Source of the DNA: Vermamoeba vermiformis
Lineage: Eukaryota
DNA: 64,000 nt
Direction of reading: 5' to 3'
NCBI GenBank assembly: GCA_045837725.1
Contig: JBEWZL010000239.1
Coordinates: 434,001 to 498,000 of the forward strand
Positions 1 to 64,000 of this stretch are shown piece after piece. How positions within the stretch are numbered: position 1 is the first letter of the stretch; the number at the start of each line of letters is the position of its first letter. Below the pieces are notes generated by a model. The model did not search any database and was not told the DNA's origin. It saw only the letters and a list, made by a program, of their open reading frames with translations. The translations under genes and the position numbers were made by a program.

Positions 1-2662
1 AGCCCATAGTCTCCAAGGCATCAGCGACCTTCATAATGTCAAAGGTCTCGTTGTGATCAGCAACGTAAGCAATGTTGGCGGCTTCAGGAGGACCAATCAC
101 ACGAAGGCCAGGGATGTTGTTAATACCGTCCTTGAGCTCTTCGAACAATCGGTGCATCTCTTGAGCACCCTTCAAGTAACCATCTTCGCCCATGTGCACA
201 AGACCAGCCCAAGCAGAGGCAATCAAACCACCTTGTAAGGCAAAAAAGTCATCAGTAAAAGCTTAATACAGCAACAGTAAAAAATGGGTTGAATTTGATG
301 ATTGAGAAGTTGCGTCAGAGTGGAGTGATTTAAAAATCAGTCATTGTGAATCCTTAGGTTGGTTGGTGTTGGTATTTTTCATCAGAACAACTCTCAATCA
401 ATAGGCGTGCTCGCTCTAAGCACAAAAGTACACTTACCAGCACGAGAGCCGCTGACACTAGGTGTCACGTAGAAACCACCAGCCCAGTAAGTAGTCGCAA
501 AGAATTGATATTTGCGGTACTCAGCGTCGCTGTAAGTGATGACTGAAGTGCCTTTAGGTCCAAAGCCGTATTTGTGTGTGTCAGCGGAGATCGAGGTCAC
601 ACCGGGCACGCGGTAGTCCCACTTGCGGTTCAGATGACCCAATTTCTCGAGCCACGGCAACAAGAAGGCGCCAACGCAAGCTGTATGAACAAGAGATTAG
701 GACGATTGCTTTTCTAACATGTAAAAAATGTATGTAAAGTGATGGTTGTTAGTGGATCAGATAGGAGCGAAAGAAATGATAATCATGCTTGGTAATTCAG
801 TTGAACTATGCATTTGAACATCACCTCACTAAGAAATGATACAAAAACAACGATTGATTTTCTGCAAATTGAAACTTACCATCAACGTGAACGGGGATGT
901 TGTGCTTCAAACCCAACTGACCCAAGGCTTCAATATCGTCGATAACTCCGTGTGGGAATGTAGGGGCAGAGCCTACTAACTATAGACAAAATATGAATTA
1001 GCTGGTTGATAATTGGATTGTGCGAGCAGATCTAAAACTTACCAGGATCGTGTTCTTGTTGATAGCTGCCTTGAGCGCATTAATGTCGACTTGGAGGTTA
1101 GAGGCGAGAGGAACTTCGACAAACTTAACGCCAAAGTAATCGCAAGCCTTTCTGAAGGCTGGATGCACTGCGATCGAAGCCAATCTAACAGAAAGTTAGC
1201 CATGATAAACTCTTGATTTGTCTTTTAAACTTACAACTCGGGTTCGGTAATACCAAAGAGGTCTTTGGCACGTTCTTTGTAAGCTTTAATGGCCAAAAGA
1301 ATGGATTCGGTTCCTCCGTTTGTCATAACTATGAGATGATCGGATTAGAAAAAGTTCAAAAATAATATTTAAATTTGCAAATATTTTTTACTCACCTCCC
1401 ACGCATTTAGAATCACCGTGGAGCAAGTTGATGGTCATTTTGACGACTTCATTCTTTTATAAAAATAGTCAGATCAGATTCGGCCGCGATAAAGTCATAT
1501 CATTGACTCCTAATTACCTCCATTTGTCTCAAAGTAGGGAACACACGAGGATAGAATCCATTGCTATCGAAGAAGATGCCATACGCTTGCTTCAACAGCT
1601 CTTCTTGTTCTTCAAGATCTCCGTAGATGCCGCCAAAAGCAGCACCACCGTTATATTCTTTTTCTACATGTCTTATGTTCTTCAATATTTGAAGGACTGA
1701 TTCAGAAGACAAACCCTGTTCGTATGGCGCTTGTTAGTCCAATTTTTTGGCTCGCAAAATATTTTCCGAAGGAATTTGGCCCAAAATAATCAAGCCAGTA
1801 CGCGAACTCGGATCTAACAGGAAAATTGACTTACCTTCTCAGGAATGTGATCGTAGGGCTTCCAGTTAAGCGCAAGCAAGGCCTCTTCGTCGTGGCTGAG
1901 ATCTGTTTTAAGTTCCTTGATGGCTTTGTCCTAAAATTAACTCGAGTTAATGCATAATTTTTAGATCAATCAATTATTTTAAATATGACCAAACGAAAGG
2001 AGCGTAAGATTTGTGCTCAAAGTCCGTTTAAAAGGTGGATCCGGAAAATGTCTATTGTATCGCATGACCAACGATAGACTGATGCCATTATAGGGCCTTA
2101 TATAATACCTGTTCGCCTTTAATGGCAGCTTTAGCGCCAGGAGCCTTCATTAAGATTGACCAGAACAGATCCTTGAATGTTGCAGCCAAACCTGTCAAAT
2201 CAATACTGTCAGATATCACGCGATGCAATCCGATTAATATTAACTATCTGCATATAGTTGTAACAATTTGCGGGTTGGATAATATTTTCGGGAGAACCTC
2301 CGATTAACCAAAAGAAATCAAGCTGCAAGATCGTTTTCACAATGCTGGTTAATAGTAAGAGGCAATTGTATGTAATTTATATATTCATGTATAATCTCAA
2401 TTTACGATAATTTATGATATTTAAGTTGAAAGAAAGTAACGGAAAGATTTGGATCTCATTTTAATTACTTTAGGCGTTGGGATCAGCGTAAATGCCAATA
2501 GATATAACTAATATTAAGCATGATATATGTACCTTTTTTAGAAATACGAAGGACGGCATAAGTAATCGCAGTAACCGTAATCAAATGTTCGAGTTTGCTG
2601 AATCTGCTTTGGTTTCTTACAAAGAAGTTCACCAATCTTACAACGAGACTGTTGTCTGCCAT
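1..2662 (-). CDS. SGPL1: Sphingosine-1-phosphate lyase (group II PLP-dependent), multi-exon, 3' end runs off the window
   Basis: Exons encode [25 protein letters not shown] and the PLP-lysine motif [18 protein letters not shown], plus an N-terminal hydrophobic segment. ATG at 2662; GT-AG introns. Confidence 0.93.
299..400 (-). ncRNA. Intronic box C/D snoRNA with an 18S rRNA guide
   Basis: On the host strand: TGATGA (384-379) and CTGA (318-315), flanked by the stem TGATTGAGAGTTG/CAACTTCTCAATCA. The D-box guide AAATCACTCCAC is complementary to the conserved 18S sequence GUGGAGUGAUUU. Confidence 0.85.
749..832 (-). ncRNA. Intronic box C/D snoRNA, snR60/SNORD77-80-like double guide
   Basis: Boxes C GTGATGT, D' CTGA, C' ATGATTA, D CTGA; terminal stem TTAGTG/CACTAA. 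D' guide GCATAGTTCA pairs LSU UGAACUAUGC; D guide CTTTCGCTCCTAT pairs LSU AUAGGGGCGAAAG. The D+5 rule points to the yeast Am817 and Gm908 equivalents. Confidence 0.93.
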
Positions 2663-2711
2663 ATTGTTATATAATACAATGAATATATGCAGGTGTGTTG
2701 TCCAGACAAAA

Positions 2712-3761
2712 ATGTCCTTCAAAATAAAATCTTTTTTTGTGTTGAACTTTAGTATGACTTTCTCTCGCGAGATGCAGACAACAACGCGACTTTTTCGACA
2801 ATTTTGTATCGTCACTAAGCCTAATAGTGCGGTGACAGCGTCGTTTACATTATTCTCGAGGGCACGAAGAACTTACAGCACCGATCAGCAGATCAAGCCG
2901 CAGACGGAAGAGTTCGTCGATTTTAAGGCCAATAAGCCTACGGATTTAACCAAGTTCTTCAAGGATTTGGAAATATATCCAAATTTTATTACAGAAGCTG
3001 AACACGACCAACTTGTAGCTGAATCTGAGAAGGCATTGAAAAAGAAAAAATACCAAAATTCGCATTTTGATCACGTAATCACTGGATATAGAGAAACTGA
3101 AAAGTCCAACTGGGTAAGCTAATTTTGTAATTTTAGAAAATATATTTAGTCGTTCATTCACGAAAATAGATCTGACCAATATTTTTTCATAGAGCCCTGA
3201 ATGTCTAGCAACGATAAAGTAAGCGCATAAATAAATTTCATTATATTTTTATCTAATTTAAATTTCAGTCGGGTAAAATCAATGTTTCCTAAGGATACAC
3301 AATGGCTGTATGGGGTACACGTGCTTGATCTCGAGAAAAATGGCTACATAGGAGCCCATGTTGACTCTATAAAGGTAAATACTATCAATATATATGAATG
3401 TACTTCTAACAGTGGTCTATAGTTCTCAGGCAGTATTTTATCGGGACTTTGTTTGCTGTCTTCGTGCATAATGACTTTAAAGAGCGAAAAAACAGGCACA
3501 ATCGTTGATTTATTATTAAAACCACGCACTTTGTATATTATGAGGTACGGTGTCACATATTTGACCAATAGATCTGTTTTTAACGATGGATCCAGAGACG
3601 ACGTTAGATTTGAGTACAGCCACGAGATCCACGACGGAATTAAGCAATGGAAGGATCAAACGGTTGAACGCGAACGTAGAATATCAATAATGTTCCGTAA
3701 TGAAGTCGAGCATCAACATCAAGGCGTCAGCAAGAATGTATCGTATGGTGTCATTGAATAA
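2712..3761 (+). CDS. ALKBH7: AlkB homolog 7-like Fe(II)/2OG dioxygenase, probably mitochondrial
   Basis: Spliced product has GYIGAHVDSIKFSG (HxD), YSHEIH and RERRISIMFR. The N-terminus is Arg/Ser/Thr-rich. Start is 2712 or 2754. Confidence 0.88.
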
Positions 3762-4300
3762 AACCGACAAGGTAATAATAATTATAGCCTATTATAGTTA
3801 ATTGGCTCTTTGTCAACTAACTATACTGTTACCGTTTTGTGGTTATATCGCAATATTTATGGTTTATTAATCAAATTCTAATGTAGTTTACCCGACGCTT
3901 ATTCGAGCGGATATTGCCCGGTATGAGCACAATCTAAAATTTCTATTAACCCCAGTTTTGCATTGGATAACAGCGATTGTAGCCGACATCGATTCACGAG
4001 CAATGAATTAACAGCTTTCACGAGTGCACCATTGGTTTTGCAACGACTATCTCCGGCACAGTCCGTAATAATTCAGATGGAAATTTCATGAATTATTTGG
4101 CTATCCCGGGGAATATGAATCACATTTCAGTAGTTAAAAACGGCCCCCAGGGTAATAATTCAATGAAAATAATAGAATTCCGATTTTGTGGGGTTAAGGA
4201 ATCGACAAACTTTGCCACCAGCGGCTTTAAATAGCTATTCAATTGCCACTAGTCATTCCATTCAATTTTCAGTACTCAACTGCAAGCAACTCACGACAAC

Positions 4301-5936
4301 ATGCGAGTTAGTTTAGTCTGCCTTTTAGTGGGTTTGATAGCAGCTTCTTTGGCCCTGGATCAGTCTCCTTTGGAGGTGATCCCGTACTGCCAACCAGTTG
4401 ACAATGGCTTCGCAACAGATGCGAATGGCCAATCGTTTTTGGTTAGTAAATATCTTTGCCAAGAAGCCTTTGGAGTAGCCATCTTCCTCAACGGCCAAAA
4501 CACCGGATTCAACCTGACGTACGCAACATCAGACTACCAAGGGTTATGGACTGTTGCCGGTCTTCGTACCACGGTAAATTCTTCGCCACCCGTTGGAGTT
4601 CTGTACGACTTTGGCTCATATTCCTGCGGTGGAGGCCTGGGCATTGTGGATGGCACTTACGACGCCGTGGATGGCGCTTTGGGCATTATTTTTGATGGCC
4701 AAACCTACGGCGGAGGCACTGTTAATACCAATTTAACAACTAATTGCTCTTCTACAACCGTCTCGTTCACTCTTGGCTCGGATGTGCTCCCGAAAGGACT
4801 GACCACAAAGCGGACCTTTTACTTCCCGACTGGTATGTTTCATTTTAATAATGACACCTCGAGATAGTAGTTATATCGATAAACAGGGTTTTAATAGTCG
4901 TTGTATATTGATAAATCAGGTTATTAATGTTAGTCTATTTTTAGCGTCGTCCGAAGCTTGGGGCAGAGTTGTGGATGAGGTTCATAACCCGACCAACGCG
5001 TCTGTTGAAGTATCCGTTGGTTTTTTCAACGAACTTGGATCAGACGACACCACCCATTTCTTCAATGTTACCGAGCGTTATAGTTTTAGGTAAATCTAGT
5101 TACTCAAGTTTTAAATCAGTTATGCTGATCTCGCTTTTTTTATTGCAGCGCCGACACTGATAACATTACTGCTTTGCCCGAAGGTTCTGACAACTTGGTC
5201 TCGTTTCATTGGTCCAGTTGGAACGCAACCCTTCCCGACGATTTCATTTCTTACCGCAAGACCCTTAACGGTTCAGAACTACCTCCTTTTACTTACGGCA
5301 ACGATGACATTATTCCGTACTGGAACGTGACTATTCCTGCTGGCAAGACAATGACCTTCATGATGGTCATGAACCAAGGCGGCTGGGACATGGACAAGAT
5401 GTACACCTCGGTTCAAGATCTTGACGCCAATCCGTTGAAGCTGTACGCTGGTAAGTGTCTCAGAGTATCAAAGTGTCAAAGTGTCAAAGTGTCACTTTCA
5501 GATATTAATCGATTCGTGTTCAGATATGACCGAAGATCAACTGACCACTCTTCACAACTTCAATCCGTGCGCTGCAACAGCCCCTCAACTGAGCAACAAT
5601 GACGTGACACCAAAAACAGCTTGCACTTCATTCGGAGGTCAAGCAGAGTTCGATTTGACAGCGTATCTTGGTGCCATTGAATGGAAGCCCAATGTGAACA
5701 TTTCAGTGATTGTTCACGGCTCTGACGGAAGTGTCATCGTCTCCAACGAGAACAACGTTATCTCAGTTCCATCAGGCACTTTCGATGTCAAACTCAACTT
5801 CGCACAATGTGCATTGAATGTTGGTCAAGTCACTGTCAGGTGTACTGATGCACCTGTAGCCAAAACCACTTCTCCCGCGTCAACAGTGATCGGTTTTGGA
5901 CTTGCCTCTGTCATGACTTTTGTGCTATCGCTGTAA
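4301..5936 (+). CDS. Secreted, probably GPI-anchored protein, paralogue A (4 exons)
   Basis: Signal peptide MRVSLVCLLVGLIAASLA; Thr/Ser linker followed by a hydrophobic C-terminal tail; same exon structure as 7601-9187. Confidence 0.85.
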
Positions 5937-6501
5937 AATAAATAAAACGGCGAAAAAAGTTATTGATCCGTATCGTGGTTGCTTTTATTTGAGTCGTTAA
6001 GAACGCAATACATTATGGCACCAGAAGGCAGATTGAAAGTGACTCTAAGAGTGACTCTCTTAATGGCGACTTGCTGGTTTGATTGGATCTTTGTCACCAA
6101 AAGTACTCGCTGTATCGATTCCAGGAGCATCAAAATTATTCAAAAAAATTCAGCAGAGATGACAGTAACGTTTGAAAAGCAAAATTCGAGCAAACAATTA
6201 AACCGTTTTGATTTTTAATTAAAAATATTTCGCCGCTCGGATCAAACTTGGAAACAATACTAGATTTAGTAAGTATTAAATCGCTATTAACTTTTTGATT
6301 TTTCTTTAATTTATGTCGTTCATTTTAAGCTGACAAGAAACGCCAAGCACAGCTTATTGGGCAAACGAGTGAGAGAGACAGTGAGACCTGACGACAACGT
6401 TATATATCGCTTTTGAATTGTGTTCAGGACTTTCCAATAATTGGATAATGCGAATGGGTTTCTAGAAAAAGTTGACAGCTTTGAAATTTGGGGTTGGCAC
6501 A

Positions 6502-7538
6502 GATAGTCGTTCGACTTCTGGGTAAGGTAAATTTTACCTGGTTTTTTTTTTCCTACCGACTTTTCGGGTAGGAAACGGATAATTTACCTTTCCCTTAGGT
6601 TAAGGTAAATTTACCTCCAATTGCCAATCTATGATGTAAAGCTGACTATAAAGAAGTAACATTGGCCACGCTTCTTGGATAAGTATATCAAAAGGTTTTA
6701 TTTAGGTGACAAGTCCTGGATTGCCTTCGAAAGCTGAATCTGTTGCGACCCTTCTCCAATTAATCTCTCTATATTCAATATTTCAGCCATTTTGAATTTA
6801 TTAGACTATTGCATTTGTCGATTTATTTGTATTTGGAACCGATAGCTTGTAGTGAGGTCTTCTCTAGAGAAGCGATTTTATTTCCTCGATCGAAACCTCG
6901 GGAACAGCACTGTGGTGTCGGTTAGTATTAATTAGCCCTATTGAAACATTACTTACGTGGGGGAGTTATTCATCGTATTACAATTTGTGCAATCCTCGCG
7001 GTTCAGTCGCTCGATCAGCTTTTTCAGCAACTCGAATTCTGTTCGCATTATCTTTTTGTGGACAATAACCTGTTCTTTGACCGCACTAGCAAGTTCTTAT
7101 TCGAGGCGCTACTTGCTCAAGTTGATCTTGCAATCCAATCCGCCAATTGGAACGAACAATTTTGTAAAGCCTCAACAAATTTAGTATTCAGCTTGGCCGT
7201 GATCTTTTCGACCTGCAGGAATATTAAACCTTCAATAAGAGTTGTTTACTAATTGACGGGTATTTGATAAGCAACGTACGTTGCTTCGCCGATAATTGGA
7301 ATTGTAATTATTAATTAAATTGACTCCACTATTAATTATTAATTTGAGCCCCAATGGATTTAACATTGTGGATTGGTTCAACACCCAAGCATATTGCCCG
7401 TAAGAGGAAGGCTACACACTGGTAATTTACCAATTTACCTTGGTAAATATAACCTGGTTTTGGTTACCTTCCGACTTTTCAGGTAGGTAAATAAAAAAGA
7501 AGGTAAAATTTACCTTACCCGAAAGTCGAACGACTATC
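6502..7538. mobile_element. Non-autonomous DNA transposon, 1037 bp, 38-bp TIRs, 8-bp TSD
   Basis: TIRs 6502-6539 and 7501-7538 match 36/38. Direct repeat TTGGCACA at 6494-6501 and 7539-7546. Subterminal GGTAAATTTACC-like repeats and CCGACTTTTCRGGTAGG at both ends. Confidence 0.92.
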
Positions 7539-7600
7539 TTGGCACAGCGTTATAAATCTGGTAGCGGCTTAATTTTTTCATTGATTCAACAAATTCAACA

Positions 7601-9187
7601 ATGAAATACACCACGGTCTTCATTTTGGCTTCTCTCATTACTGCTTCTCTGGCTCTCAACCAATACCCGATCGACGCGATCCCTTACTGTCGCGTTGTCG
7701 AGAATGGCTTCACTACCGATGCCAATGGCGATCCATTCGTATTGGTGGATCACTTGTGCAACTATCGTGTGGCCTTTGCAATCTACCACAATGGTCAAGA
7801 CACCGGATTTAACCTGACTTTTGCTATTCAAGACTTTGGATACACTGGCTTTCTGAGCTTTACTAAGGCCAATGATACGGTAAATAATCCTCCTGCCTAT
7901 GGCGTTGTTTATGATCTCAGTGCGGATTACTGTCGCGGAGGAATTGGAATTATGGATGGCACTTACGACACCGTGGATGGAGCTTTGAGCATCACTTTTG
8001 ACGGTCAATCATATGGCGGCACCACGATCAACTCTAATTTGACCACTACTTGCTCTTCTACAACCGTCTCGTTCACTCTTGGACCGGATGTGCTCCCGAA
8101 AGGACTGATAACGAAACGAACATTCTATTTCCCAACGGGTAAGTTGCATAGCATCATATTATTATGAGTATACTACTAACTGTCTATTGTTAGCATCTTC
8201 GGAGGCTTGGGGCAGAGTTGTGGATGAGGTTCACAACCCCACAAACGCCGCTATTGAAGTGTCAATTGGTTATTACAACAATTTGGGATCAGACGAATAC
8301 ACTCACTTTTTTAATTTGACTGAGCGATACAGTTTTACGTAAGCGAAATTTAAATCTGATTTACTTGAAAAAACGTTCGGTTAACCAGATCTACCACAGC
8401 GGAGAATTCATTGTTTTCAATGCCTCGCAGCAGAACGATAATTTGGTCTCGTTTCATTGGTCTAGCTGGAACGCTACTCTTCCTAATGGCTTCAACACTG
8501 AAAACCAGTTCCAGAATGGTACATACTTACAAGTCCTCACTGAAGGCAACGATGACATTATTCCGTACTGGAACGTGACAATTCCTGCGGGCAAGACCAT
8601 GACCTTCATGATGGTCATGAATCAAGGTGGATGGGACGTTGATAAAATGCATGCCTCTGTGCAGGATCTCGATGCCAATCCGTTGAAGCTCTATGTCGGT
8701 AAGTGTCAAAGTGTCAAGGTGTCACTTTCGGATATTGATTGATTCGTGTTCAGATATGACCGAAGATCAACTGACAACTCTTCACAACTTCAATCCGTGC
8801 GCTGCAACAGTCCCTCAATTGAGCAACAATGACGTGACACCAAAGGCAGCTTGCACTTCATTCGGAGGTCAAGCAGAGTTCGATTTGACAGCGTACCTTG
8901 GTGCCATTGAATGGAAGCCAAGCGTGAACATTTCAGTGACTGCTCATGGCTCTGACAACAGTGTCATCGTTCCAAACGAGAACAACGTTATCTCAGTTCC
9001 ATCAGGCACTTTCGATGTCAAACTCAACTTTTTGCAATGTGCATTGAATATTGGTCAAGTCACTGTCACGTGTCCTGCTGCACCCGTCACTGGCTCGTCC
9101 AACCCAACTGGTGTTACATCTGCTTCGGCAACGGTCGGATCCGGAGTTGTAGCCCTGCTTTTGAGCTTCATGGTAGCATCATTCTAA
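7601..9187 (+). CDS. Secreted, probably GPI-anchored protein, paralogue B (4 exons)
   Basis: Signal peptide MKYTTVFILASLITASLA; hydrophobic C-terminus; 3' half near-identical to paralogue A. Confidence 0.85.
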
Positions 9188-9286
9188 ATCAATAAATCGA
9201 AGTTACTATAGTAGTTTATAATATGAAAATGCTTCAGCGGATCATAACACTACCGTACAAACTGGTTTTATTCCTTGTGGGCAAAA

Positions 9287-12200
9287 TCACATCGTAGTAA
9301 TATTAAATTGAGGCTCTACGAGCTGCATCACGACCTCCCAATGCGTAGTTCCGCGCACAATGTACTGCAAATCTGCATCAGGCCAATCACCGAAAGCGTA
9401 CTCTTCACTATTGAAGCATGGTCGAATGCCTTTGATGTACTTGTTATGGGCCCATGTGAGCCACATGTTGTCAGGCTCGTCGTACGTGAATACTTGCGAC
9501 CCATCTGATACCAAAGGAGTTATTAAGTTTCTTAGAAAAGTTATCGGAAGTGACCTCCGAACCGCGATGAATTTCTTACCGTAGATTAAGTCCTTAGGCT
9601 CGTTATCCGTACTAGTCTTTCTCTGGTTCTTGATCTTGATAAAGAAGTTCGCGAAGAATTTTGTAGGTCTATCGGGAGTGTTGTTCAAGTCGTCAAATTC
9701 TTTCGTCAATGAAATGAAGCTCACGTTGGTTGAGCCCCAACTCAATTTTAACTTCCTACAAACATTAATAATGTTAATATTATAGTAGAATTATTAGTTT
9801 AAAACGTACCAATTACAATTATGCAGTTTAAACGTCTTCGTTACTTCTTCACTTTTTCCGTTCAAAAAAAGATCGAAATCGTTGAACGTTAATTGAGCTG
9901 TTTCAATGCGGTAATTGATTGTAGCCAGACTCGTGTTCATTTCTCTATAAGGATTCGCCACTGTTTGTTCTTTATCAACGAAAAAGTTCAAATGGAAGCA
10001 CTGCAAAGCGCCTACAACGCAACTATCAATAAAAGAATGACGAGATTATGTTGTTACGTACTGTCATTATATTTGTCAAATTTGCAATGGTCTAGGACGT
10101 ATTGATGAATATCTGACGTTTTGGACGGGTCAAAATTCTTCTCGGGATGATTGCTAAAAACCAATCAAATGAGCTTACATTACACTAACACTATGATTAA
10201 TATCTTATTACATACCTGCATGAAAGGTGCTCAACAGTCCTAATTCCAGAATTTTCCACGTATTTGGGAGGTTCTCGGACACCCGTGTTCAACCATCGCA
10301 AGGACTGGCGACTTAACGAGTAAAAATACATTAGATATGTATAGATATAAAAATTGTTTGTATTCTTACGTAGTATAATAACTCTTCACCCAAACTGGCA
10401 TCGTCGGGAAAATCTCGCTCAAATTTGCAAAGTCGCTTGTAAACCAACGCGTTTTGCGATAGGTGATGCAGAAGCCTTGTGACCATATGTCTACGACCAA
10501 TCAATTAGTTGATCAAATTATAACAAATCTTACATTTCCAGCCGTAAATGTCCAAATGCGTTTCTTCGTGAAGAATGTAACGCATGAGCAAGATTTTCAT
10601 CAGGCACATCAACTCGATCATTTGGTGCGTGGTCGGATGCACGTGCGGATTAATTTTCTCGGAAGTAGCTGAATTAGCCCGGTAAGTATCAATCGTTCAT
10701 GAAAATACTAATAGATGCATACTTATGGAACCATAGCCGTGAACACGAAGATAAAGTGGTGCAACAACATTGTAGCCTCGTTTATAGTACTTAGCGATAC
10801 GTTCCCATCGCAGCTTTGTGCCGAACTTTGTGCTGCTGTCAAGAAAGTTTGATCCGTAGATTGAACCAAACAAGAATCTGTCAACAAATACGAACATTCA
10901 GTTATCACCTTGATTGTGACATTGAATCAAGTAGAATGAGATTACCTTGGAATGACGAGAACAGTGTCACCGTTGAAACCGACTATGGGTGATGAACGAC
11001 GTTAGTATGAACGGTCAATACATTGTACATTTGTTGTTCTTACTTGAGCACGAGTTCATGTCAGAAGCCAACAAGATCTCCAATGGTGATGCGTAAGTGC
11101 TGTTTCATCATTATTAATAAGGATATGTAAGTATCGATGACGGCCAATCATCGCAAAATGATGGAGCCCTTGGCAAGTAGATGATACTATGACGTACCTT
11201 AATATAATTTGAACGTGTCTAAATCTGTTGTTGGACACCAAAGTGATGGTGTTGGCTGTTTTGACAATTCCGATCTTTTGATCCCAACGAGACTGTATCG
11301 AGTTGAAAATCTCTTCTACTTTAGCTTGCGCTTGTTCAGGTGTCAGCCCATATACGTAAATATCGATGTCAGACTGGTATAAAGAATTATAGTGGCTGGT
11401 CATGGCCTCTGCGTTTGGTCGTTTGTTTTTGCGGAGTGACTTGAGAACGGATCCACCAACAACAAGCACATTCTTCCAGTTGAGATTGCGCAAGCACCCG
11501 TGTGTCATTTGTTTAAAATTTTCTTTGAATTCTTTCTTCGAAGAAACGTAATTAAAGTCAAAACACTCGTTCATGTACGACTGCACGAGGGCCTGTTTCA
11601 CCTGCAATTTCTACCGTTAGTGTCATTATTGAGACTTGATATTATATACTTGATCACTAGGTCTCAGCTTCGTATTGCCTATAAAATGAGCCAGCCTCTT
11701 CTCGTCGAACAAATTGGTCACGAGTGTCTTCTCGAAGTGCTTCAGAAGAGGATTGTTCGGTTGTTTCCAGAACAAGTAGCGAAGCATATCTTCTTCTTGT
11801 TTGATACTAAGAGACATCATCGTTAGTTATAGATGTAATAGAGTGATGAGATCTGTCCTCACCCAGCAGCAATGATGTGTGGATCGAGCTCCCAAACACG
11901 ATGTTGGTAAATGCATCGAAGTGATGTCATTGACAGCTGCGTGTGGATTTTGAATTTAAGTTCTCGAGGGAGAGCTTCGATTTGATTATGAAACATGTCT
12001 TGAACTGTCTCTGTTTGCAAAACATCAGTCACATCCACGGGACAACGTCTTTAAATTGCCTTTACTCACTATTATTGAGGGGATCGCAGGTCATCTCGTT
12101 GATCCATGAGCTAATTTTGAAGATGCAAAGCGAGGAAAGAGACGGAGGTGAGTTCTCCAACGATTTGAAACGCGAAACGGATTTACTTTCATCTTCTTCC

Positions 12201-12464
12201 TTTCTTATTTTTGTCCCTATAATAAATTTAGTTACATAAATATTAAAATTAAGCAACGTACCTGTGACTGGTACTTCGTCTGCTTCTACTAGATCTGCAT
12301 CCTAAGCGATAAAATATTAGCCGCTTGCTTCCTAGTTATTCGCAATATTATTATAACGATCAAGATATTTGGATTTTGGTCCACCACATCCGGTAAAATA
12401 GGAAAGTACCTACGTATTCTGGATCATCAACTTGTTCTAAAAACTCCTCAAAATTGTTTTCCAT
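9287..12464 (-). CDS. BC/SOCS-box-like + nucleotidyltransferase-fold + MATH-like protein, copy A
   Basis: ATG at 12464 (MENNFEEFLEQ). Motifs: PPSLSSLCIFKI and ALPRELKFKI; VLVVGGSVL...SDIDIYVYG; TFKLHNCNW/KLKL...FFANFFIKIKNQ. Multi-exon, mirrored by 16011-19389. Confidence 0.8.
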
Positions 12465-13153
12465 GATTGCTATGTAGACAACTCGAGAACTAGAAATAAA
12501 TACTCAGTTAAACTGCCTCGTCACCGAAATCATTATCTGGCACGTGATTTTCTGAACTGAGAATAACGCCACGTCCCAAGTTGTGAATTCCACGATTAAT
12601 TAGTCACCCCTTTTGATTGTTTATTCGCAGCTATTACAGACGCAAGTATACAAAAAGACAAACGCGTTGCATTCGTTTGGTTACCAGGACCACAGCGGAA
12701 CGGCATCAAAGGGTCGGCCAAAGCACAACCTACAGCAGTACCACGGTACTCAAATGTGCGCCAATCGCCCGAAGAACTAGCGGTCAGCCCGAGTTGTAGC
12801 TGTTGCTATGGTGGTGCGTTAAGGGAGTCTGCACCGAGGGCCTTGCATATGCATCGCGAGTCGCTTGCGACCAACAACCATTGCGACACCAAGTACTTGC
12901 CCGATTGATAATTCGCCGACGCACTGGTTGATGTGCCAGTTATTAGCACTGATGCGGTTAGGTTGGTTGCTTCAAATGCTGAAGGTAACTCCTCAGGACT
13001 TGCTTCTGGGGTGTATTTACTTACGAAGGAAAATCCGCACTCGGAGTTGAATTATTCGTTCGGAAATAGCTTATATCGATATTGATAGCGGTGTAATTGA
13101 CCGCATAACTGCGTTTAATGAACGAGCAGACAGGAGGTAAATAGCTCACGGCT

Positions 13154-14063
13154 TTATCTTCCTTCCAAATAAACTCGTCCAATTTTCTGTATTAATGATC
13201 GTACGAACTCAATTTGACGTTCATTAGGCACGATTTCGAATGGCGGTACATGGAGGAATAACGAATCCGTCTGGTTTTTGTTGGAGGTGTGTAACGAGTG
13301 GTAGCTGCCATCAAAGTTAGTACAAACAATTGAGTAATATTAGCCATAACTTACTAAATATAATTGCAGAGAAATCGTCCCGCATCCTGACTCACGTTAA
13401 CAGGGTAACCCTCAGCGGCCATTTCTTCGCTACGAAAGGTTATTACCCTTGCTTAATATTATAATATTATCTTACTTTAATATCTCTAGAGGCAATTGGC
13501 ATTTATAGCAATGCGTTAAGGTTCCATTGCTCGCAATAATAGGGAGTTCATTTGGCGTCCAGCCTCGTTGATCAGGACAACGGAAAGAAGCCTCTGTAAA
13601 TTCGTATAAATATTATCTTTGATTTAAATACGCTGCGTACCATTCCAGGCAACTTGTTCTAGCAAGAAAGTCGTGGATGTAGCTGCAACACCGAGATGCA
13701 GGTAAAATATTTTTGTATCAGCGGGATGATTTCCTGCAATAGCTTTTTGTCTTTCCAAAACTTGCTCGAAGCTCTCTACAGCTCCAATAGCTGAAGTTTC
13801 ATACACAGTAGTTGAAGCAATTTCAATGCGCGACTAAAAATAATTTTTAAAAATCAGAAAATAATAATTTGCGATGCTTACATCAATAGGATGAGATTGA
13901 AGGTACGCAGGAAATTGTTTCACAAGCTCCTCTTAATAAAATCTCGGGTAAGTCCTTGAACTTTGCAAAATCCGTTATGACTAACAGAGCTACCTGTAGG
14001 ATTGAATTTAACGCCATGAAATTCGCCAAATCCACTCAAATGAATCAATAATCTTTTTGCCAT
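13154..14063 (-). CDS. PGPEP1: Pyroglutamyl-peptidase I (peptidase C15)
   Basis: IHLSGFGEFHGVKFNPT, LHLGV, LLEQVAWNEASFRCPD, SQDAGRFLCNY and LFLHVP supply the Glu-Cys-His triad motifs. Confidence 0.92.
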
Positions 14064-14189
14064 CTTTTTTTGTTGGTGGTGCGGCGTCTCGTCTCCTAAT
14101 TTAATTTGTCCCTTATTTTGTCCCAGAAGCACACAAAACAGTAGCGTTACTCGACTGTTATTGAATAAGCACAAAGACAGCTATACAAT

Positions 14190-15914
14190 ATGGACACTAT
14201 CCCTCAAGATGTCTGGCCGAGGATCGCCGAGTTTATGGATGCCAAAACTAAACGAATTATGCGCTTGGCAAGCACAGCGTGGTTTAATTTGATTAAATAT
14301 AACGACTTCACGTTATATTTTACGAAACTAGAAGACTTGCCGACTATTGTGGACCGATTATCAAAATATTCTTGGCCGATCAAGCTGACATTTGCCCAAC
14401 ACAAATTCACTGTTGCTCCAGAGCTAGTTATGCCCCTGAAAAATCTAACGAATTTACTTGCACTTGATGCGATTTCAGCAGCGTGTTGCGAGAGAGGTCC
14501 TCCCACACGATCCGAGTGGATGCAGCTGTCAACGCTCACGAACATGGAATGCTGGAGATTTATGCCAGGAATTGCACCTTGCGATCTTTATAAGAGCTTT
14601 AAGAAGTTGAAAGAATGGGAGTACTCTGGTGCTGATTATGATGAAGACGAGTCATCAGGACAAGATATACTGGCACTATTACCCGACTTGCATTCGCTCA
14701 GTTATCACGCCAATAGTGACACGTGGCCATTTGCACTCTTACAGAACCCCGAACAACTCACAGAACTGTCTATGAGTGTTGCAGCAACATTCAAGGAGAC
14801 TCAGATGTGGTCCCGTTTAACGAATTTAAAAACGCTAGCTTGCAACGAACACTTTGGAAATAATCACATCGATACCAAGTACCTGACTGCATTGGAGAAT
14901 TGTGCGTTTTCGGTCGGATCTATGCCATCCTTAGAAACAAACACCAACTTGACCCAATTAATATTGAAATGCAAGGAATGGCCCCAAACTAGAGTGGAAT
15001 CAATATCTAATTTAAGAAAGCTTCATCACCTTCACCTTCACTACGACCAACCGCTCCATCTGCTTTCGTTTAGTTTTTTGGCGGAACTTTCCAAGCTGAC
15101 GGAATTGCACCTTCACACCGATCAGATCCCCGATGAATTTCATTTTAAAGAAGAAATGTATCAAAATCTGCCGTCCACCTTGAAAATTCTCAACACTACA
15201 GAGACTTTGGATCTCGCTCAATTAACGCATCTGGTCAATTTGGAGCACCTTCGTGTGGAAACCGCTCCTATTCATACGGAATACTTTTCATACCTTTCCA
15301 ACTTGACTAAGCTTTCGACGTACTGGAACGAGGAGGACAAGGACGAGTACGACCTCAGATCCATAGAACACTTGACAAAACTTGAAGATCTTTCGGTCAA
15401 TGGAATGACGCAAGCCAGGATAATGATAAACATAGCAAAGCTAGGCGCGTTGAAATCCTTAAGATGGAATCGTTTGGATTGTACGAAGGAAACAATAGAT
15501 GGAATTAAAAAACTTTCGAATCTGGAACTGCTGGCACTGACACAAGCTGAAGAACCCATAGAAAGCTACGAATTTTTGTCATATTTGACAAAATTGACGT
15601 CTCTGATGATAAGCGACCGAACTGTTAAAGACGAATCTCTTTGGATCAACCTCACACACCTGACGAACCTGGCAGCTCTGACATTAGAAGAAGTTGGTAT
15701 AACTGACGAAAGATTGATGCAACTAGCCGTGTTAAGACACATTACGAAGCTAGAGATTATCAAGGCGGATTCTACTTTCACCGGATGTCACTTAACGGCC
15801 CTGTCTTCGCTAAAGCGACTCGAGATTATTGGCCGTGGTCTTCAATTAAAATACAAAAAAGAAGATCTAATGAACAGCTTACCCTATCTGTCCTACTATT
15901 CAGAGTGGGTGTAG
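14190..15914 (+). CDS. F-box/leucine-rich repeat protein (intronless)
   Basis: N-terminal MDTIPQDVWPRIAEFM...MRLASTAW is F-box-like, followed by many LxxLTNLxxL repeats over 574 aa. Confidence 0.85.
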   Translation: MDTIPQDVWPRIAEFMDAKTKRIMRLASTAWFNLIKYNDFTLYFTKLEDLPTIVDRLSKYSWPIKLTFAQHKFTVAPELVMPLKNLTNLLALDAISAACCERGPPTRSEWMQLSTLTNMECWRFMPGIAPCDLYKSFKKLKEWEYSGADYDEDESSGQDILALLPDLHSLSYHANSDTWPFALLQNPEQLTELSMSVAATFKETQMWSRLTNLKTLACNEHFGNNHIDTKYLTALENCAFSVGSMPSLETNTNLTQLILKCKEWPQTRVESISNLRKLHHLHLHYDQPLHLLSFSFLAELSKLTELHLHTDQIPDEFHFKEEMYQNLPSTLKILNTTETLDLAQLTHLVNLEHLRVETAPIHTEYFSYLSNLTKLSTYWNEEDKDEYDLRSIEHLTKLEDLSVNGMTQARIMINIAKLGALKSLRWNRLDCTKETIDGIKKLSNLELLALTQAEEPIESYEFLSYLTKLTSLMISDRTVKDESLWINLTHLTNLAALTLEEVGITDERLMQLAVLRHITKLEIIKADSTFTGCHLTALSSLKRLEIIGRGLQLKYKKEDLMNSLPYLSYYSEWV

Positions 15915-16010
15915 TGTAATAAACGCGTTCCAACATTTTTCTGCCTTGTCAAAAAAAGTCGACGGCGCAGCACGAATCGTTTCTTTCTGTTATCTTGCCC
16001 AAGAAGAGAC

Positions 16011-19000
16011 ATGAACTTCGATAATTTTTTGGAGCAGATTGATCGTTCGGATGTAAGATTAATATGCAGATTAGACTGCGTGTGAATCAATATTTATTTT
16101 ATTTACAGGTCGATCCAGGCAATTGGCCAGACCTTCCTGAAGATCCAGAAATAACAGGTACCTAAATTATATAAAAAATTATAGATATTTACTGGTCTAG
16201 GGAGCAATGTTGCTGAAGAAGATGAAAGTAAATCAGTTTCGCGTTTCAAATCGTTGGAGAACTCACCTCCGTCTCTTTCCTCGCTTTGCATCTTCAAAAT
16301 TAGCTCATGGATCAACGAGATGACCTGCGATCCCCTCAATAATAGTGAGTAAAGGCAATTTAAAGACGTTGTCCCGTGGATGTGACTGATGTTTTGCAAA
16401 CAGAGACAGTTCAAGACATGTTTCATAATCAAATCGAAGCTCTCCCTCGAGAACTTAAATTCAAAATCCACACGCAGCTGTCAATGACATCACTTCGATG
16501 CATTTACCAACATCGTGTTTGGGAGCTCGATCCACACATCATTGCTGCTGGGTGAGGACAGATCTCATCACTCTATTACATCTATAACTAACCACAGTAC
16601 CTCTTAGTATCAAACAAGAAGAAGATATGCTTCGTTACTTGTTCTGGAAACAACCGAACAATCCTCTTCTGAAGCACTTCGAGAAGACACTCGTGACCCG
16701 TTTGTTCGAAGATAAAAAGTCAATCGATCTTATTAATACAGCAAAGCTGACACCTACTGCTAATGTAAGCTTACAAATATATTTATATTAGTTAAGTGAT
16801 AATAGCGGCTGATATCGCGCAGGTAAAAGAGTCCCTCGTGCAGGGATATTTGAAAGACTGCCTCGCTTGCAATTTTGTTTCGAAGCAAGAATTCCTTAAA
16901 AACTTTGAAGAAATGACAAATGGCTGCTTAAAGAAGCTGGATTGGAATAACGTTCTTGTTGTTGGTGGATCCGTTCTGAAGTCCGTCAAACAACAAACGG
17001 AATCTCCCAACACTGCGAATAGATACAACGCATCTGATATTGATATGTACTTGTACGGACTGACGAAAGAAGCTGCTCAAGCGAAGGTCCTACAAATTTA
17101 CAAGTCAATCCAGTCTTGCTGGCAGGAAAAGATCGGCATTTTTAAAACAGCCAACACCATCACTTTGGTGTCAAATTCTGAGTTCCGAAACATTCAAATT
17201 ATATTAAGGTACGTCATAGTATCATCTACTTGCCAGGGACTCTATCCTTTTGCGAGATTGGCCGTCATCAATACTTACATATTCCTATTAACACTGATGA
17301 AACAGCACTTACGCATCACCATTGGAGATCTTGTTGGCTTCTGACATGAACTCGTGCTCAAGTAAGAACAACAAAATACAACGTATTGACCGTTCATACT
17401 AACGTCGTTCATTCTCCACACAGTCGGTTTCAACGGTGACACCGTTCTCGTCATTCCAAGGTAATCTCACTCAACTCGATTCAATGTCACAATCAAAGTG
17501 ATAACTGAATGTTCGTATTGTTGACAGATTCTTGTTCGGTTCAATCTACGGATCAAACTTTCTTGACAGCAGCACAAAGTTCGGCACAAAGCTGCGATGG
17601 GAACGTATCGCTAAGTACTATAAACGAGGCTACAATGTTGTTGCACCACTTTATCTTCGTGTTCATGGCTATGGCTCATTCAGTAAGGATCGAGCTTCTG
17701 TAGTACTGTTCGACGCATTCAAATTCATACAACCCAATTTTTTCGTTCTAACAACCAAAATGTCGGCGCTTGTCACGCGACTCCATAGTCACGTGGGACT
17801 TTCCTAATAAGGCATACCCAGAGCCATCCCCAATGGCATTGTTGCCATATGGGGTTGATATAGATGCGATACCTAGGGAGGTCGGGAGAGTGCGCAACAT
17901 TATGGTTGTTTTCGCGAAAAAATCGAGTTGTATGAATTTGAATGCGTCGAACAGTATTATGTAAAACTAATCTCGCATAGATACTGTTGAAAAGATATCC
18001 AAACAAGTTCATCCAACTACCAACCAAATGATCGAGTTGATGTGCTTGATGAAGATGGTGTTGATGCGCATGTCCTACAACAAAGATAACTTCGGTATAA
18101 GTCGTGAGACCGCATTCGATAACTGGCCTAGTAAGTCTGCGTAACTATCTCACACCGTCATTGTAACAATTGATTAGCTCGGTGGGTTCGTGGTGTGTAC
18201 ATTGTGGCCCGCAGCTGTACGGATAATGGATACGAAGACGATGATTATAAAAATCTGTGTAAGGTGCTGCCTAACCCTCCTGAATGGGTAACGAGATATT
18301 ATCAAAAGTACGCACAATCGAATAACAACAACACGCCATTGCACCCGGTTAATTGAGAATATTATTTTCAGACGCCAAATTTTGAAACGACCTGTCATTC
18401 GTGAAGCACCTCGTTATTCGGAAGAAAGCAGAACGATCGATCAAATGAAGTGGAGGTATAACTATAGTCAGTAGACCACCGTGATTTTGATCTAATTATT
18501 CTTCGTAGTAAATCGGAGCAGAATTTTGACCCATCAGAAACTTCAGACATTGACAAATACGTCCGCAATCATTGCAAGTTCGACAACTACAACGAAAGTA
18601 CGTCAAAACTACTGTCCGTATCGTCTTGTTCTAGCTAACATTCACATTGTAGGTGCGTTGCAGTGCTTCCATTTGAACTTGTTCGTGAACAAGGAACAAA
18701 CGGCGGTGAATCCTTATAGAGAAATGAACACGAGTCTCGTCACGATGGACTACCGCACTGAAACGCTGCAGCTGACTTTCACTAATTTCAAATCCTTCTT
18801 GAACGGCGCTGAGAAAAACATCACGCATCAGTTCAAGATGCATAATTACAACTGGTAGGGCCGTAATTTCATAATAATTATTCCGCGAATTGTTCTCACA
18901 TCCGAATTCTTAATAGGAAGTTGAAATTGAAGCGGGCATCGAATAGCGTGAGTTTTATTATGCTGACTAAAGAGCCAGACGAAGAAGACAACGATAGCTT

Positions 19001-19389
19001 CAACAACACTCGATATAGACCAACAAAGTTCTTCGCGAACTTCTTGATCCGGATCAAGAACCAGAAAAAAGTCAATTCCAAATGGCATACAATAGGAGAC
19101 ATAATATACGGTACGCTTTGCAGATCTTATTAACCATGTTATTAACGGATTCGATGGTGCAGACGGATCCCACGTGTTCACGTACAACAGACCCGACAAT
19201 ATGTGGCTCATATGGGTGCATAATAAGTACTTCAATGGAACGCTGAATGACGCTGGAGAAAGTGCAATCCAAATGATGCGCGACTACGAAAATATTGATG
19301 GTAGACCTAGTTACATCGAGCATGGAAACGTGCATTGGGAAATCGTAATGCAACTCATAGAGCCTCATTTTAACATTACGGCAATGTAA
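16011..19389 (+). CDS. BC/SOCS-box-like + nucleotidyltransferase-fold + MATH-like protein, copy B
   Basis: ATG at 16011 (MNFDNFLEQ); VLVVGGSVL...SDIDMYLYG; ends IEPHFNITAM* (copy A ends VEPQFNITTM*). Inverted paralogue of 9287-12464. Confidence 0.8.
17706..17954. mobile_element. MITE, 249 bp, 40-bp TIRs, TA target duplication (Tc1/mariner-like), inside an intron
   Basis: TIRs 17706-17745 and 17915-17954 match 38/40 and extend imperfectly inward. TA at 17704-17705 and 17955-17956. Absent from the equivalent intron of copy A. Confidence 0.92.
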
Positions 19390-19851
19390 GTTAAGTTTAA
19401 ATAGCTTCATCTTTCCGCTTGTTACGCTGCTGGAAAGATCAGATGCGATTAATTGTCTGATCTGCCAAACAACATTCTTTTGATAATAATCGCTAATAGT
19501 ATGGAATGGTGTACTCGATTATATGACACAATAATAAATTGTCGAGATGCACATTTCAATTGGCCGTACGCACGTGTTGATAAATTTAATTTGTGGCGCC
19601 TCTTTTATAATAGAGATGAATCAATAATAATACCTCAATATATACTATTTTTCTTATAATGGTTAATTTACGAGTGCATATTCGATTGACAGTTGCAAAG
19701 ATACACAAAACTTACGAGATCTAATCAAGAGCACATTGACGTACGTATTTCAATGCACAAATAATTTATTTCTCTTTATTTATTTAATCAATTACGAACC
19801 ACAACCGCAACACCACAATCCGAGCAACTAGTTTCGATTGAATCTGCTGCG

Positions 19852-22154
19852 ATGATTCGAACTTGCAGTTGCCTCGCTTTATTAACGATTATAGCGTTGT
19901 GTTTCTCTCAAATATATGCAGTAGATTTTGACGTGGCCGATTATAATGCCTTCCCTGATGATGGTAAAGATGACACCTCGGTAAGTCAAAGATCTTGTTT
20001 GTTTGTTTAGCAATAATTTGTGATGGTCGAGCCGATTATTTTATTATTTTTCTATTTAACAGTGATGCAAACAATACTAGATTTACTCATTAATTGATTT
20101 TTTGGTTGGCCTTTCAACGGCAAGCTCGATCACAAAATTTGTTCCGTTGCCTAAATATTCTGAATACTTCTACAATTGACCATTGTTATTATATTAGGGT
20201 TTTTATGGTGCAATTAACGATGCAAGAGCAATGAACGGCACATTTGCTCGTGTCGTGCTTCATCCGGGCACTTACGTCGTTAATAATCGTATGAACATTG
20301 CTCAACCGTGCATCAATCTCGTAATAGAAGGCAATGGCGCTACCGTAGTATTCAACGTTACTACAATCGGCTTTTATTTGACGGATTGCAGTAATGTGAC
20401 TCTACAAAATCTTTTTATCGATTACGATCCGCTTCCATTCACCGGTGGCAAGGTTCTCTCGATCAATTCAGTCGATAAATCGTTTGACCTAGAAGTAGCA
20501 GCCCCTCATACTGCAGACACACGGCCAATGGACGGCTACATCACTTACGATCTGGATCGACGTAGATTTGGTGTAACCAACGCAGCCAATACCTCGATTA
20601 GAAACGTGGACGTGTATCAAACTGACTCTACTACTCCCTCAATGATCGTCTCTCAGAATCCCTTGACGGTGCGCTTCTTCGCCTTGGGCAATGTTCCAAG
20701 CTATCTGCCCGGTCAAAACCTCGTTGTGCGCTACCAGATCTACGTCTACAACTGCATCGACACGACTCGCTCTGATCGTATTACAGTTCTGAATACTACT
20801 GTATGGACTTGCCCTGGCATGGGATTCGTAGCTACTCACAGCTCGAACATTCGCTTGGACCGCTTCAACGTGATGAAGAAAGGAGACCGCTGGATGAGCA
20901 GTGCAGCTGATGGCACGCACCTCAACAACGTGCGCGGTACCGTGGAGATCTCGAACGGCTACTACGAGGGCATGGGCGATGACGCGATCAACATCCACAA
21001 CAGTATAATGGCTGTGTGGGACAACAACGGCACCAGCGTTGCGTTGTCTAGAGGTACGAATTTGACACCTATCACTTCCGAATGCAGTCATTCTAATATG
21101 ATTCATAGGCCGTGACCAACCTGGCAAACCAGATCTGTTGCAAGTTGGTGATGTCATTGGCTTTGCTTCTCCTGACGACCCTTTCCATCCATATGTACAT
21201 GCTACCATTACGTCGGTTTATTCACCTGCAGGAAACTTCACTTACTGCACCTTTGATGTTGACGTCAGCATGGTTGCGTAAGTGGATCGTGCAACTAGTC
21301 GGTTTAATATAGCTAACATAATCGATAGTGCTAATGACGTGGCTGTCCTTGAAACAATTGCCACTGCGCACATCTACAACGTGACTGTCGCACGTAACAG
21401 AGCGCGTGGTTTCTTGATCAACAACCGTCAATCTCTCGTTGAGGACTGCACTTTCGATCAGATCTCCGGTCCTGCTTTGTTGATGGACTGCGAGGCCTAC
21501 TACTGGTGGTAAGTACTTGCCAAATCGTACGGAGTTATAGCATTAGATTAACATTTTGACGCTTATAGGGAGGGCAATTGTGCTCGCAACTTGGTGGTCC
21601 GCAATAGCCGATTCATCGACTGCAACTACGGCACAGCACAACGCGAAGGCTTGATTGTGATGAGTTCAGCGCGTTCAGACAAGGTCCCTCAAGCAGCAGG
21701 CGTGTTTCACAACATAACTTTCACCGACAACTCTTTCGAAGGGCCAGTTGCTCGCTCTTATTTTCTCGTTGGTAGTGCCTCTGACGTCACGATCAAGAAT
21801 AATATGTTTGATAACTCACTTCTGCTGCCTATTGAAACTGTTGCGGTCATCTGCAGTAGCTCAGATGTGTTGCTTTCGTGCAATGAACTGGCGGTGGATC
21901 TCTTGGCCAATCAGACGATGTACCCTCAAGGACTTAAGAACTTGACCACTTGCATTTCTCCAAGCTCTAATATCAATGTCGAAGAGGCTTTCATTGGTAT
22001 CTGCCTCCCGCCCGTGACGCCTGTCAGCGACAGCGGTACTGGCGAGACACCGACCACTCAAGTCATACCGACCTCGATAAGCGACGCTCACTCAATATCC
22101 GCATTCTCTATCAATCTTTTCTTTCTTGTTGCCTCCGTTCTTGTATTTTATTAA
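19852..22154 (+). CDS. Secreted right-handed beta-helix glycosidase, GH110 alpha-galactosidase-like
   Basis: Signal peptide; IDYDPLPFTGG; ADGTHLNNVRG...EGMGDDAINIH; NRARGFL; Ser/Thr/Pro linker and hydrophobic tail; three GT-AG introns. Confidence 0.82.
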
Positions 22155-22268
22155 ATTTTTTTGGATGCAGTCCGCGCCAAAATCTTCTTTTATTTCAAGT
22201 TCTGAATACATGAGCTGTGCACAAGATTGCCAAAGCAGAATTATCTAAATTTATTAGATCAGTTAACA

Positions 22269-24159
22269 ATGAAGAAGCGGAGACTAATTCCACAACCTGA
22301 TCTAGAAGAGCCAAGAAAAAAGCAAAGAACAGACCAATTAAATGCAGAAAGTACTACAAAATTAGTCGAACTACAGGTAGGTCATTGATCTTTAATGAGA
22401 ATAAGTTTGGTATTTTTCAAATTAAAATATTATTTAAATACAGCCCTTCGATAGCTCAATTCTACCCGCTGAAATAGTGCGTCATATATTGTTACAATTT
22501 AACGAATATCATGACAAACTTCAAATGCGATTGGTGTGCAAAACTTGGTTCGAGTGGATCAGCATTGCAGACTTCACTTTTGGCCTTGTCAGAACAGACG
22601 AGATACCTCAACTATCCGAGATCTTCTCACGATATACTAAGCCCATCAGCTTTAACATAAAGAAGAGTCAGTTATTGTTCGGATACGATTTAGAACCTCT
22701 GTGGAAGTTGACAAACTTGACGTCTCTCAGCATTGACAACTTAATATCGGATGTCTGCCTTGGAATTTCAAAATTGACAAATCTGTCGAGTCTCGAAGTT
22801 TTTTATCCCAATGAACATGATTTGCGAGCTATGACGCAATTGACACGACTGAAGATTAGCAAGTTCGATTTGCGTTGGCCATTATCAAATTTGGAATCTC
22901 TGCACTTTTACCGCGAATTGGACCAGTATGATAGCGCGGACCACTTAATGTCATTCTCGCGATTGACGGAGCTGACAGTTGGATTACCAGCAACACCGAT
23001 GGACATGTACAGGCTGCTGATTGAAAGTTCACCCCTAAAAAGATTGACAATGACTTATCCAGAGGTAGATCTCGTTGGATCTGCCCAATTTTTCATATGC
23101 ACAAAGCTAGCAGCATTAGAGTCGTTAGAGACTGATATTCTGTTCGACGAGAATGCTCTTAATTGTGACACTTTGACACGACTTGTTGCACAAGAACACG
23201 CTGGACCTCGTGCTCACACAATGACATCACATTTGACAAACTTAAAAGAACTGCGTGTGGCTCTCCCAGAACTTGAGACGATACTATATTTGATCAACTT
23301 GCCGAAATTGGAATCTCTTGCCTTGACCGGAAAATTCCCGTTCGGTCATCGGTTCATGAAGTACTTGCCAAATCCAATGCTATTAACAAATTTGGAAATT
23401 ATGTTTCTAAATGCTTCCCAAAATGACTTCGTAAAGTTGACTTCTTTGCGAAATTTAAAGGCCTTGTCTTTGACCTCCCAAGGCATGGCAGAAGTAGACT
23501 TGTCATGCATGTCAGTATTAACAAACTTGACGCTATTATCAGTGGAATGCAATGAAGGCACGAGTACTTCACTACAATGGACGACAGCGTTGACAGGACT
23601 GCAAAAATTACATTTGGCAATGCCTGGCCGAGGTGACACATATATGGTCGATCATTTCAGCGTGACTAATTTGACGAGATTGACGTACTTGTTCTGCCGA
23701 TCAGTGGCCGATGGATTTGATTTGAGCGGATTGACCAATCTGCGAGAATTGACGTTGAGCAATATAAAGGAGCACATTGACACGCATGGCTTGGAGACAC
23801 TACAGAGCTTAACGAACATTATTATGGTCCACCCGATGCCCGAAGAACAATGGCAAAGTATCATTCAATTGACGCAATTACAAGCGATGTACATTGAGTA
23901 CGAAGGCAAGGACGCGGATCAAAAATTGGAACAGTTGACAGCGTTGAAACATTTGACGTCATTCATGTGCATGCAAAGCTCGTGGACTGGCAGGAACTTG
24001 TCGCGTTTGGCATCTTTGCAGTCACTCACGTTTGGCACGAAGAACGCTCTAGCAGTTCCGAGCTACGCCAATAAGCTAAAGAACACCATGCCGTTAATGT
24101 ACGAGTGCACGTACTTTGAAGATTTTATGTCAAGTGTTGCAGCGTTTTGGAGCAAATAA
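22269..24159 (+). CDS. F-box/leucine-rich repeat protein with a basic NLS-like N-terminus
   Basis: Exon 1 MKKRRLIPQ...PRKKQR; exon 2 ILPAEIVRHILLQF...MRLVCKTW (F-box) followed by LTNL repeats. Confidence 0.87.
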
Positions 24160-24486
24160 AGCTACGGCTGATTGGAATGACACTTTGAACTGCAAGTACC
24201 TTAATGGAGGCGAGAGCGGTGAAGATCGCATGTCACTACAACCGAGAGGGTTCATGAACCAAGTGCAATAGTAGCAATTCTGGCAGAGGGCGGCTGTAAC
24301 GAAGGAATATCACGTGGCACAGTAACGTGGCTAATGGCATCAGCACATTGCCTAAATGAGCAAGTGCACCGACACCTTTTTCCGGCTTTTTTCTTCTTTT
24401 TACAGTTCAGTCCCAAGTTAATACAAAAGTAATGTTGTTATTACGGTTCATACTCGTATTGAGGAATTATTTACCACAGCAAGCAA

Positions 24487-27443
24487 ATGGCAGATCAGAT
24501 CACCATTTTTTCGATTCCTTTGCTCCTATGGAAACAAATAATAGTGCGTTGGTACAAACGCTTAGCAGTACTTAATTTACGTACGCCTAAATATAATGAA
24601 GCGCTCCTTCGGCCATTTTTTGCTTTGAAAAACGTATCCAAACAACTCAATCAACAATTTGACGACAATTTTTTCCTTGAAACAATTTGTAAATATAAAT
24701 TACGTAAGTATCCCGCATAATTATTTAAAATGATTTTTAATAAACCGAATAATTAATTTTAATTCCAATTTTTATTCACAACTCGTTGTAGGAGGCGTTA
24801 AATCGGTCTATATACGAAAAAGAATTTATCATATAATTGAATATGGAAGCTATTCACAATTGGAGGCTTGTAAGTATTTCAAACTGTTTAACTATCACGC
24901 CACATCCGATTCTAATCATCGCTGTAGTCCTACTTTTGGGCAAGAAGTACGGTGTTATTCCCTCAATCTTTAATGTGCTCCAAGAATCCCTGCCTTTGGT
25001 GGCTGAATGCTCCGATCCAGCTTTTATGCGATCGTTCCTTAAAACCGAAGTTAGAGTTTATTCGAAGAATATTAAGCCGAATTTTGATATACGAGTGATA
25101 ATTACAGCAATTAGATGTGCAAATGAACGTTCAGATAATGAAATGACCCTCGCTTTGTTATCGCATTTGAGACCGGATTGCAGAAATTCTAAAAGCTCCA
25201 CCAATGATGTAAGTATAGCACAAATATGAACACTAGTAATAATACGTCATATAGCGATTGAAGGAAGCACTTAAAGCCGGAAAAAAGCTCAATTTTGACA
25301 ACGTCATTGGATTTGACGAAATGTTTGCCCGAGAACCGACTGACGATATGCTTCTGGCACTAATAGGTAGATATAAATACGATCATATTAATCATATCTA
25401 AACTTATCTTCTTAGAAGGCCAATCTCGTGCGATGAAGCTGGTTTTTCCTGAGGGTAAAGTTCCATCCGAATAATAATTCGAAGAGCTAACGGTTTTTTC
25501 AAAGGAAATTTGCTGCGTCTAAACTGCGTGCCATCAAAACACTATTTCAACCGAGAAATGTGCAATTTTTACATGAAGAAGAGTCCCCAAGGCTCCCGAC
25601 GTACAATTGTTTATCGTAATCGAGATAACACGGCACACTATGAAATTTTAATCAATTTCAAGGCCTTGGATGGAAAGTCAATCATTTATAGTTACGAAGA
25701 TAAGGCAACAGATAACTTATACGAACTGATTTTGAAGACGAGTTTGTTCGAGAAAATGTTCGGCGAGTATCCAAGGCACTTTGTTGCGGTCACAAAAGAA
25801 GCGTTGATTTTGCCGTTAGAAGAACAGCCTTGGTTCTTCGGGAACATTTCTGAAGCTGACGTGTTGGCATTTGCTTCAGGTACGTACGGGATCTGATCCG
25901 TGAAAAAATTGAAAAAATATCTACTGACCTATCCACGAATATTACAGAAGCCCCAAATACATCAATATTCTTCACGTATAGTAGAGCGGGTGAAGTATAT
26001 ATGACTTGGACTAAAACAGTTTCGTCAAAAAGAAAATTCAAAGCGGAGGTTGTCACCGATGTTGCGAAACTTTTCCCGAAAGACAAATTTGTTCTAGGCC
26101 TCTATAACGATGCAAAACGTAAAGGCCTTGCCGAGCACTATGCAGTCAAATATGTTTTGGAAGGAAATTTCGAAAAGGCTAGGGAGCTCATAGTCGACAA
26201 CAGTACGTGTAACATCGGTTAATCAAACTCGCATTAATTTTGTGATTTTTGCAGATATGGATTGCAAGATGTTATTTGACAATCCTAATATACTTAGTGT
26301 ATATTTCGAGAATACTCCAAAAGAAAAAATTAACGACGAGATGATTGTATGGCTCATCGAACATGGAGCGCCGTTAGAAAAATCGTAAGCGCATACATTT
26401 TTGGTGTAATAATTGTATTAATATTATGTATTAAATTATATGATAGTCCGCACATGGACCGAAATAACACGCTGTTGGATGCGTTCAAAAAGTGTCAAGA
26501 AAAAACTCTCAAAGTGATGATACAACGGCTAGGCTGTACCGCTGGCACACTTAATGCGATATTTAATAGAAGACCATCATATGACCTATTGAAACTGTGC
26601 TATAATAGTACTCCGTATAACGCAATAGCTATCAATGACACGATTACAAATTTTCTGACAGCGGTCAACGACAAAAAAGTTAAAATCAATACGTACATTA
26701 AGCGAACAATAATTATGATGGCGTGGAAGTACGGAAATTCCGAGAATTATTTCAAATCATTGCCGTTAGAGATTGTGGATCAGATCCTAAGTTATGAAGA
26801 TATCGACGAACCAGCCTATTATGACATGCTATTATTTTTATTAAGGCTGAAAAAATGCGAAGCCAGTCCTTTAAAGACCATTCAATATTGGCACGTCGAT
26901 CACGTGGTACTGTTCGTACCATTTATGTGGATGTACTGGAGCGAATTCAATTCGAATATTGCGCTCGAATTGTTGAAAAATATCAGCACGACATTGCCAG
27001 AGCATTTAATGGGCGATAAATATGGACCCATATTAAGACATTGGTTCAAAAGAATATTAACGTCAGATCGGTTTAAGATGAAATTAGATCTGGATCTGTT
27101 GGCATTATCGCCAATGACGCGATATTGCTTAGACTCGCCTACAGAAGAGGCCTTATCAATGCTTAAACTCATATTGTCCCGCAAAATCACAAACAAATTA
27201 CGATTATTGACGGCTTATAATTTCAGCGGATCTCGCTACTGTCCCGCGACTTGGCTTGCAGTCTATAATGGATATTTACCAACTATACAATATCTATTAG
27301 ACGAAGATTTATTACCGGAAAACATGCCTGACGTAGTAACAGTACCAAAAAAGTTGTCGGATGTGTACAAGCAAGATCCAAAGCTACAATACGTCAAAGA
27401 GTTCATCGAGGGATACCGAGAAAAGAATAAAAAAAAGATGTAA
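24487..27443 (+). CDS. Multidomain protein with F-box-like, SH2-like and ankyrin-like motifs, tandem copy 1
   Basis: IFSIPLLLWKQII...LKNVSKQL; EEQPWFFGNIS; WLIEHGAPL; FKSLPLEIVDQILSY; WLAVYNGYLPTIQYLLD. Multi-exon and colinear with 27620-30605. Confidence 0.72.
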
Positions 27444-27619
27444 TCAATTGTACGAAAGACTGCAGTAAAATGTTACCTCCAAACAAGATCCGGATTTGAT
27501 GTTGCTTGCACAAACGCTAAGACGTGCATTACTTGTTGATAATATTCTTAAAACATAAGTTTGTTGTTTTACGAGTATTAAGAGATCTAAATTAAGAAGT
27601 CTTCATTATTTTAAATCAA

Positions 27620-30605
27620 ATGGAAGAGAAGATCACAATTTATTCGATTCCAGTGCAGTTATGGCAGCGAACATTCGTCCTGTGTTACAATACTTTAGTA
27701 TTACTTAATTTAAGAAGCGCTAGATACTATGACGGTTTATTAAAGCAGTTTTGCGCATTAAAAAGTACATCCAAAAAATTAAATCAACAAATCAAGGACC
27801 AATTCTTCCTCGAAGTAATTTATCGTCACAAATTAAGTAAGTTCTTGCTGCATATTGCAGCAAATAAGTTAAACTAAATAAAATAAATTCGTAAAAATCT
27901 CTTTCATTATTTCTAAACACTTCTCCTACAGAACGGCTTAAGCCCATCTACTCACGCAAGAAAATTCGATATATAATTAAGAACGGCAATTACGCAGATT
28001 ATGAAGCCCGTAAGTCTTGAATGACAGATCGGATCTTTTTAAAAAAGACTAACGTTCCACTATAGTCATACTGTTGGGCAACCAATATAAAAATGCTAGG
28101 GAATCGCTTCGCTATGCGTTAATAAGCAACTTGCCTCTTGCAGCGAAGTACTCAAATCCAGCGTTCATGTCATCTGTTCAAAAACATTTTTGGCTTGTTG
28201 ATATACCAACCCTCAGTAAATGCATTATACTTGCAAATGAACGCGCAGATAATAATGCGATGATGCTATGCTTATGGCCGGAGCTAATGCGTCACAACAA
28301 AAACGTTACGGATGTAGTAAAAAAGGTAAGTTTCTTTTGCTACGGATTAGCGTCCTATATAAAAAACTGATATATATATGTATCATAGAAATTGAATGAT
28401 GCGCTAAAAGCGGGAAGAAAGCTCAATTTTGACAACGTCATTGGATTTGACGCAATGGCTAGTTCTTCTCTGAGCGATGAATTGCTGCTGCAACTATTAG
28501 GTATTAGGCACGATATAATGTAATATTATATTAACGCTATTATCTTAGAGGACCAATCTCCTATGAAGCTGTTCATTCCTGAAGGTACTTAAACAATTCG
28601 ACAGATGCGTTAATTAACGCTTTTTTCCAGGCAAATTATTACATATTAATCGTATAGGATCAAAAAAAGAATTCAAGAAAGGCTACAGCAATTTTTATAA
28701 GCGGAAAAATACGATTATTTATCGAGACAGATCCACTACAAAACACCAAATTTCAATCAACAGTACCATTAATAACGATAGTGATACGAGTACTATAGTA
28801 TATGCTTATGAAGGTGTAGAGACCCATAATCTATACGAACTTATTCTGAGAACGAGTTTGTTCGAACGAATTTTCAGCAGCTATTTGTACCCATTTGTTG
28901 CGGTCACAGATAAGGCCTTAAGCTTGCCGTTGGAAGAACAACCTTGGTTTTTAGGCAATATATCATTAGAGAGGGCCAAAGCATTCGCGTCAGGTACGGA
29001 TCTGATCCGAAAAAAAAATTGAAAAAAATAATTTTTTTATTTTTTAGGCGCGCCCAGTACTTCGATATTTTTCACGTACGGCTATAATGGTGATATATAT
29101 TTTGCATGGACTACAACGACAGAATCGCAGCTGAGACGTACATTCAAACAACGACTTGTTACGGACGACGACATTACGACATATTTTCCTACAGACAAGT
29201 TCATTATTGGCCTTTATAATAATGGAAATCCTATTGCGCTTGCCGAGCACTACGTGTACAAGTATGTGCAGCAAGGAGAATTCGATAAGCTAAAGCACCA
29301 TTGCAGCGTCAACAGTACGTGTCACATCGGTTCAAAAAATTCCACTAATTTTGATTTTTTTTAATTATAGCGATCAATTGGTCCTTACTTGATAGTCCTA
29401 ATTTAATCCAGGAGTATCTCGTGAATAATCCGAATTATTATCAGAAAAAAATGAAAAAAATTAACGATGATTTGATTGTTTGGCTCATCAAGCAAGGCGC
29501 GCCGTTAGAAAAAACGCGGTTCGGACTTTTTAAATTAGAGTACGCACCTTCACTACTATAATATTGATAGTAATAATAATAACTATTCTTGTTATTTAGC
29601 AAGCAATCCGCGTCTCAAACGATAGACAACGCTATCCAAAAATGCCAAGTGAATACGATCAAATTGATTATTGAATCGGTGGACTGTACTTCCGAAATAC
29701 TACAGAAGCTACTTAAAAAAGGATCATATGACTTATTGAAGGCTGGTTATACTAAGCTCAAACAATTCTGCAACGAAAAGTACTGTCCGAATCTTCATGT
29801 TGACGAACTACTAGAAGAAATCGACAATGGAACATTTAAACTCAATACGTACACTAATAGGACATTAATTATGATGGCATGGAAGTACGGAAATTCCGAG
29901 AATTATTTCAAATCATTGCCGCTAGAGATTGTGGATCAGATCCTAAGTTATGAAGATATCGACGAACCAGCCTATTATGACATATTATTATTCCTCTCAA
30001 AGATGTTCGGTTCACCTGTTACATATGGACTTAGATCTTGGACACCTCCTGCCGTGGCATTATTTTTACCATTTTTGGCGAAATATTGGACCCAATATTT
30101 TTTCGATTCATATACAGTTCTCACTATTCTGCGGTACATTACAGAATCTGATATGAAGACCCTGACGCATAAGAGATATGGACCTCTATTCAGACGCTGG
30201 TTCAAAATTCTGCTGATCGCAGTGCTGGATGCGGATCCGAAATTTCCGATTGGCATGTTTCCAATTGGAACATCAGTAGCACCGTTGGTACAATACTGCT
30301 TAGAGTCACATACAGCAGATGCACTAGATATGCTCAAGTTTCTGTTGAAATACGGAATAACAACAAAAGAAAATCTGCGAAGTACCGAAAGATTTTACAA
30401 TTACCACTACTCAGATCCGCCAGCTTGGCTTGCAGTACGCAGCGGATACTTGCCGACAATTAAGTATTTATTGGACGAAGACTTGCTTCCAGAACAGGGT
30501 ATAGAGGAAAAAACATTGTCGGATCTGTACGTCAATAATCCAGAACTACAACACGTCAAAGAGTTCATTGAGCAGTACCGAGAAGACAAGAAAAAAAATA
30601 CGTGA
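27620..30605 (+). CDS. Multidomain protein with F-box-like, SH2-like and ankyrin-like motifs, tandem copy 2
   Basis: Same motifs and intron pattern as copy 1 (EEQPWFLGNISLERA; FKSLPLEIVDQILSY; WLAVRSGYLPTIKYLLD). Confidence 0.72.
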
Positions 30606-30645
30606 ATTGAATTAATTGAAGAATCGAAGTAAAATTCGCATTTAA

Positions 30646-31944
30646 TTACGCTATTGAAGCACTATCGTAGTCTTCTTCGCTAATAACAATGTAAGCGGCG
30701 AAGAAGTAGCCGCCGTAAAACTCTGCTTTGATGGATCTGACCGTTGAGTAGACAGGCGAGAATTAATCTACTTTTATTTCGCGTACAGTCAAGCGGATCC
30801 ATCACTATTTGTCCGTGCACAGCCCTTCTTCATAAAGATATTGCAAGGTGTCTGTATCGGTGCCTTGAATACAGATTTTGTAAAGTGTTCTTGGTGTTGT
30901 TTCGTCACCTCCAAAAAAAATTCGAGATCAGCACCAAAGAACTATCTATTATCGATAATAATATTATAATATTATAATTTGTGATCCGGATCACACTTAA
31001 TTATTATTATGCTGCTTATTATTATTAGATCCGATTACCTTTTTCATAGCCAAATTCGAAACAAAGGTCATAGTAGATCGCGTCCTCTCCATGCACTTCT
31101 TTAACAGCCGAGGTAATGCTAGCAGTGAAGCAGTCGTCGCCGCCGAAGAATTCTTGATGTGGTTGATCAATTACTATATAATTACCAACTTTCTTCCTCA
31201 GTAGTTCTTTTACTTCGACCCACGAGATCTCCCACGAAACGCCTTGCCGGATCCATTCGCTACAACAAAATGCATTAATCGATAATACTATCAGTATCAG
31301 TAATGAAGATTAGATTATAAGAAGCAATATAATTCAACGGTGTTGCATAATAGTTTGACTTACTACGGCAGATCATCTCCAGCAGTCAAATACAGCATAT
31401 CAAATACTCCGTTAAATAGCCAAAGATTATGAGACTTGTAAGTTATATAATTAGTATCGTTTTGCTTTTTGGCAACAGTGTCAGGGGTGGCTAATATTTC
31501 TTGTTGAGTCGTCTTCCTCAGAATGAAGCCAAGAAACGGAAATAATTTGAGACAATCTAAATAAATAATAATTAGAATCCAATGAGATTAAATGTTTTTA
31601 GCGGTAAAGACTCATTAACAAGGAAATATCAACCGTAGTCAGCCTTCAATTTTAAAATCGCTAGAAAATTACTAAAATAAAACATTTAAGGCCTTTCGAA
31701 TGAAATACACGTTTAATATTCGGTAATAATGCTTACCAGGAAAATAGTATTGTTTCCAGGTTTGATCTGACGGTTTGGAATTCGGATCTCTATTTTTTTG
31801 CTCACATTTCGCTTTCCAAATATTACCATCGTCTTGGCTTAATTTTTTGAATAATTTTGATACTTGTGGGATTGATATTGCGAGTACTTTTGGATCACAA
31901 GCAGCTAGGATCAGCTCAATAATTTCCACTGGCAACGCCTCCAT
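30646..31944 (-). CDS. F-box protein, multi-exon
   Basis: MEALPVEIIELILAAC...PQVSKLFKKLSQDDGNIWKAKC; last exon ends SEEDYDSASIA*. Confidence 0.8.
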
Positions 31945-32088
31945 CTGATTTGTATTAAATTGCAACTATATAAGGCAGTGCTTAATATGTTTCCTTGTGT
32001 TGGAGATCAATAGAACAAATAAATAAGTAATTTTTTTTACGCGGCTCAGAAACACAGTAACTTCAAAATTGATTTTATTATGAATATT

Positions 32089-34982
32089 TTAATACAAATC
32101 TTCGTTCAGTAGCTTTCTAGAGACAATTACGCGCATAATTTCGTTAGTTCCTTCGAGGATCTGGTGCACTCTCAAATCTCTCAAGTATCGCTCAATAGGA
32201 TACTCCTTCAAGTAACCGTAGCCTCCTAATAATTGAAGTGCATTATTGACTACATCGAAGCACTTATCAGTGGCAAATTGCTTCGCCATAGCGGCAGCAG
32301 ATGTAGCAGCCGGATCTTTCGCATCCAACAACGAAGCAGCTTGACGAACGAGCAATCTGCTAGCGTGGAGATTAGTTGCCATATCAGCGAGACGGAATTG
32401 AAGCGCTTGTTGTTCTGCGAGGACTTTGCCGAACTGTTTGCGAACCAAGACGTGATCCTTGGCGTACTTGAGGCACGCGTAAGCTCCTCCAACACTGCAA
32501 GCGGCTATATAAATACAATATGATCGTTAGAATAGTATTAGACGGAATGTTATTCTATTTTAGGTTCGAGTTGCGGATGTGATGTTCGTTGTTTTGTACC
32601 GGATGTACTTACCAATATTAATACGACCGCCATCGAGACCAGCCATAGCGAATTTGAATCCTTCACCTTCTTTGCCCAACAAGTTAGCAGCAGGGACCTT
32701 GCAGTCTTCAAAGATAACTGCACGAGTAGGTTGCGAGTTCCAACCGAGCTAGATCCGACAACAATTAGCACTCGATCATACACTAATCCTTAAATAGCAC
32801 TAATATAACGTACCTTGTGCTCTTTCTTGCCAAAGCTCAAGCCAGGAGTACCCTTCTCGATAATGAATGCTGAAATACCCTTCGGTGCTACAAATCACAA
32901 AACGTTAGTCTTTAATCATTGTATATAGGGTACTAATTATTAATATACTGCTTAGTGTAGCTATTTATAATTGAATGTTTTGTCAGTACGCGATCACGTG
33001 ACTGAAAAATAAAATTGATAAAATTATTTGTGGAGACTTACAATCGTCACCAGTACGAGCCATAACGACGTAAACATCGCTATCACCGCCACCACTAATG
33101 AAGGCCTTAGATCCGTTGAGAATATAGTAATCGCCTTGTTTAACTGCTTTCGTGCGCAACGAAGCTGCATCCGATCCGCTACCGGGCTCAGTCAAACAGT
33201 AAGAAGCCAAATGCTATTAAACATATTAATACTGAGCATGCGTATATGATCCTACATACCTCCATAGTGCACAATTTGGGCAAGAATTTTTGGCGTTGTT
33301 CTTCGTTTCCGTATCGATCAATCATACCAGCAACCATGCTAATAAGTACGGTTAATACTACGTATTTGAGGAGACTATGATACGGTGCTTACTTGTGGAT
33401 TGTAATGTAGGCGGTAGTAGATGTGCAAGCTGAGGATAAAGCCTCAAAAATAATCGTCGCATCCAAACGTCCGAGACCACTGCCACCAACATCGTCTTTT
33501 ACGTAGATGCCGCCAAAACCGAGTGCTGCCGCTTCTTTCAATACATCAACTATAAAAAAAGAACATTAGAAAACTGCTTAAGACCCACATCCAGTACGCG
33601 GAAAAAATAAATAATTCTACAGTCGGTAAATTAGCGAGCAAAAAGAGTGATTGCGTAAAGTGCCAACTGATGTCATTCCGAAGAGCGATTTAGTACGAAG
33701 TATTTAGTTTTCAATCGATGCAACAGTGCGATCCTGTCGGTCAAACCTCATTGGATGGCTAATGCACGATCTTACGAATTTAGTTTCGTTTCGAGGCAGC
33801 ACTTTTACTTTAGCACTCTTGTTAATTGCATATACGCTAATATTTGGCTTTTAAACTCAGTTTGAAACGCACGCGGTCTATTTTGGTTTGGAATGCAGTA
33901 TTGAATTCGCATTGAAAAGGTATTATAAAATTAAATTTCTTTAGTAGAATGCATAAAATAATATTAATTCCGCTAACATATCCGCCTCTTCAAGCCAAAT
34001 TAACAATAGAAAATAATAAAATAATTTTCAAAAAAATGATGAGCGAATTAAGCTTGCCGACATATTATTGGTTTGAAAGCCTAAAAAGCAAAAAGGAGTG
34101 ATGAACTATAGTGTGTTATTGCTTAAGTGGCATTGAGAATTATTCTTCAATCGATCCGGCCGCACTGTCTTAGGTGACCAAACTGATCTCTGAATTACGC
34201 TCAAATTTTGTGCAAGCAATTTCAAATATGGTTTATATAGAGTCCGGATTATATTTGTATAGGAACTGATAAAGGATTTGAATTGGTATTGCGGACTGGC
34301 CAGTCACATCCAAGTTTCAATTCTCCTCATCACTCCAAATCTAGTGATATCATTCGCAAGAATATGAGAAGATATTATTATGCCCCTTGGTATAAATGTG
34401 GGAGTAAAACAGATCAATTAACGATATTTTCGCAGATCGACAAAGCGCCAACTATTCTCAGAGAATTTTTTGAGGATTTTCCGCGCGCGTACCAATAATT
34501 TGTTTTAAATGCCAATAAAACGCTTTGTTTCTTATATTATAGTTAATAGAAAGGCTTACCAGGGAATTTTTCGTTCTGATCCCAGTCAGCAGCGAAAGGC
34601 AACATCTTTTCACGAGCAAAATTGAAAGCAATGTCTTGAATTTGTCGTTGTTCCTCAGTCAAGCCGATAGAAGCTATATTTAAAGGGTTAATATACATTG
34701 GCTCATCGACAGAAGGACGAACAAAATAGATCCGTTAGAAAATTCAAAAAATATTCTAAAAATGCTTAAACATTGATTTTATTTTTATTTACTCGTGCAT
34801 TATTCAATTTATATTATGTACTATTTTTACTTACGATCAAATGAGCTGGCATTTCTTTTCGCTGTGATCGTCGTGGATTTTGCAACATTGAGGACAATAT
34901 TAGTCTTTTTGCTTGCGTTGGTTGAGAATACGCTTCTTGATGAGCGTGCAATTGAAGGAATAATATTGACAAGTCGTTGCAT
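32089..34982 (-). CDS. ACAD8: Isobutyryl-CoA dehydrogenase, mitochondrial
   Basis: Presequence [61 protein letters not shown]...[12 protein letters not shown]. Confidence 0.93.
33643..33820 (-). ncRNA. Candidate structured RNA 2 in the ACAD8 intron (family unknown)
   Basis: Closing stems AAGAGTG/CACTCTT and GTAAAAGTGCT/GGCACTTTAC; hairpins ACGAA/TTCGT, CGACAG/CTGTTG, CGATT/AATCG; a C(UUCG)G tetraloop. Confidence 0.55.
34095..34336 (-). ncRNA. Candidate structured RNA 1 in the ACAD8 intron (family unknown)
   Basis: 10-bp closing stem GGAGTGATGA/TCATCACTCC, inner stem GAGAATT/AATTCTC, and several G-U-containing hairpins that pair better on the host strand; followed by TTTTT. Confidence 0.55.
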
Positions 34983-35681
34983 TGCTAGAAAAATATTAGT
35001 AAATTATTTTCGAATTATTTTAATTTACACGGGTAAAATAACGATGGCGTATTCAATAATGTAGGCGGATATTTACGTAGCATTATTTGTTCATTATTAA
35101 AATTATAATTGGAGATGCTGCCGACATCCAGATTTCAATTTGTCGCTACTCAAACAAAATGCGCTCGGTTTTTCTTATTAGCCATAAACTAGCTACTTAC
35201 TTGGAGCAAATATTTATTGAATTAATTGGGTATTTTTTGGTTGGTCTAGTGTTGTTGAACGAAAGGTCACGCTAGCAAAAATGATACGTTTTCATTACGA
35301 ATGATACCGCCTCCACAACCGGTTAATAAGACTCCTCTTATTCTATAGAAGGCATTTCACGTGCCTAGAATTGTTCAAGTGAAACCCGAGCCACATCTTC
35401 AAACGGATATATTACTGACGCGCTCTAGCTGAGCTATAACTCTAATTGTTAAAGCAATAATAAACTATACCAACAGGTATTCATATGCATATTATATGAG
35501 ATAAAAACAGGGTTGAGGTGTAGAGTACATCTGGTTTGTTTATATACATCGGTATTATGAGACACTTCTTTGTTGATTTGTTGCTCATATCATGTCTCAC
35601 TTAATTTACATCGCCAAATATTGTATAAAGCACATAATAAATAACACAGGAGGAAAGATCTTGTAGCACATCCGCGGATCT

Positions 35682-38600
35682 TTACGTCAGCTTGGTGCCC
35701 TGCGGAAACTTTTCGAAATCGAACTTCAAGAACGGATGTTCGAGGGCTTCTTCAGCTGTAGGCCTGAATAAAAAATATCTTGTCAGTTTGATGTTTACGT
35801 AACACATCCATAAATGGAAAATGTCATTTTAACATTCGATTCAATCGGACGAAAATAAAAATTAATTGTGTTACGGCCGTAACACCTATTCAGTGAATTA
35901 AAATATAAAATTGCAATTTCCGGCCCTTTACGTATGCATTACTTAATTTCATTAAATCAATCCTTAACCGACATCCGGTACTAAATCAAATCGTGACGTA
36001 CCTTTCTCTCGCGTTAACCCTCAACAGCCGTGTCATAAAGTCCAAAAACAATGCGTCGTCAGTTTTCAGTCGTCTCCTCAGTGATGATTTCTTCGGATAC
36101 AAGTACTCGACCGCACCGTTCCTCTTGTCGTAGAGCACTGTGAAGTTCTTCGTGAAGTACTTCGCGGAGTACTTGCCACGCTTCAAATACTTTCGGTCTA
36201 ACTGGCCCATAATTCCTACTAGCCTCGCGAGCAGAGTTTGCACAGAGTCGTTCTGGAACAGCACTTTGCCCGTGTAAAGTTCAGCCAATATACAGCCCAG
36301 CGACCAAATATCTATTCGCTGGTCATACGGCATGCCGAGAATGACCTCTGGAGCACGATATGACCGTGATTGGACGTATGTAGACAAGTGGTCCGTGAGG
36401 AAACAACTGGATCCAAAATCGATAACCTTCACTTCGCACCTATTAGGTAAAAATATACTGTTAGTATACGACTGACCAATAGTACAAGGTATGTATGTCT
36501 CGTCTGCTAACGAGTCATAATAAGGTTGGGCTTAATCATACCTGCTGTAGCTACGCATCAACACGTTTTCAGGCTTGAGATCGCAGTGAATGAGGCCGAG
36601 GCTGTGAATGTATTTCAACGCTACCAGGACCTGCCGAGCGACTTTTTGAATGCGCGGCAGAGTGAAGTAGATCTCTTCTCCTGACTCGCGATTGTACTTG
36701 TAGAACTCGTATAAATTCTCCCGCAGTAACTCGCAGACGATAAACAAGTGTTCTTTGTAATAGAAATAATCTAAAATCAAGCATTAGATATGATTGAACT
36801 ACTTATATATCGCACATACCCAACATCTTGATCACGTGGTTCTCTTCGGTATCGCCATTGGCCTTGATGTATTTCAACAGTTTGATCTCGTCCATGGACT
36901 GGTCCAAGAAGTCTTTGTTGTTCTTGATGATCTTCACGCACACCATTTGTCCAGTCATATGATCTAAGCACTGCACGGCACGTGAGAATGCAGCAGAGCC
37001 CAAGTACTCGATGATTTCATATCGGCCTGCAATGACCTCGTGCAGCCTGATCGGGAAGTCACGTGACTCTTCAAAGCCCGTGCGACCTCGCACGTAAATA
37101 CACTTGAGATTGAAGTACTCGTGCTTGCCGCCTACTGTCTCAACAACATTAACTGTCGAGAAATCTGATTCTTCATCGGCTGATTTGAGCTTGTATTGAA
37201 TGCCTTTCTTCGAGTCACCCAACTCCATTTCAAACACTCCACCGGTCATGGAGGGATTGCGTTCGTGTGGTTTCTTCGTTTGCGATTTTTTCAATTTACC
37301 CGACGAGCCTTTTGAATGGTTCAGCGAAGATTCATCGTCCGAGTCATCAGAGTCAAAGTCTTCTTTTGTTTGTTTGAGCACTTGCGACGATAATATTGAC
37401 ACGTCTGCATCGTCATCATCACTATCACTCACTTCACTAAGAGTGCTTTGCAATTCATCCCAATTATCTACTAAATGTCAGTTGTGGCATACTGAAACAA
37501 GTTGAAACACGAAAAAAAGTATATTTACCTTTCACTGGCACGCGCAAATAGCCTTGATCATCGTCATCAGAGTACTCGTCAGAATCAGACGAGCTCTCGT
37601 CATCGTCAGAAGTCGTGTATTCATCTTCGCTATCCTCGTCATCATCTGACCGCACACTGTCAATCAGCCGAGGGTCCACGGAGTGTGTATATGAATTTTC
37701 TTTAATTGGCTTCACTGTGTCTGAAGAAGATGTCGAGGGGTGACTAGTGTATGACGGCGAGGCCACGGAGTGCTGGCTGGACACGGCTGATTGGCTCGAA
37801 GGATGATCACTCGATGAACCTACCGAGCCCGATTGAATTATTTTTGCAAGTGATGGGTTCTTAAGCGCCGCAATTGGTAGTGATTTGTCGGGTAGTGCAA
37901 AAGTTGGAATGGGCGGAATATTGTTCGGAGTGGTCGGGCCCGAAGTCACCGAGCCAGGATTGGAAAATGTTTTCGTTGTGATAATTGGTGGCAATGCTGG
38001 TGCTGGTGTTTGCACGGGCATGGTACTAGTGTTAGTGCCAGGAGCGGGAAGTATCGGGGCTGTAATGGCCGGTGACGAATTTGACTGTGTGGACGACGGA
38101 GGATACAGCGGCACAACTGGCAATGACGGCATTGACGTTGTTGCAAAGTTGTTTTGTGCCTTGGCGCCCTTCGGCATTGACGCGCTGTTAGGACTCTTCG
38201 GCGAGTTCGGATTGGTGTGACTTCGTGTCGCGCGCACTGAGCTATGGCGCGTCAATTGGCCCGTTGTCCTCGGGCTGTGTTGCAAGGGCGGACGCGTTTC
38301 TTCGAGTAAAGAAGATGTGCGCGGTGAACGGCCGTAAGAAGACGGACTAATAGTAGAGCCTATTTTTGGTGTTTCAGAATTATTATAGTCTTTTCTTAAT
38401 TGCGCAAAAGTGTTTGTCAGTCAAGAACGATTGTAAATTAACGATTGTGATTACATATCATATTACTAGTATATTCGCGTAACTTACCACTCTTTCTAGT
38501 TAATTTTTTAACGTCAATCAGCGGGCCGCTCCATGAAAATGTTCGTGTGGCTCGGTGAGTCAAATACCCGGCTGCAAAGAAAATAAGAATTAAAATTCGC

Positions 38601-39424
38601 TTTAGTGACAATTTTATGGAGATATTTATATGGAGACATATGATGGGTCCACGGAAAAATTAGTTTGGCAGCTGACATTGCTAGTTACATATAGAGGCGA
38701 TAATGAAATTTACATTAAAGGCTAAAAAATCAAATAAATAGGAATTTTCAAGTAATTAGGAGAAGATATTTGAATCATGAGGGCTTATTAAATAATTAAA
38801 ATGAATTGGTCTACTCGCTTAAATTTTTTATCGATCGGTCAAGTTTGTGCATGAGCCTTACCTTCAGATTGAGCCGAACGAGGTGTTATAGCTGATAATT
38901 CTTCTTCTTCTGGCACTGCTGTTAATTTAGCTGCAAATGATGGTTGTTCGGGCTGAAGATGTGGATGTGACCGTTTTTGGGCTGGAATACTATCCCATAC
39001 ATCCATTTTCTGCGCTCGTGTGGCATCAATTGGGCTCATAGCTATTAATCCTTCCGACACCAGTACTGCAAGTAATCGAGTTAATTCGTCGTTAAGATCG
39101 AGGATCCAAATAAAATTTATTACAAGCCCGAATTAAATAAAAAAATACTTGAATCAAATATACCTTCAAGACGAGTAGGTTGCTCTTGTTTTCCGAATAT
39201 TGGTGCCTTCTTTGTCGAGTCTAATTGATTGATTGATGAGTAAAATTAGAATTTCTTAGGATTCGTACGATCACAATGTGGACTGTTCCAAATTGCTCGT
39301 AAAATTACTTACATTCTTGCTGTAATATTTCAACAGCTTTAGATAACTTTTTGCTTCGCAGGAAATCGACAACGAGTTCAAAGACGAACTCCTCATCGGC
39401 GACACTAAAATAATCTGCCGACAT
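35682..39424 (-). CDS. DYRK-family kinase, DYRKP-type
   Basis: [49 protein letters not shown]...[11 protein letters not shown]. LisH-like N-terminus and a long Ser/Pro-rich linker. Confidence 0.92.
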
Positions 39425-40106
39425 TTGCTGTCAATTTAATTATCCAACGAGCGTCTCTGTGAGCATATAACAACGCGTGGTGGTTATTAGCGGTCAAATT
39501 TAAACAAAATAAGCCAAAAATAGTAATGGACCAAAAAGAAGCGAGAAAAATTTCGAACTTTGAACACACTTTATGCAACTGTCATGCATCTCAAACCAGA
39601 TTGTCGTCTACCCATATTATCGGACACATAATAAGCCATATTTAACACGATTAAACCGTGTTGCAGGTTAAATTGGGAGTGGATTATCATCCAGGATTAA
39701 CTGACCGTTAAACAGGTCAATTTAGGAAAGAAATAAGGACGATTAATCCGATAGGCGAAGGACCGATCTAATCGGATAAAATTTGCCTAGCAAGCTTTTC
39801 GAAATCCAGCCCGACAATCGGTTGGTAAATTCAATGTAATTCAACTCTATAGAATTGATGCTCGATTAAAACGCAGTATGAATCTTATACTGACGAATGA
39901 AGTCAAATTAAAATTATTTTGCCTTATCGGCTTCTTAATTAACAGGTTAAGAAATTTCGTTAAAAATAATGCCAATTTTTGTGAATTCAGTTGAGCTATG
40001 CAAAGCTAGCAATAGCCTCTGAACTCACCTTAGCCAATTTTTGTTTATATGTAACCATAGCTGCCGGGCTAATGAAAAAAATTGGACGCATCTGATTAAA
40101 CTCATT

Positions 40107-42711
40107 ATGTTGCGTCTTGTACAATCCGCGAAGCTATTCTCCTCAACAAATATTGCTAAGTATGTATGAATAATATGATAATAATATCAATACCAGTAAA
40201 TTGAGTCAAGACGACTTCAGATTATTATTGCCAATTTTTTTAATTGTTTTTTCATTATCTTTAGGTTTGGCGCGAGGAAATTAACCAAGAATAGCATATT
40301 TGGATCATATAAAAATTATAAAAAATATTCTTCAGGGAAAAAGCAATTTACAGAAGCAAAAAATCTCGTGCAAGTCAGATCCGAAAATAATCAGCTTATT
40401 CTCACTTCAGCTTTCAAAAATAATTCATCTTCAACGAGAATACGATGGATAAACAATGTATTATATAGCAACCAATTATTATTACCTGCAGCAGTCATTG
40501 CAACTTCGTCAGATCAAGATGACGATGACAAGTTGATTGAGAAGTTTGTAAATAGTCCAGAATATATCGAATCATTATCTTCATCATATCTTAACAAGCA
40601 AATGACCTTTTGGGAGAAATGGTAAGTCGCAGCATACATCCGCCAAAAAAATAATTTAAAAAATCTTACATAATATTCTAGCCGCTTCATATTCCGTGCA
40701 TTTCTTCGATTTGTCGAGTTATGCATTGTAGCTTCTCCAGCTTTAATAACAGCGCCGTTTGCTCTTCTCTTCCCATCTGCCTTTGCTAATCTGTGGTGGA
40801 AGTTGTTGCGCGTTACACTCGAAACAGCAGGCGCCACGTGGATTAAGCTCGGACAATGGGCTGGTACTCGCCCTGACTTGTAAGAATAGCCGCACACTAT
40901 TATTAGATCTGTCGCTAAAGTATAACTTCCGTTGCTATCTTTAGATTTGATCCGGAGCTTTTAGCGAATATCAGTAGGCTTTGGGATAGAGCACCGCCAC
41001 ATTCATATAGACAGAGCAAAGGTATTGCAGCATTTAATTATTATATCTTTAAACAGCGGACGGCACTCCGAAATATTTATTTTGCCGACGAAGATTTGTG
41101 CGATAAATTCTAATGCAGAAATTGCAGCTATATTTAAAAAGGCCTTCGGACGAGATATTGAAGAGGTGTTCGACGAATTCAGCCCCGAACCTATTGCCTC
41201 AGGTACGTTCACTCAGGATCAATTTTTATTCCTTCCGGATTTATAACATTAATTCGCTGTCCATAACAAGTAATTAGATTTTAACTTGCAATCATTCAAT
41301 AGGCGCCGTCGCACAAGTGCATAAAGCCCGTTTGAAGGATGGACGAGTCGTTGCCGTCAAAATATCGCATCCAAACATTGAAAGCAAATTTGCCGTTGAT
41401 CTGGGTATTATGCGGTTCTTCGCGCGGATCGTAAGTGCATGATTCAATACAATTATGGATATTGCAAGAATATTATGGTGACAATAAGCGGTATACTCAT
41501 TTGTGCGCAGATAACGATTTTACCCGGGATGAAATGGACAGCGATGGATGCGGCCTTAGAACAGTTCTCGAGCACCATGTCGAATCAATTGAACTTGTTA
41601 TTGGAAGGCAAGAACTTGTTGGTTTTCAATAAGAACTTCAAGAACTACAGCAATGTTAAGTTCCCAAAATTAGTGGCAGAACTTGCGTCAAGGTACGGTT
41701 CATGAATAGACTAATGTAATGAATTTATAATGACCGCGATTCGGTACGATAATCATCATCGATCGTAATCATGCTATTTAATACTGACGCGTGCTCGTGC
41801 AATTATATTAATTTTGTGATTCTTTGTCACAGGACCGTAATTGTTGAAAGCTTCGAGCCGGGCGTGCCTATGAATCATTATCTCAAGTCACCGCACCTCA
41901 AAAAAGACAAGCGCAGATTGGCTAGTCTCGGACTTAATGCATACTTGAAGATGATGTTGAAAGACAACTTTATTCACGCGGATCTGCATCCTGGTAAGAA
42001 TCCAATTGATTGGCATCGCCAACAAGAAGTTAATTATTCACGTAACCTTGCAAAAAATTGATCCCAATTTTTGTGATCGTTTAGGAAACATTCTCGTCAG
42101 ATCTACTCCAAAAGAGGATGACCTTGAAATGGTATTTTTGGACGTCGGCTTGATCACCGAATTATCGCCCGCGGACTGGGAGAACTTCAAGGCTTTGTTC
42201 AAGTGTATCGTGGCTGGTGATGGCAAACGCGGCGCCGAGCTAATGATTACCCGTGCGAGACAAGCTAACGTTTCACAAGACGAAAAAGGTATATCGGAAA
42301 GCGAGCAAGTTTTCGTATATTATATGGCCCGTGCCGCCGTAGTTTCCGAAAAGAAATATCCGATAGAAACTAACCATGATTTTATGTGTAGAGCGGTTCA
42401 CAGATGAAATGGATGTCTTATTCAGCGAGATTAGGAAGCAGAGCCTTTCGCAAATCAACGTTGGCCTATTTTTATCAAAAATTTTAACTTTAGTCCGCAC
42501 CTACCGAGTGCAAATTGAGAGCAACTTTGCCACACTTGTGGTTGGCACAGTCCTCCTGGAAGGCGTTGGACGACAATTAGACCCCGAGCTGAACATATTA
42601 GATGTTTCCGTACCATATTTGTTCCTGTCAAGAAAAGCTACGTGGAGAGAAAAGTTACAGATCGCGTGGGATCGGTTCCGCACACGCTACTTGGAACCGT
42701 CTACAAAATAA
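40107..42711 (+). CDS. ABC1/UbiB atypical kinase, ADCK2-like, probably mitochondrial
   Basis: IKLGQWAGTRPDL, PIASGAVAQVH, VAVK, FIHADLHPGN, LDVGL, LEGVGRQLDP. Confidence 0.9.
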
Positions 42712-43031
42712 ACATTTAACTTTAATTAAATCGATAACTCTTCTTAATGAACGCGATGACGTATTGACTAAAAAAGGAGCGCAAAAAACTGGATGAAATT
42801 CACATAGTTGAACCACGTGTCAATAAACTTCGTAAATTTTTGAATTTTCGGCCATGGAAAAATTTAGAGCAGTGCAACAATCGCGTTTCATTTTGTTATT
42901 GTTGTCAACTGTTGCCTATATTTTCGTTATTCTTTCAGCTTGCAGGATTGATTTATTTAACTGCACATGATCTACTATGCGGCAATCTGAACACAGGCAA
43001 TTAATCCGAACCAACTTAGAATTTAATAATT

Positions 43032-46000
43032 ATGAATGATAATAATAGTGCGGAATCACCTTTCCCGAAGAGGCAAAAACTCAGCCACTCAGCTCAATCA
43101 ACGATCCCGTCGTATTTACCTCTGAATTATTATTCTGCGCCACCACAGCAGCCTCAGCCAGTGGATTATACAGTCTATCGTCAAAATAATTACGACCAAG
43201 ATTCTCAATACGCGAGAGCCCCAAAAGAACCATCAAGCAACTTCACATCCGGGCCTGTCGCAACAACTATTTTTCAGAATAATCATAATGCATCTCAGGC
43301 GTATACATCCTATTATTCCGTTCAACAACCAAGCTCAGGAGGAGGCAATGGTTCAGTCGAATGGTACCATGGAAATATGACAGGTCCAGGGCAACCCCTC
43401 TCAAATATTTCATCCGATCCAAACAGTTTAAAAAGTCTAGGCGAGATCGGCCCATCCTCGAACGATTATCCAATGAGCAACGGACCACTCACTTTACGAC
43501 ATCATACAATGGACATCCAGTATCAGCATCACTCTGACACTCCCCATCATAACAGAGCGCACGAGGAATGGATCCAGCAGAAGATTACGCCTTACATGGA
43601 ACCTCATAGCACTACGATGCAATATGGTGGTCCTAAATCAAGCTTTGATCATGGCCCGGCTGCGCAAATCATATCATCTGGTTCACCAAAACAACGACAT
43701 CCAAAACCAGTCGATCCTATGGTATTCGTCGCCGCTGATTTAACTACACTCGGAAACAAGAGCCCGTTCGAGGCGCGCAAATCGCAGATGACAGAATTTA
43801 TTTACTTCTTTGAAAACCCTCAGATACTTGTCAACTCTCAAGCCAAGTACATCCGCAACCAACTGCATCTAGGGTTTATCAAAGGACTCTACGTTGCTGA
43901 GAGCGATTTCTCCGAAGGCGAAGGATGCATTACCCTATGGAAGATGAAGGAGAATAGTATTCCCGCATCTACAGGCAATCCATTTGGAATTCCCATGGCT
44001 CCGATCGCGACCTTTGATCCAGCCGTCATTATTTCCTCGACACACGTTGCAAAACTGATCAGCGACTCACAATATATGTACTGTGCCTCAGGCGGAGATA
44101 ATCTTTGGGTATCCTATTGGGACTTACAGGCGTTTAAAGAGGAGAAATTGCATTTATCTCCGAAACTCGCTAATATGGTAAGTTTTCGATAAATTTTTGC
44201 AATAATATACATGCGCCTTATAATTAGATTGTGTATCATCTACGGTCACGCAACACACATAATCTATCCATAACGAATTTTCTCGATACAATTTAGTGGA
44301 TCGAATTTACGGATTTTTGAATTAAGATTTATTATCGGCATTGAATTCTGATTAAACTATTGCCTTTTACAGAACATCGAAACACCTTGGATTGTCTCTT
44401 GCTTTTATGTCGATGACGAGTATTTATACGTTGCGCTGTCAAAAGGACACATTGTCATAATTGAAAAGGGCTCAAAAAAGATTTGCAAACTCTTAAAGCT
44501 CAAGTCTAATTTCTACGCGCACATCATGAAGAGTGACGATGTCTTCTTGTATGGTAAGCGATAAGATATTATTAGATTACGTACAAAGACTCACAGAATC
44601 TTTTTTTGGTTAAACTTTAGCTGGGTTTTCGGATTCGAGTGTACGACTTTGGTACAAACACAAGAACTGGCGAAAGAAAAAGCAAGTGTGCATGGGTATG
44701 TTGTGCGATCGCTCGACATTTTGCCTGATTTAACGAATCTTCAGACAAAAATGAGAAGAACCACATCCGCGGCATTGAAGTGGATGCGGAGTCGGTTTAT
44801 TTGGCTTACAATAGAGCCATTCATGTGTTCAAGAAGAGCAACAAGACGATCTCAGAGTTTACTTCACTGAAGCTCGATTCTGACTTGTTCTCGATGAGCT
44901 CAGACCGCGATTACCTGCTTTTGGGTTACCGAGGTAAAGCTTTGAAAATTTAGTTTTCCTTTTATGGATCTGAATACATTGCAACTATTTAATGGCAATT
45001 TAATTTAAATTCTCACACTTTCGTGCAATAGGACGAATAGAACTACGTAACAAGACGACACTCGGCGTGGTGCGAGTAATTCAAGTCAAAAGTTCCAACC
45101 CCATCCGCTCACTCACCGTTGATGACAAGTATATTTACGTTGACAGGTATGATCTAAACTACCATTCACAACTAAGGTCGATATTAACTTCGTCTTATTT
45201 CTACCAGTTATCCCTTGCGTGTCTTTGCTCGGGAAAACCTAATGGAAGTCGCAGTTCTTGGCGAGGAGCTCATGCGGTGCGTCATTATTGCATCTAACTA
45301 TGAACATATATACTAATATTTATCGTAGACCGAATCAAGTTTCCGCCGCCGGAATACGAACAACTTGGTCGGATTCAACTCTAACCATTGGCGGTTGCAG
45401 AAACGGATTCGTTTATATATGGCGGCGTAGATCGAATTCGCTAGCAGCTTGTATACCTCCGCCTACGTCTGTCGAACAAACGATGTTTATGGTAAGTATC
45501 TCGTCCCTACTTTATAGACATCCAACTGAAGAATTCGATAAATTTTAGCAAAGTAATATTTTCGACAATATGGTCACTGCAATCGCTGCCAATTCCGCAT
45601 ATATCTTCATCGGATATTATGGCGGTCTCATTCGGGTGATTGACAGGGCAAATCTCAATTATGACACCTTGCTCTTGCTGCCAAACTTTGATCAACAAAA
45701 TAGACACAAGATGAATAAGTAAGTACCTCTAGTGTCATATAAAACCTTTTTACTAATGAATTTGCCATAGGCGAAACATGTATATAACCAACATTTTTGC
45801 TGACGATAAGATTCTCGTCACCTCCTTCGCTGACGGTAAGGCGACCGGAAAACTCACAAGCTTATTTCCGATCTAATATTAATACAGGTCTTGTTCTATT
45901 GTCCCTTTTTGGCTCTATAGTGTTTGGAACGTCTCCAGGGTACCAACAAAACTTCAGCAACAGCTATGTTCTGCACGAACAAAACTCTGGAGATCGCATG

Positions 46001-46927
46001 GAAATTTCCTCACCTCATACTGACGGTGCATCACATCGATCCGATAGTAATGCATTTAAGACACTGAGGAATGGAAGTCAGTTGTTCGTAGCGTTAACGA
46101 GTGGGCACATTGTAGTATACTTGTTGGATGTGAGTCCACGACGTATGGCTGCGTTACCGTGTGGGCAATACACCAGTAACTCCAGCTTCTATATTGATGA
46201 CCACGTTGTATATTTCTCAACGCAAAACGAACACAATCAACCAGTCGTTCGGATGTGGCGACAACAAGGCCTCGCTGAACTTCCTTCGCTAATGTAAGTC
46301 AAGACCAATGTATTACAATTCAGTACTAATAATTATAGTACAAATCATTCGGATCCTGTTTACACTATGTTCGCGGATAAGAACTTCTTGTACACGTGCT
46401 CAAAGTTTGGCGAACTGCGCGTGTGGAACAAAATGCATAACTTTGAACTGGAACATATTGCCAGGTATGAAAGGCGCTTTTCTTATATCGCCGTATGATC
46501 TAATAATGGTTTAAGATGTAATTGGCGTGAAGTCGAGAGTTTGTCGCGGATCCCGTTCAACATCCTAATCAAAGAAGACTTACTGCCAGCGTACTGCTTG
46601 GCCGAATCGAAAAACGTTGATTGGCGCGAGATTAAGGTACGTCTAGTTACCTTAATAAGCTTTAATCGCTAACGTTCGGTTTAGTCGCGCGGAGAATCAG
46701 AGGCAACGTCGATATTGCCTCCATTCAGTGTTAATGACAGCTCGGTAGTAGTTAGTAGAGTGCCAATTTCGCTAAAACAACACTACGGAAGCACTGCAAA
46801 CATCATAGAGCAAGAATCGGGTCTGTTAATAGTACCTGGAGTCAATGTACTGGCCAGTCCATCTGGATCTCTCAAGACATTCCTCCCGGGTTCCTTGGGG
46901 TCTGTTGAAGGCTTACCTAGTAAATAG
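43032..46927 (+). CDS. Beta-propeller (WD40-like) protein with a low-complexity N-terminus
   Basis: Repeated units such as DDVFLYAGFSDSSVRLW, GCRNGFVYIW and KNFLYTCSKFGELRVW over many exons. Confidence 0.7.
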
Positions 46928-47306
46928 AATACAAAACATTATTTATTTGTTCATAATGAAATAAAATTGAATCATACAATGCAAAATATACGGTTGCCGC
47001 CTTTTTTATTGGGATCGAGCCTTTCTCTAGGAATGCTAGGAAATTCTTGCCTCCCTAATTCATTATTTTTGATTGCCAAGACAGAGTGCAACAGGAGATC
47101 ATTTAAAATATTATGAATCGATAGCCAAATCATCCAGAACTCGAGGTAAGCATGCGTTACACGAGCGCTCGAGATCAAGCAAGACTCAACTCATAAAGGC
47201 CATAATATCAATATTTAATAAATTATGACCGCTCATTTTATTATTTTTAGGAGATATTTGTCGAGAGTTAGAGCCAGAGAAAATTTTTTTGGATTTAGAT
47301 TTGAAA

Positions 47307-50300
47307 ATGAATTTAACATTAGAGCAACTGTCTCGCATGGAAAAAAATCGTTTGGCAGCATTGCAGAGGCGCGAAAAAAGTATGATTGATGTTCAAGTCG
47401 ATTTTACTTACCCAGATGTTCGAGATCAAGAACCTCCTGTTGATTTCCAACCGCTGCGTATGAATAGACCTCCTCCACCACGTACCTCGCCGACAAAACC
47501 AAATGCTATTGAGCCAATGATTGAACCTCAGGCGTTCAACGAAGAGTCACCGTCAAAACAACTGAGCCAAGCCATGAAACAAAGCAAAATATCGCAGTTT
47601 CTCGTCAAGACAGAACTACCGCCGCACCAGCCCATCAATATATCAAAGAGTGATCACTCGCCTAATAAAGAGATATCACCTAACAAAGTCAACCAAAAGC
47701 GTTCTTTGCCTGACGATGACCAGATCTCACCCAACAAAAAGTCCAAGACAGAAGCGCAAACCTCTCCCTCGACACCAGTCTCGAACAAATCAGCGCCATC
47801 ACAGACTCAAGTCTTCTTCTCGTTGACGAACAAGAGTCCCTCTGGTGGATCCGCCAAGAGTTTCTACGACGAGCTGCACTCCAGTGGCCACGAAGACTTC
47901 AAGCAAGTTGATTGGTCGATGGACAGTGAGCCCACGCATGACAGCGCGGATTCAGAGTGGATCAACGTCAAGTCTAAGCGGAAGTCATTGCCGAGAAGTG
48001 ATAGTGAAGACATGGCAGTGGCAGCGAGCTCGTTGAAACCAGCGATGAACAGATCCTCGAGTGCTCTGTCTGCAAACTCAGAGGACAACGAAAGCAGCAT
48101 GAAGTCATTGGTAGACACGTTTTCATTCGGCGATGACTTTGACACCGAGGACAGCAACCAGAACTCATTGCCACAAACGACGCATCAGAAACCTGAACCG
48201 AAGAAGAAAAAGAGACGGTCGTCTGCCGGTGCACCAACGATAACAAAGATGTTCTCGCAAATACCCGAAGGCTGTACTCTTATTGGAACAAGTGACGAAC
48301 TGCGAGAGTTTAGCAAGAAGTTGCAGGCAGCCGACAGAGTTTGTTGGGGAGTCACGTGGAAGAACGACACTACTAACTTCCGCATCAACAGAATGGTAAG
48401 AATAACGGTTAGTAGTAAGTATATCCCGTGTTAATTGCAAATTTTAGGGAAAGAAGGCAAACGAAGAAGACATTTTGAATGTCAACGAAGAAGTCATTGG
48501 AGTTAGCTTCTTGGTCGATAAGAAAGAAGACCTTTATTTCTTGAACTTCGAAGAGACTGGCACTGACTTCGACACGTTAAAGTGGCAAATATTGCGAGAG
48601 TTTGTAGAGTCCAAATCGACCTTGAAGGTCTGTTACAATACTCAACGCAGTCTCTTCCCTCTCTTTACACATTTTCCTTATTACGATGGTACGTCTTTAT
48701 GATTTGTTGCTCACGTTTGCTAACCATAAGTAGTTGAGCCAAGCAACCTCTTTGACCCTAAAGTGGCCAGCTGGGTCGTTGAGCCGGAGCTTGACAAACA
48801 AAACTATGACTTCCCTGAGCTCGTATTTTTCTTTCTACGGAAGATCTTGAACATCCCTGACCTCAACAGTCAACACATTCAAAAGGATCTCGTGTTATGT
48901 GACGAGCTTGCAGATCATATCAAGGGCCTATTGCAGCAACAACAATTGATGTCCGCGTTCTATCACGAAATGACCGTTGTTCCTATTATGACCCGTATGG
49001 AGATAGAGGGCATTGGGTTCGATAAGTTATTCTTGCAACAATACAGACAGAGTCTCTTGGTACGTTAAAAGTGCTACTTGGCTTGGCTAATCCGCTTGCA
49101 GAATCGATTGGATGAGTTACAACGGCAAGCTGAGGCGATAGTTGGCCACCCTGTTTCATTGATGAGTCCCAAGCAAGTGTCGGAAGTAATCTATAACGAA
49201 CTACAGCTCGTGCAAGAAGGCTCTAAGGCGAGCATGACCGCGTCCAAGAAGCAAATGTCAACGTCTGAGAAAGTGCTTAAAAGCTTAGGCGAGAAGCACG
49301 CGTTCCCAAACATTGTACGCGAGTACCGTCATATTCAGAAGCACTTGTCGAACTGGATTGACTCACTGGAGAAGTTCGTCGATGCTGTAAGTCCGTACCA
49401 CACTTGTTCTATTTCTAACAGTTGCAAGAATGATGAGCTGGGTCGCATTCACACTCACTGGATGCAAACCAATACAGCAACCGGAAGATTCGCTTCCATG
49501 GCTCCAAACCTCCAGAATTTGCCTAAGAACGCTCTATTTTTGACGTTGGATGATGACGAGGACCAAGAAGAGGGATGGCAAGATGATGAAGAGGACACTG
49601 AGGCCAAGCCCAGCGAAGGACAATCGAGTGTACACGTGAACATTAGAAACGCTTTCTGTAGCAAACCAGGGTATGTGCATCGATTTATGTCAGTATTATC
49701 TAATATTTTGCGCGCAGATATACTCTCTTGGCTGCCGATTACTCTCAGATCGAGTTTCGTATTCTCGCACACATGTCCCAAGATCGTCACTTGCTTGACT
49801 TCTTTAACAGCAATCAGGACATCCATAGTCAAATCGCTAGCCGTTGGCTCGCTAAGCCTATAGAGCAAGTCACAAAACAAGAGCGTGATTATTCTAAGCG
49901 CATCGTTTACGGCATTTTGTACGGCATGGGCGCTCCTGCTCTTGGAGGCATGTTGAAGATCTCTGTAGGTCAAGCTGAGAAGTTTATTAGCACTTTCTTG
50001 GGCAAGGTGAGTTGCTACTTTCTCGAGTTGTTACAGTTACTGACACTCGCTTAGTTCCCGAACGTTGCTCAATTCTTGGACATGACCGTCAAACGTGCAC
50101 GAAGAACTGGCGAAGTGCGAACGCTGTTGAACAGAGTCAGAAAGCTGCCTGGCATTAACAACCAAAACGTTGCGATTGCAAAGCGAGCAGAGAGACAAGC
50201 AGTCAACTCGGTGATTCAAGGGTCAGCTGCTGACTTGGTCAAGCTCGCAATGATCAAAATTGACAGTTTGATCAAGAAGAACGAGAACGGCATTGGTAAC

Positions 50301-50896
50301 AGCAGACTAATGCTTCAAATACACGACGAACTGGGTACGTTATCGACCCTTATTTGGACTTAAACTAACGGAATTGTAGTCTTCGAAGTTGAAGAGAAGT
50401 GTCTAGATCAAATGGTTGAAGTTGTCAAATCAGCCATGGAGAGCGTGTTCACGGACCTCTTAGTGCCGCTGACTGTCACAATGTACGTAGCTTACTATCG
50501 TCGTGAGGCATGCTCTAATAGTCTCCTGGTAGGTCGAGTGGCAAGCGATGGGGCGATTTGAAGTCTATCGATTTGACTGAAGTGAAGCCTATTGAGCTCG
50601 CAGCAGTGCAAAAGCCTGCAATAGCACAACTTCCAAAGCAAGAACTTGTTACGCCGAAAGTTGAGCCGGTGGCGGTAAAGGTTCAAGAGCCAATCAGGAA
50701 CGAGGTCGCCAAGCCAGCTGTTAAGGAGCAGAAGCCAGTTGTCAATCAAAGCAACCAATCAGAGCCCTCTTCGAGCCTTGGTGATGTCGAGTTAGAGTCC
50801 ATATTGTCCGAGTTCAGCGTGCCTGAAGGAGAAGACTTGCCCGATGACGCAGAATTGATGTCAATCTTTGACATGTGTAAAAATAACGGAATGTAA
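47307..50896 (+). CDS. Family A DNA polymerase, Pol theta/nu-like, without a helicase domain
   Basis: TATGRFASMAPNLQNLP; motif A AADYSQIEFRILAH; motif B RDYSKRIVYGILYGMG; motif C LQIHDEL; acidic insertion before IRNAF. Confidence 0.92.
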
Positions 50897-51038
50897 ATAG
50901 ACCCATTACAGCGATTGAAAACTTTTATTTTCGTTCTGGTTTTGTGTTGCTGCATCCCCTTTTTTGCGTCCGTTTTTGGCTGTTTGTGGTTGTTCGTTAA
51001 ATTTAGTTTTTATCATTAATTGGTTGACCACGATAGCC

Positions 51039-54000
51039 ATGTTTAATTTGCGCCTATTACAAGAGATTCGTGGTCAAATCCCACTCCCAAAGGGTCAATC
51101 CCTCACGCACTTCGTCTCAGATTCAGAAACTGGACGAATTTATTGCTTAACAAGCAAATATGAAGTTATTGCATACGACCCATTAAAGAATACGGTAAGT
51201 AATGATTGATAATTTAATTTTGAGATCGGGTTATAAAATATACAGACAGTCTAAATTACTTTAATTAAACTAGAATAAATATAACTAATCTCTAAAAATT
51301 ATTATATAAATTATTGGCGCAAACGAAGACTAGATCGCCCTTTTGAGTTTCTGCTATTTTTCTCAACACGAATTATTATCGACCCAACTAATAAATTAAT
51401 TTTATTAATAATATGTAATTGGTTGTTTATTTTACTTTAATTGACTCTAATTTATAATTTTTTTGCACAGATCCCGTTTACATATTCAGTCAAATCGTTG
51501 ATTAAAGACGAGCCCAATGTCGTTGCATTTGCCTATGTACCTGATACACAGTCCGTATGTCTTGCAACTCGCGATGGTGATATCATTACTGTCGAAGTCG
51601 AGACTGGCAAGGTAAGTCTGCACGATCGGATCGAACTCTACAGGCGTAGAAATTAACGCAATATTTGCTTTAGATGGAATGCGTTGGTAGCATTGACACT
51701 GGCATCACGGCCATGTCGTGGAGTCCTGACTGTGAGATTGTTATCTTTACTACCGGTGAAGGCAATTTGTTGCTGATGACGCAAGATTGGGAGGTCATTA
51801 CTGAAGTGTCGCTCGTGCCTGACAACGAGGACAACAAAATTAAGTTAGACGCGACAGTCTTGCCTCGTGTTACTTGGCGTGGCGACGGAAATTTCTTTGC
51901 TATCAGCACCAACGAGAACGGAAAGATCAAACATCGCGTGTGGGAGCGATCGTGCCAAGTCAACTCTAACAGCGAGGCCATCAAGGATCAGTCATCTATT
52001 TTGGCATGGAAGTACGTATTATGATAATAGGACTCGGCCTTAATTAAAATATGTCGATAGAGCTAATAACTAATTTGATGTTTTGAATAGGCCATCAGGA
52101 GAACTCATTGCCTCCGTGCAAGTTCACCCGACTAAAAAAGATATTATTTTCTTCGAACGAAACGGCCTTCGCCACGGTGAATTCACATTGAAAGACAATC
52201 ACGATGTGATAGATGTCCAATGGAACGCTGATTCTGACACCCTCGCTATTCTGATGTTCGACAAAGAGAAGAATTCGTCTGTGGTTCAATTGTGGACTGC
52301 TAAGAACTATTACTGGTACTTGAAACAAGAATACATTTATCAAACCCGCGTGGCTGACATCAAATGGGACGCTGAGCGTGGTCTCGTGTTACACGTCACA
52401 ACTGTTGGTAAGTCTAACATAACCATATCAGGCATATTACCTTTTTTGGTCATTAGCTGATGACTTCGGCATTTGTCTTACTGTTTGAGTGACGACAAAA
52501 AACGAGCTACCTTAAACTAATCACTGAAAATAATGACCAATATTTTTTAATATCAATATTTTATTTCGTTATTTCCCTATTCTAACGGTGCTTATTAGAG
52601 GGTCACTATCACATGTACAAATTAATCCGTGAAGTTGATCGCCATGACGGTGTTTTCCCACAAAACGAAAATTACGTCGCAGTGATTGACGGCGCCAATG
52701 TTTATTTGACACCTATGCGACGTGTCACCACACCTCCGCCTCAATATTCCTCCAAGATTACTGTCACTGACGGCAAGGTCAACGCGGTTGCTTTCTGTCA
52801 CGGCAGCAATGATTTGTTGGTTTTAACTTCACACAACGTGTTGCACGGATACAAACTGAATGATTTCAACGACTTTGTGCTCGGTCAACGCGATGCCAAT
52901 AACAGACCAATCCCGCCCGTGTACTCCAAGCCTCACACTCACTTGGGCTCAATGAGGTACGGTTACTCTATTATTTAATGATTCAGCAATATTGAATCGT
53001 GAATCTAGCCTTGACCCTGGCATGGCTTTGCGTCAAATCGCATGGTTAAATGCTGACACGTGGGCTGGTCTCGAGGCCAATTTGAGTCCCGCACCGTGCT
53101 CAGTGGTGTGCGGCAATGTTGACTGGGGTGTCTCTAGCCCTCCCAACAACGTTGAACTTCCCTCACGTGGTCTCAGATTCATCGCCCCTCAGCGCCCTGG
53201 CCTCACTCCTGCTGTTGAGTGCGAAGACGGCAACGTGTTCAAGTTCGAGTCGAGTAAGTGACACGTGTCACATTTGACACTTGCACCTTTGCTAACAGTT
53301 GTTTTCTAGCACACTTTTCGGCAGAAGACTTTGGCATGGCGCACATTCCCACCGTCAAGTTCCCTACAGCCTGTGCGTGGGTCAGCTCAGCCATCATGGG
53401 CGGCGAAGAAGTTTTCATTGGTCTTAGTGAGCGAAACAAGCTTTATGTCAACACCGTCACTGTCTCCAGCGAGTGCAATTCATTCGCCCTTCACAGCAAC
53501 TACGTCTTGTTCACCACTTTGAGTCACGTGCTTCGCTTCATGAACCTTCAGCGCACGGTCCAAGGTAAGTCTAATGTCGTTGTAGGTGATATCCTAATAT
53601 CTCGTAGAAAACGTGGCTGTATTTGGCATTACCCGCCAGTACGATGATTCCCTGCGCGAGGTTGAGAACGGCGCTCAAATCGTCAGTGTCGTTCCTTTGG
53701 GCACTAAAGTTACTTTGCAAATGCCTCGTGGCAACTTGGAAGCCATTGAGCCACGTGCTTTGATGGTGTATTACATTCGTCAGTTGTTGGCGGATTACCA
53801 GTACGGCCAAGCTTTCACCATGATGCGCCGTCACCGCATTGATTTGAACTTTTTCTACGACAACAATCCTCGTGTCTTCTTGGACCATTTGAAGGACTTT
53901 GTGGAACAAGTGGACAACGTCGAGTACCTCAACTTATTCATCTCAGCCTTGCGCGACGAAGATGTCACCAAGACCATTTTCATTGACCCGTGGTTCAAGC

Positions 54001-56037
54001 CTGAGCAAGCCTCGGCCCCTGCACTAGCCGTGGCCCCTGCTGCCCCTGCAGTCGCTACCACTGTTGCTGGAATCACTGGCCCAATCCCTGCTGCTTCACA
54101 GATCCGATTGCCGCAACTGTCAGCTGAACCACCACAGAACAAGATCAATTTGATTTGCAACGCGTTGCGAGATGTGTTCCAAACACTCAACCCGAACAAG
54201 TACTTGTTGCCTATTTTGACCACTTACGTCACCAAGAACCCTCAAGAAATTGAAGCGGCGCTCAAGTTGGTCCAAGGCTTGAAGAGTACGTTATAGCAAT
54301 AATAGTTATTTTACAGTATTGACGATGAGCAGATGCTGGAAATGAAGGCAACTCCGATGCATTGACAGCTGAAAAGGCCTTGAAGTATTTGATCTTTTTG
54401 GTCGACGTGAACAAGTTGTACGACATTGCCCTCGGCATGTACGACTTTGACTTGGTGATGATGGTCGCGCAAAAGTCACAGAAGGATCCTAAAGAATATA
54501 TCCCGTTCTTGACCAAGCTCAAGAGCCAGGAAGTCAACTACCAGCGCTACAACATTGACATGACACTGGGTCGTTATGACAAGGCCTTGGGACACTTGAG
54601 CAAGGCTGGTCCTGACTACTTCAACGAGTGCGTGGAGTTGATGAAGAAATACAAATTGTACAGCAAGGCCCTTGATATCTTCAGCGACAACTCTACCAAC
54701 AACGACAACCCTCAAATGAAAGTTATTATGGACGCTTATGGCGAGAACTTGTTCGAAGAACGAAAGCTCGAAGAAGCCGCTAACAGTACGTAATTGCAAT
54801 AAGGCTCGTTGTTAGTGAAAAATATTTAATGTTTCGTGTGACAGTTTGGGCTAGCAACAAGAACTGGCAGCGTGCACTTGACGCCTACAAAGATATTCCT
54901 GATTGGCGCAATGCCCTCGTGATGGCCAAGCGACTTCAAAAGACAGCTGAAGAGATCACCGCACTGCTCAAAGACATTGCGTACAAGTACACTGAGGTCT
55001 ACAAATGGGACGACGCTGCCATTCTGTACGAGAAAGTCGGTGCTATTGAAGACGCTGTTAACTCTTACGTCTCTGGCCACTCTTGGGAAGACGCCGTGCG
55101 CTTGGTAAGTCTGACACTTTGACATCTTGACACGTGTCAAACTAAGATCTAACCCATCAATTAACAGAGCGTTCTTGACGATCACGAAGAGTGGATTGAA
55201 GAGAAGGTCAAGCCTGCTTTGTTGTTGACAGCTGAACGATTGAAGGAAGGTCTTGAGAAGTCCTTGAAAAAGATCACAAAGCGCTACAACAGATTGATCG
55301 AGCTCCGATACGAAAAGATGACTCAGCCTCGCGTTGAAGAAGATCCGACCAACCTTGAAGAGAGCATGTCTGTCTACTCGTCTGAAGCCTCTAGCATGGC
55401 CTCGGGCTACTCTTCCATTTCATCAACCTCTAGCCGTCTGTCTACAACCTCGTCTCAAATGTCACGCGGATCCAAGTACGTCATCCCCAAACCCTTTTAT
55501 TATTGCTCGTACTAACGATTAGTATGTGTAGCCGAAGCAACAGATCCAAGAACAGTGCGCGCAAACAGAACAAGAAGGCTGCCCGTAAGAAAGTCAGCGG
55601 TCGTCGTGGCACACCTCACGAAGAAGAATACATTTTGCAACGCATTGGCGAACTGTTCCCGACCGAGAAGTTCCAAAGTACGTGCCACTGTCTCTATATA
55701 TTCCTGTTTTTACCTCAATACTAATTCTTGTAACCCCACAGAGGAGGTCGCTAACACCTTGAAGAACTTGGTCACATTCGGCTACAGAACTGAAGCCAAG
55801 GCCTTGCAACAGGCCATGACAACGTTTTTGACAGCTGTCCAGGCCACGCTGCCCCTGTTGAACACTCCGAGTCCCAAGACTCCGACGCAGTTGCACGAAG
55901 AAGAAGAGAAACTCGCACAACAGCTCCGCGAAGGCAAATTGACGACTGAAGCGCAATTGATCAATAAGTTGATTGCTCCTGTGAATATTCCCAAGTTTAA
56001 TGTTGAAAAAGTTGATTGGCGCGTTGATTACATTTAA
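51039..56037 (+). CDS. ELP1: Elongator complex protein 1
   Basis: [55 protein letters not shown]; basic C-terminal region. Confidence 0.97.
52446..52540 (+). ncRNA. Intronic box C/D snoRNA, SNORD15/snR13-like
   Basis: Perfect 10-bp stem TTGGTCATTA/TAATGACCAA; TGATGA at 52458-52463; CTGA at 52524-52527. GGCATTTG and GCTACCTTAA are complementary to adjacent parts of LSU UUAAGGUAGCCAAAUGCC. Confidence 0.85.
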
Positions 56038-56134
56038 ACGTTCACAATAAAGCCCAATTACTGATATCACCATGGCCTGTCTCAAAAAATCGCCTCTTGA
56101 TCGATGGATATTTATTGCATCTGTATTTACGCGC

Positions 56135-58979
56135 TTATTTGTTGAATATCGAGTCAATCTTGTTATCAAGTTCGCTAATCTTTTTGACTGAAGCTTTCAA
56201 CTTCTCTTCAGCAACTTTGAGCTTTTGTTGTTCTTTAGATACGAATTGTGTGTAAGGTGCCAAGTTGTCTTGAATTCTGCGCACTCCTCGGTCCAAATCT
56301 GAACTGAAATGTGTTTGCAAAGTTTCGCGCATTCTCTTGCGCAGATTTTCAATCTCTTCGCGGAATTTTTTCTGTAGTATAACATAATTAGTTGATGACG
56401 CGAATATACTACGAAAAAAAGGTAAAAAAGCCAGATCAGAATAGGTACGAGGCATGTACAAATCATCAACAAGCAGCAAACCAACGCCGCTTATGATAAA
56501 GAGTTCTCATCATGCAAAAGACTAATGTCGTCCTTAATATCAATCACGGTACGCGTACCTTCAAGCTAGTTCGTTTGTACGGCAGAATGGCCAAACCAGT
56601 CGCAGCGATGGCACCAGCACCAACAATGCCTGTAATGTCCAACAAAGCCCAAGAAGTGAGAGCACCCTAAACAAAAAGATGGTAAGCGGCTTAATACCAG
56701 GGAGGGAAGTAAAAAAATAAAAAAAGAATTTGCGTGCACCGGGAGTCGAACCCGGGGCCTTGGCTTGGGAAGCCAAGATGTTACCGTTACACCATGCACG
56801 CGTGCGAATCATCGGTTTTGGGATCCTGCGTGACCAGGACCGATACGATTAGAGTAAAAAGTAGATTGTAAATAACCTGTGAAGCCTGGTAGCTCATTGT
56901 CAAAAAGTAACCTACAAGGCCGACGGCGCCGAGTTCCATGGCAGCTGTTTGATACACGGCTGCGGCCACTTGAGCTGTCAACTTCTTGACTTGCTTTTCT
57001 TTATCGAAGTCTTCGACGACACGCTTCGAGCCTTGGCCCATGCCTACTCGTGTATTAGTATGACTATTGAAGTGTGGGTGGCATTGCTATTACCTTGCAA
57101 CAAAGCAGATCTGTCGTAGTGGAATTGCGTGTTGATCTTGCCGACAACTTTGTCCGAGTCAAGTTGTTGCAGCTTATGAGTCACATGCTCCATAATGCGG
57201 CTCCAGAACTTGCCGTGTCGCTCCAAGTTCCAATCGATCAAATCTGAGACGTATTTCTCGACTTCAGAGCTGTCATGCGGTTAGTTTACACGTGCCTTTA
57301 GTAACCAATTGCGAGCTTACCTGAAGTTACCAACGACTTCCTTTTCAAATTCTCGCTTCACTTCATCGCCTCTCATCAAAGAGAAGATTCGTGTGATGCC
57401 AATCTTTTCGTCGAACCAAGCCTCGCCTCGTTCAGACATGCGCAACAGGACGTTATCAACGTGTTCTTGGTGGTACTTGAAATCGTAGTTCATGTCTTTC
57501 TTGAAGTCAGTCACGGTCTCTTCAATGTTCTTCAAGGTCTCCACGTCGCCTTCAATGGTCGCCACACGTGCTGCAACATCAGCGTTGTATCGCTTGACAA
57601 TGTAAGTCGCAACACCGAGCGGGTTCTTCAATTTCAAAATGGTTCTCTTCTCGGGGTCGAGAGTGTTCAAAATGTATGATTCAAGATCGCCAAATCGAGA
57701 AATTTGCCACATAGGATTTTCAGCCAACTTCTTGATACGTTCCTGTTTGACACGTGTCAGAACATTATGACATCTTAAGATTTACTTACATTAGCGTCCT
57801 TAATGTCAGCAGTGGCCTTCTTAGCACGAAGCGCCATCTTGCCGCTGACGGGGAAAATTTCTGGCTCAAAGTCAAAGAGCTGGCGTGACTGTTCGCGAAC
57901 AAAGTTTTTGACCTCTTCAAGTTGAGACTCTTCTTCGAACAAATCGATTTTTGAGAGCACAATAATCAACTTCTTCTTATACTCTTTGACTTTTTCCATA
58001 AACTGTCGTTCACTCTCGGTGAAAGCACGATCGGAACTGGTGACAAACAAGACCAAGTCTGATCGAGGCACAAAATGCTGTGTAATTTCTTGATGGCCCT
58101 TGACGACAGCGTTGGTGCCCGGAGTATCTACAAGACTGATTTGTTTGAGCCAGTCTACTGGGACATTGACAAAAACTTTGTCTTCGCCGTCCTCATCTTG
58201 GTACTTCTCGTTCACTTTGAAGGACTCGCCGTATCGCAGAATATTGATCTTAGATGTTGTAGGTGTCACGCCCTCTTGCAACCACTTGTTGCCGAGCAAA
58301 GCATTCAAAAACGAACTGAGCAAATGTTAGCGATTTGATGACGTCAACAAGGTACGTCAAATTTTTTTGTAATTGAACGAACCTTTTGCCGCTGTTGAAT
58401 TCACCGACTACGACGAGTAAAAATAAATCTTCTAATTGAATAATGCTTCGTTTGACAGTTTCAATGTCTTCTTTGGTCGCGCCAATTTCTTTGAGTGTAA
58501 TGACCAAGTCAGTCAGAAAATCTTTTTCTTCGCGGAGAACTGCTTCTTGCTTAGGCGTTAATGATTGCTTTCCTAATATGTTTTGGTCGGCTGGGACCTA
58601 CGATATTAAAGTCAGATATTTAGTCATGAAAATTTTTTGAAATTCATTTTCCTTTCAAAAAAATCTTAATGAGGAAAACTACTATAAGTAGGGTGCGTTA
58701 TATTTATGATCCTATTTATTTGTTATAAATAAATTATTTCGAAAATTATTGCGCATTAATGAAACTCACTTGATCTGCATAGCTTCTCTGGGCATTAAAA
58801 GCCTTTACTGAGTTCAATGATGTGATATTCGTAACCTTTTGGACCTTATTACGCGAGTTTAACGCAGTTGTAATAGGTCTGGTTTGTTCTCTGAACATAG
58901 AACCTGGATGTCGCTTCTGCAATCCAGAGGTCCATCTGTTTGCAGATCGCAACGATGATCGTAGCAAAGAGGTAGCCAT
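56135..58979 (-). CDS. FZL/bacterial dynamin-like GTPase with a predicted mitochondrial presequence
   Basis: G1 VGEFNSGKS, G2 GVTPTT, G3 DTPG, G4 SKID; FVPRSDLVLFV; two hydrophobic segments and a C-terminal coiled coil; N-terminus MATSLLRSSLRSANRW. Confidence 0.88.
56430..56518 (-). ncRNA. Intronic box C/D snoRNA candidate, target not recognised
   Basis: ATGATGA (56513-56507), internal hairpin TAAGCGGC/GCTGCTTG, C' TGATGA, D CTGA (56439-56436), inside a ~188-nt intron. Confidence 0.7.
56731..56801 (-). tRNA. tRNA-Gly(CCC), intron-nested
   Basis: GCGTGCA/TGCACGC acceptor stem, TTGGC-TTCCCAA-GCCAA anticodon arm, GGTTCGACTCC T arm, downstream oligo-T. Confidence 0.97.
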
Positions 58980-59235
58980 GATCGAGGTATGCTTGTATAG
59001 TTGATTAATAATTAAAACTAAAGAAACTGAAATTGGTTTTCACGGGCAGAATGGTGAATTTCCAAACAGAGCTCTTTTCGCAAATTTTTAGTAGTTTTAT
59101 TGTTCACTTACATAGAGACAGAGCAAGGTGCTTCTGTTATTTTAGAGAAGCATATTATATAGCCCTCATAACTTGCTTTGAAGCAAAGATCACTCATTCA
59201 ATTTACGTAAAATAATAATTAGTTTCATTTGCATA

Positions 59236-60830
59236 ATGGCGGACAATAATGCTGTTATAACTATGGATTCTAATCAGAATATTATGAGCCACAAAAGTTA
59301 TATTGACCCAACGCTAGGTAATTATTATTCTTTATTCTTCAATTTTCGATCTCAACTTTATTTCGCTTATTTATCCTTGGTATTCTTATGGAATTTTAGA
59401 TACTCGAATTAACGATTATTATTATAGGATCATTTATTTATATCGATGAATCAGCCGAAAATATTCAGCAGATCCCACCACACGAATTAAAGACAGTAGC
59501 AAATTCTTCCCAGCCCATTCTGATTATTCCAGACTATCAATTCCACGATATCAAAACTCAGAATGTAGATATTAAGCATAATATTCAAGTTAACACGACG
59601 GGAACAAGCGCAAAACAACCCGATCAAATGCCAAATCCGTTAGAAAACTCGGTTGTAGAAGAATTAACCGCTCGCTTTATGTCGCTTTCTGCAAGACCTC
59701 TTAGTGCCGTTAAGAAATCATCGCCTATCGCCATATTATACGCAGTTGATGACAACTCTCTGGAGCTCTCAAAGACCGTAAGAATTAAATCTGAATGTCA
59801 CGTAGGTAACATTAATACTGATTGATTTGACGTGTTAGGTGAATTCCATCGACGAGCTCGCTAGAATTGATACGATCAAAGATATTTACGAGGCGTTGAA
59901 AAGACGATTTTCAAATTTGGATCAGCTAATTGAGCAGGCTAAACTCGCGGTGACTTTGATCGATGAATGGGAAAAGAAATATCAGTCCTCCGCGTCATCA
60001 CAATCTAGCTCACAGTCCCGAAGCAATAGCACCACTGAGAGTCAAAAGAGCAATGCTGAAGTGTCAAATGTTCCGCAGCAACAACAGCCCGTGGAAGCTA
60101 AACCGGATGTGCCTGTCCAAAACAACGTCATTGAGCCCTTTGATATCGTCATTAAGAACGATGTCGTAGAGCTTGATGAGCCTATTGCCGAGCCTCAGAT
60201 CGTCACTAAAGAAGAGCCCAAGCCTGCGCCAGTGGAAGAAGCTCCTACCTCCGCATCTGTCAAAGAATATCCCATTGAGTATGCAATTCAATACAAACCC
60301 TATTGCCTTATCATTATTAATGTCTTTGCTATAATAGAGCCGTGCTTGGCATTGATTCGCAATCATTAATGTATTTGCAAGCCCACGCTTACATCACAAC
60401 GGCAAACGAATTGGCACAATTCTCTGACGATTATCCGGGCATGTATTTGATCATCTTGGAGACAGGCATGATCAAGCACTTGGACCTATATATTGCAAAT
60501 GCCAAGGCACTCATCAAAGGTGAAAAACAACCGCACGATCTGTTGCTACCCGAGGTCAAGATCTTGGTCAAGCCAAATGTCGCGGTTGAGACATTAGGAC
60601 TCGATGCATATGTAGATATTCTTCAGAACGTCAACGAGTACGAATTGCACGTGCTACGAAATTCAGACGAGTACGTGGTGATGACAGTTGAAGATCTCAC
60701 GACCCTGGACACGCACACTGCTGATTATAACCGAGTTAAGCAAGAGGTCCACGGCATTGACGCGCTGATTAAAAATGCCAAGACAGTGCTGCATTATTTG
60801 AAGAACAGAGATAGAGCTTCTCAAAAGTAA
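59236..60830 (+). CDS. Hypothetical protein, multi-exon
   Basis: Protein-like exons joined by GT-AG introns, with a coiled-coil-like segment and a Pro/Glu-rich linker. No family recognised. Confidence 0.6.
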
Positions 60831-60928
60831 GAGAGGATCTGCTTTGGAGCCAAAAATTCGTGTTGTAAATTTGTTTGATAAATCTGTCTAGTTTTCTGTT
60901 AAGTAGACCATGAGGCTTTATTGATTTG

Positions 60929-62102
60929 ATGGCCGCAATAATTGAAGCGATTAGAGGTGCAATCACAAAGGATCTGAGCCGATCACTAAAAAAGTCGGCA
61001 GAACAATTCGTTAAAGGTAAAAATATTATATTGATGGCATAAAAATACCGCAACAGCAATCGTTATTATAAATTAAATTGTTCGATTGACAGATCTGTTT
61101 CTCGTCACGATCAGCGTTCGTACTGCTTTCTTGATCGATTATTCGTCGATAGAAATTTCAAAATTGCGAATATTTATATCATCACTCGGAAAGGTAAATC
61201 AGCATATCGGCTTAACAGATCTCACGCGCTGTCTAACTTTACACGTCTCGTAGGAGTTCGCACACTTAGCCGCTATAGAAATAGATGATTTTGTATTTAT
61301 TGTAAATAAGAATACCTTCGACCGACAGTTTGAAAGCGATAGAAACTCCAACTTTGCAAGCTCCATCTTCGTTGACATTGATAAAACTAGGCCTGCACAA
61401 GTATAGCACGCTTTCGGAATCAATTCATATTCGATTCTTATATACTCCTTGTAGGCTGCTGACGAAGAGTTACGAAACACAGTTTGCACGGCGCTTACTA
61501 AGCATTTGCACACGATCCAAAGTACCCTACAGAAAAATCTCGCCAAACCGACTCTCAACCTTGATTGTGGTAATATTATACGTGCTACATATTATTTATA
61601 GTATGTTATTGACATATCATCCACTAGGCATATTTATCATTACCATCTCAGGCTGGCTATTGGAATATAGTTGCGTGTACTTCCACGGTGGTCTCTATCG
61701 CAATAACAAAGCAGAGGACTGGGGCAACAATCTATCAATGGTACCTCTGAGTCTCTATACTGTATATATAGAATCGACTGGCATTGACATAGCACACGCC
61801 TCCCAGAGGTAAGAATAATAATAATGGTCACCTTGAAAATCTAAGTGTTCGCTCGTCATCGCCCCATTCTAATGTCAGGACATAGCGATGGAAGTAAGCT
61901 GATTGGTGTATCCGCTAATCAGAGTAGGGTGCCTGTGCTGTCATTTTCTGTGCCAGAAAGTGTCGAAGAAGCGTTGAAGGACAAGTTCTCGATTGAGCAA
62001 GTGCTACAAGAACGATACTCCTCGCGAATACGTGATATATCGTGCTTGACTGCCGTTAGTGTGACGAAGCAACAAGTTACATTGCCGCACGTGTTGTTGT
62101 AA
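60929..62102 (+). CDS. C1orf74/DUF4504-like protein
   Basis: VRTAFLIDY, SGWLLEYSCVY, NNLSMVPL and LSFSVPES resemble my recollection of that family. Confidence 0.65.
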
Positions 62103-62142
62103 ATTGATAAAATTATGTACATTTACTTGACCTAGTAATACA

Positions 62143-62605
62143 TTATTTCTTCTTCTTATTCTTCTGGGTGTTAGAAGAAGGTGTTGGTGATTGAGGCGTT
62201 TGCTCGGTAGTAGTTTGAATAGGGAGCCAAGGTAAAGGGTTCTTTCTGAACATCGGCCAAGCGGGCACGCAGATCTGAACACGTCACCAAGTAAAATTAA
62301 TCAACAGTGCCCCAAAATATTTTTAAAATTAAACATGGTATCTCACCAGTCCTGCCAACAATGTACCAGCACCAATAATCATAACGGTGACTTGGAAGCT
62401 CTTCAATACAAATCCAACGATGAAGCCAATGACCTTAGCAGAATATAAGCAACGATCTTCAATCAATAATAATATTGTAAATTATTACCCCAAAGACGGT
62501 CACAATGATGTGAAAATACTTCTCAGCGAGCTTTTGTCCTTCAAAATCCTAGATGGAGTTAGATTTTTTCGATCATTTCCATACTTCGATATCTCGACTT
62601 ACCAT
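62143..62605 (-). CDS. SPCS1: Signal peptidase complex subunit 1 (SPC12)
   Basis: Spliced M|DFEGQKLAEKYFHIIVTVFG|VIGFIVGF...|ICVPAWPMFRKNPLPW...KKKK*. Absent from the ORF track. Confidence 0.93.
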
Positions 62606-62742
62606 GGTATCCAAGACACGAACAAACAGTACTGCCTAAGCCCGGGTAACGCACAGATAATGTTTTTCGCTTCTCCGCAAAAATCCTTCGGAAAATAATC
62701 AGGCCAAATTTCCGTAATTTTTTTTAACCCTTAGTTTTGTCG

Positions 62743-62771
62743 CTTTCCTTTCTCTCGTTCTCTTTGTTTCC
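62743..62771 (+). promoter_or_regulatory. Pyrimidine tract upstream of RPS13 (TOP/TCT-like)
   Basis: CTTTCCTTTCTCTCGTTCTCTTTGTTTCC lies ~40 nt before the ATG of a ribosomal protein gene. Confidence 0.4.
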
Positions 62772-62809
62772 ATCACCAAACAAGTACTATATAACAAAAG
62801 CGTGCCAAA

Positions 62810-63684
62810 ATGGGTCGTATGCACACTCCTGGGTATGTATTGGTTAGCTCTATGTTAGCCGACCATATCCCATAAAAATCAGCCAATCGAGTTTGATTGC
62901 TGATTCCCTCATCTATTATATTTTTTATTGCAACCGTACGGTAAAATTTAAATCAAATCAAATTATTAGATTGCATTTCGACTATTAACAAATAATTTGT
63001 AATAGATATAATTGACTCAAGATTCGAAAAATATTATTGAACAATAATTTTTCTTTTACGACGTCGTTCGATTGCTTACATGTTTTATATCACAGTAAGG
63101 GTATCTCCCAAAGTGCCCTCCCCTACAAGCGAACTCCCCCCAGCTGGTTGAAGATCACCCCTGAGGAGGTTAACGAGCACGTTTGCAAGTTGGCCAAGAA
63201 GGGTTTGACTCCTTCTCAAATTGGTGTTATCTTGAGAGATTCCCACGGTATTGGTCAAGTCAAATACGTCACTGGCTCCAAGATTATGCGTATTTTGAAG
63301 GCCAACAGTAAGTGTTGATCGAATCCTCAAAATTATTATTTTAGAAAATTATTTGTATTATTTTAAATTAATTATCGCGGTGCTAATACGATACCGTAGG
63401 CCTTGCCCCTGAGATCCCCGAAGATCTCTACTGCTTGATCAAGAAGGCCGTCTCTGTCCGAAAGCACTTGGAGAAGTTCCGCAAGGACTCCGATGCCAAG
63501 TTCAGACTCATTTTGATCGAGTCCAGAATCCACCGTCTTGCCAGATACTACAAGAAGGTCAAGGCTCTTCCTCCCACCTGGAAATAGTAAGTTGCTTGAT
63601 CGCGATCCAGATCGTCAAGACATAATGTCTAACTCTTATTTTCTCTTCAGCGAATCTTCCACTGCTTCAACCCTCGTTGCTTAA
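62810..63684 (+). CDS. RPS13: 40S ribosomal protein S13 (uS15)
   Basis: [18 protein letters not shown]...[16 protein letters not shown]...[10 protein letters not shown]...[16 protein letters not shown]; 4 exons. Confidence 0.98.
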
Positions 63685-63906
63685 AAAAGATGTTGAAACA
63701 AAAAAAACAATTATAAATAAAAAAGGCTACGCTTTTGTCCATGTACATCTACATCCGTTCTGTGTCATGACTCGTTATTTTATATGCAACTTAACGTACT
63801 ACCCACACTACTGTGTTACATTGCCATAGTAGTGATATGATTAGCCAAAACGTTCTGGCTTGCGTTCGACTAACAAATTTTTATTCAAGTGTTATCCGGA
63901 TCTAAA

Positions 63907-64000
63907 TTACAACAAGGCAGCAATGACAGCCGATACAATTACAGCAATACCACTAACAACTGCGTTCGCCGATGAAGCAATGGGTGTTTTGCCGCCGGCG
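63907..64000 (-). CDS. 3' end of a gene with a hydrophobic (GPI-signal-like) C-terminus, partial
   Basis: Reads ...GGKTPIASSANAVVSGIAVIVSAVIAALL*, similar in composition to the other surface-protein tails in the window. Confidence 0.5.
   Translation of the reverse strand, partial: AGGKTPIASSANAVVSGIAVIVSAVIAALL

Follow-up and report, generated by a model that had tools for sequence, protein, structure and literature searches.

A head-to-head pair of paralogous genes in Vermamoeba vermiformis encoding predicted Gad2-family nucleotidyltransferase proteins with a BC-box-like helical module

Introduction

The question raised by this locus is what kind of protein is encoded twice, in opposite orientations, between positions 9287 and 19389 of the window, by which we mean the whole 64,000-nucleotide stretch of Vermamoeba vermiformis DNA analysed here. 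The original prediction, made from the sequence alone, described a fusion of an Elongin-BC/cullin box, a Pol-beta-type nucleotidyltransferase (NTase) and a MATH-like domain, and suggested a sensor coupled to ubiquitination. Here we ask whether the segments belong to single genes, which of the domains hold up, and what the proteins might do.

One named protein recurs in the analysis. Gad2 (Gabija anti-defence protein 2), a phage protein after which Pfam 38.1 names the family PF26128, is an NTase by AlphaFold prediction, according to the portion of the preprint available (bioRxiv 10.1101/2023.05.01.538930). It defeats Gabija, and the portions of the Gad2 literature at hand describe no enzymatic mechanism.

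Results

Two intact and transcribed genes in head-to-head orientation

The span runs from the stop codon of copy A to the stop codon of copy B, and the genes are arranged head to head, their start codons lying 3.5 kb apart (Table 1). The peptide strings quoted in the original prediction were found in stop-to-stop frames on both strands; one of them, QIILR, crosses a donor site and is not part of the spliced protein, which reads QIIL-S-TYASP. The inverted pairing was borne out by 12 inverted repeat pairs, far above chance, the longest of which corresponds to tract 1 in Table 1. A tblastn search of the window returned copies A and B and no third copy, and neither an additional copy in the intergenic DNA of the window nor tandem repeats at the locus were detected. 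The unrelated ORF between the two start codons encodes leucine-rich repeats (Pfam LRR_14, 8.3e-11) and has a weak F-box match under the cut-off (0.037); the small ORFs between copy A and this gene had no Pfam match. No defence-island markers were found in the neighbourhood of the pair. The locus is best explained as two paralogous nuclear genes that form an old pair, head to head, in a eukaryote with short, fungal-type introns.

Table 1. Coordinates of the genes, domains, motifs and conversion tracts in the window
Feature	Position	Strand	Details
Gene copy A	9287..12464	-	744 aa, 16 exons; GT-AG model, frame open
Copy A exons 1-8	12464-12414, 12301-12262, 12216-12070, 12010-11863, 11806-11650, 11601-11198, 11099-11044, 10982-10946	-	
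Copy A exons 9-16	10877-10723, 10668-10534, 10490-10370, 10311-10216, 10153-10062, 10011-9810, 9755-9580, 9504-9287	-	Last exon with stop
Gene copy B	16011..19389	+	749 aa, 16 exons; GT-AG model, frame open
Copy B exons 1-8	16011-16052, 16109-16157, 16201-16344, 16404-16551, 16608-16764, 16823-17208, 17306-17361, 17424-17460	+	
Copy B exons 9-16	17528-17682, 17981-18130, 18178-18307, 18372-18455, 18509-18597, 18653-18854, 18917-19110, 19163-19389	+	Last exon with stop
Unrelated single-exon ORF	14169..15914	+	581 aa stop to stop; between the A and B start codons
BC-box-like + Cul2-box-like composite, copy A	11946..12142	-	Residues 56-101; consensus regex match
BC-box-like SLSSLCIFKI, copy A	12142-12113	-	Residues 56-65
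Cul2-box/F-box-like LPRELKFKI, copy A	11972-11946	-	Residues 93-101; beyond intron 3
BC-box-like + Cul2-box-like composite, copy B	16272..16468	+	Residues 55-100 (BC-box 55-64); protein identical to copy A
Gad2-family (PF26128-type) NTase domain, copy A	10751..11891	-	Residues 120-389 including N-terminal helix; 207 bits, E 4e-65
NTase motif G230-G231-S232, copy A	11457-11449	-	
NTase motif D259-I-D261, copy A	11370-11362	-	
NTase motif D329, copy A	11062-11060	-	
NTase domain, copy B	16523..17663	+	Residues 119-385; 194 bits, E 7e-61
C-terminal domain, copy A	9290..10065	-	Residues 546-744; alternating hydrophobic, beta-like stretches; originally called MATH-like
C-terminal domain, copy B	18594..19386	+	Residues ~545-749; start coordinate approximate
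Gene-conversion tract 1	11699..12199, partner 16215-16715		Exons 3-5; 501 nt at 98%; intron 3 100% identical; dS 0.027
Gene-conversion tract 2	10714..11149, partner 17256-17691		Exons 7-9 and introns 6-8; 91-100% identical; dS 0.10

A Logan contig of 2,421 nt contained an uninterrupted ORF of 757 amino acids, here called P0154, which was colinear from Met to stop with the models of both A and B and showed zero indels at the exon junctions. This supports a single transcript for all of the segments. Spliced contigs from run X1, at least 99% alike, contained at least 11 GT-AG joints, 6 in copy A and 5 in copy B. Among the joints listed (11 of 18), 9 agreed with the models built from coordinates (six of copy A and three of copy B), while 2 defined the 5' end of copy B, the small second exon of which was established by spliced contigs. 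The copy A junction 11044|10982 was backed by a loose contig end from the same run. RNA runs X9 to X11 yielded 26 to 32 reads each, which were 95% to 99% alike and covered conserved pieces only; they originate from a relative and are little informative. Each copy has its own, copy-specific spliced contigs, and the two genes, both intact, are transcribed and their transcripts spliced.

Purifying selection and gene conversion

In the comparison of copy A with copy B, the dN/dS values were 0.21 for the N-terminal half of the NTase, 0.16 for the C-terminal domain and 0.13 to 0.21 for the core, with dS values of 1.3 to 1.8 outside the conversion tracts. Both genes are under purifying selection. Introns inside the 2 converted tracts were 89% to 100% identical. 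The inverted arrangement has allowed these recent conversions, by which the N-terminal module and the latter half of the catalytic core are made alike in the two copies, and the pair represents a clear example of conversion between inverted paralogues.

A predicted nucleotidyltransferase core of the Gad2 family

The claim of an NTase was supported. An hmmsearch profile of 12 family members from outside the subfamily matched the proteins of copies A and B, pA and pB, with high significance (Table 1), and the catalytic residues were conserved. The Pol-beta motif hG[GS]..[DE]h[DE]h is present in pA as VVGGS (230-232) and SDIDIY (259-261), and is the same in pB and P0154; the GG and DxD positions were at least 90% conserved in family alignments of 90 and 92 sequences. 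So was a third acidic residue, D329 in pA and D326 in P0154, which would be the third metal ligand. All positions that were at least 90% conserved over the 92 sequences, including the GG, the DxD and the third Asp, are retained in P0154, pA and pB. The usual spacing from GG to DxD in Pol-beta NTases is 9 to 13 residues; in the window proteins it is 26 residues. The subfamily also replaces residues that are invariant in the 12 core members (D192N, D199N, R177T, RRS at R224/R225 and YE at Y229/E230), substitutions by which activity could have been altered or lost.

A phmmer search of 1.84 billion representatives with P0001, which is 65% identical to exon 6, gave 1801 matches at E<=1e-3. Among the 150 matches listed, most fell on residues ~25 to 285 of P0001, and a dozen short fragments from close relatives fell on the C-terminal half. 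The domain PF26128.2, called Gad2 in the Atlas, was precomputed on 5 of 5 relatives (P0001, P0159, P0160, P0161 and P0162) and on Atlas clusters; the label is borne by these relatives, and pA and pB are tied to the family through the 12-member profile and not through the PF26128 model. The nucleotidyltransferase family phrog_1614 was matched by 43 of the 92 family members at E<=0.01 (best 1.6e-9), with a value of 0.008 for P0154 over residues 254 to 347, and phrog_4400 by 22 of the 92. Exon 6 by itself gave no PHROG NTase match.

No curated-level Pfam match was obtained on the exon pieces of A and B or on relatives. Below the cut-off, NTase families were matched in 15 of 72 members, always on the DxD strand and helix: Polbeta in 9 (at best 20.5 bits against a cut-off of 26.9), NTP_transf_2 in 4, NTP_transf_6 in 2 and AbiEii in 1, with P0095 matching two of them. 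Over the 92 members, Polbeta was matched by 12. In a sequence search of the PDB and in searches with profiles A1, A2, A4 and A5, the matches listed included no relative of the NTase core, of the N-terminal module or of the C-terminal domain; they comprised a septin coiled coil (E 1.2) and a designed repeat protein, along with TPR proteins that aligned to the TPR part of relatives.

A large family with many partner domains

The annotated Gad2 of Bacillus phage SPbetaL7 matched phrog_4400 (7.9e-27) and phrog_1614 (8.2e-6). Direct comparisons failed: the validated Gad2 gave no score above 500 shuffles with the family HMMs, hhalign of profile A2 against the single validated Gad2 gave a probability of 1% and an E-value of 0.05 with colinear motifs, and a tblastn search of 50,697 phage records with P0012 returned nothing. 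The apparent link to Gad2 is therefore transitive, running through phrog_4400 and phrog_1614.

The original prediction placed this NTase subtype in fungal and giant-virus proteins, often with ankyrin repeats, and such homologues were indeed found. The family includes Dictyostelium PARPs and members from Allomyces, Blastocystis, Anaeramoeba, agaric fungi and giant-virus MAGs (for example Dictyostelium purpureum XP_003286677.1, Allomyces KNE66554.1, Anaeramoeba KAJ5067611.1 and GVMAG locus L003); its history in eukaryotes and giant-virus MAGs is an ancient one. Partner domains in 38 chosen matches were ankyrin in 15, PARP in 8 and TPR in 5, with WD40, BTB_2, ubiquitin and PNK3P+AAA_33 found once each; some proteins carried several partners and 11 carried none. 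Other fusions of the domain in the family involve PARP together with BRCT/WGR, PNK-phosphatase plus kinase and, among phage members, ADP-ribosyltransferases. Such partners would suggest that the substrates are nucleic-acid ends or ADP-ribose-linked molecules, within pathways of damage or conflict.

We noted that 17 PADLOC families were matched among the 92 members, mostly by the names of partner domains such as ankyrin and kinases, with AbiEii matched in 2 at weak E-values; no PADLOC defence model matched the NTase domain in these members. Two scans of metagenomes for genomic relatives gave 285 and 597 pattern matches, none of which was confirmed. No paper naming PF26128 was found in the literature, the available portions of 2 PARP surveys do not mention the NTase domain, and among 8.4 million papers and preprints no text joining Gad2 and Gabija with eukaryotic ankyrin proteins was found.

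A conserved helical module in front of the core

Each of the two proteins consists of four parts: an acidic N-terminus with a helical module of ~70 residues, the NTase, a helical middle and a subfamily-specific C-terminal domain. The original statement that no described protein joins the claimed parts is upheld in so far as none was found in our searches, but the architecture is not confined to this genome, being the same in P0154, P0159, P0155, P0160 and P0005. The combination of parts is new, in an NTase family that is known but functionally uncharacterised. None of the subfamily proteins looked up in the Atlas (P0001, P0154 and P0155) was present there, and 0 of the 4 inner branches of the subfamily tree were starred.

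The module covers residues ~52 to 119 of pA, and its core is formed by the composite of a BC-box-like and a Cul2-box-like motif, identified with consensus patterns taken from PMC13342108. Of 2000 shuffled versions of pA, 29% also contained a match to the BC-box regex and 2% a match to the composite. At the module position, the strict BC-box form was present in 10 of the 17 relatives listed. When the module was aligned by hhalign with its counterpart in the wider family, the probability was 84.5% and the E-value 6.9e-6, and the reciprocal module HMM identified P0009 (1.9e-8), P0161 (1.3e-6) and P0025 (2.3e-6). At least 12 further proteins among those compared have a homologous module immediately before the NTase, and the module was found in 13 to 15 of the 174 proteins compared. 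The core L-x3-[CSA]-x3-hydrophobic, followed by a hydrophobic-P-x2-hydrophobic motif, is preserved in very distant members. BTB_2 takes the place of the module in 4 of the 92 members, and in one Atlas cluster, which has 66 members, BTB_2 is carried by 98% and Gad2 by 89%.

The claim of a BC box plus a cullin box holds at the level of pattern only: the BC-box and Cul2-box patterns are present and conserved, whereas neither a Cul5 box nor a supporting Pfam or PDB profile match was found. The SOCS-type Cul5-box consensus, LP-hydrophobic-P, is absent downstream of the BC-box. No Pfam match to SOCS, VHL, F-box or Elongin A was obtained in P0154 (E<=10) or in 72 family members (E<=0.3), and among 11 pieces searched the sole E3-box-type match was PRANC on exon 4 (E 0.056, 14.2 bits against a cut-off of 25.8). 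Where PDB profile searches spanned the module, all of the matches listed (60 of 129 in one search) were to a designed repeat protein or to TPR proteins. The Atlas model of residues 12 to 90 of P0015 resembled models of LRRC41/MUF1, with TM values by query of 0.63 and 0.60, and the other Atlas neighbours of this module were generic MgtE_N-type helical bundles (TM 0.52 to 0.60).

A subfamily-specific C-terminal domain

The C-terminal domain HMM identified members of the subfamily only, in searches of 174 proteins and six-frame translations of 13 loci, and a search with residues 540 to 757 of P0154 returned only P0001 and P0159. In the C-terminal half, copy B was 67% identical to P0154. The proposed MATH domain found no profile match. 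There was no MATH in Pfam for the exon pieces (E<=1), for P0154, P0155 and P0005 (E<=10) or for P0160 (E<=0.3), and in the PDB the subfamily profile A4 matched only a designed repeat protein, aligned to the helical middle.

Discussion

We favour, with slightly better than even confidence, the explanation that the paralogous pair joins the module, a Gad2-family NTase, a helical middle and a subfamily C-terminal domain into an active NTase that is docked to a partner. As far as the sequences allow a prediction, the protein would be an active nucleotidyltransferase, the N-terminal module would dock it to the partner and the subfamily-specific C-terminal domain would select the target. Our best guess for the partner, held with somewhat less than even confidence, would be an Elongin BC/cullin-type ligase because the module carries the conserved BC-box and Cul2-box pattern. 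The module may also bear a likeness to Elongin A. That the protein is coupled to ubiquitination, or serves in defence, is conjecture.

It is unlikely, but worth serious weight, that the module is unrelated to ubiquitin ligases and forms a helical lid or a regulatory bundle peculiar to the family, the protein being a free-standing, end-modifying nucleotidyltransferase of DNA/RNA repair. The module always lies directly before the NTase, even behind TPR arrays, as if the two were one unit, its structural neighbours are mostly the generic helical bundles, and E3-box profile matches are absent; the BRCT-WGR-PARP and PNK3P + AAA_33 fusions would fit strand-break chemistry. Against this, the two hydrophobic motifs are kept even in very distant members, and many family members have no module, so that it is not obligatory for the catalytic unit.

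The fuller version of the ligase idea, as originally proposed, is in our view distinctly unlikely. According to it, the protein would be a cullin-RING substrate receptor with a SOCS/VHL-type box, a MATH/TRAF-like substrate-binding domain and an NTase acting as a nucleotide-sensing or signal-making switch in innate defence. The conserved composite, the LRRC41-like model of a relative's module and the substitution of BTB_2 for the module are consistent with such a receptor; the C-terminal domain, with conserved W/F positions and a periodicity like that of strands, would fit a beta-sandwich, and the anti-defence function of the phage relative and the homologues in giant-virus MAGs would fit the defence role. 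However, not a single MATH, SOCS or VHL profile matched, the Cul5-box consensus is absent, none of the PADLOC defence models fell on the NTase domain in the 92 members, and the neighbourhood bears no marks of a defence island.

Our confidence is similarly low in a broader scenario, in which an old branch of the phage Gad2 NTases, large and unstudied, would exist in eukaryotes and giant viruses and would be repeatedly wired to cullin-RING adaptors (by BC/Cul2-box here, by BTB in other lineages), ubiquitin and PARPs, the window proteins being receptors that couple nucleotide transfer, onto the target or its ADP-ribose, to ubiquitination. If true, a eukaryotic conflict or damage pathway would have a catalytic module in common with a phage counter-defence enzyme.

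That the NTase core has lost all enzymatic activity, leaving a pure scaffold, is very unlikely: it would account for the replaced D192, D199, R177, R224/R225 and Y229/E230 of the 12-member alignment, but all of the positions conserved across the 92 sequences, the catalytic ones included, are kept in P0154, pA and pB, and the dN/dS values of the core are low. An inverted duplicate with near-identical tracts might also suggest that the assembly is in error, that the two copies are pseudogenes or that they belong to a mobile element, a reading of negligible probability that we rejected on the frames open across 16 exons in both copies, the dS values of 1.3 to 1.8 outside the tracts with dN/dS of ~0.2, the copy-specific spliced contigs, and the lack of tandem repeats and further intergenic copies in the window.

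The window pair provides a compact, intact and expressed family member suited to biochemistry. Across the family, the set of partners (PARP/BRCT/WGR, PNK phosphatase-kinase, BTB, ubiquitin and ankyrin/TPR) suggests strand-break or ADP-ribose chemistry together with ligase coupling. The NTase domain is widespread in eukaryotes, whereas Gad2 homologues are described, in the portion of the source available, almost always from phages and prophages (bioRxiv 10.1101/2023.05.01.538930).

The C-terminal domain resembles MATH/TRAF domains (SPOP and the TRAFs) in pattern only, with 7 to 8 short alternating-hydrophobic stretches, an early conserved Trp and a hydrophobic last strand, but differs in having no Pfam or PDB profile match. 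Similarly, the window module shows no profile similarity to the VHL-/SOCS-box receptors, such as LRRC41 and Elongin A, and has no Cul5 box. The nearest named eukaryotic cluster to the predicted model of the module in the relative P0015 is nonetheless LRRC41 (MUF1), and MUF1 binds Elongin BC/Cul5 according to the portion of the source available (PMC4812663).

With Gad2, the family has in common the Pfam label on close relatives, the matches to phrog_4400 and phrog_1614, the prediction of a Pol-beta-type NTase on both sides, and the motif order AGG[SA], DxDI[FY], Q-x-I, FD..C.G.FD and R..KY. In contrast, the phage Gad2 is a single unit of 400 amino acids with 11 residues between GGA and DVD, whereas the window core has a gap of 26 residues and lies inside a 745-aa multi-domain eukaryotic protein. 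The Gad2-like proteins of eukaryotes and giant viruses, annotated as hypothetical, ankyrin or PARP proteins, do not have the window C-terminal domain and end instead in another tail (SDY...GSF.P....W) or in ankyrin arrays, but their cores are 20% to 40% identical to the window core and a subset carries the same N-terminal module.

Each Copy Is Probably a Single Expressed Gene

Models of copies A and B, the only 2 copies of the gene in the window, were built from stop-to-stop frames and enumerated in-frame GT..AG joins, and the introns of both were short and of the GT-AG type (see table). A small second exon in copy B was revealed by spliced contigs, at least 99% alike, from sequencing run X1, which is classed as RNA by a guessed label only. 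The X1 contigs contained at least 11 GT-AG joints; among those listed, 9 matched the GT-AG models (6 in copy A and 3 in copy B), and 2 defined the 5' end of copy B. Since the contigs skip the introns exactly, they must derive from processed transcripts.

The strongest test of 1 gene versus several is provided by the relative P0154, an uninterrupted ORF of 757 aa in a 2,421-nt Logan contig, which matched both models colinearly from the first Met to the stop codon, with zero indels at the exon junctions. This single ORF spans all segments and supports 1 gene per copy rather than separate genes, in line with the original prediction, which had read each protein as a fusion. Copies A and B are an intact, expressed and selected pair, encoding predicted nucleotidyltransferases (NTases) of the Gad2 family with the catalytic residues in place.

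It was also noted that raw RNA reads from runs X9-X11 (95% to 99% alike) covered only 2 short conserved pieces and continued into unlike sequence on either side of them. These reads appear to be transcripts of a homolog from a related organism.

Features of the window discussed in the text
Feature	Position	Strand	Description
Copy A	12464 to 9287	minus	16 exons, 744 aa (pA)
Copy B	16011 to 19389	plus	16 exons, 749 aa (pB)
Intron 9 of copy B	17683-17980		298 nt
Pieces covered by X9-X11 reads	18025-18074; 11759-11807		short, conserved
Single-exon ORF	14169-15914	plus	between the A and B start codons; 581 aa stop to stop
"tRNA-Stop"	15089-15184	minus	ARAGORN; anticodon tta, 96 nt; inside the leucine-rich repeat ORF
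Ordinary nuclear genes	35986-37477 (-); 49069-49863 (+); 53598-54296 (+); 57775-58326 (-)		listed: protein kinase, family-A DNA polymerase, ELP1, dynamin-type GTPase

Divergence and Gene Conversion Between the Copies

The 2 genes are arranged head to head with their start codons 3.5 kb apart, and the predicted inverted pair was borne out by their opposite strands and by a 501-nt inverted repeat at 98% identity. The overall identity between pA and pB was 68.7%, distributed as a mosaic. Exons 3 to 5 and their introns, which constitute the inverted repeat, were 89% to 100% identical, and exons 7 to 9 with introns 6 to 8 were 91% to 100% identical. The remaining exons and introns were 73% to 84% identical, except for introns 9 and 11, in which short aligned parts reached about 91%. 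Synonymous divergence was 0.03 and 0.10 in 2 tracts and 1.3 to 1.8 or saturated elsewhere, while dN/dS was 0.21 over the N-terminal half of the catalytic domain and 0.16 in the C-terminal domain. This pattern indicates that the duplication is old, that both copies are under purifying selection, and that 2 tracts have recently undergone gene conversion.

In the C-terminal half, which lies outside these tracts, copy B was more similar to P0154 (67%) than to copy A (56%), so the 2 copies probably arose before their lineage diverged from that of P0154. The relatives P0159 and P0155 represent further lineages (43% to 47%); the branching was not resolved in the subfamily tree, the subfamily comprising pA, pB, P0154, P0159, P0155, P0160, and P0005.

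Intron 9 was 54 nt in copy A, whereas in copy B it was enlarged by a palindrome of about 260 nt, which folds into a single long hairpin (-75.8 kcal/mol, z -12.2); none of 200 shuffles folded as well. The insert looks like a foldback (MITE-like) insertion, and no second copy was found in the window. The ORF between the start codons was unrelated to the pair; it encoded leucine-rich repeats (LRR_14, 8.3e-11) together with an N-terminal F-box match that was weak and below the cut-off (E 0.037), and was partly covered by X1 contigs. The tRNA call inside it was probably a false positive, with no Rfam tRNA call there at the gathering threshold.

Sequence Evidence Places the Central Domain in the Gad2 Family

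No match to the central domain was obtained in a local Pfam scan of exon pieces and close relatives, or in PDB sequence and profile searches. When 1.84 billion representatives were searched by phmmer with the relative P0001, 1801 matches were obtained at E<=1e-3; among the 150 listed, most covered residues 25 to 285 or thereabouts, and a dozen short fragments of close relatives aligned to the C-terminal half. A profile of 12 members from outside the subfamily recovered pA with 207 bits (E 4e-65, residues 120 to 389) and pB with 194 bits (E 7e-61). The precomputed label PF26128.2 was carried by 5 of 5 matches in a second relative search; membership in PF26128, named Gad2 in Pfam 38.1 according to the output of the structure-cluster resource Atlas, is read here from such labels of relatives.

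Furthermore, at E<=0.01 the profile phrog_1614, "nucleotidyltransferase", had matches in 43 of the 92 members of the family (the best at 1.6e-9; P0154 0.008, P0160 7e-4, P0015 2e-5), and phrog_4400 had matches in 22 of the 92. Below-cut-off Pfam matches to Polbeta, NTP_transf_2, NTP_transf_6, and AbiEii, which form 1 clan, were seen in 15 of 72 members, in every case over the DxD strand and the helix that follows it. The positions conserved in at least 90% of the 92 sequences (GG, DxD, a Gln, and a later Asp, Gly, Arg, and Lys) were all kept in P0154, pA, and pB, and the subfamily replaces several residues that are invariant in the 12-member core set. We conclude from these sequence comparisons that the central domain is a Gad2-family NTase with a predicted Pol-beta-type fold, and the predicted enzyme is probably active. 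The NTase originally proposed is supported by the profile scores, the phrog_1614 matches in the family, and the retained catalytic residues.

The family is catalogued, but the literature searched contained no study of its branch in eukaryotes: no paper found mentioned PF26128 or joined Gad2, Gabija, eukaryotic, and ankyrin, and the domain is absent from the accessible portions of 2 PARP surveys. The architecture described here is new within the Gad2 family and common to a handful of unnamed database proteins.

The N-Terminal Module and the C-Terminal Domain

The segments SLSSLCIFKI (residues 56 to 65) and LPRELKFKI (93 to 101) of pA fit the BC-box and Cul2-box consensus, respectively, as quoted in the available part of PMC13342108; pA does not fit the Cul5-box form. 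The patterns are weak, with the BC box occurring in 29% and the composite in 2% of 2000 pA shuffles, and the conservation of the module counts for more. A helix of the form L-x3-[CSA]-x3-hydrophobic followed by a hydrophobic-P-x2-hydrophobic motif was found directly before the NTase in 13 to 15 of 174 proteins, and kept this position behind TPR arrays; other members have an N-terminal BTB_2 domain in its place. The subfamily module aligned with that of the wider family in hhalign (Prob 84.5%, E 6.9e-6), and a reciprocal HMM search of a small protein set recovered P0009, P0161, P0025, P0118, and P0059 at 1.9e-8 to 1.8e-4.

The Atlas model of P0015 (residues 12 to 90) came closest to generic helical bundles of the MgtE_N type and to models of LRRC41, the latter with TM values by query of 0.63 and 0.60. 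According to the text available from PMC4812663, LRRC41/MUF1 is a binding partner of Elongin BC and Cul5. Profiles for SOCS, VHL, F-box, and Elongin A had zero matches in P0154 or the 72 members scanned, a PRANC match in 1 of 11 pieces scanned (E 0.056) is at chance level, and no PDB chain matched the module among the matches listed (60 of 129 in 1 profile search). Of the proposed ligase box, the BC-box and Cul2-box fit and a conserved module stand, while the Cul5-box form and an E3-box profile match do not; we give true docking to a cullin ligase slightly less than an even chance.

Residues 546 to 744 were conserved in pA, pB, P0154, P0159, and P0155, and more distant in P0160 and P0005 (20% to 23%). 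An HMM of this domain found nothing beyond the subfamily among the proteins and loci gathered in this analysis, and a database search returned P0001 and P0159 only. The alignment contained 7 or 8 short alternating-hydrophobic stretches, compatible with a putative beta-sandwich. Neither Pfam nor PDB profiles linked the domain to MATH/TRAF, leaving the MATH-like reading unsupported by sequence.

Fusion Partners and Proposed Function

Named family members include the PARP proteins of Dictyostelium and Cavenderia, and proteins of Allomyces, Blastocystis, Anaeramoeba, Gymnopilus, and Clastostelium. Among 38 chosen matches, some with more than 1 partner, we identified ankyrin in 15, PARP in 8 (5 also with WGR, 3 of these also with BRCT), TPR in 5, and WD40, BTB_2, ubiquitin, and PNK3P+AAA_33 in 1 each; 11 had no recognizable partner.

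In the TPR-bearing relatives (P0011, P0028, P0060, P0113, and others; alignment A5), the TPRs precede the N-terminal module and match PP5, CHIP, SGT, and RPAP3 chains in PDB (best 3.2e-20). Since this class of TPR binds Hsp70/Hsp90 tails, some family members may be chaperone-linked.

The predicted enzyme would move a nucleotide onto a macromolecular acceptor, chosen by the subfamily-specific C-terminal domain, and the N-terminal module would tether it to another protein, for which Elongin BC with a cullin is a possible candidate. Candidate substrates would be DNA or RNA ends or ADP-ribose-linked, as pointed to by the fusions to BRCT-WGR-PARP, PNK phosphatase-kinase, and, in an Atlas phage cluster, ADP-ribosyltransferases. 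The neighborhood of the pair contained no marker of a defence island, the 4 nuclear genes elsewhere in the window gave no virus or defence-island sign, and no PADLOC model matched the NTase core. The suggested role in defence is accordingly no finding of this analysis but a lead that comes from the phage relative.

Comparison with Viral and Phage Proteins

The IMG/VR scan gave 11 loci, 8 of them labeled giant-virus MAGs; with the ankyrin counts, these bear out the link to ankyrin proteins of fungi and giant viruses made in the original prediction. The N-terminal module was in 0 of the 11. One giant-virus MAG contig (locus L003, 2899-7077, +) encodes more than 1393 aa in a single open frame, which begins with a Gad2-like NTase, including the GSFHP...W tail of the family, and continues as a long repeat-rich region, a layout like that of the eukaryotic ankyrin proteins.

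Among the anti-Gabija proteins of SPbeta-like phages, Gad2 is described, in the accessible part of its report, as the second, with 400 aa and an AlphaFold prediction of a nucleotidyltransferase (bioRxiv 10.1101/2023.05.01.538930); 2026 reviews, in the portions available, add no mechanism. The SPbetaL7 CDS annotated as Gad2 matched phrog_4400 at 7.9e-27 and phrog_1614 at 8.2e-6, a transitive link to the family through shared profiles. Direct sequence tests fail: family HMMs did not score SPbetaL7 Gad2 above 500 shuffles, tblastn with P0012 gave zero phage matches, and hhalign of the family against the single Gad2 sequence gave Prob 1%, even though the order of the motifs agrees in that alignment.

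Follow-up and report, generated by a model that had tools for sequence, protein, structure and literature searches.

A candidate small structured RNA and a diverged second copy in the long intron of an ACAD8-like gene

The intron of about 1 kb that interrupts an ACAD8-like gene of this amoeba raises the question of whether the two related fold-back units inside it encode a small RNA, and if so, of what kind. Hardly any non-coding RNAs have been mapped in free-living protists that are poorly sampled, and protein searches returned no close named relative of this organism, its best named protein relatives being 60-75% identical; an Atlas search matched acyl-CoA dehydrogenase clusters of bacteria only. 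Throughout, the window is the whole stretch of DNA that was analysed, 64,000 nucleotides long. An earlier note, made from the letters alone, had placed both units in such an intron, and RNA confirms the placement: a contig from run X5 joins position 33549 to position 34560 and so skips 1010 nt, the borders read CT..AC on the plus strand and hence GT..AG on the minus strand, and the open reading frames on either side translate to acyl-CoA dehydrogenase. Two neighbouring introns measure 46 and 54 nt. The X5 contigs carry the identical spliced mRNA at a word depth of 13.3 and none of them lies over the intron, an observation made on contigs, which cannot prove absence. Other introns of the window house a tRNA and a C/D snoRNA, both on the host strand. 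The features on which the comparison of the two units turns are as follows.

33550-34559, minus strand: host intron of the isobutyryl-CoA-dehydrogenase-like (ACAD8-like) gene, defined by the spliced contig from run X5
34087-34270, minus strand: unit B in its homologous extent of about 180 nt, the upstream one of the two copies; it aligns with A at z 6.6 (0 of 500 shuffles as good) and matches an nhmmer profile over 34267-34087
33637-33820, minus strand: downstream copy, unit A, 184 nt with its 3' motif, defined by homology to B
34146-34155, minus strand: ATCGATTGAA motif of B, in the 3' arm of the hairpin described below; unchanged in the relative, which shows no difference at 34142-34159
33710-33719, minus strand: ATCGATTGAA motif of A
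34087-34102, minus strand: ATCACTCCTTTTTGCT, the 3'-end motif of B with a T5 run inside; reads of the relative do not extend below 34098 and leave the T run uncovered
33637-33651, minus strand: ATCACTCTTTTTGCT, the 3'-end motif of A (direct repeat D2)
34327-34336, minus strand: 5' arm of a proposed 10-bp terminal stem of B (inverted repeat I12, partner 34095-34104), outside the homologous unit

Aligned locally, A and B score 195, compared to 115.5 ± 15.6 for dinucleotide shuffles, and neither any of 1000 shuffles nor any of 974 random pieces of the window attains this score. The similarity is collinear and limited to 33820-33637 of A and 34265-34087 of B; over this range A is 54% identical to B, while the flanks of the two copies are unlike (z of 0.5, 1.7 and -0.9). 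Searches of the 64 kb window with blastn-short and nhmmer returned no third copy. The earlier proposal of a diverged tandem pair is therefore upheld, as are the positions given for its common motifs, ATCGATTGAA in both copies and ATCACTC(C)TTTTTGCT at their 3' ends (33637-33651 and 34087-34102). The units themselves had been drawn differently. Because homology is limited to the ranges above and begins in B at about 34265, the 242-nt unit B with its proposed start at 34336 does not correspond to the homologous unit, and the GAGTG read as a common start occupies non-homologous positions in the two copies. Terminal stems were likewise rejected as unit boundaries for B, given that its 10-bp stem lies beyond the homologous unit and is at chance level: perfect 10-bp inverted pairs number 60 in the window, and at least one occurs in 117 of 300 intron shuffles. 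Unit A has an imperfect terminal inverted repeat (I1, 20 nt, 75% complementary). The T5 run after each unit, to which weight had also been given, is weak evidence, since the host strand of the intron has six runs of five or more T. A gap-rich global alignment hinted at tandem duplication of a segment of about 445 nt, which we do not claim because the flanks alone score no better than shuffles.

The pattern GATC..CGATTGAA occurs three times in the window against 0.57 expected, and the third occurrence (55180-55244, plus strand) has no further likeness to A or B. Among metagenome contigs, a scan with the two invariant blocks of B separated by a variable gap gave no matches, and one that combined ATCGATTGAA with the 3' motif found 11 loci, which we regard as chance because none resembles A or B beyond the searched pattern.

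The earlier note had described both units as fold-backs and had favoured the sense strand, and the two copies differ on each count. As a whole unit, B folds moderately better than its shuffles (z -2.81; 2 of 200 equally good), whereas A is unremarkable (z -1.23; 24 of 200). The stable part of B is a local structure:

34133-34202, minus strand: irregular 70-nt hairpin with a 14-nt loop, fold -19.2 kcal/mol

Its arms read AUUC-AGA-GAUC-A-GUUUGGUC and GGCCGGAU-C-GAUU-GAA-GAAU, and on the minus strand it makes up 54% of the ensemble, with a z of -2.64 and one of 200 shuffles equally good. The fold is strand-specific, as the plus strand of the same region reaches only -10.2 kcal/mol with a z of +0.30. 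By contrast, unit A scores nearly alike on the host and the opposite strand (z -1.67 vs -1.56), so the sense-strand preference holds for the core hairpin of B and not for A. A longer stretch, 34232-34105, folds with a z of -1.94; it and the hairpin both have moderate z-scores.

RNA raw reads from two runs, X21 and X23, come from a diverged relative bearing the same species label, and were placed on the window at a likeness of at least 85%; runs X4 and X6-X20 showed only small shares of the stretch and do not enter the read evidence. They gather on one segment of unit B:

34098-34205, minus strand: core that is conserved in the relative (9 of 108 positions differ) and covered by its RNA reads (depth in X21 and X23)

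This segment receives 30 of the 41 placed X21 reads, with a summed depth of about 19.6-22 compared to 1.5 or less on exons, and in X23 a depth of 5.5-6.9 compared to 4.0 or less on exons. Unit A has no reads in either run, and no reads at the 85% level fall on the rest of the intron. The size of the excess over host mRNA is uncertain because exon depth is underestimated, the exon reads lying near the 85% cut-off (11 of the 41 X21 reads are less than 90% alike). For X23 the excess is only about 1.5- to 3-fold. Fifteen X21 reads and five X23 reads share an end 20 letters beyond 34205, and in X21 this end is followed by letters that we take to be the start of the Illumina adapter; the common end, together with the adapter-like letters, points to a discrete end of the molecule. 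Downstream ends are ragged, with only 8 of about 30 reads extending to 34116, and depth is 0 at and below 34097. The reads are near-uniform at variant sites (for example 26 of 26 at 34126 and 30 of 30 at both 34141 and 34160 in X21; 25 of 27 at 34170), as would be expected if they had one locus as their source. We infer that this locus is the orthologous intron of the relative; the reads could also derive from another locus.

Over the core, the relative is 92% identical to the window, and within the hairpin 5 of 70 positions differ. In the exon at 33407-33530, 19 of 124 positions differ, 18 of them in a single codon phase, such that 18 of 42 third codon positions (43%) have changed. Variation is greater in the loop and flanks than in the two hairpin arms, which hardly change. 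Mapped by hand, the five hairpin substitutions comprise two that keep a pair (34195 and 34160) and three at unpaired positions (34199, 34170 and 34141), so that no pair is broken; a covariation test would need more than five substitutions, and the rough chance that none would be disruptive is about 0.02. The two paired changes, A>G at 34195 (A-U to G-U) and G>A at 34160 (U-G to U-A), would both be mismatches if the plus strand were the one that folds. The assignment of strand rests on folding and these two substitutions because the libraries are unstranded. Judged by sequence comparison, an intron element at 92% identity beside 43% changed third codon positions is a strong candidate for a functional RNA.

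On balance, we think it probable that the upstream copy is an undescribed, intron-borne small structured RNA under selection, encoded on the host strand, and that its neighbour in the intron is an old paralogue. Two observations favour this reading: the likeness of A and B persists in their cores but not in their flanks, and the window holds a precedent in its intronic tRNA and C/D snoRNA. The earlier proposal of an undescribed non-coding RNA thus gains support for the upstream copy, which has a conserved core and a discrete short RNA in the relative, but not for A, which drew no reads. The RNA itself would be about 110-130 nt long with the 34202-34133 hairpin as its core, and the constrained part would be the two hairpin arms including ATCGATTGAA. 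It may be released from the intron after splicing and then shortened as far as the hairpin base, in the manner of intronic snoRNAs, or it may be transcribed from inside the intron. As to function, we would expect a hairpin that binds protein or is of the Dicer type, and not a guide RNA, and unit A would be a putative old paralogue. Were the RNA of the upstream copy shown to be cut by Dicer or to scaffold an RNP, it would represent a further class of RNA specific to its lineage. We regard the finding as a good lead rather than a discovery, with support for just one copy of the two.

Four other explanations account for parts of these data. According to the first, which we judge unlikely, A and B are decayed pseudogenes of a small RNA gene located elsewhere, possibly an snRNA-like one, and the reads come from the master gene of the relative. 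In keeping with this, the reads match 108 nt only and a large share of them (0.73 in X21 and 0.67 in X23) then continues into unlike sequence, identity between A and B is low, X5 has no contig for the intron, A has a weak match of 10.3 bits to the 5' portion of the U4 model in Rfam, and by eye both copies match part of the stretch UUGAAAACUAuucCcaAuaCcC of that model's consensus. The relative's sequence 5' of 34205 is unlike that of the window and may be inverted over about 34203-34276. A decaying copy would not, however, be expected to keep its fold through five of five hairpin differences, nor would the cores of A and B be expected to remain alike where the flanks do not; a fit to an Rfam family is absent as well, and no X5 or X3 contig of an abundant master gene matched the element, which is weak evidence. 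Should the copies nonetheless be decayed, they would point to an unknown master gene.

The second explanation, which we find rather improbable, is that the element is a cis-acting structure of the pre-mRNA that shortens or regulates the intron, the short RNA being a stable remnant of the excised intron. An intron of 1010 nt, about 20 times the length of its neighbours, with an element on the host strand and reads whose downstream ends are ragged, is what such a structure would predict. It does not account for an X21 depth well over that of the exons, or for a conserved part that is a local hairpin distant from both splice sites. Moreover, the large closing stems are imperfect or at chance level, and would therefore loop out little of the intron.

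Still less probable is that A and B are MITE- or SINE-like remnants of two insertions into the intron, with reads arising from other copies. Both units are about 180 nt and AT-rich, terminal inverted repeats were noted in both (I1 and I12), and the earlier, sequence-only reading placed MITEs in other introns. However, the inverted repeat of B is at chance level and falls outside the homologous unit, no target-site duplication is seen by eye, the two copies share one intron and no third exists within the 64 kb by blastn-short or nhmmer, and the near-uniform variants of the relative's reads are those of one locus rather than of many. We give the least credence to an independent pair of Pol III-type genes, a sub-case of the favoured explanation with another biogenesis in which each copy ends at its T5 run: such a run does follow both copies within the conserved 3' motif, the intronic tRNA-Gly of the window with its T7 run indicates that Pol III genes do occur within introns here, and TATATAAA is present at 34245-34238, on the upstream side of the end mapped for the RNA, but no read of the relative reaches the T run, runs of this kind occur six times on the same strand of the intron, the TATA-like box is absent from copy A, and the likeness to A and B boxes is by eye only and too distant from the mapped 5' end for a Pol III gene.

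How, then, does the intron-borne RNA that we favour compare with known RNAs? That it belongs to no known family was borne out, in that no part of the intron attains the gathering score of any Rfam 15 family. Matches below threshold (E of 10 or less; bits, then gathering score) were CRISPR-DR38 (17.9, 44), SNORD21 (16.1, 63), snoR8a (15.9, 37), GNAS-AS1_3 (12, 42), sR33 (11.7, 37) and U4 (10.3, 46). The last of these, model RF00015, aligns to 33779-33697 of A with an E of 4.2 and covers the following feature.

33731-33756, minus strand: small hairpin in A resembling the U4 k-turn 5' stem-loop (AUCC-AAU-GA-GG-UUUGA-CC-GA-ca-GGAU), a lead only, from the Rfam U4 model

A follows the model consensus in AAU-GA-GG, in a loop of 5 nt and in CC-GA with UUGC..AUUGAAAACU after it. 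A canonical k-turn has a 3-nt bulge, tandem G-A and a continuous opposite strand; A has the motif, but with a 2-nt 'ca' insertion on the strand meant to be continuous, and beyond position ~88 of the model its 3' half finds no counterpart (31 + 24 positions skipped). Unit B has neither a U4 match at an E of 10 or less nor the k-turn motif. The UUUUUG after both copies differs from the U4 Sm site in having no purine flanks, and the relative's reads fall short of it. Judged against the conserved U6 sequence, neither copy would be expected to pair with U6 in the two U4/U6 helices (stems I and II). The family is undescribed, with the U4-like hairpin of A as a lead only. We think it improbable that both copies belong to a novel class of small nuclear RNA in protists, forming a lineage-specific RNP with a Snu13/L7Ae-type or other RNA-binding protein. 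In such a class, the protein would be recruited by an invariant GAUC...GAUUGAA hairpin platform that has a tandem purine-purine loop, joined in A by a k-turn tip of the U4 type, and the RNP would reside within a valine-catabolism gene, whose regulation it might share.

Likenesses to a telomerase template, RNase P/MRP, 7SK, Y and vault RNAs, and to U2, U3, U11, U6atac and 5.8S RNAs, were drawn by eye, have no Rfam backing at an E of 10 or less and carry no weight as evidence. ARAGORN and the Rfam tRNA model find no tRNA in the element, and tRNA-likeness and the A and B boxes were rejected. Unlike box C/D snoRNAs, the element has no boxes in register: Rfam C/D and snoRNA matches do not exceed about 16 bits, the C-box form RUGAUGA is found, as GUGAUGA, only within the chance-level inverted repeat at 34327-34336, and no CUGA (D box) is seen by eye close to any host-strand 3' end. 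The geometry of an H/ACA RNA is roughly present, with an internal loop, an 8-bp lower stem and ACACAC that places ACA 16-18 nt past the loop, compared to about 14-16 nt past the pocket in H/ACA RNAs. In the relative, however, the pocket varies (34130 and 34126, 2 of 7 positions on the 3' side of the loop) and the upper stem does not, and one ACA is lost (34116); the mapped RNA has no H box with a second hairpin. In common with intronic pre-miRNAs and mirtrons, two hairpin-bearing copies lie in one intron and have 10 nt of their 3' arm in common, and in the relative the arms change less than the loop and flanks; unlike these, the hairpin is irregular (3x3 and 1x1 internal loops) and weak for its length (-19.2 kcal/mol over 70 nt), and the RNA species seen is about 110-130 nt.

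The Class I RNAs of dictyostelids range from 42 to 65 nt in length. Published Class I RNAs are given as 50 to 60 bp long (PMC3188802) and are marked by an 11-nt motif with CCTTACAG-type 8-mers and by a DUSE promoter element, [AT]CCCA[AT]AA, about 60 nt upstream (PMC7919456, PMC3188802). The element, at about 180 nt, is much longer and lacks the 11-nt motif, which in Class I RNAs adjoins the 5' stem. DUSE-like words were considered, TCCCACA 68 nt before the first-proposed start of B and ACCAAAA 69 nt before that of A, and rejected because the starts are non-homologous and the words are unaligned between the copies. The element does resemble the Class I RNAs in being a small RNA of an amoeboid protist with an end-joining stem and a T run downstream (PMC7919456, PMC3188802). 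With intronic snoRNAs, of which the window also holds one of the C/D type, it shares a position in sense with its host, in an intron of a protein-coding gene, and a short discrete RNA that is more abundant than expected for an intron.

The RNA candidate lies in the following setting.

Host gene exons, minus strand: on translation give an isobutyryl-CoA-type acyl-CoA dehydrogenase
33550-34559, minus strand: host intron, 1010 nt, GT..AG
34265-34087, minus strand: unit B, the upstream copy
34202-34133, minus strand: 70-nt irregular hairpin inside unit B
33820-33637, minus strand: unit A, the downstream copy

A 1098-nt contig assembled from run X5 is identical to the window exons and has junctions at 33213->33260, 33338->33393 and 33549->34560, the last of which therefore defines the intron; the introns next to it are 46 and 54 nt long. 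X5 contains this identical spliced mRNA and, among its assembled contigs, none on the intron. Near-identical proteins occur in JGI and Logan records only. The best named relatives of the dehydrogenase are 70-75% identical and alpha-proteobacterial, with the amoeba Arcella at 70%, and those of the neighbouring DYRK-like kinase are 60-65% identical; the source organism, a microbial eukaryote, is poorly sampled. RNA-like runs under another organism's label (X5, X6, X9 and X11; X5 aligned) carry its spliced mRNA letter for letter, which suggests that it occurs in cultures or samples bearing other labels.

The earlier note had described two related structured units in this intron, and both the motifs it named, at the positions given, and the kinship of the copies were recovered. 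Local alignment of A and B scores 195, compared with 115.5 +/- 15.6 in shuffles, a score equalled by 0 of 1000 dinucleotide-preserving shuffles and 0 of 974 random window pieces, and a MAFFT alignment has 89 of 164 positions identical (54%), while plain BLAST finds only 9-10-mers as common words. The homology is collinear and limited to the two extents listed (z 6.6; 0/500 shuffles), with flanks that do not rise above shuffles (z 0.5, 1.7 and -0.9). Like cores between unlike flanks would fit either constraint on both copies or a core-only duplication. Several proposed boundaries were not sustained: unit B does not begin at 34336, the GAGTG starts are not homologous positions, and B's perfect 10-bp closing stem (inverted repeat I12) is at chance level. 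The window contains 60 pairs of that kind, and at least one occurs in 117 of 300 shuffled introns. Nor is the common word D7 (GACAUCAGUU in A, GAGAUCAGUU in B) collinear. A candidate Dictyostelium-type upstream element, as described in PMC3188802 and PMC7919456, at -68/-69 of those proposed starts fails the homology check and was rejected. The 64 kb window has no further copy by blastn-short or by an nhmmer profile of both cores (next best E 1.7), and metagenome scans with patterns drawn from the copies found nothing related. Unit A has an internal direct repeat (D1, 75%; GAAACUAAAU..UCGUA at 33778-33801 and 33702-33725) and, at 33676-33790 on the minus strand, three ACUAAAU words similar to branch-site words of this genome. 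A soil-metagenome contig of run X3 equals the window over 33681-33968 and then becomes unlike (break 33968/33969), so the spacer between the copies has a different structure in a near-identical strain.

Evidence for an RNA matching unit B came from X21-X23, raw RNA reads under the same species label, aligned at a likeness of at least 85%. None is at least 99% alike to the window, and across exon 33407-33530 they differ at 19 of 124 positions, 18 of these in one codon phase (18 of 42 such positions); the reads come from a diverged relative. At this divergence, intron sequence free of constraint is expected not to align, and most of the intron indeed attracts no reads, the exception being 34098-34205. 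There, summed depth in two bins reaches 19.6 and 21.6 in X21, where no exon exceeds 1.5, and 5.5 and 6.9 in X23, where no exon exceeds 4.0; exon depth is underestimated because exon reads sit near the 85% cut-off. Nine of 108 positions differ (34116, 34119, 34126, 34130, 34141, 34160, 34170, 34195 and 34199), four of them clustered in the 3' tail, and the variant letters are near-uniform among reads, as from one source locus. Reads passing 34205 (15 in X21, 5 in X23) extend through a median of 20 unlike letters before they stop; in X21 these are followed by what we take to be the first bases of an Illumina adapter, and one RNA end is therefore sharp. The opposite end is ragged, with 34126 reached by ~26 of ~30 reads, 34116 by 8 and 34097 by 0, and the RNA in the relative is therefore about 110-130 nt long. 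The libraries are unstranded, and the reads could derive from another locus in the relative. Beyond 34205 the unlike letters are similar to window 34253-34276 read in reverse complement, and in a few reads 34205 is joined to 34230 as 'opposite strands'; a segment of ~34203-34276, bounded by CAAAU/AUUUG, may therefore be inverted between the window and the relative's genome.

On the minus strand 34202-34133 folds into one dominant irregular hairpin that makes up 54% of the ensemble (-19.2 kcal/mol; z -2.64, with 1 of 200 shuffles as good), whereas its complement reaches only -10.2 kcal/mol (z +0.30), an asymmetry owed to five G-U pairs. The proposed sense-strand preference thus holds for this hairpin and not for unit A (z -1.67 versus -1.56). 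The relative's five hairpin substitutions were placed on the fold by hand.

Substitutions of the relative within the hairpin
34195 A>G: A-U to G-U, pair kept
34160 G>A: U-G to U-A, pair kept
34199, 34170, 34141: unpaired positions

None breaks a pair (rough chance estimate ~0.02). On the plus strand the changes at 34195 and 34160 would both give mismatches, which makes the RNA host-sense. The arms, 34194-34171 and 34159-34142 (the latter including ATCGATTGAA), are unchanged and opposed across a 3x3 purine loop (AGA/GAA). In unit A, too, a helix (GAUCG-UGCA with UGCA-U-CGAUU) is closed by the homologous GAUC...CGAUUGAA, but its tip is different, longer and U4-like.

The best-supported account, held with moderate confidence, is that unit B is a genuine small structured RNA of the host-sense strand, under constraint and arising in or from the intron, with unit A as an old paralogue. 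Both the earlier observation and its interpretation hold in part: the diverged pair stands, and the small RNA gains support for unit B; expression of unit A has no support, with 0 reads from the relative (X21, X23). A new small-RNA candidate, of no assigned class and supported for one copy only, is thus credible. The excised intron would be trimmed up to a protected structure, as with intronic snoRNAs, a proposed route that fits a sharp end ~10-25 nt ahead of the hairpin's closing stem and a ragged one at the hairpin base. A Pol III route is possible though improbable: a TATATAAA box stands at 34245-34238 and a T5 run lies 3' of each copy, but copy A does not retain the box, the T-run is reached by 0 reads of the relative, and such runs are weak evidence because the intron's host strand has six of T>=5. 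It is unlikely that a master gene elsewhere gave rise to both units as decayed copies, and slightly less likely that a cis-acting intron structure left the RNA as its stable remnant; mobile-element remnants are less probable still. For the favoured intron-born RNA, arms more conserved than loop and flanks, with a common 3'-arm word, would fit a candidate Dicer-type precursor, and the modelled purine loop and k-turn-like tip of copy A would fit a putative protein platform. The relative does not conserve the would-be pocket, which speaks against an H/ACA guide role.

In agreement with the claim of no known family, Rfam 15 at gathering scores gives no match in the intron, its matches in the window being limited to a tRNA-Gly and a Z15/snR60 C/D snoRNA at other places, and the intron yields only noise at E<=10. 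Unit B alone has no relevant Rfam match. Unit A alone reaches 10.3 bits with U4 (gathering score 46, E 4.2) and about 16 bits with two C/D families, also sub-threshold. Its 33779-33697 stretch aligns to the 5' part of the U4 model, including the k-turn stem-loop (AAU-GA-GG, 5-nt loop, CC-GA), and UUGC..UUGAAAACUA also matches that part; however, the alignment needs a 2-nt insertion in a strand expected to be continuous and leaves the model's entire 3' half unmatched, making the likeness a lead and not membership. ARAGORN calls a 96-nt 'tRNA-Stop (tta)' at 15089-15184 (minus strand), which the Rfam tRNA model does not match and which reads like ordinary sequence; the call is probably false. For intronic RNAs there is precedent in the same window, which has a host-sense intronic snoRNA and tRNA. 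The snR60/Z15 C/D snoRNA (749-832, minus strand; 55 bits, gathering score 41) lies in a ~210-nt intron with GTAAGT at its start and ACAG at its end. The tRNA-Gly(CCC) (56731-56801, minus strand), with a T7 run behind it, seems to lie within intron-like sequence on the strand of the surrounding coding sequence, and Pol III genes inside introns therefore appear to occur in this genome.
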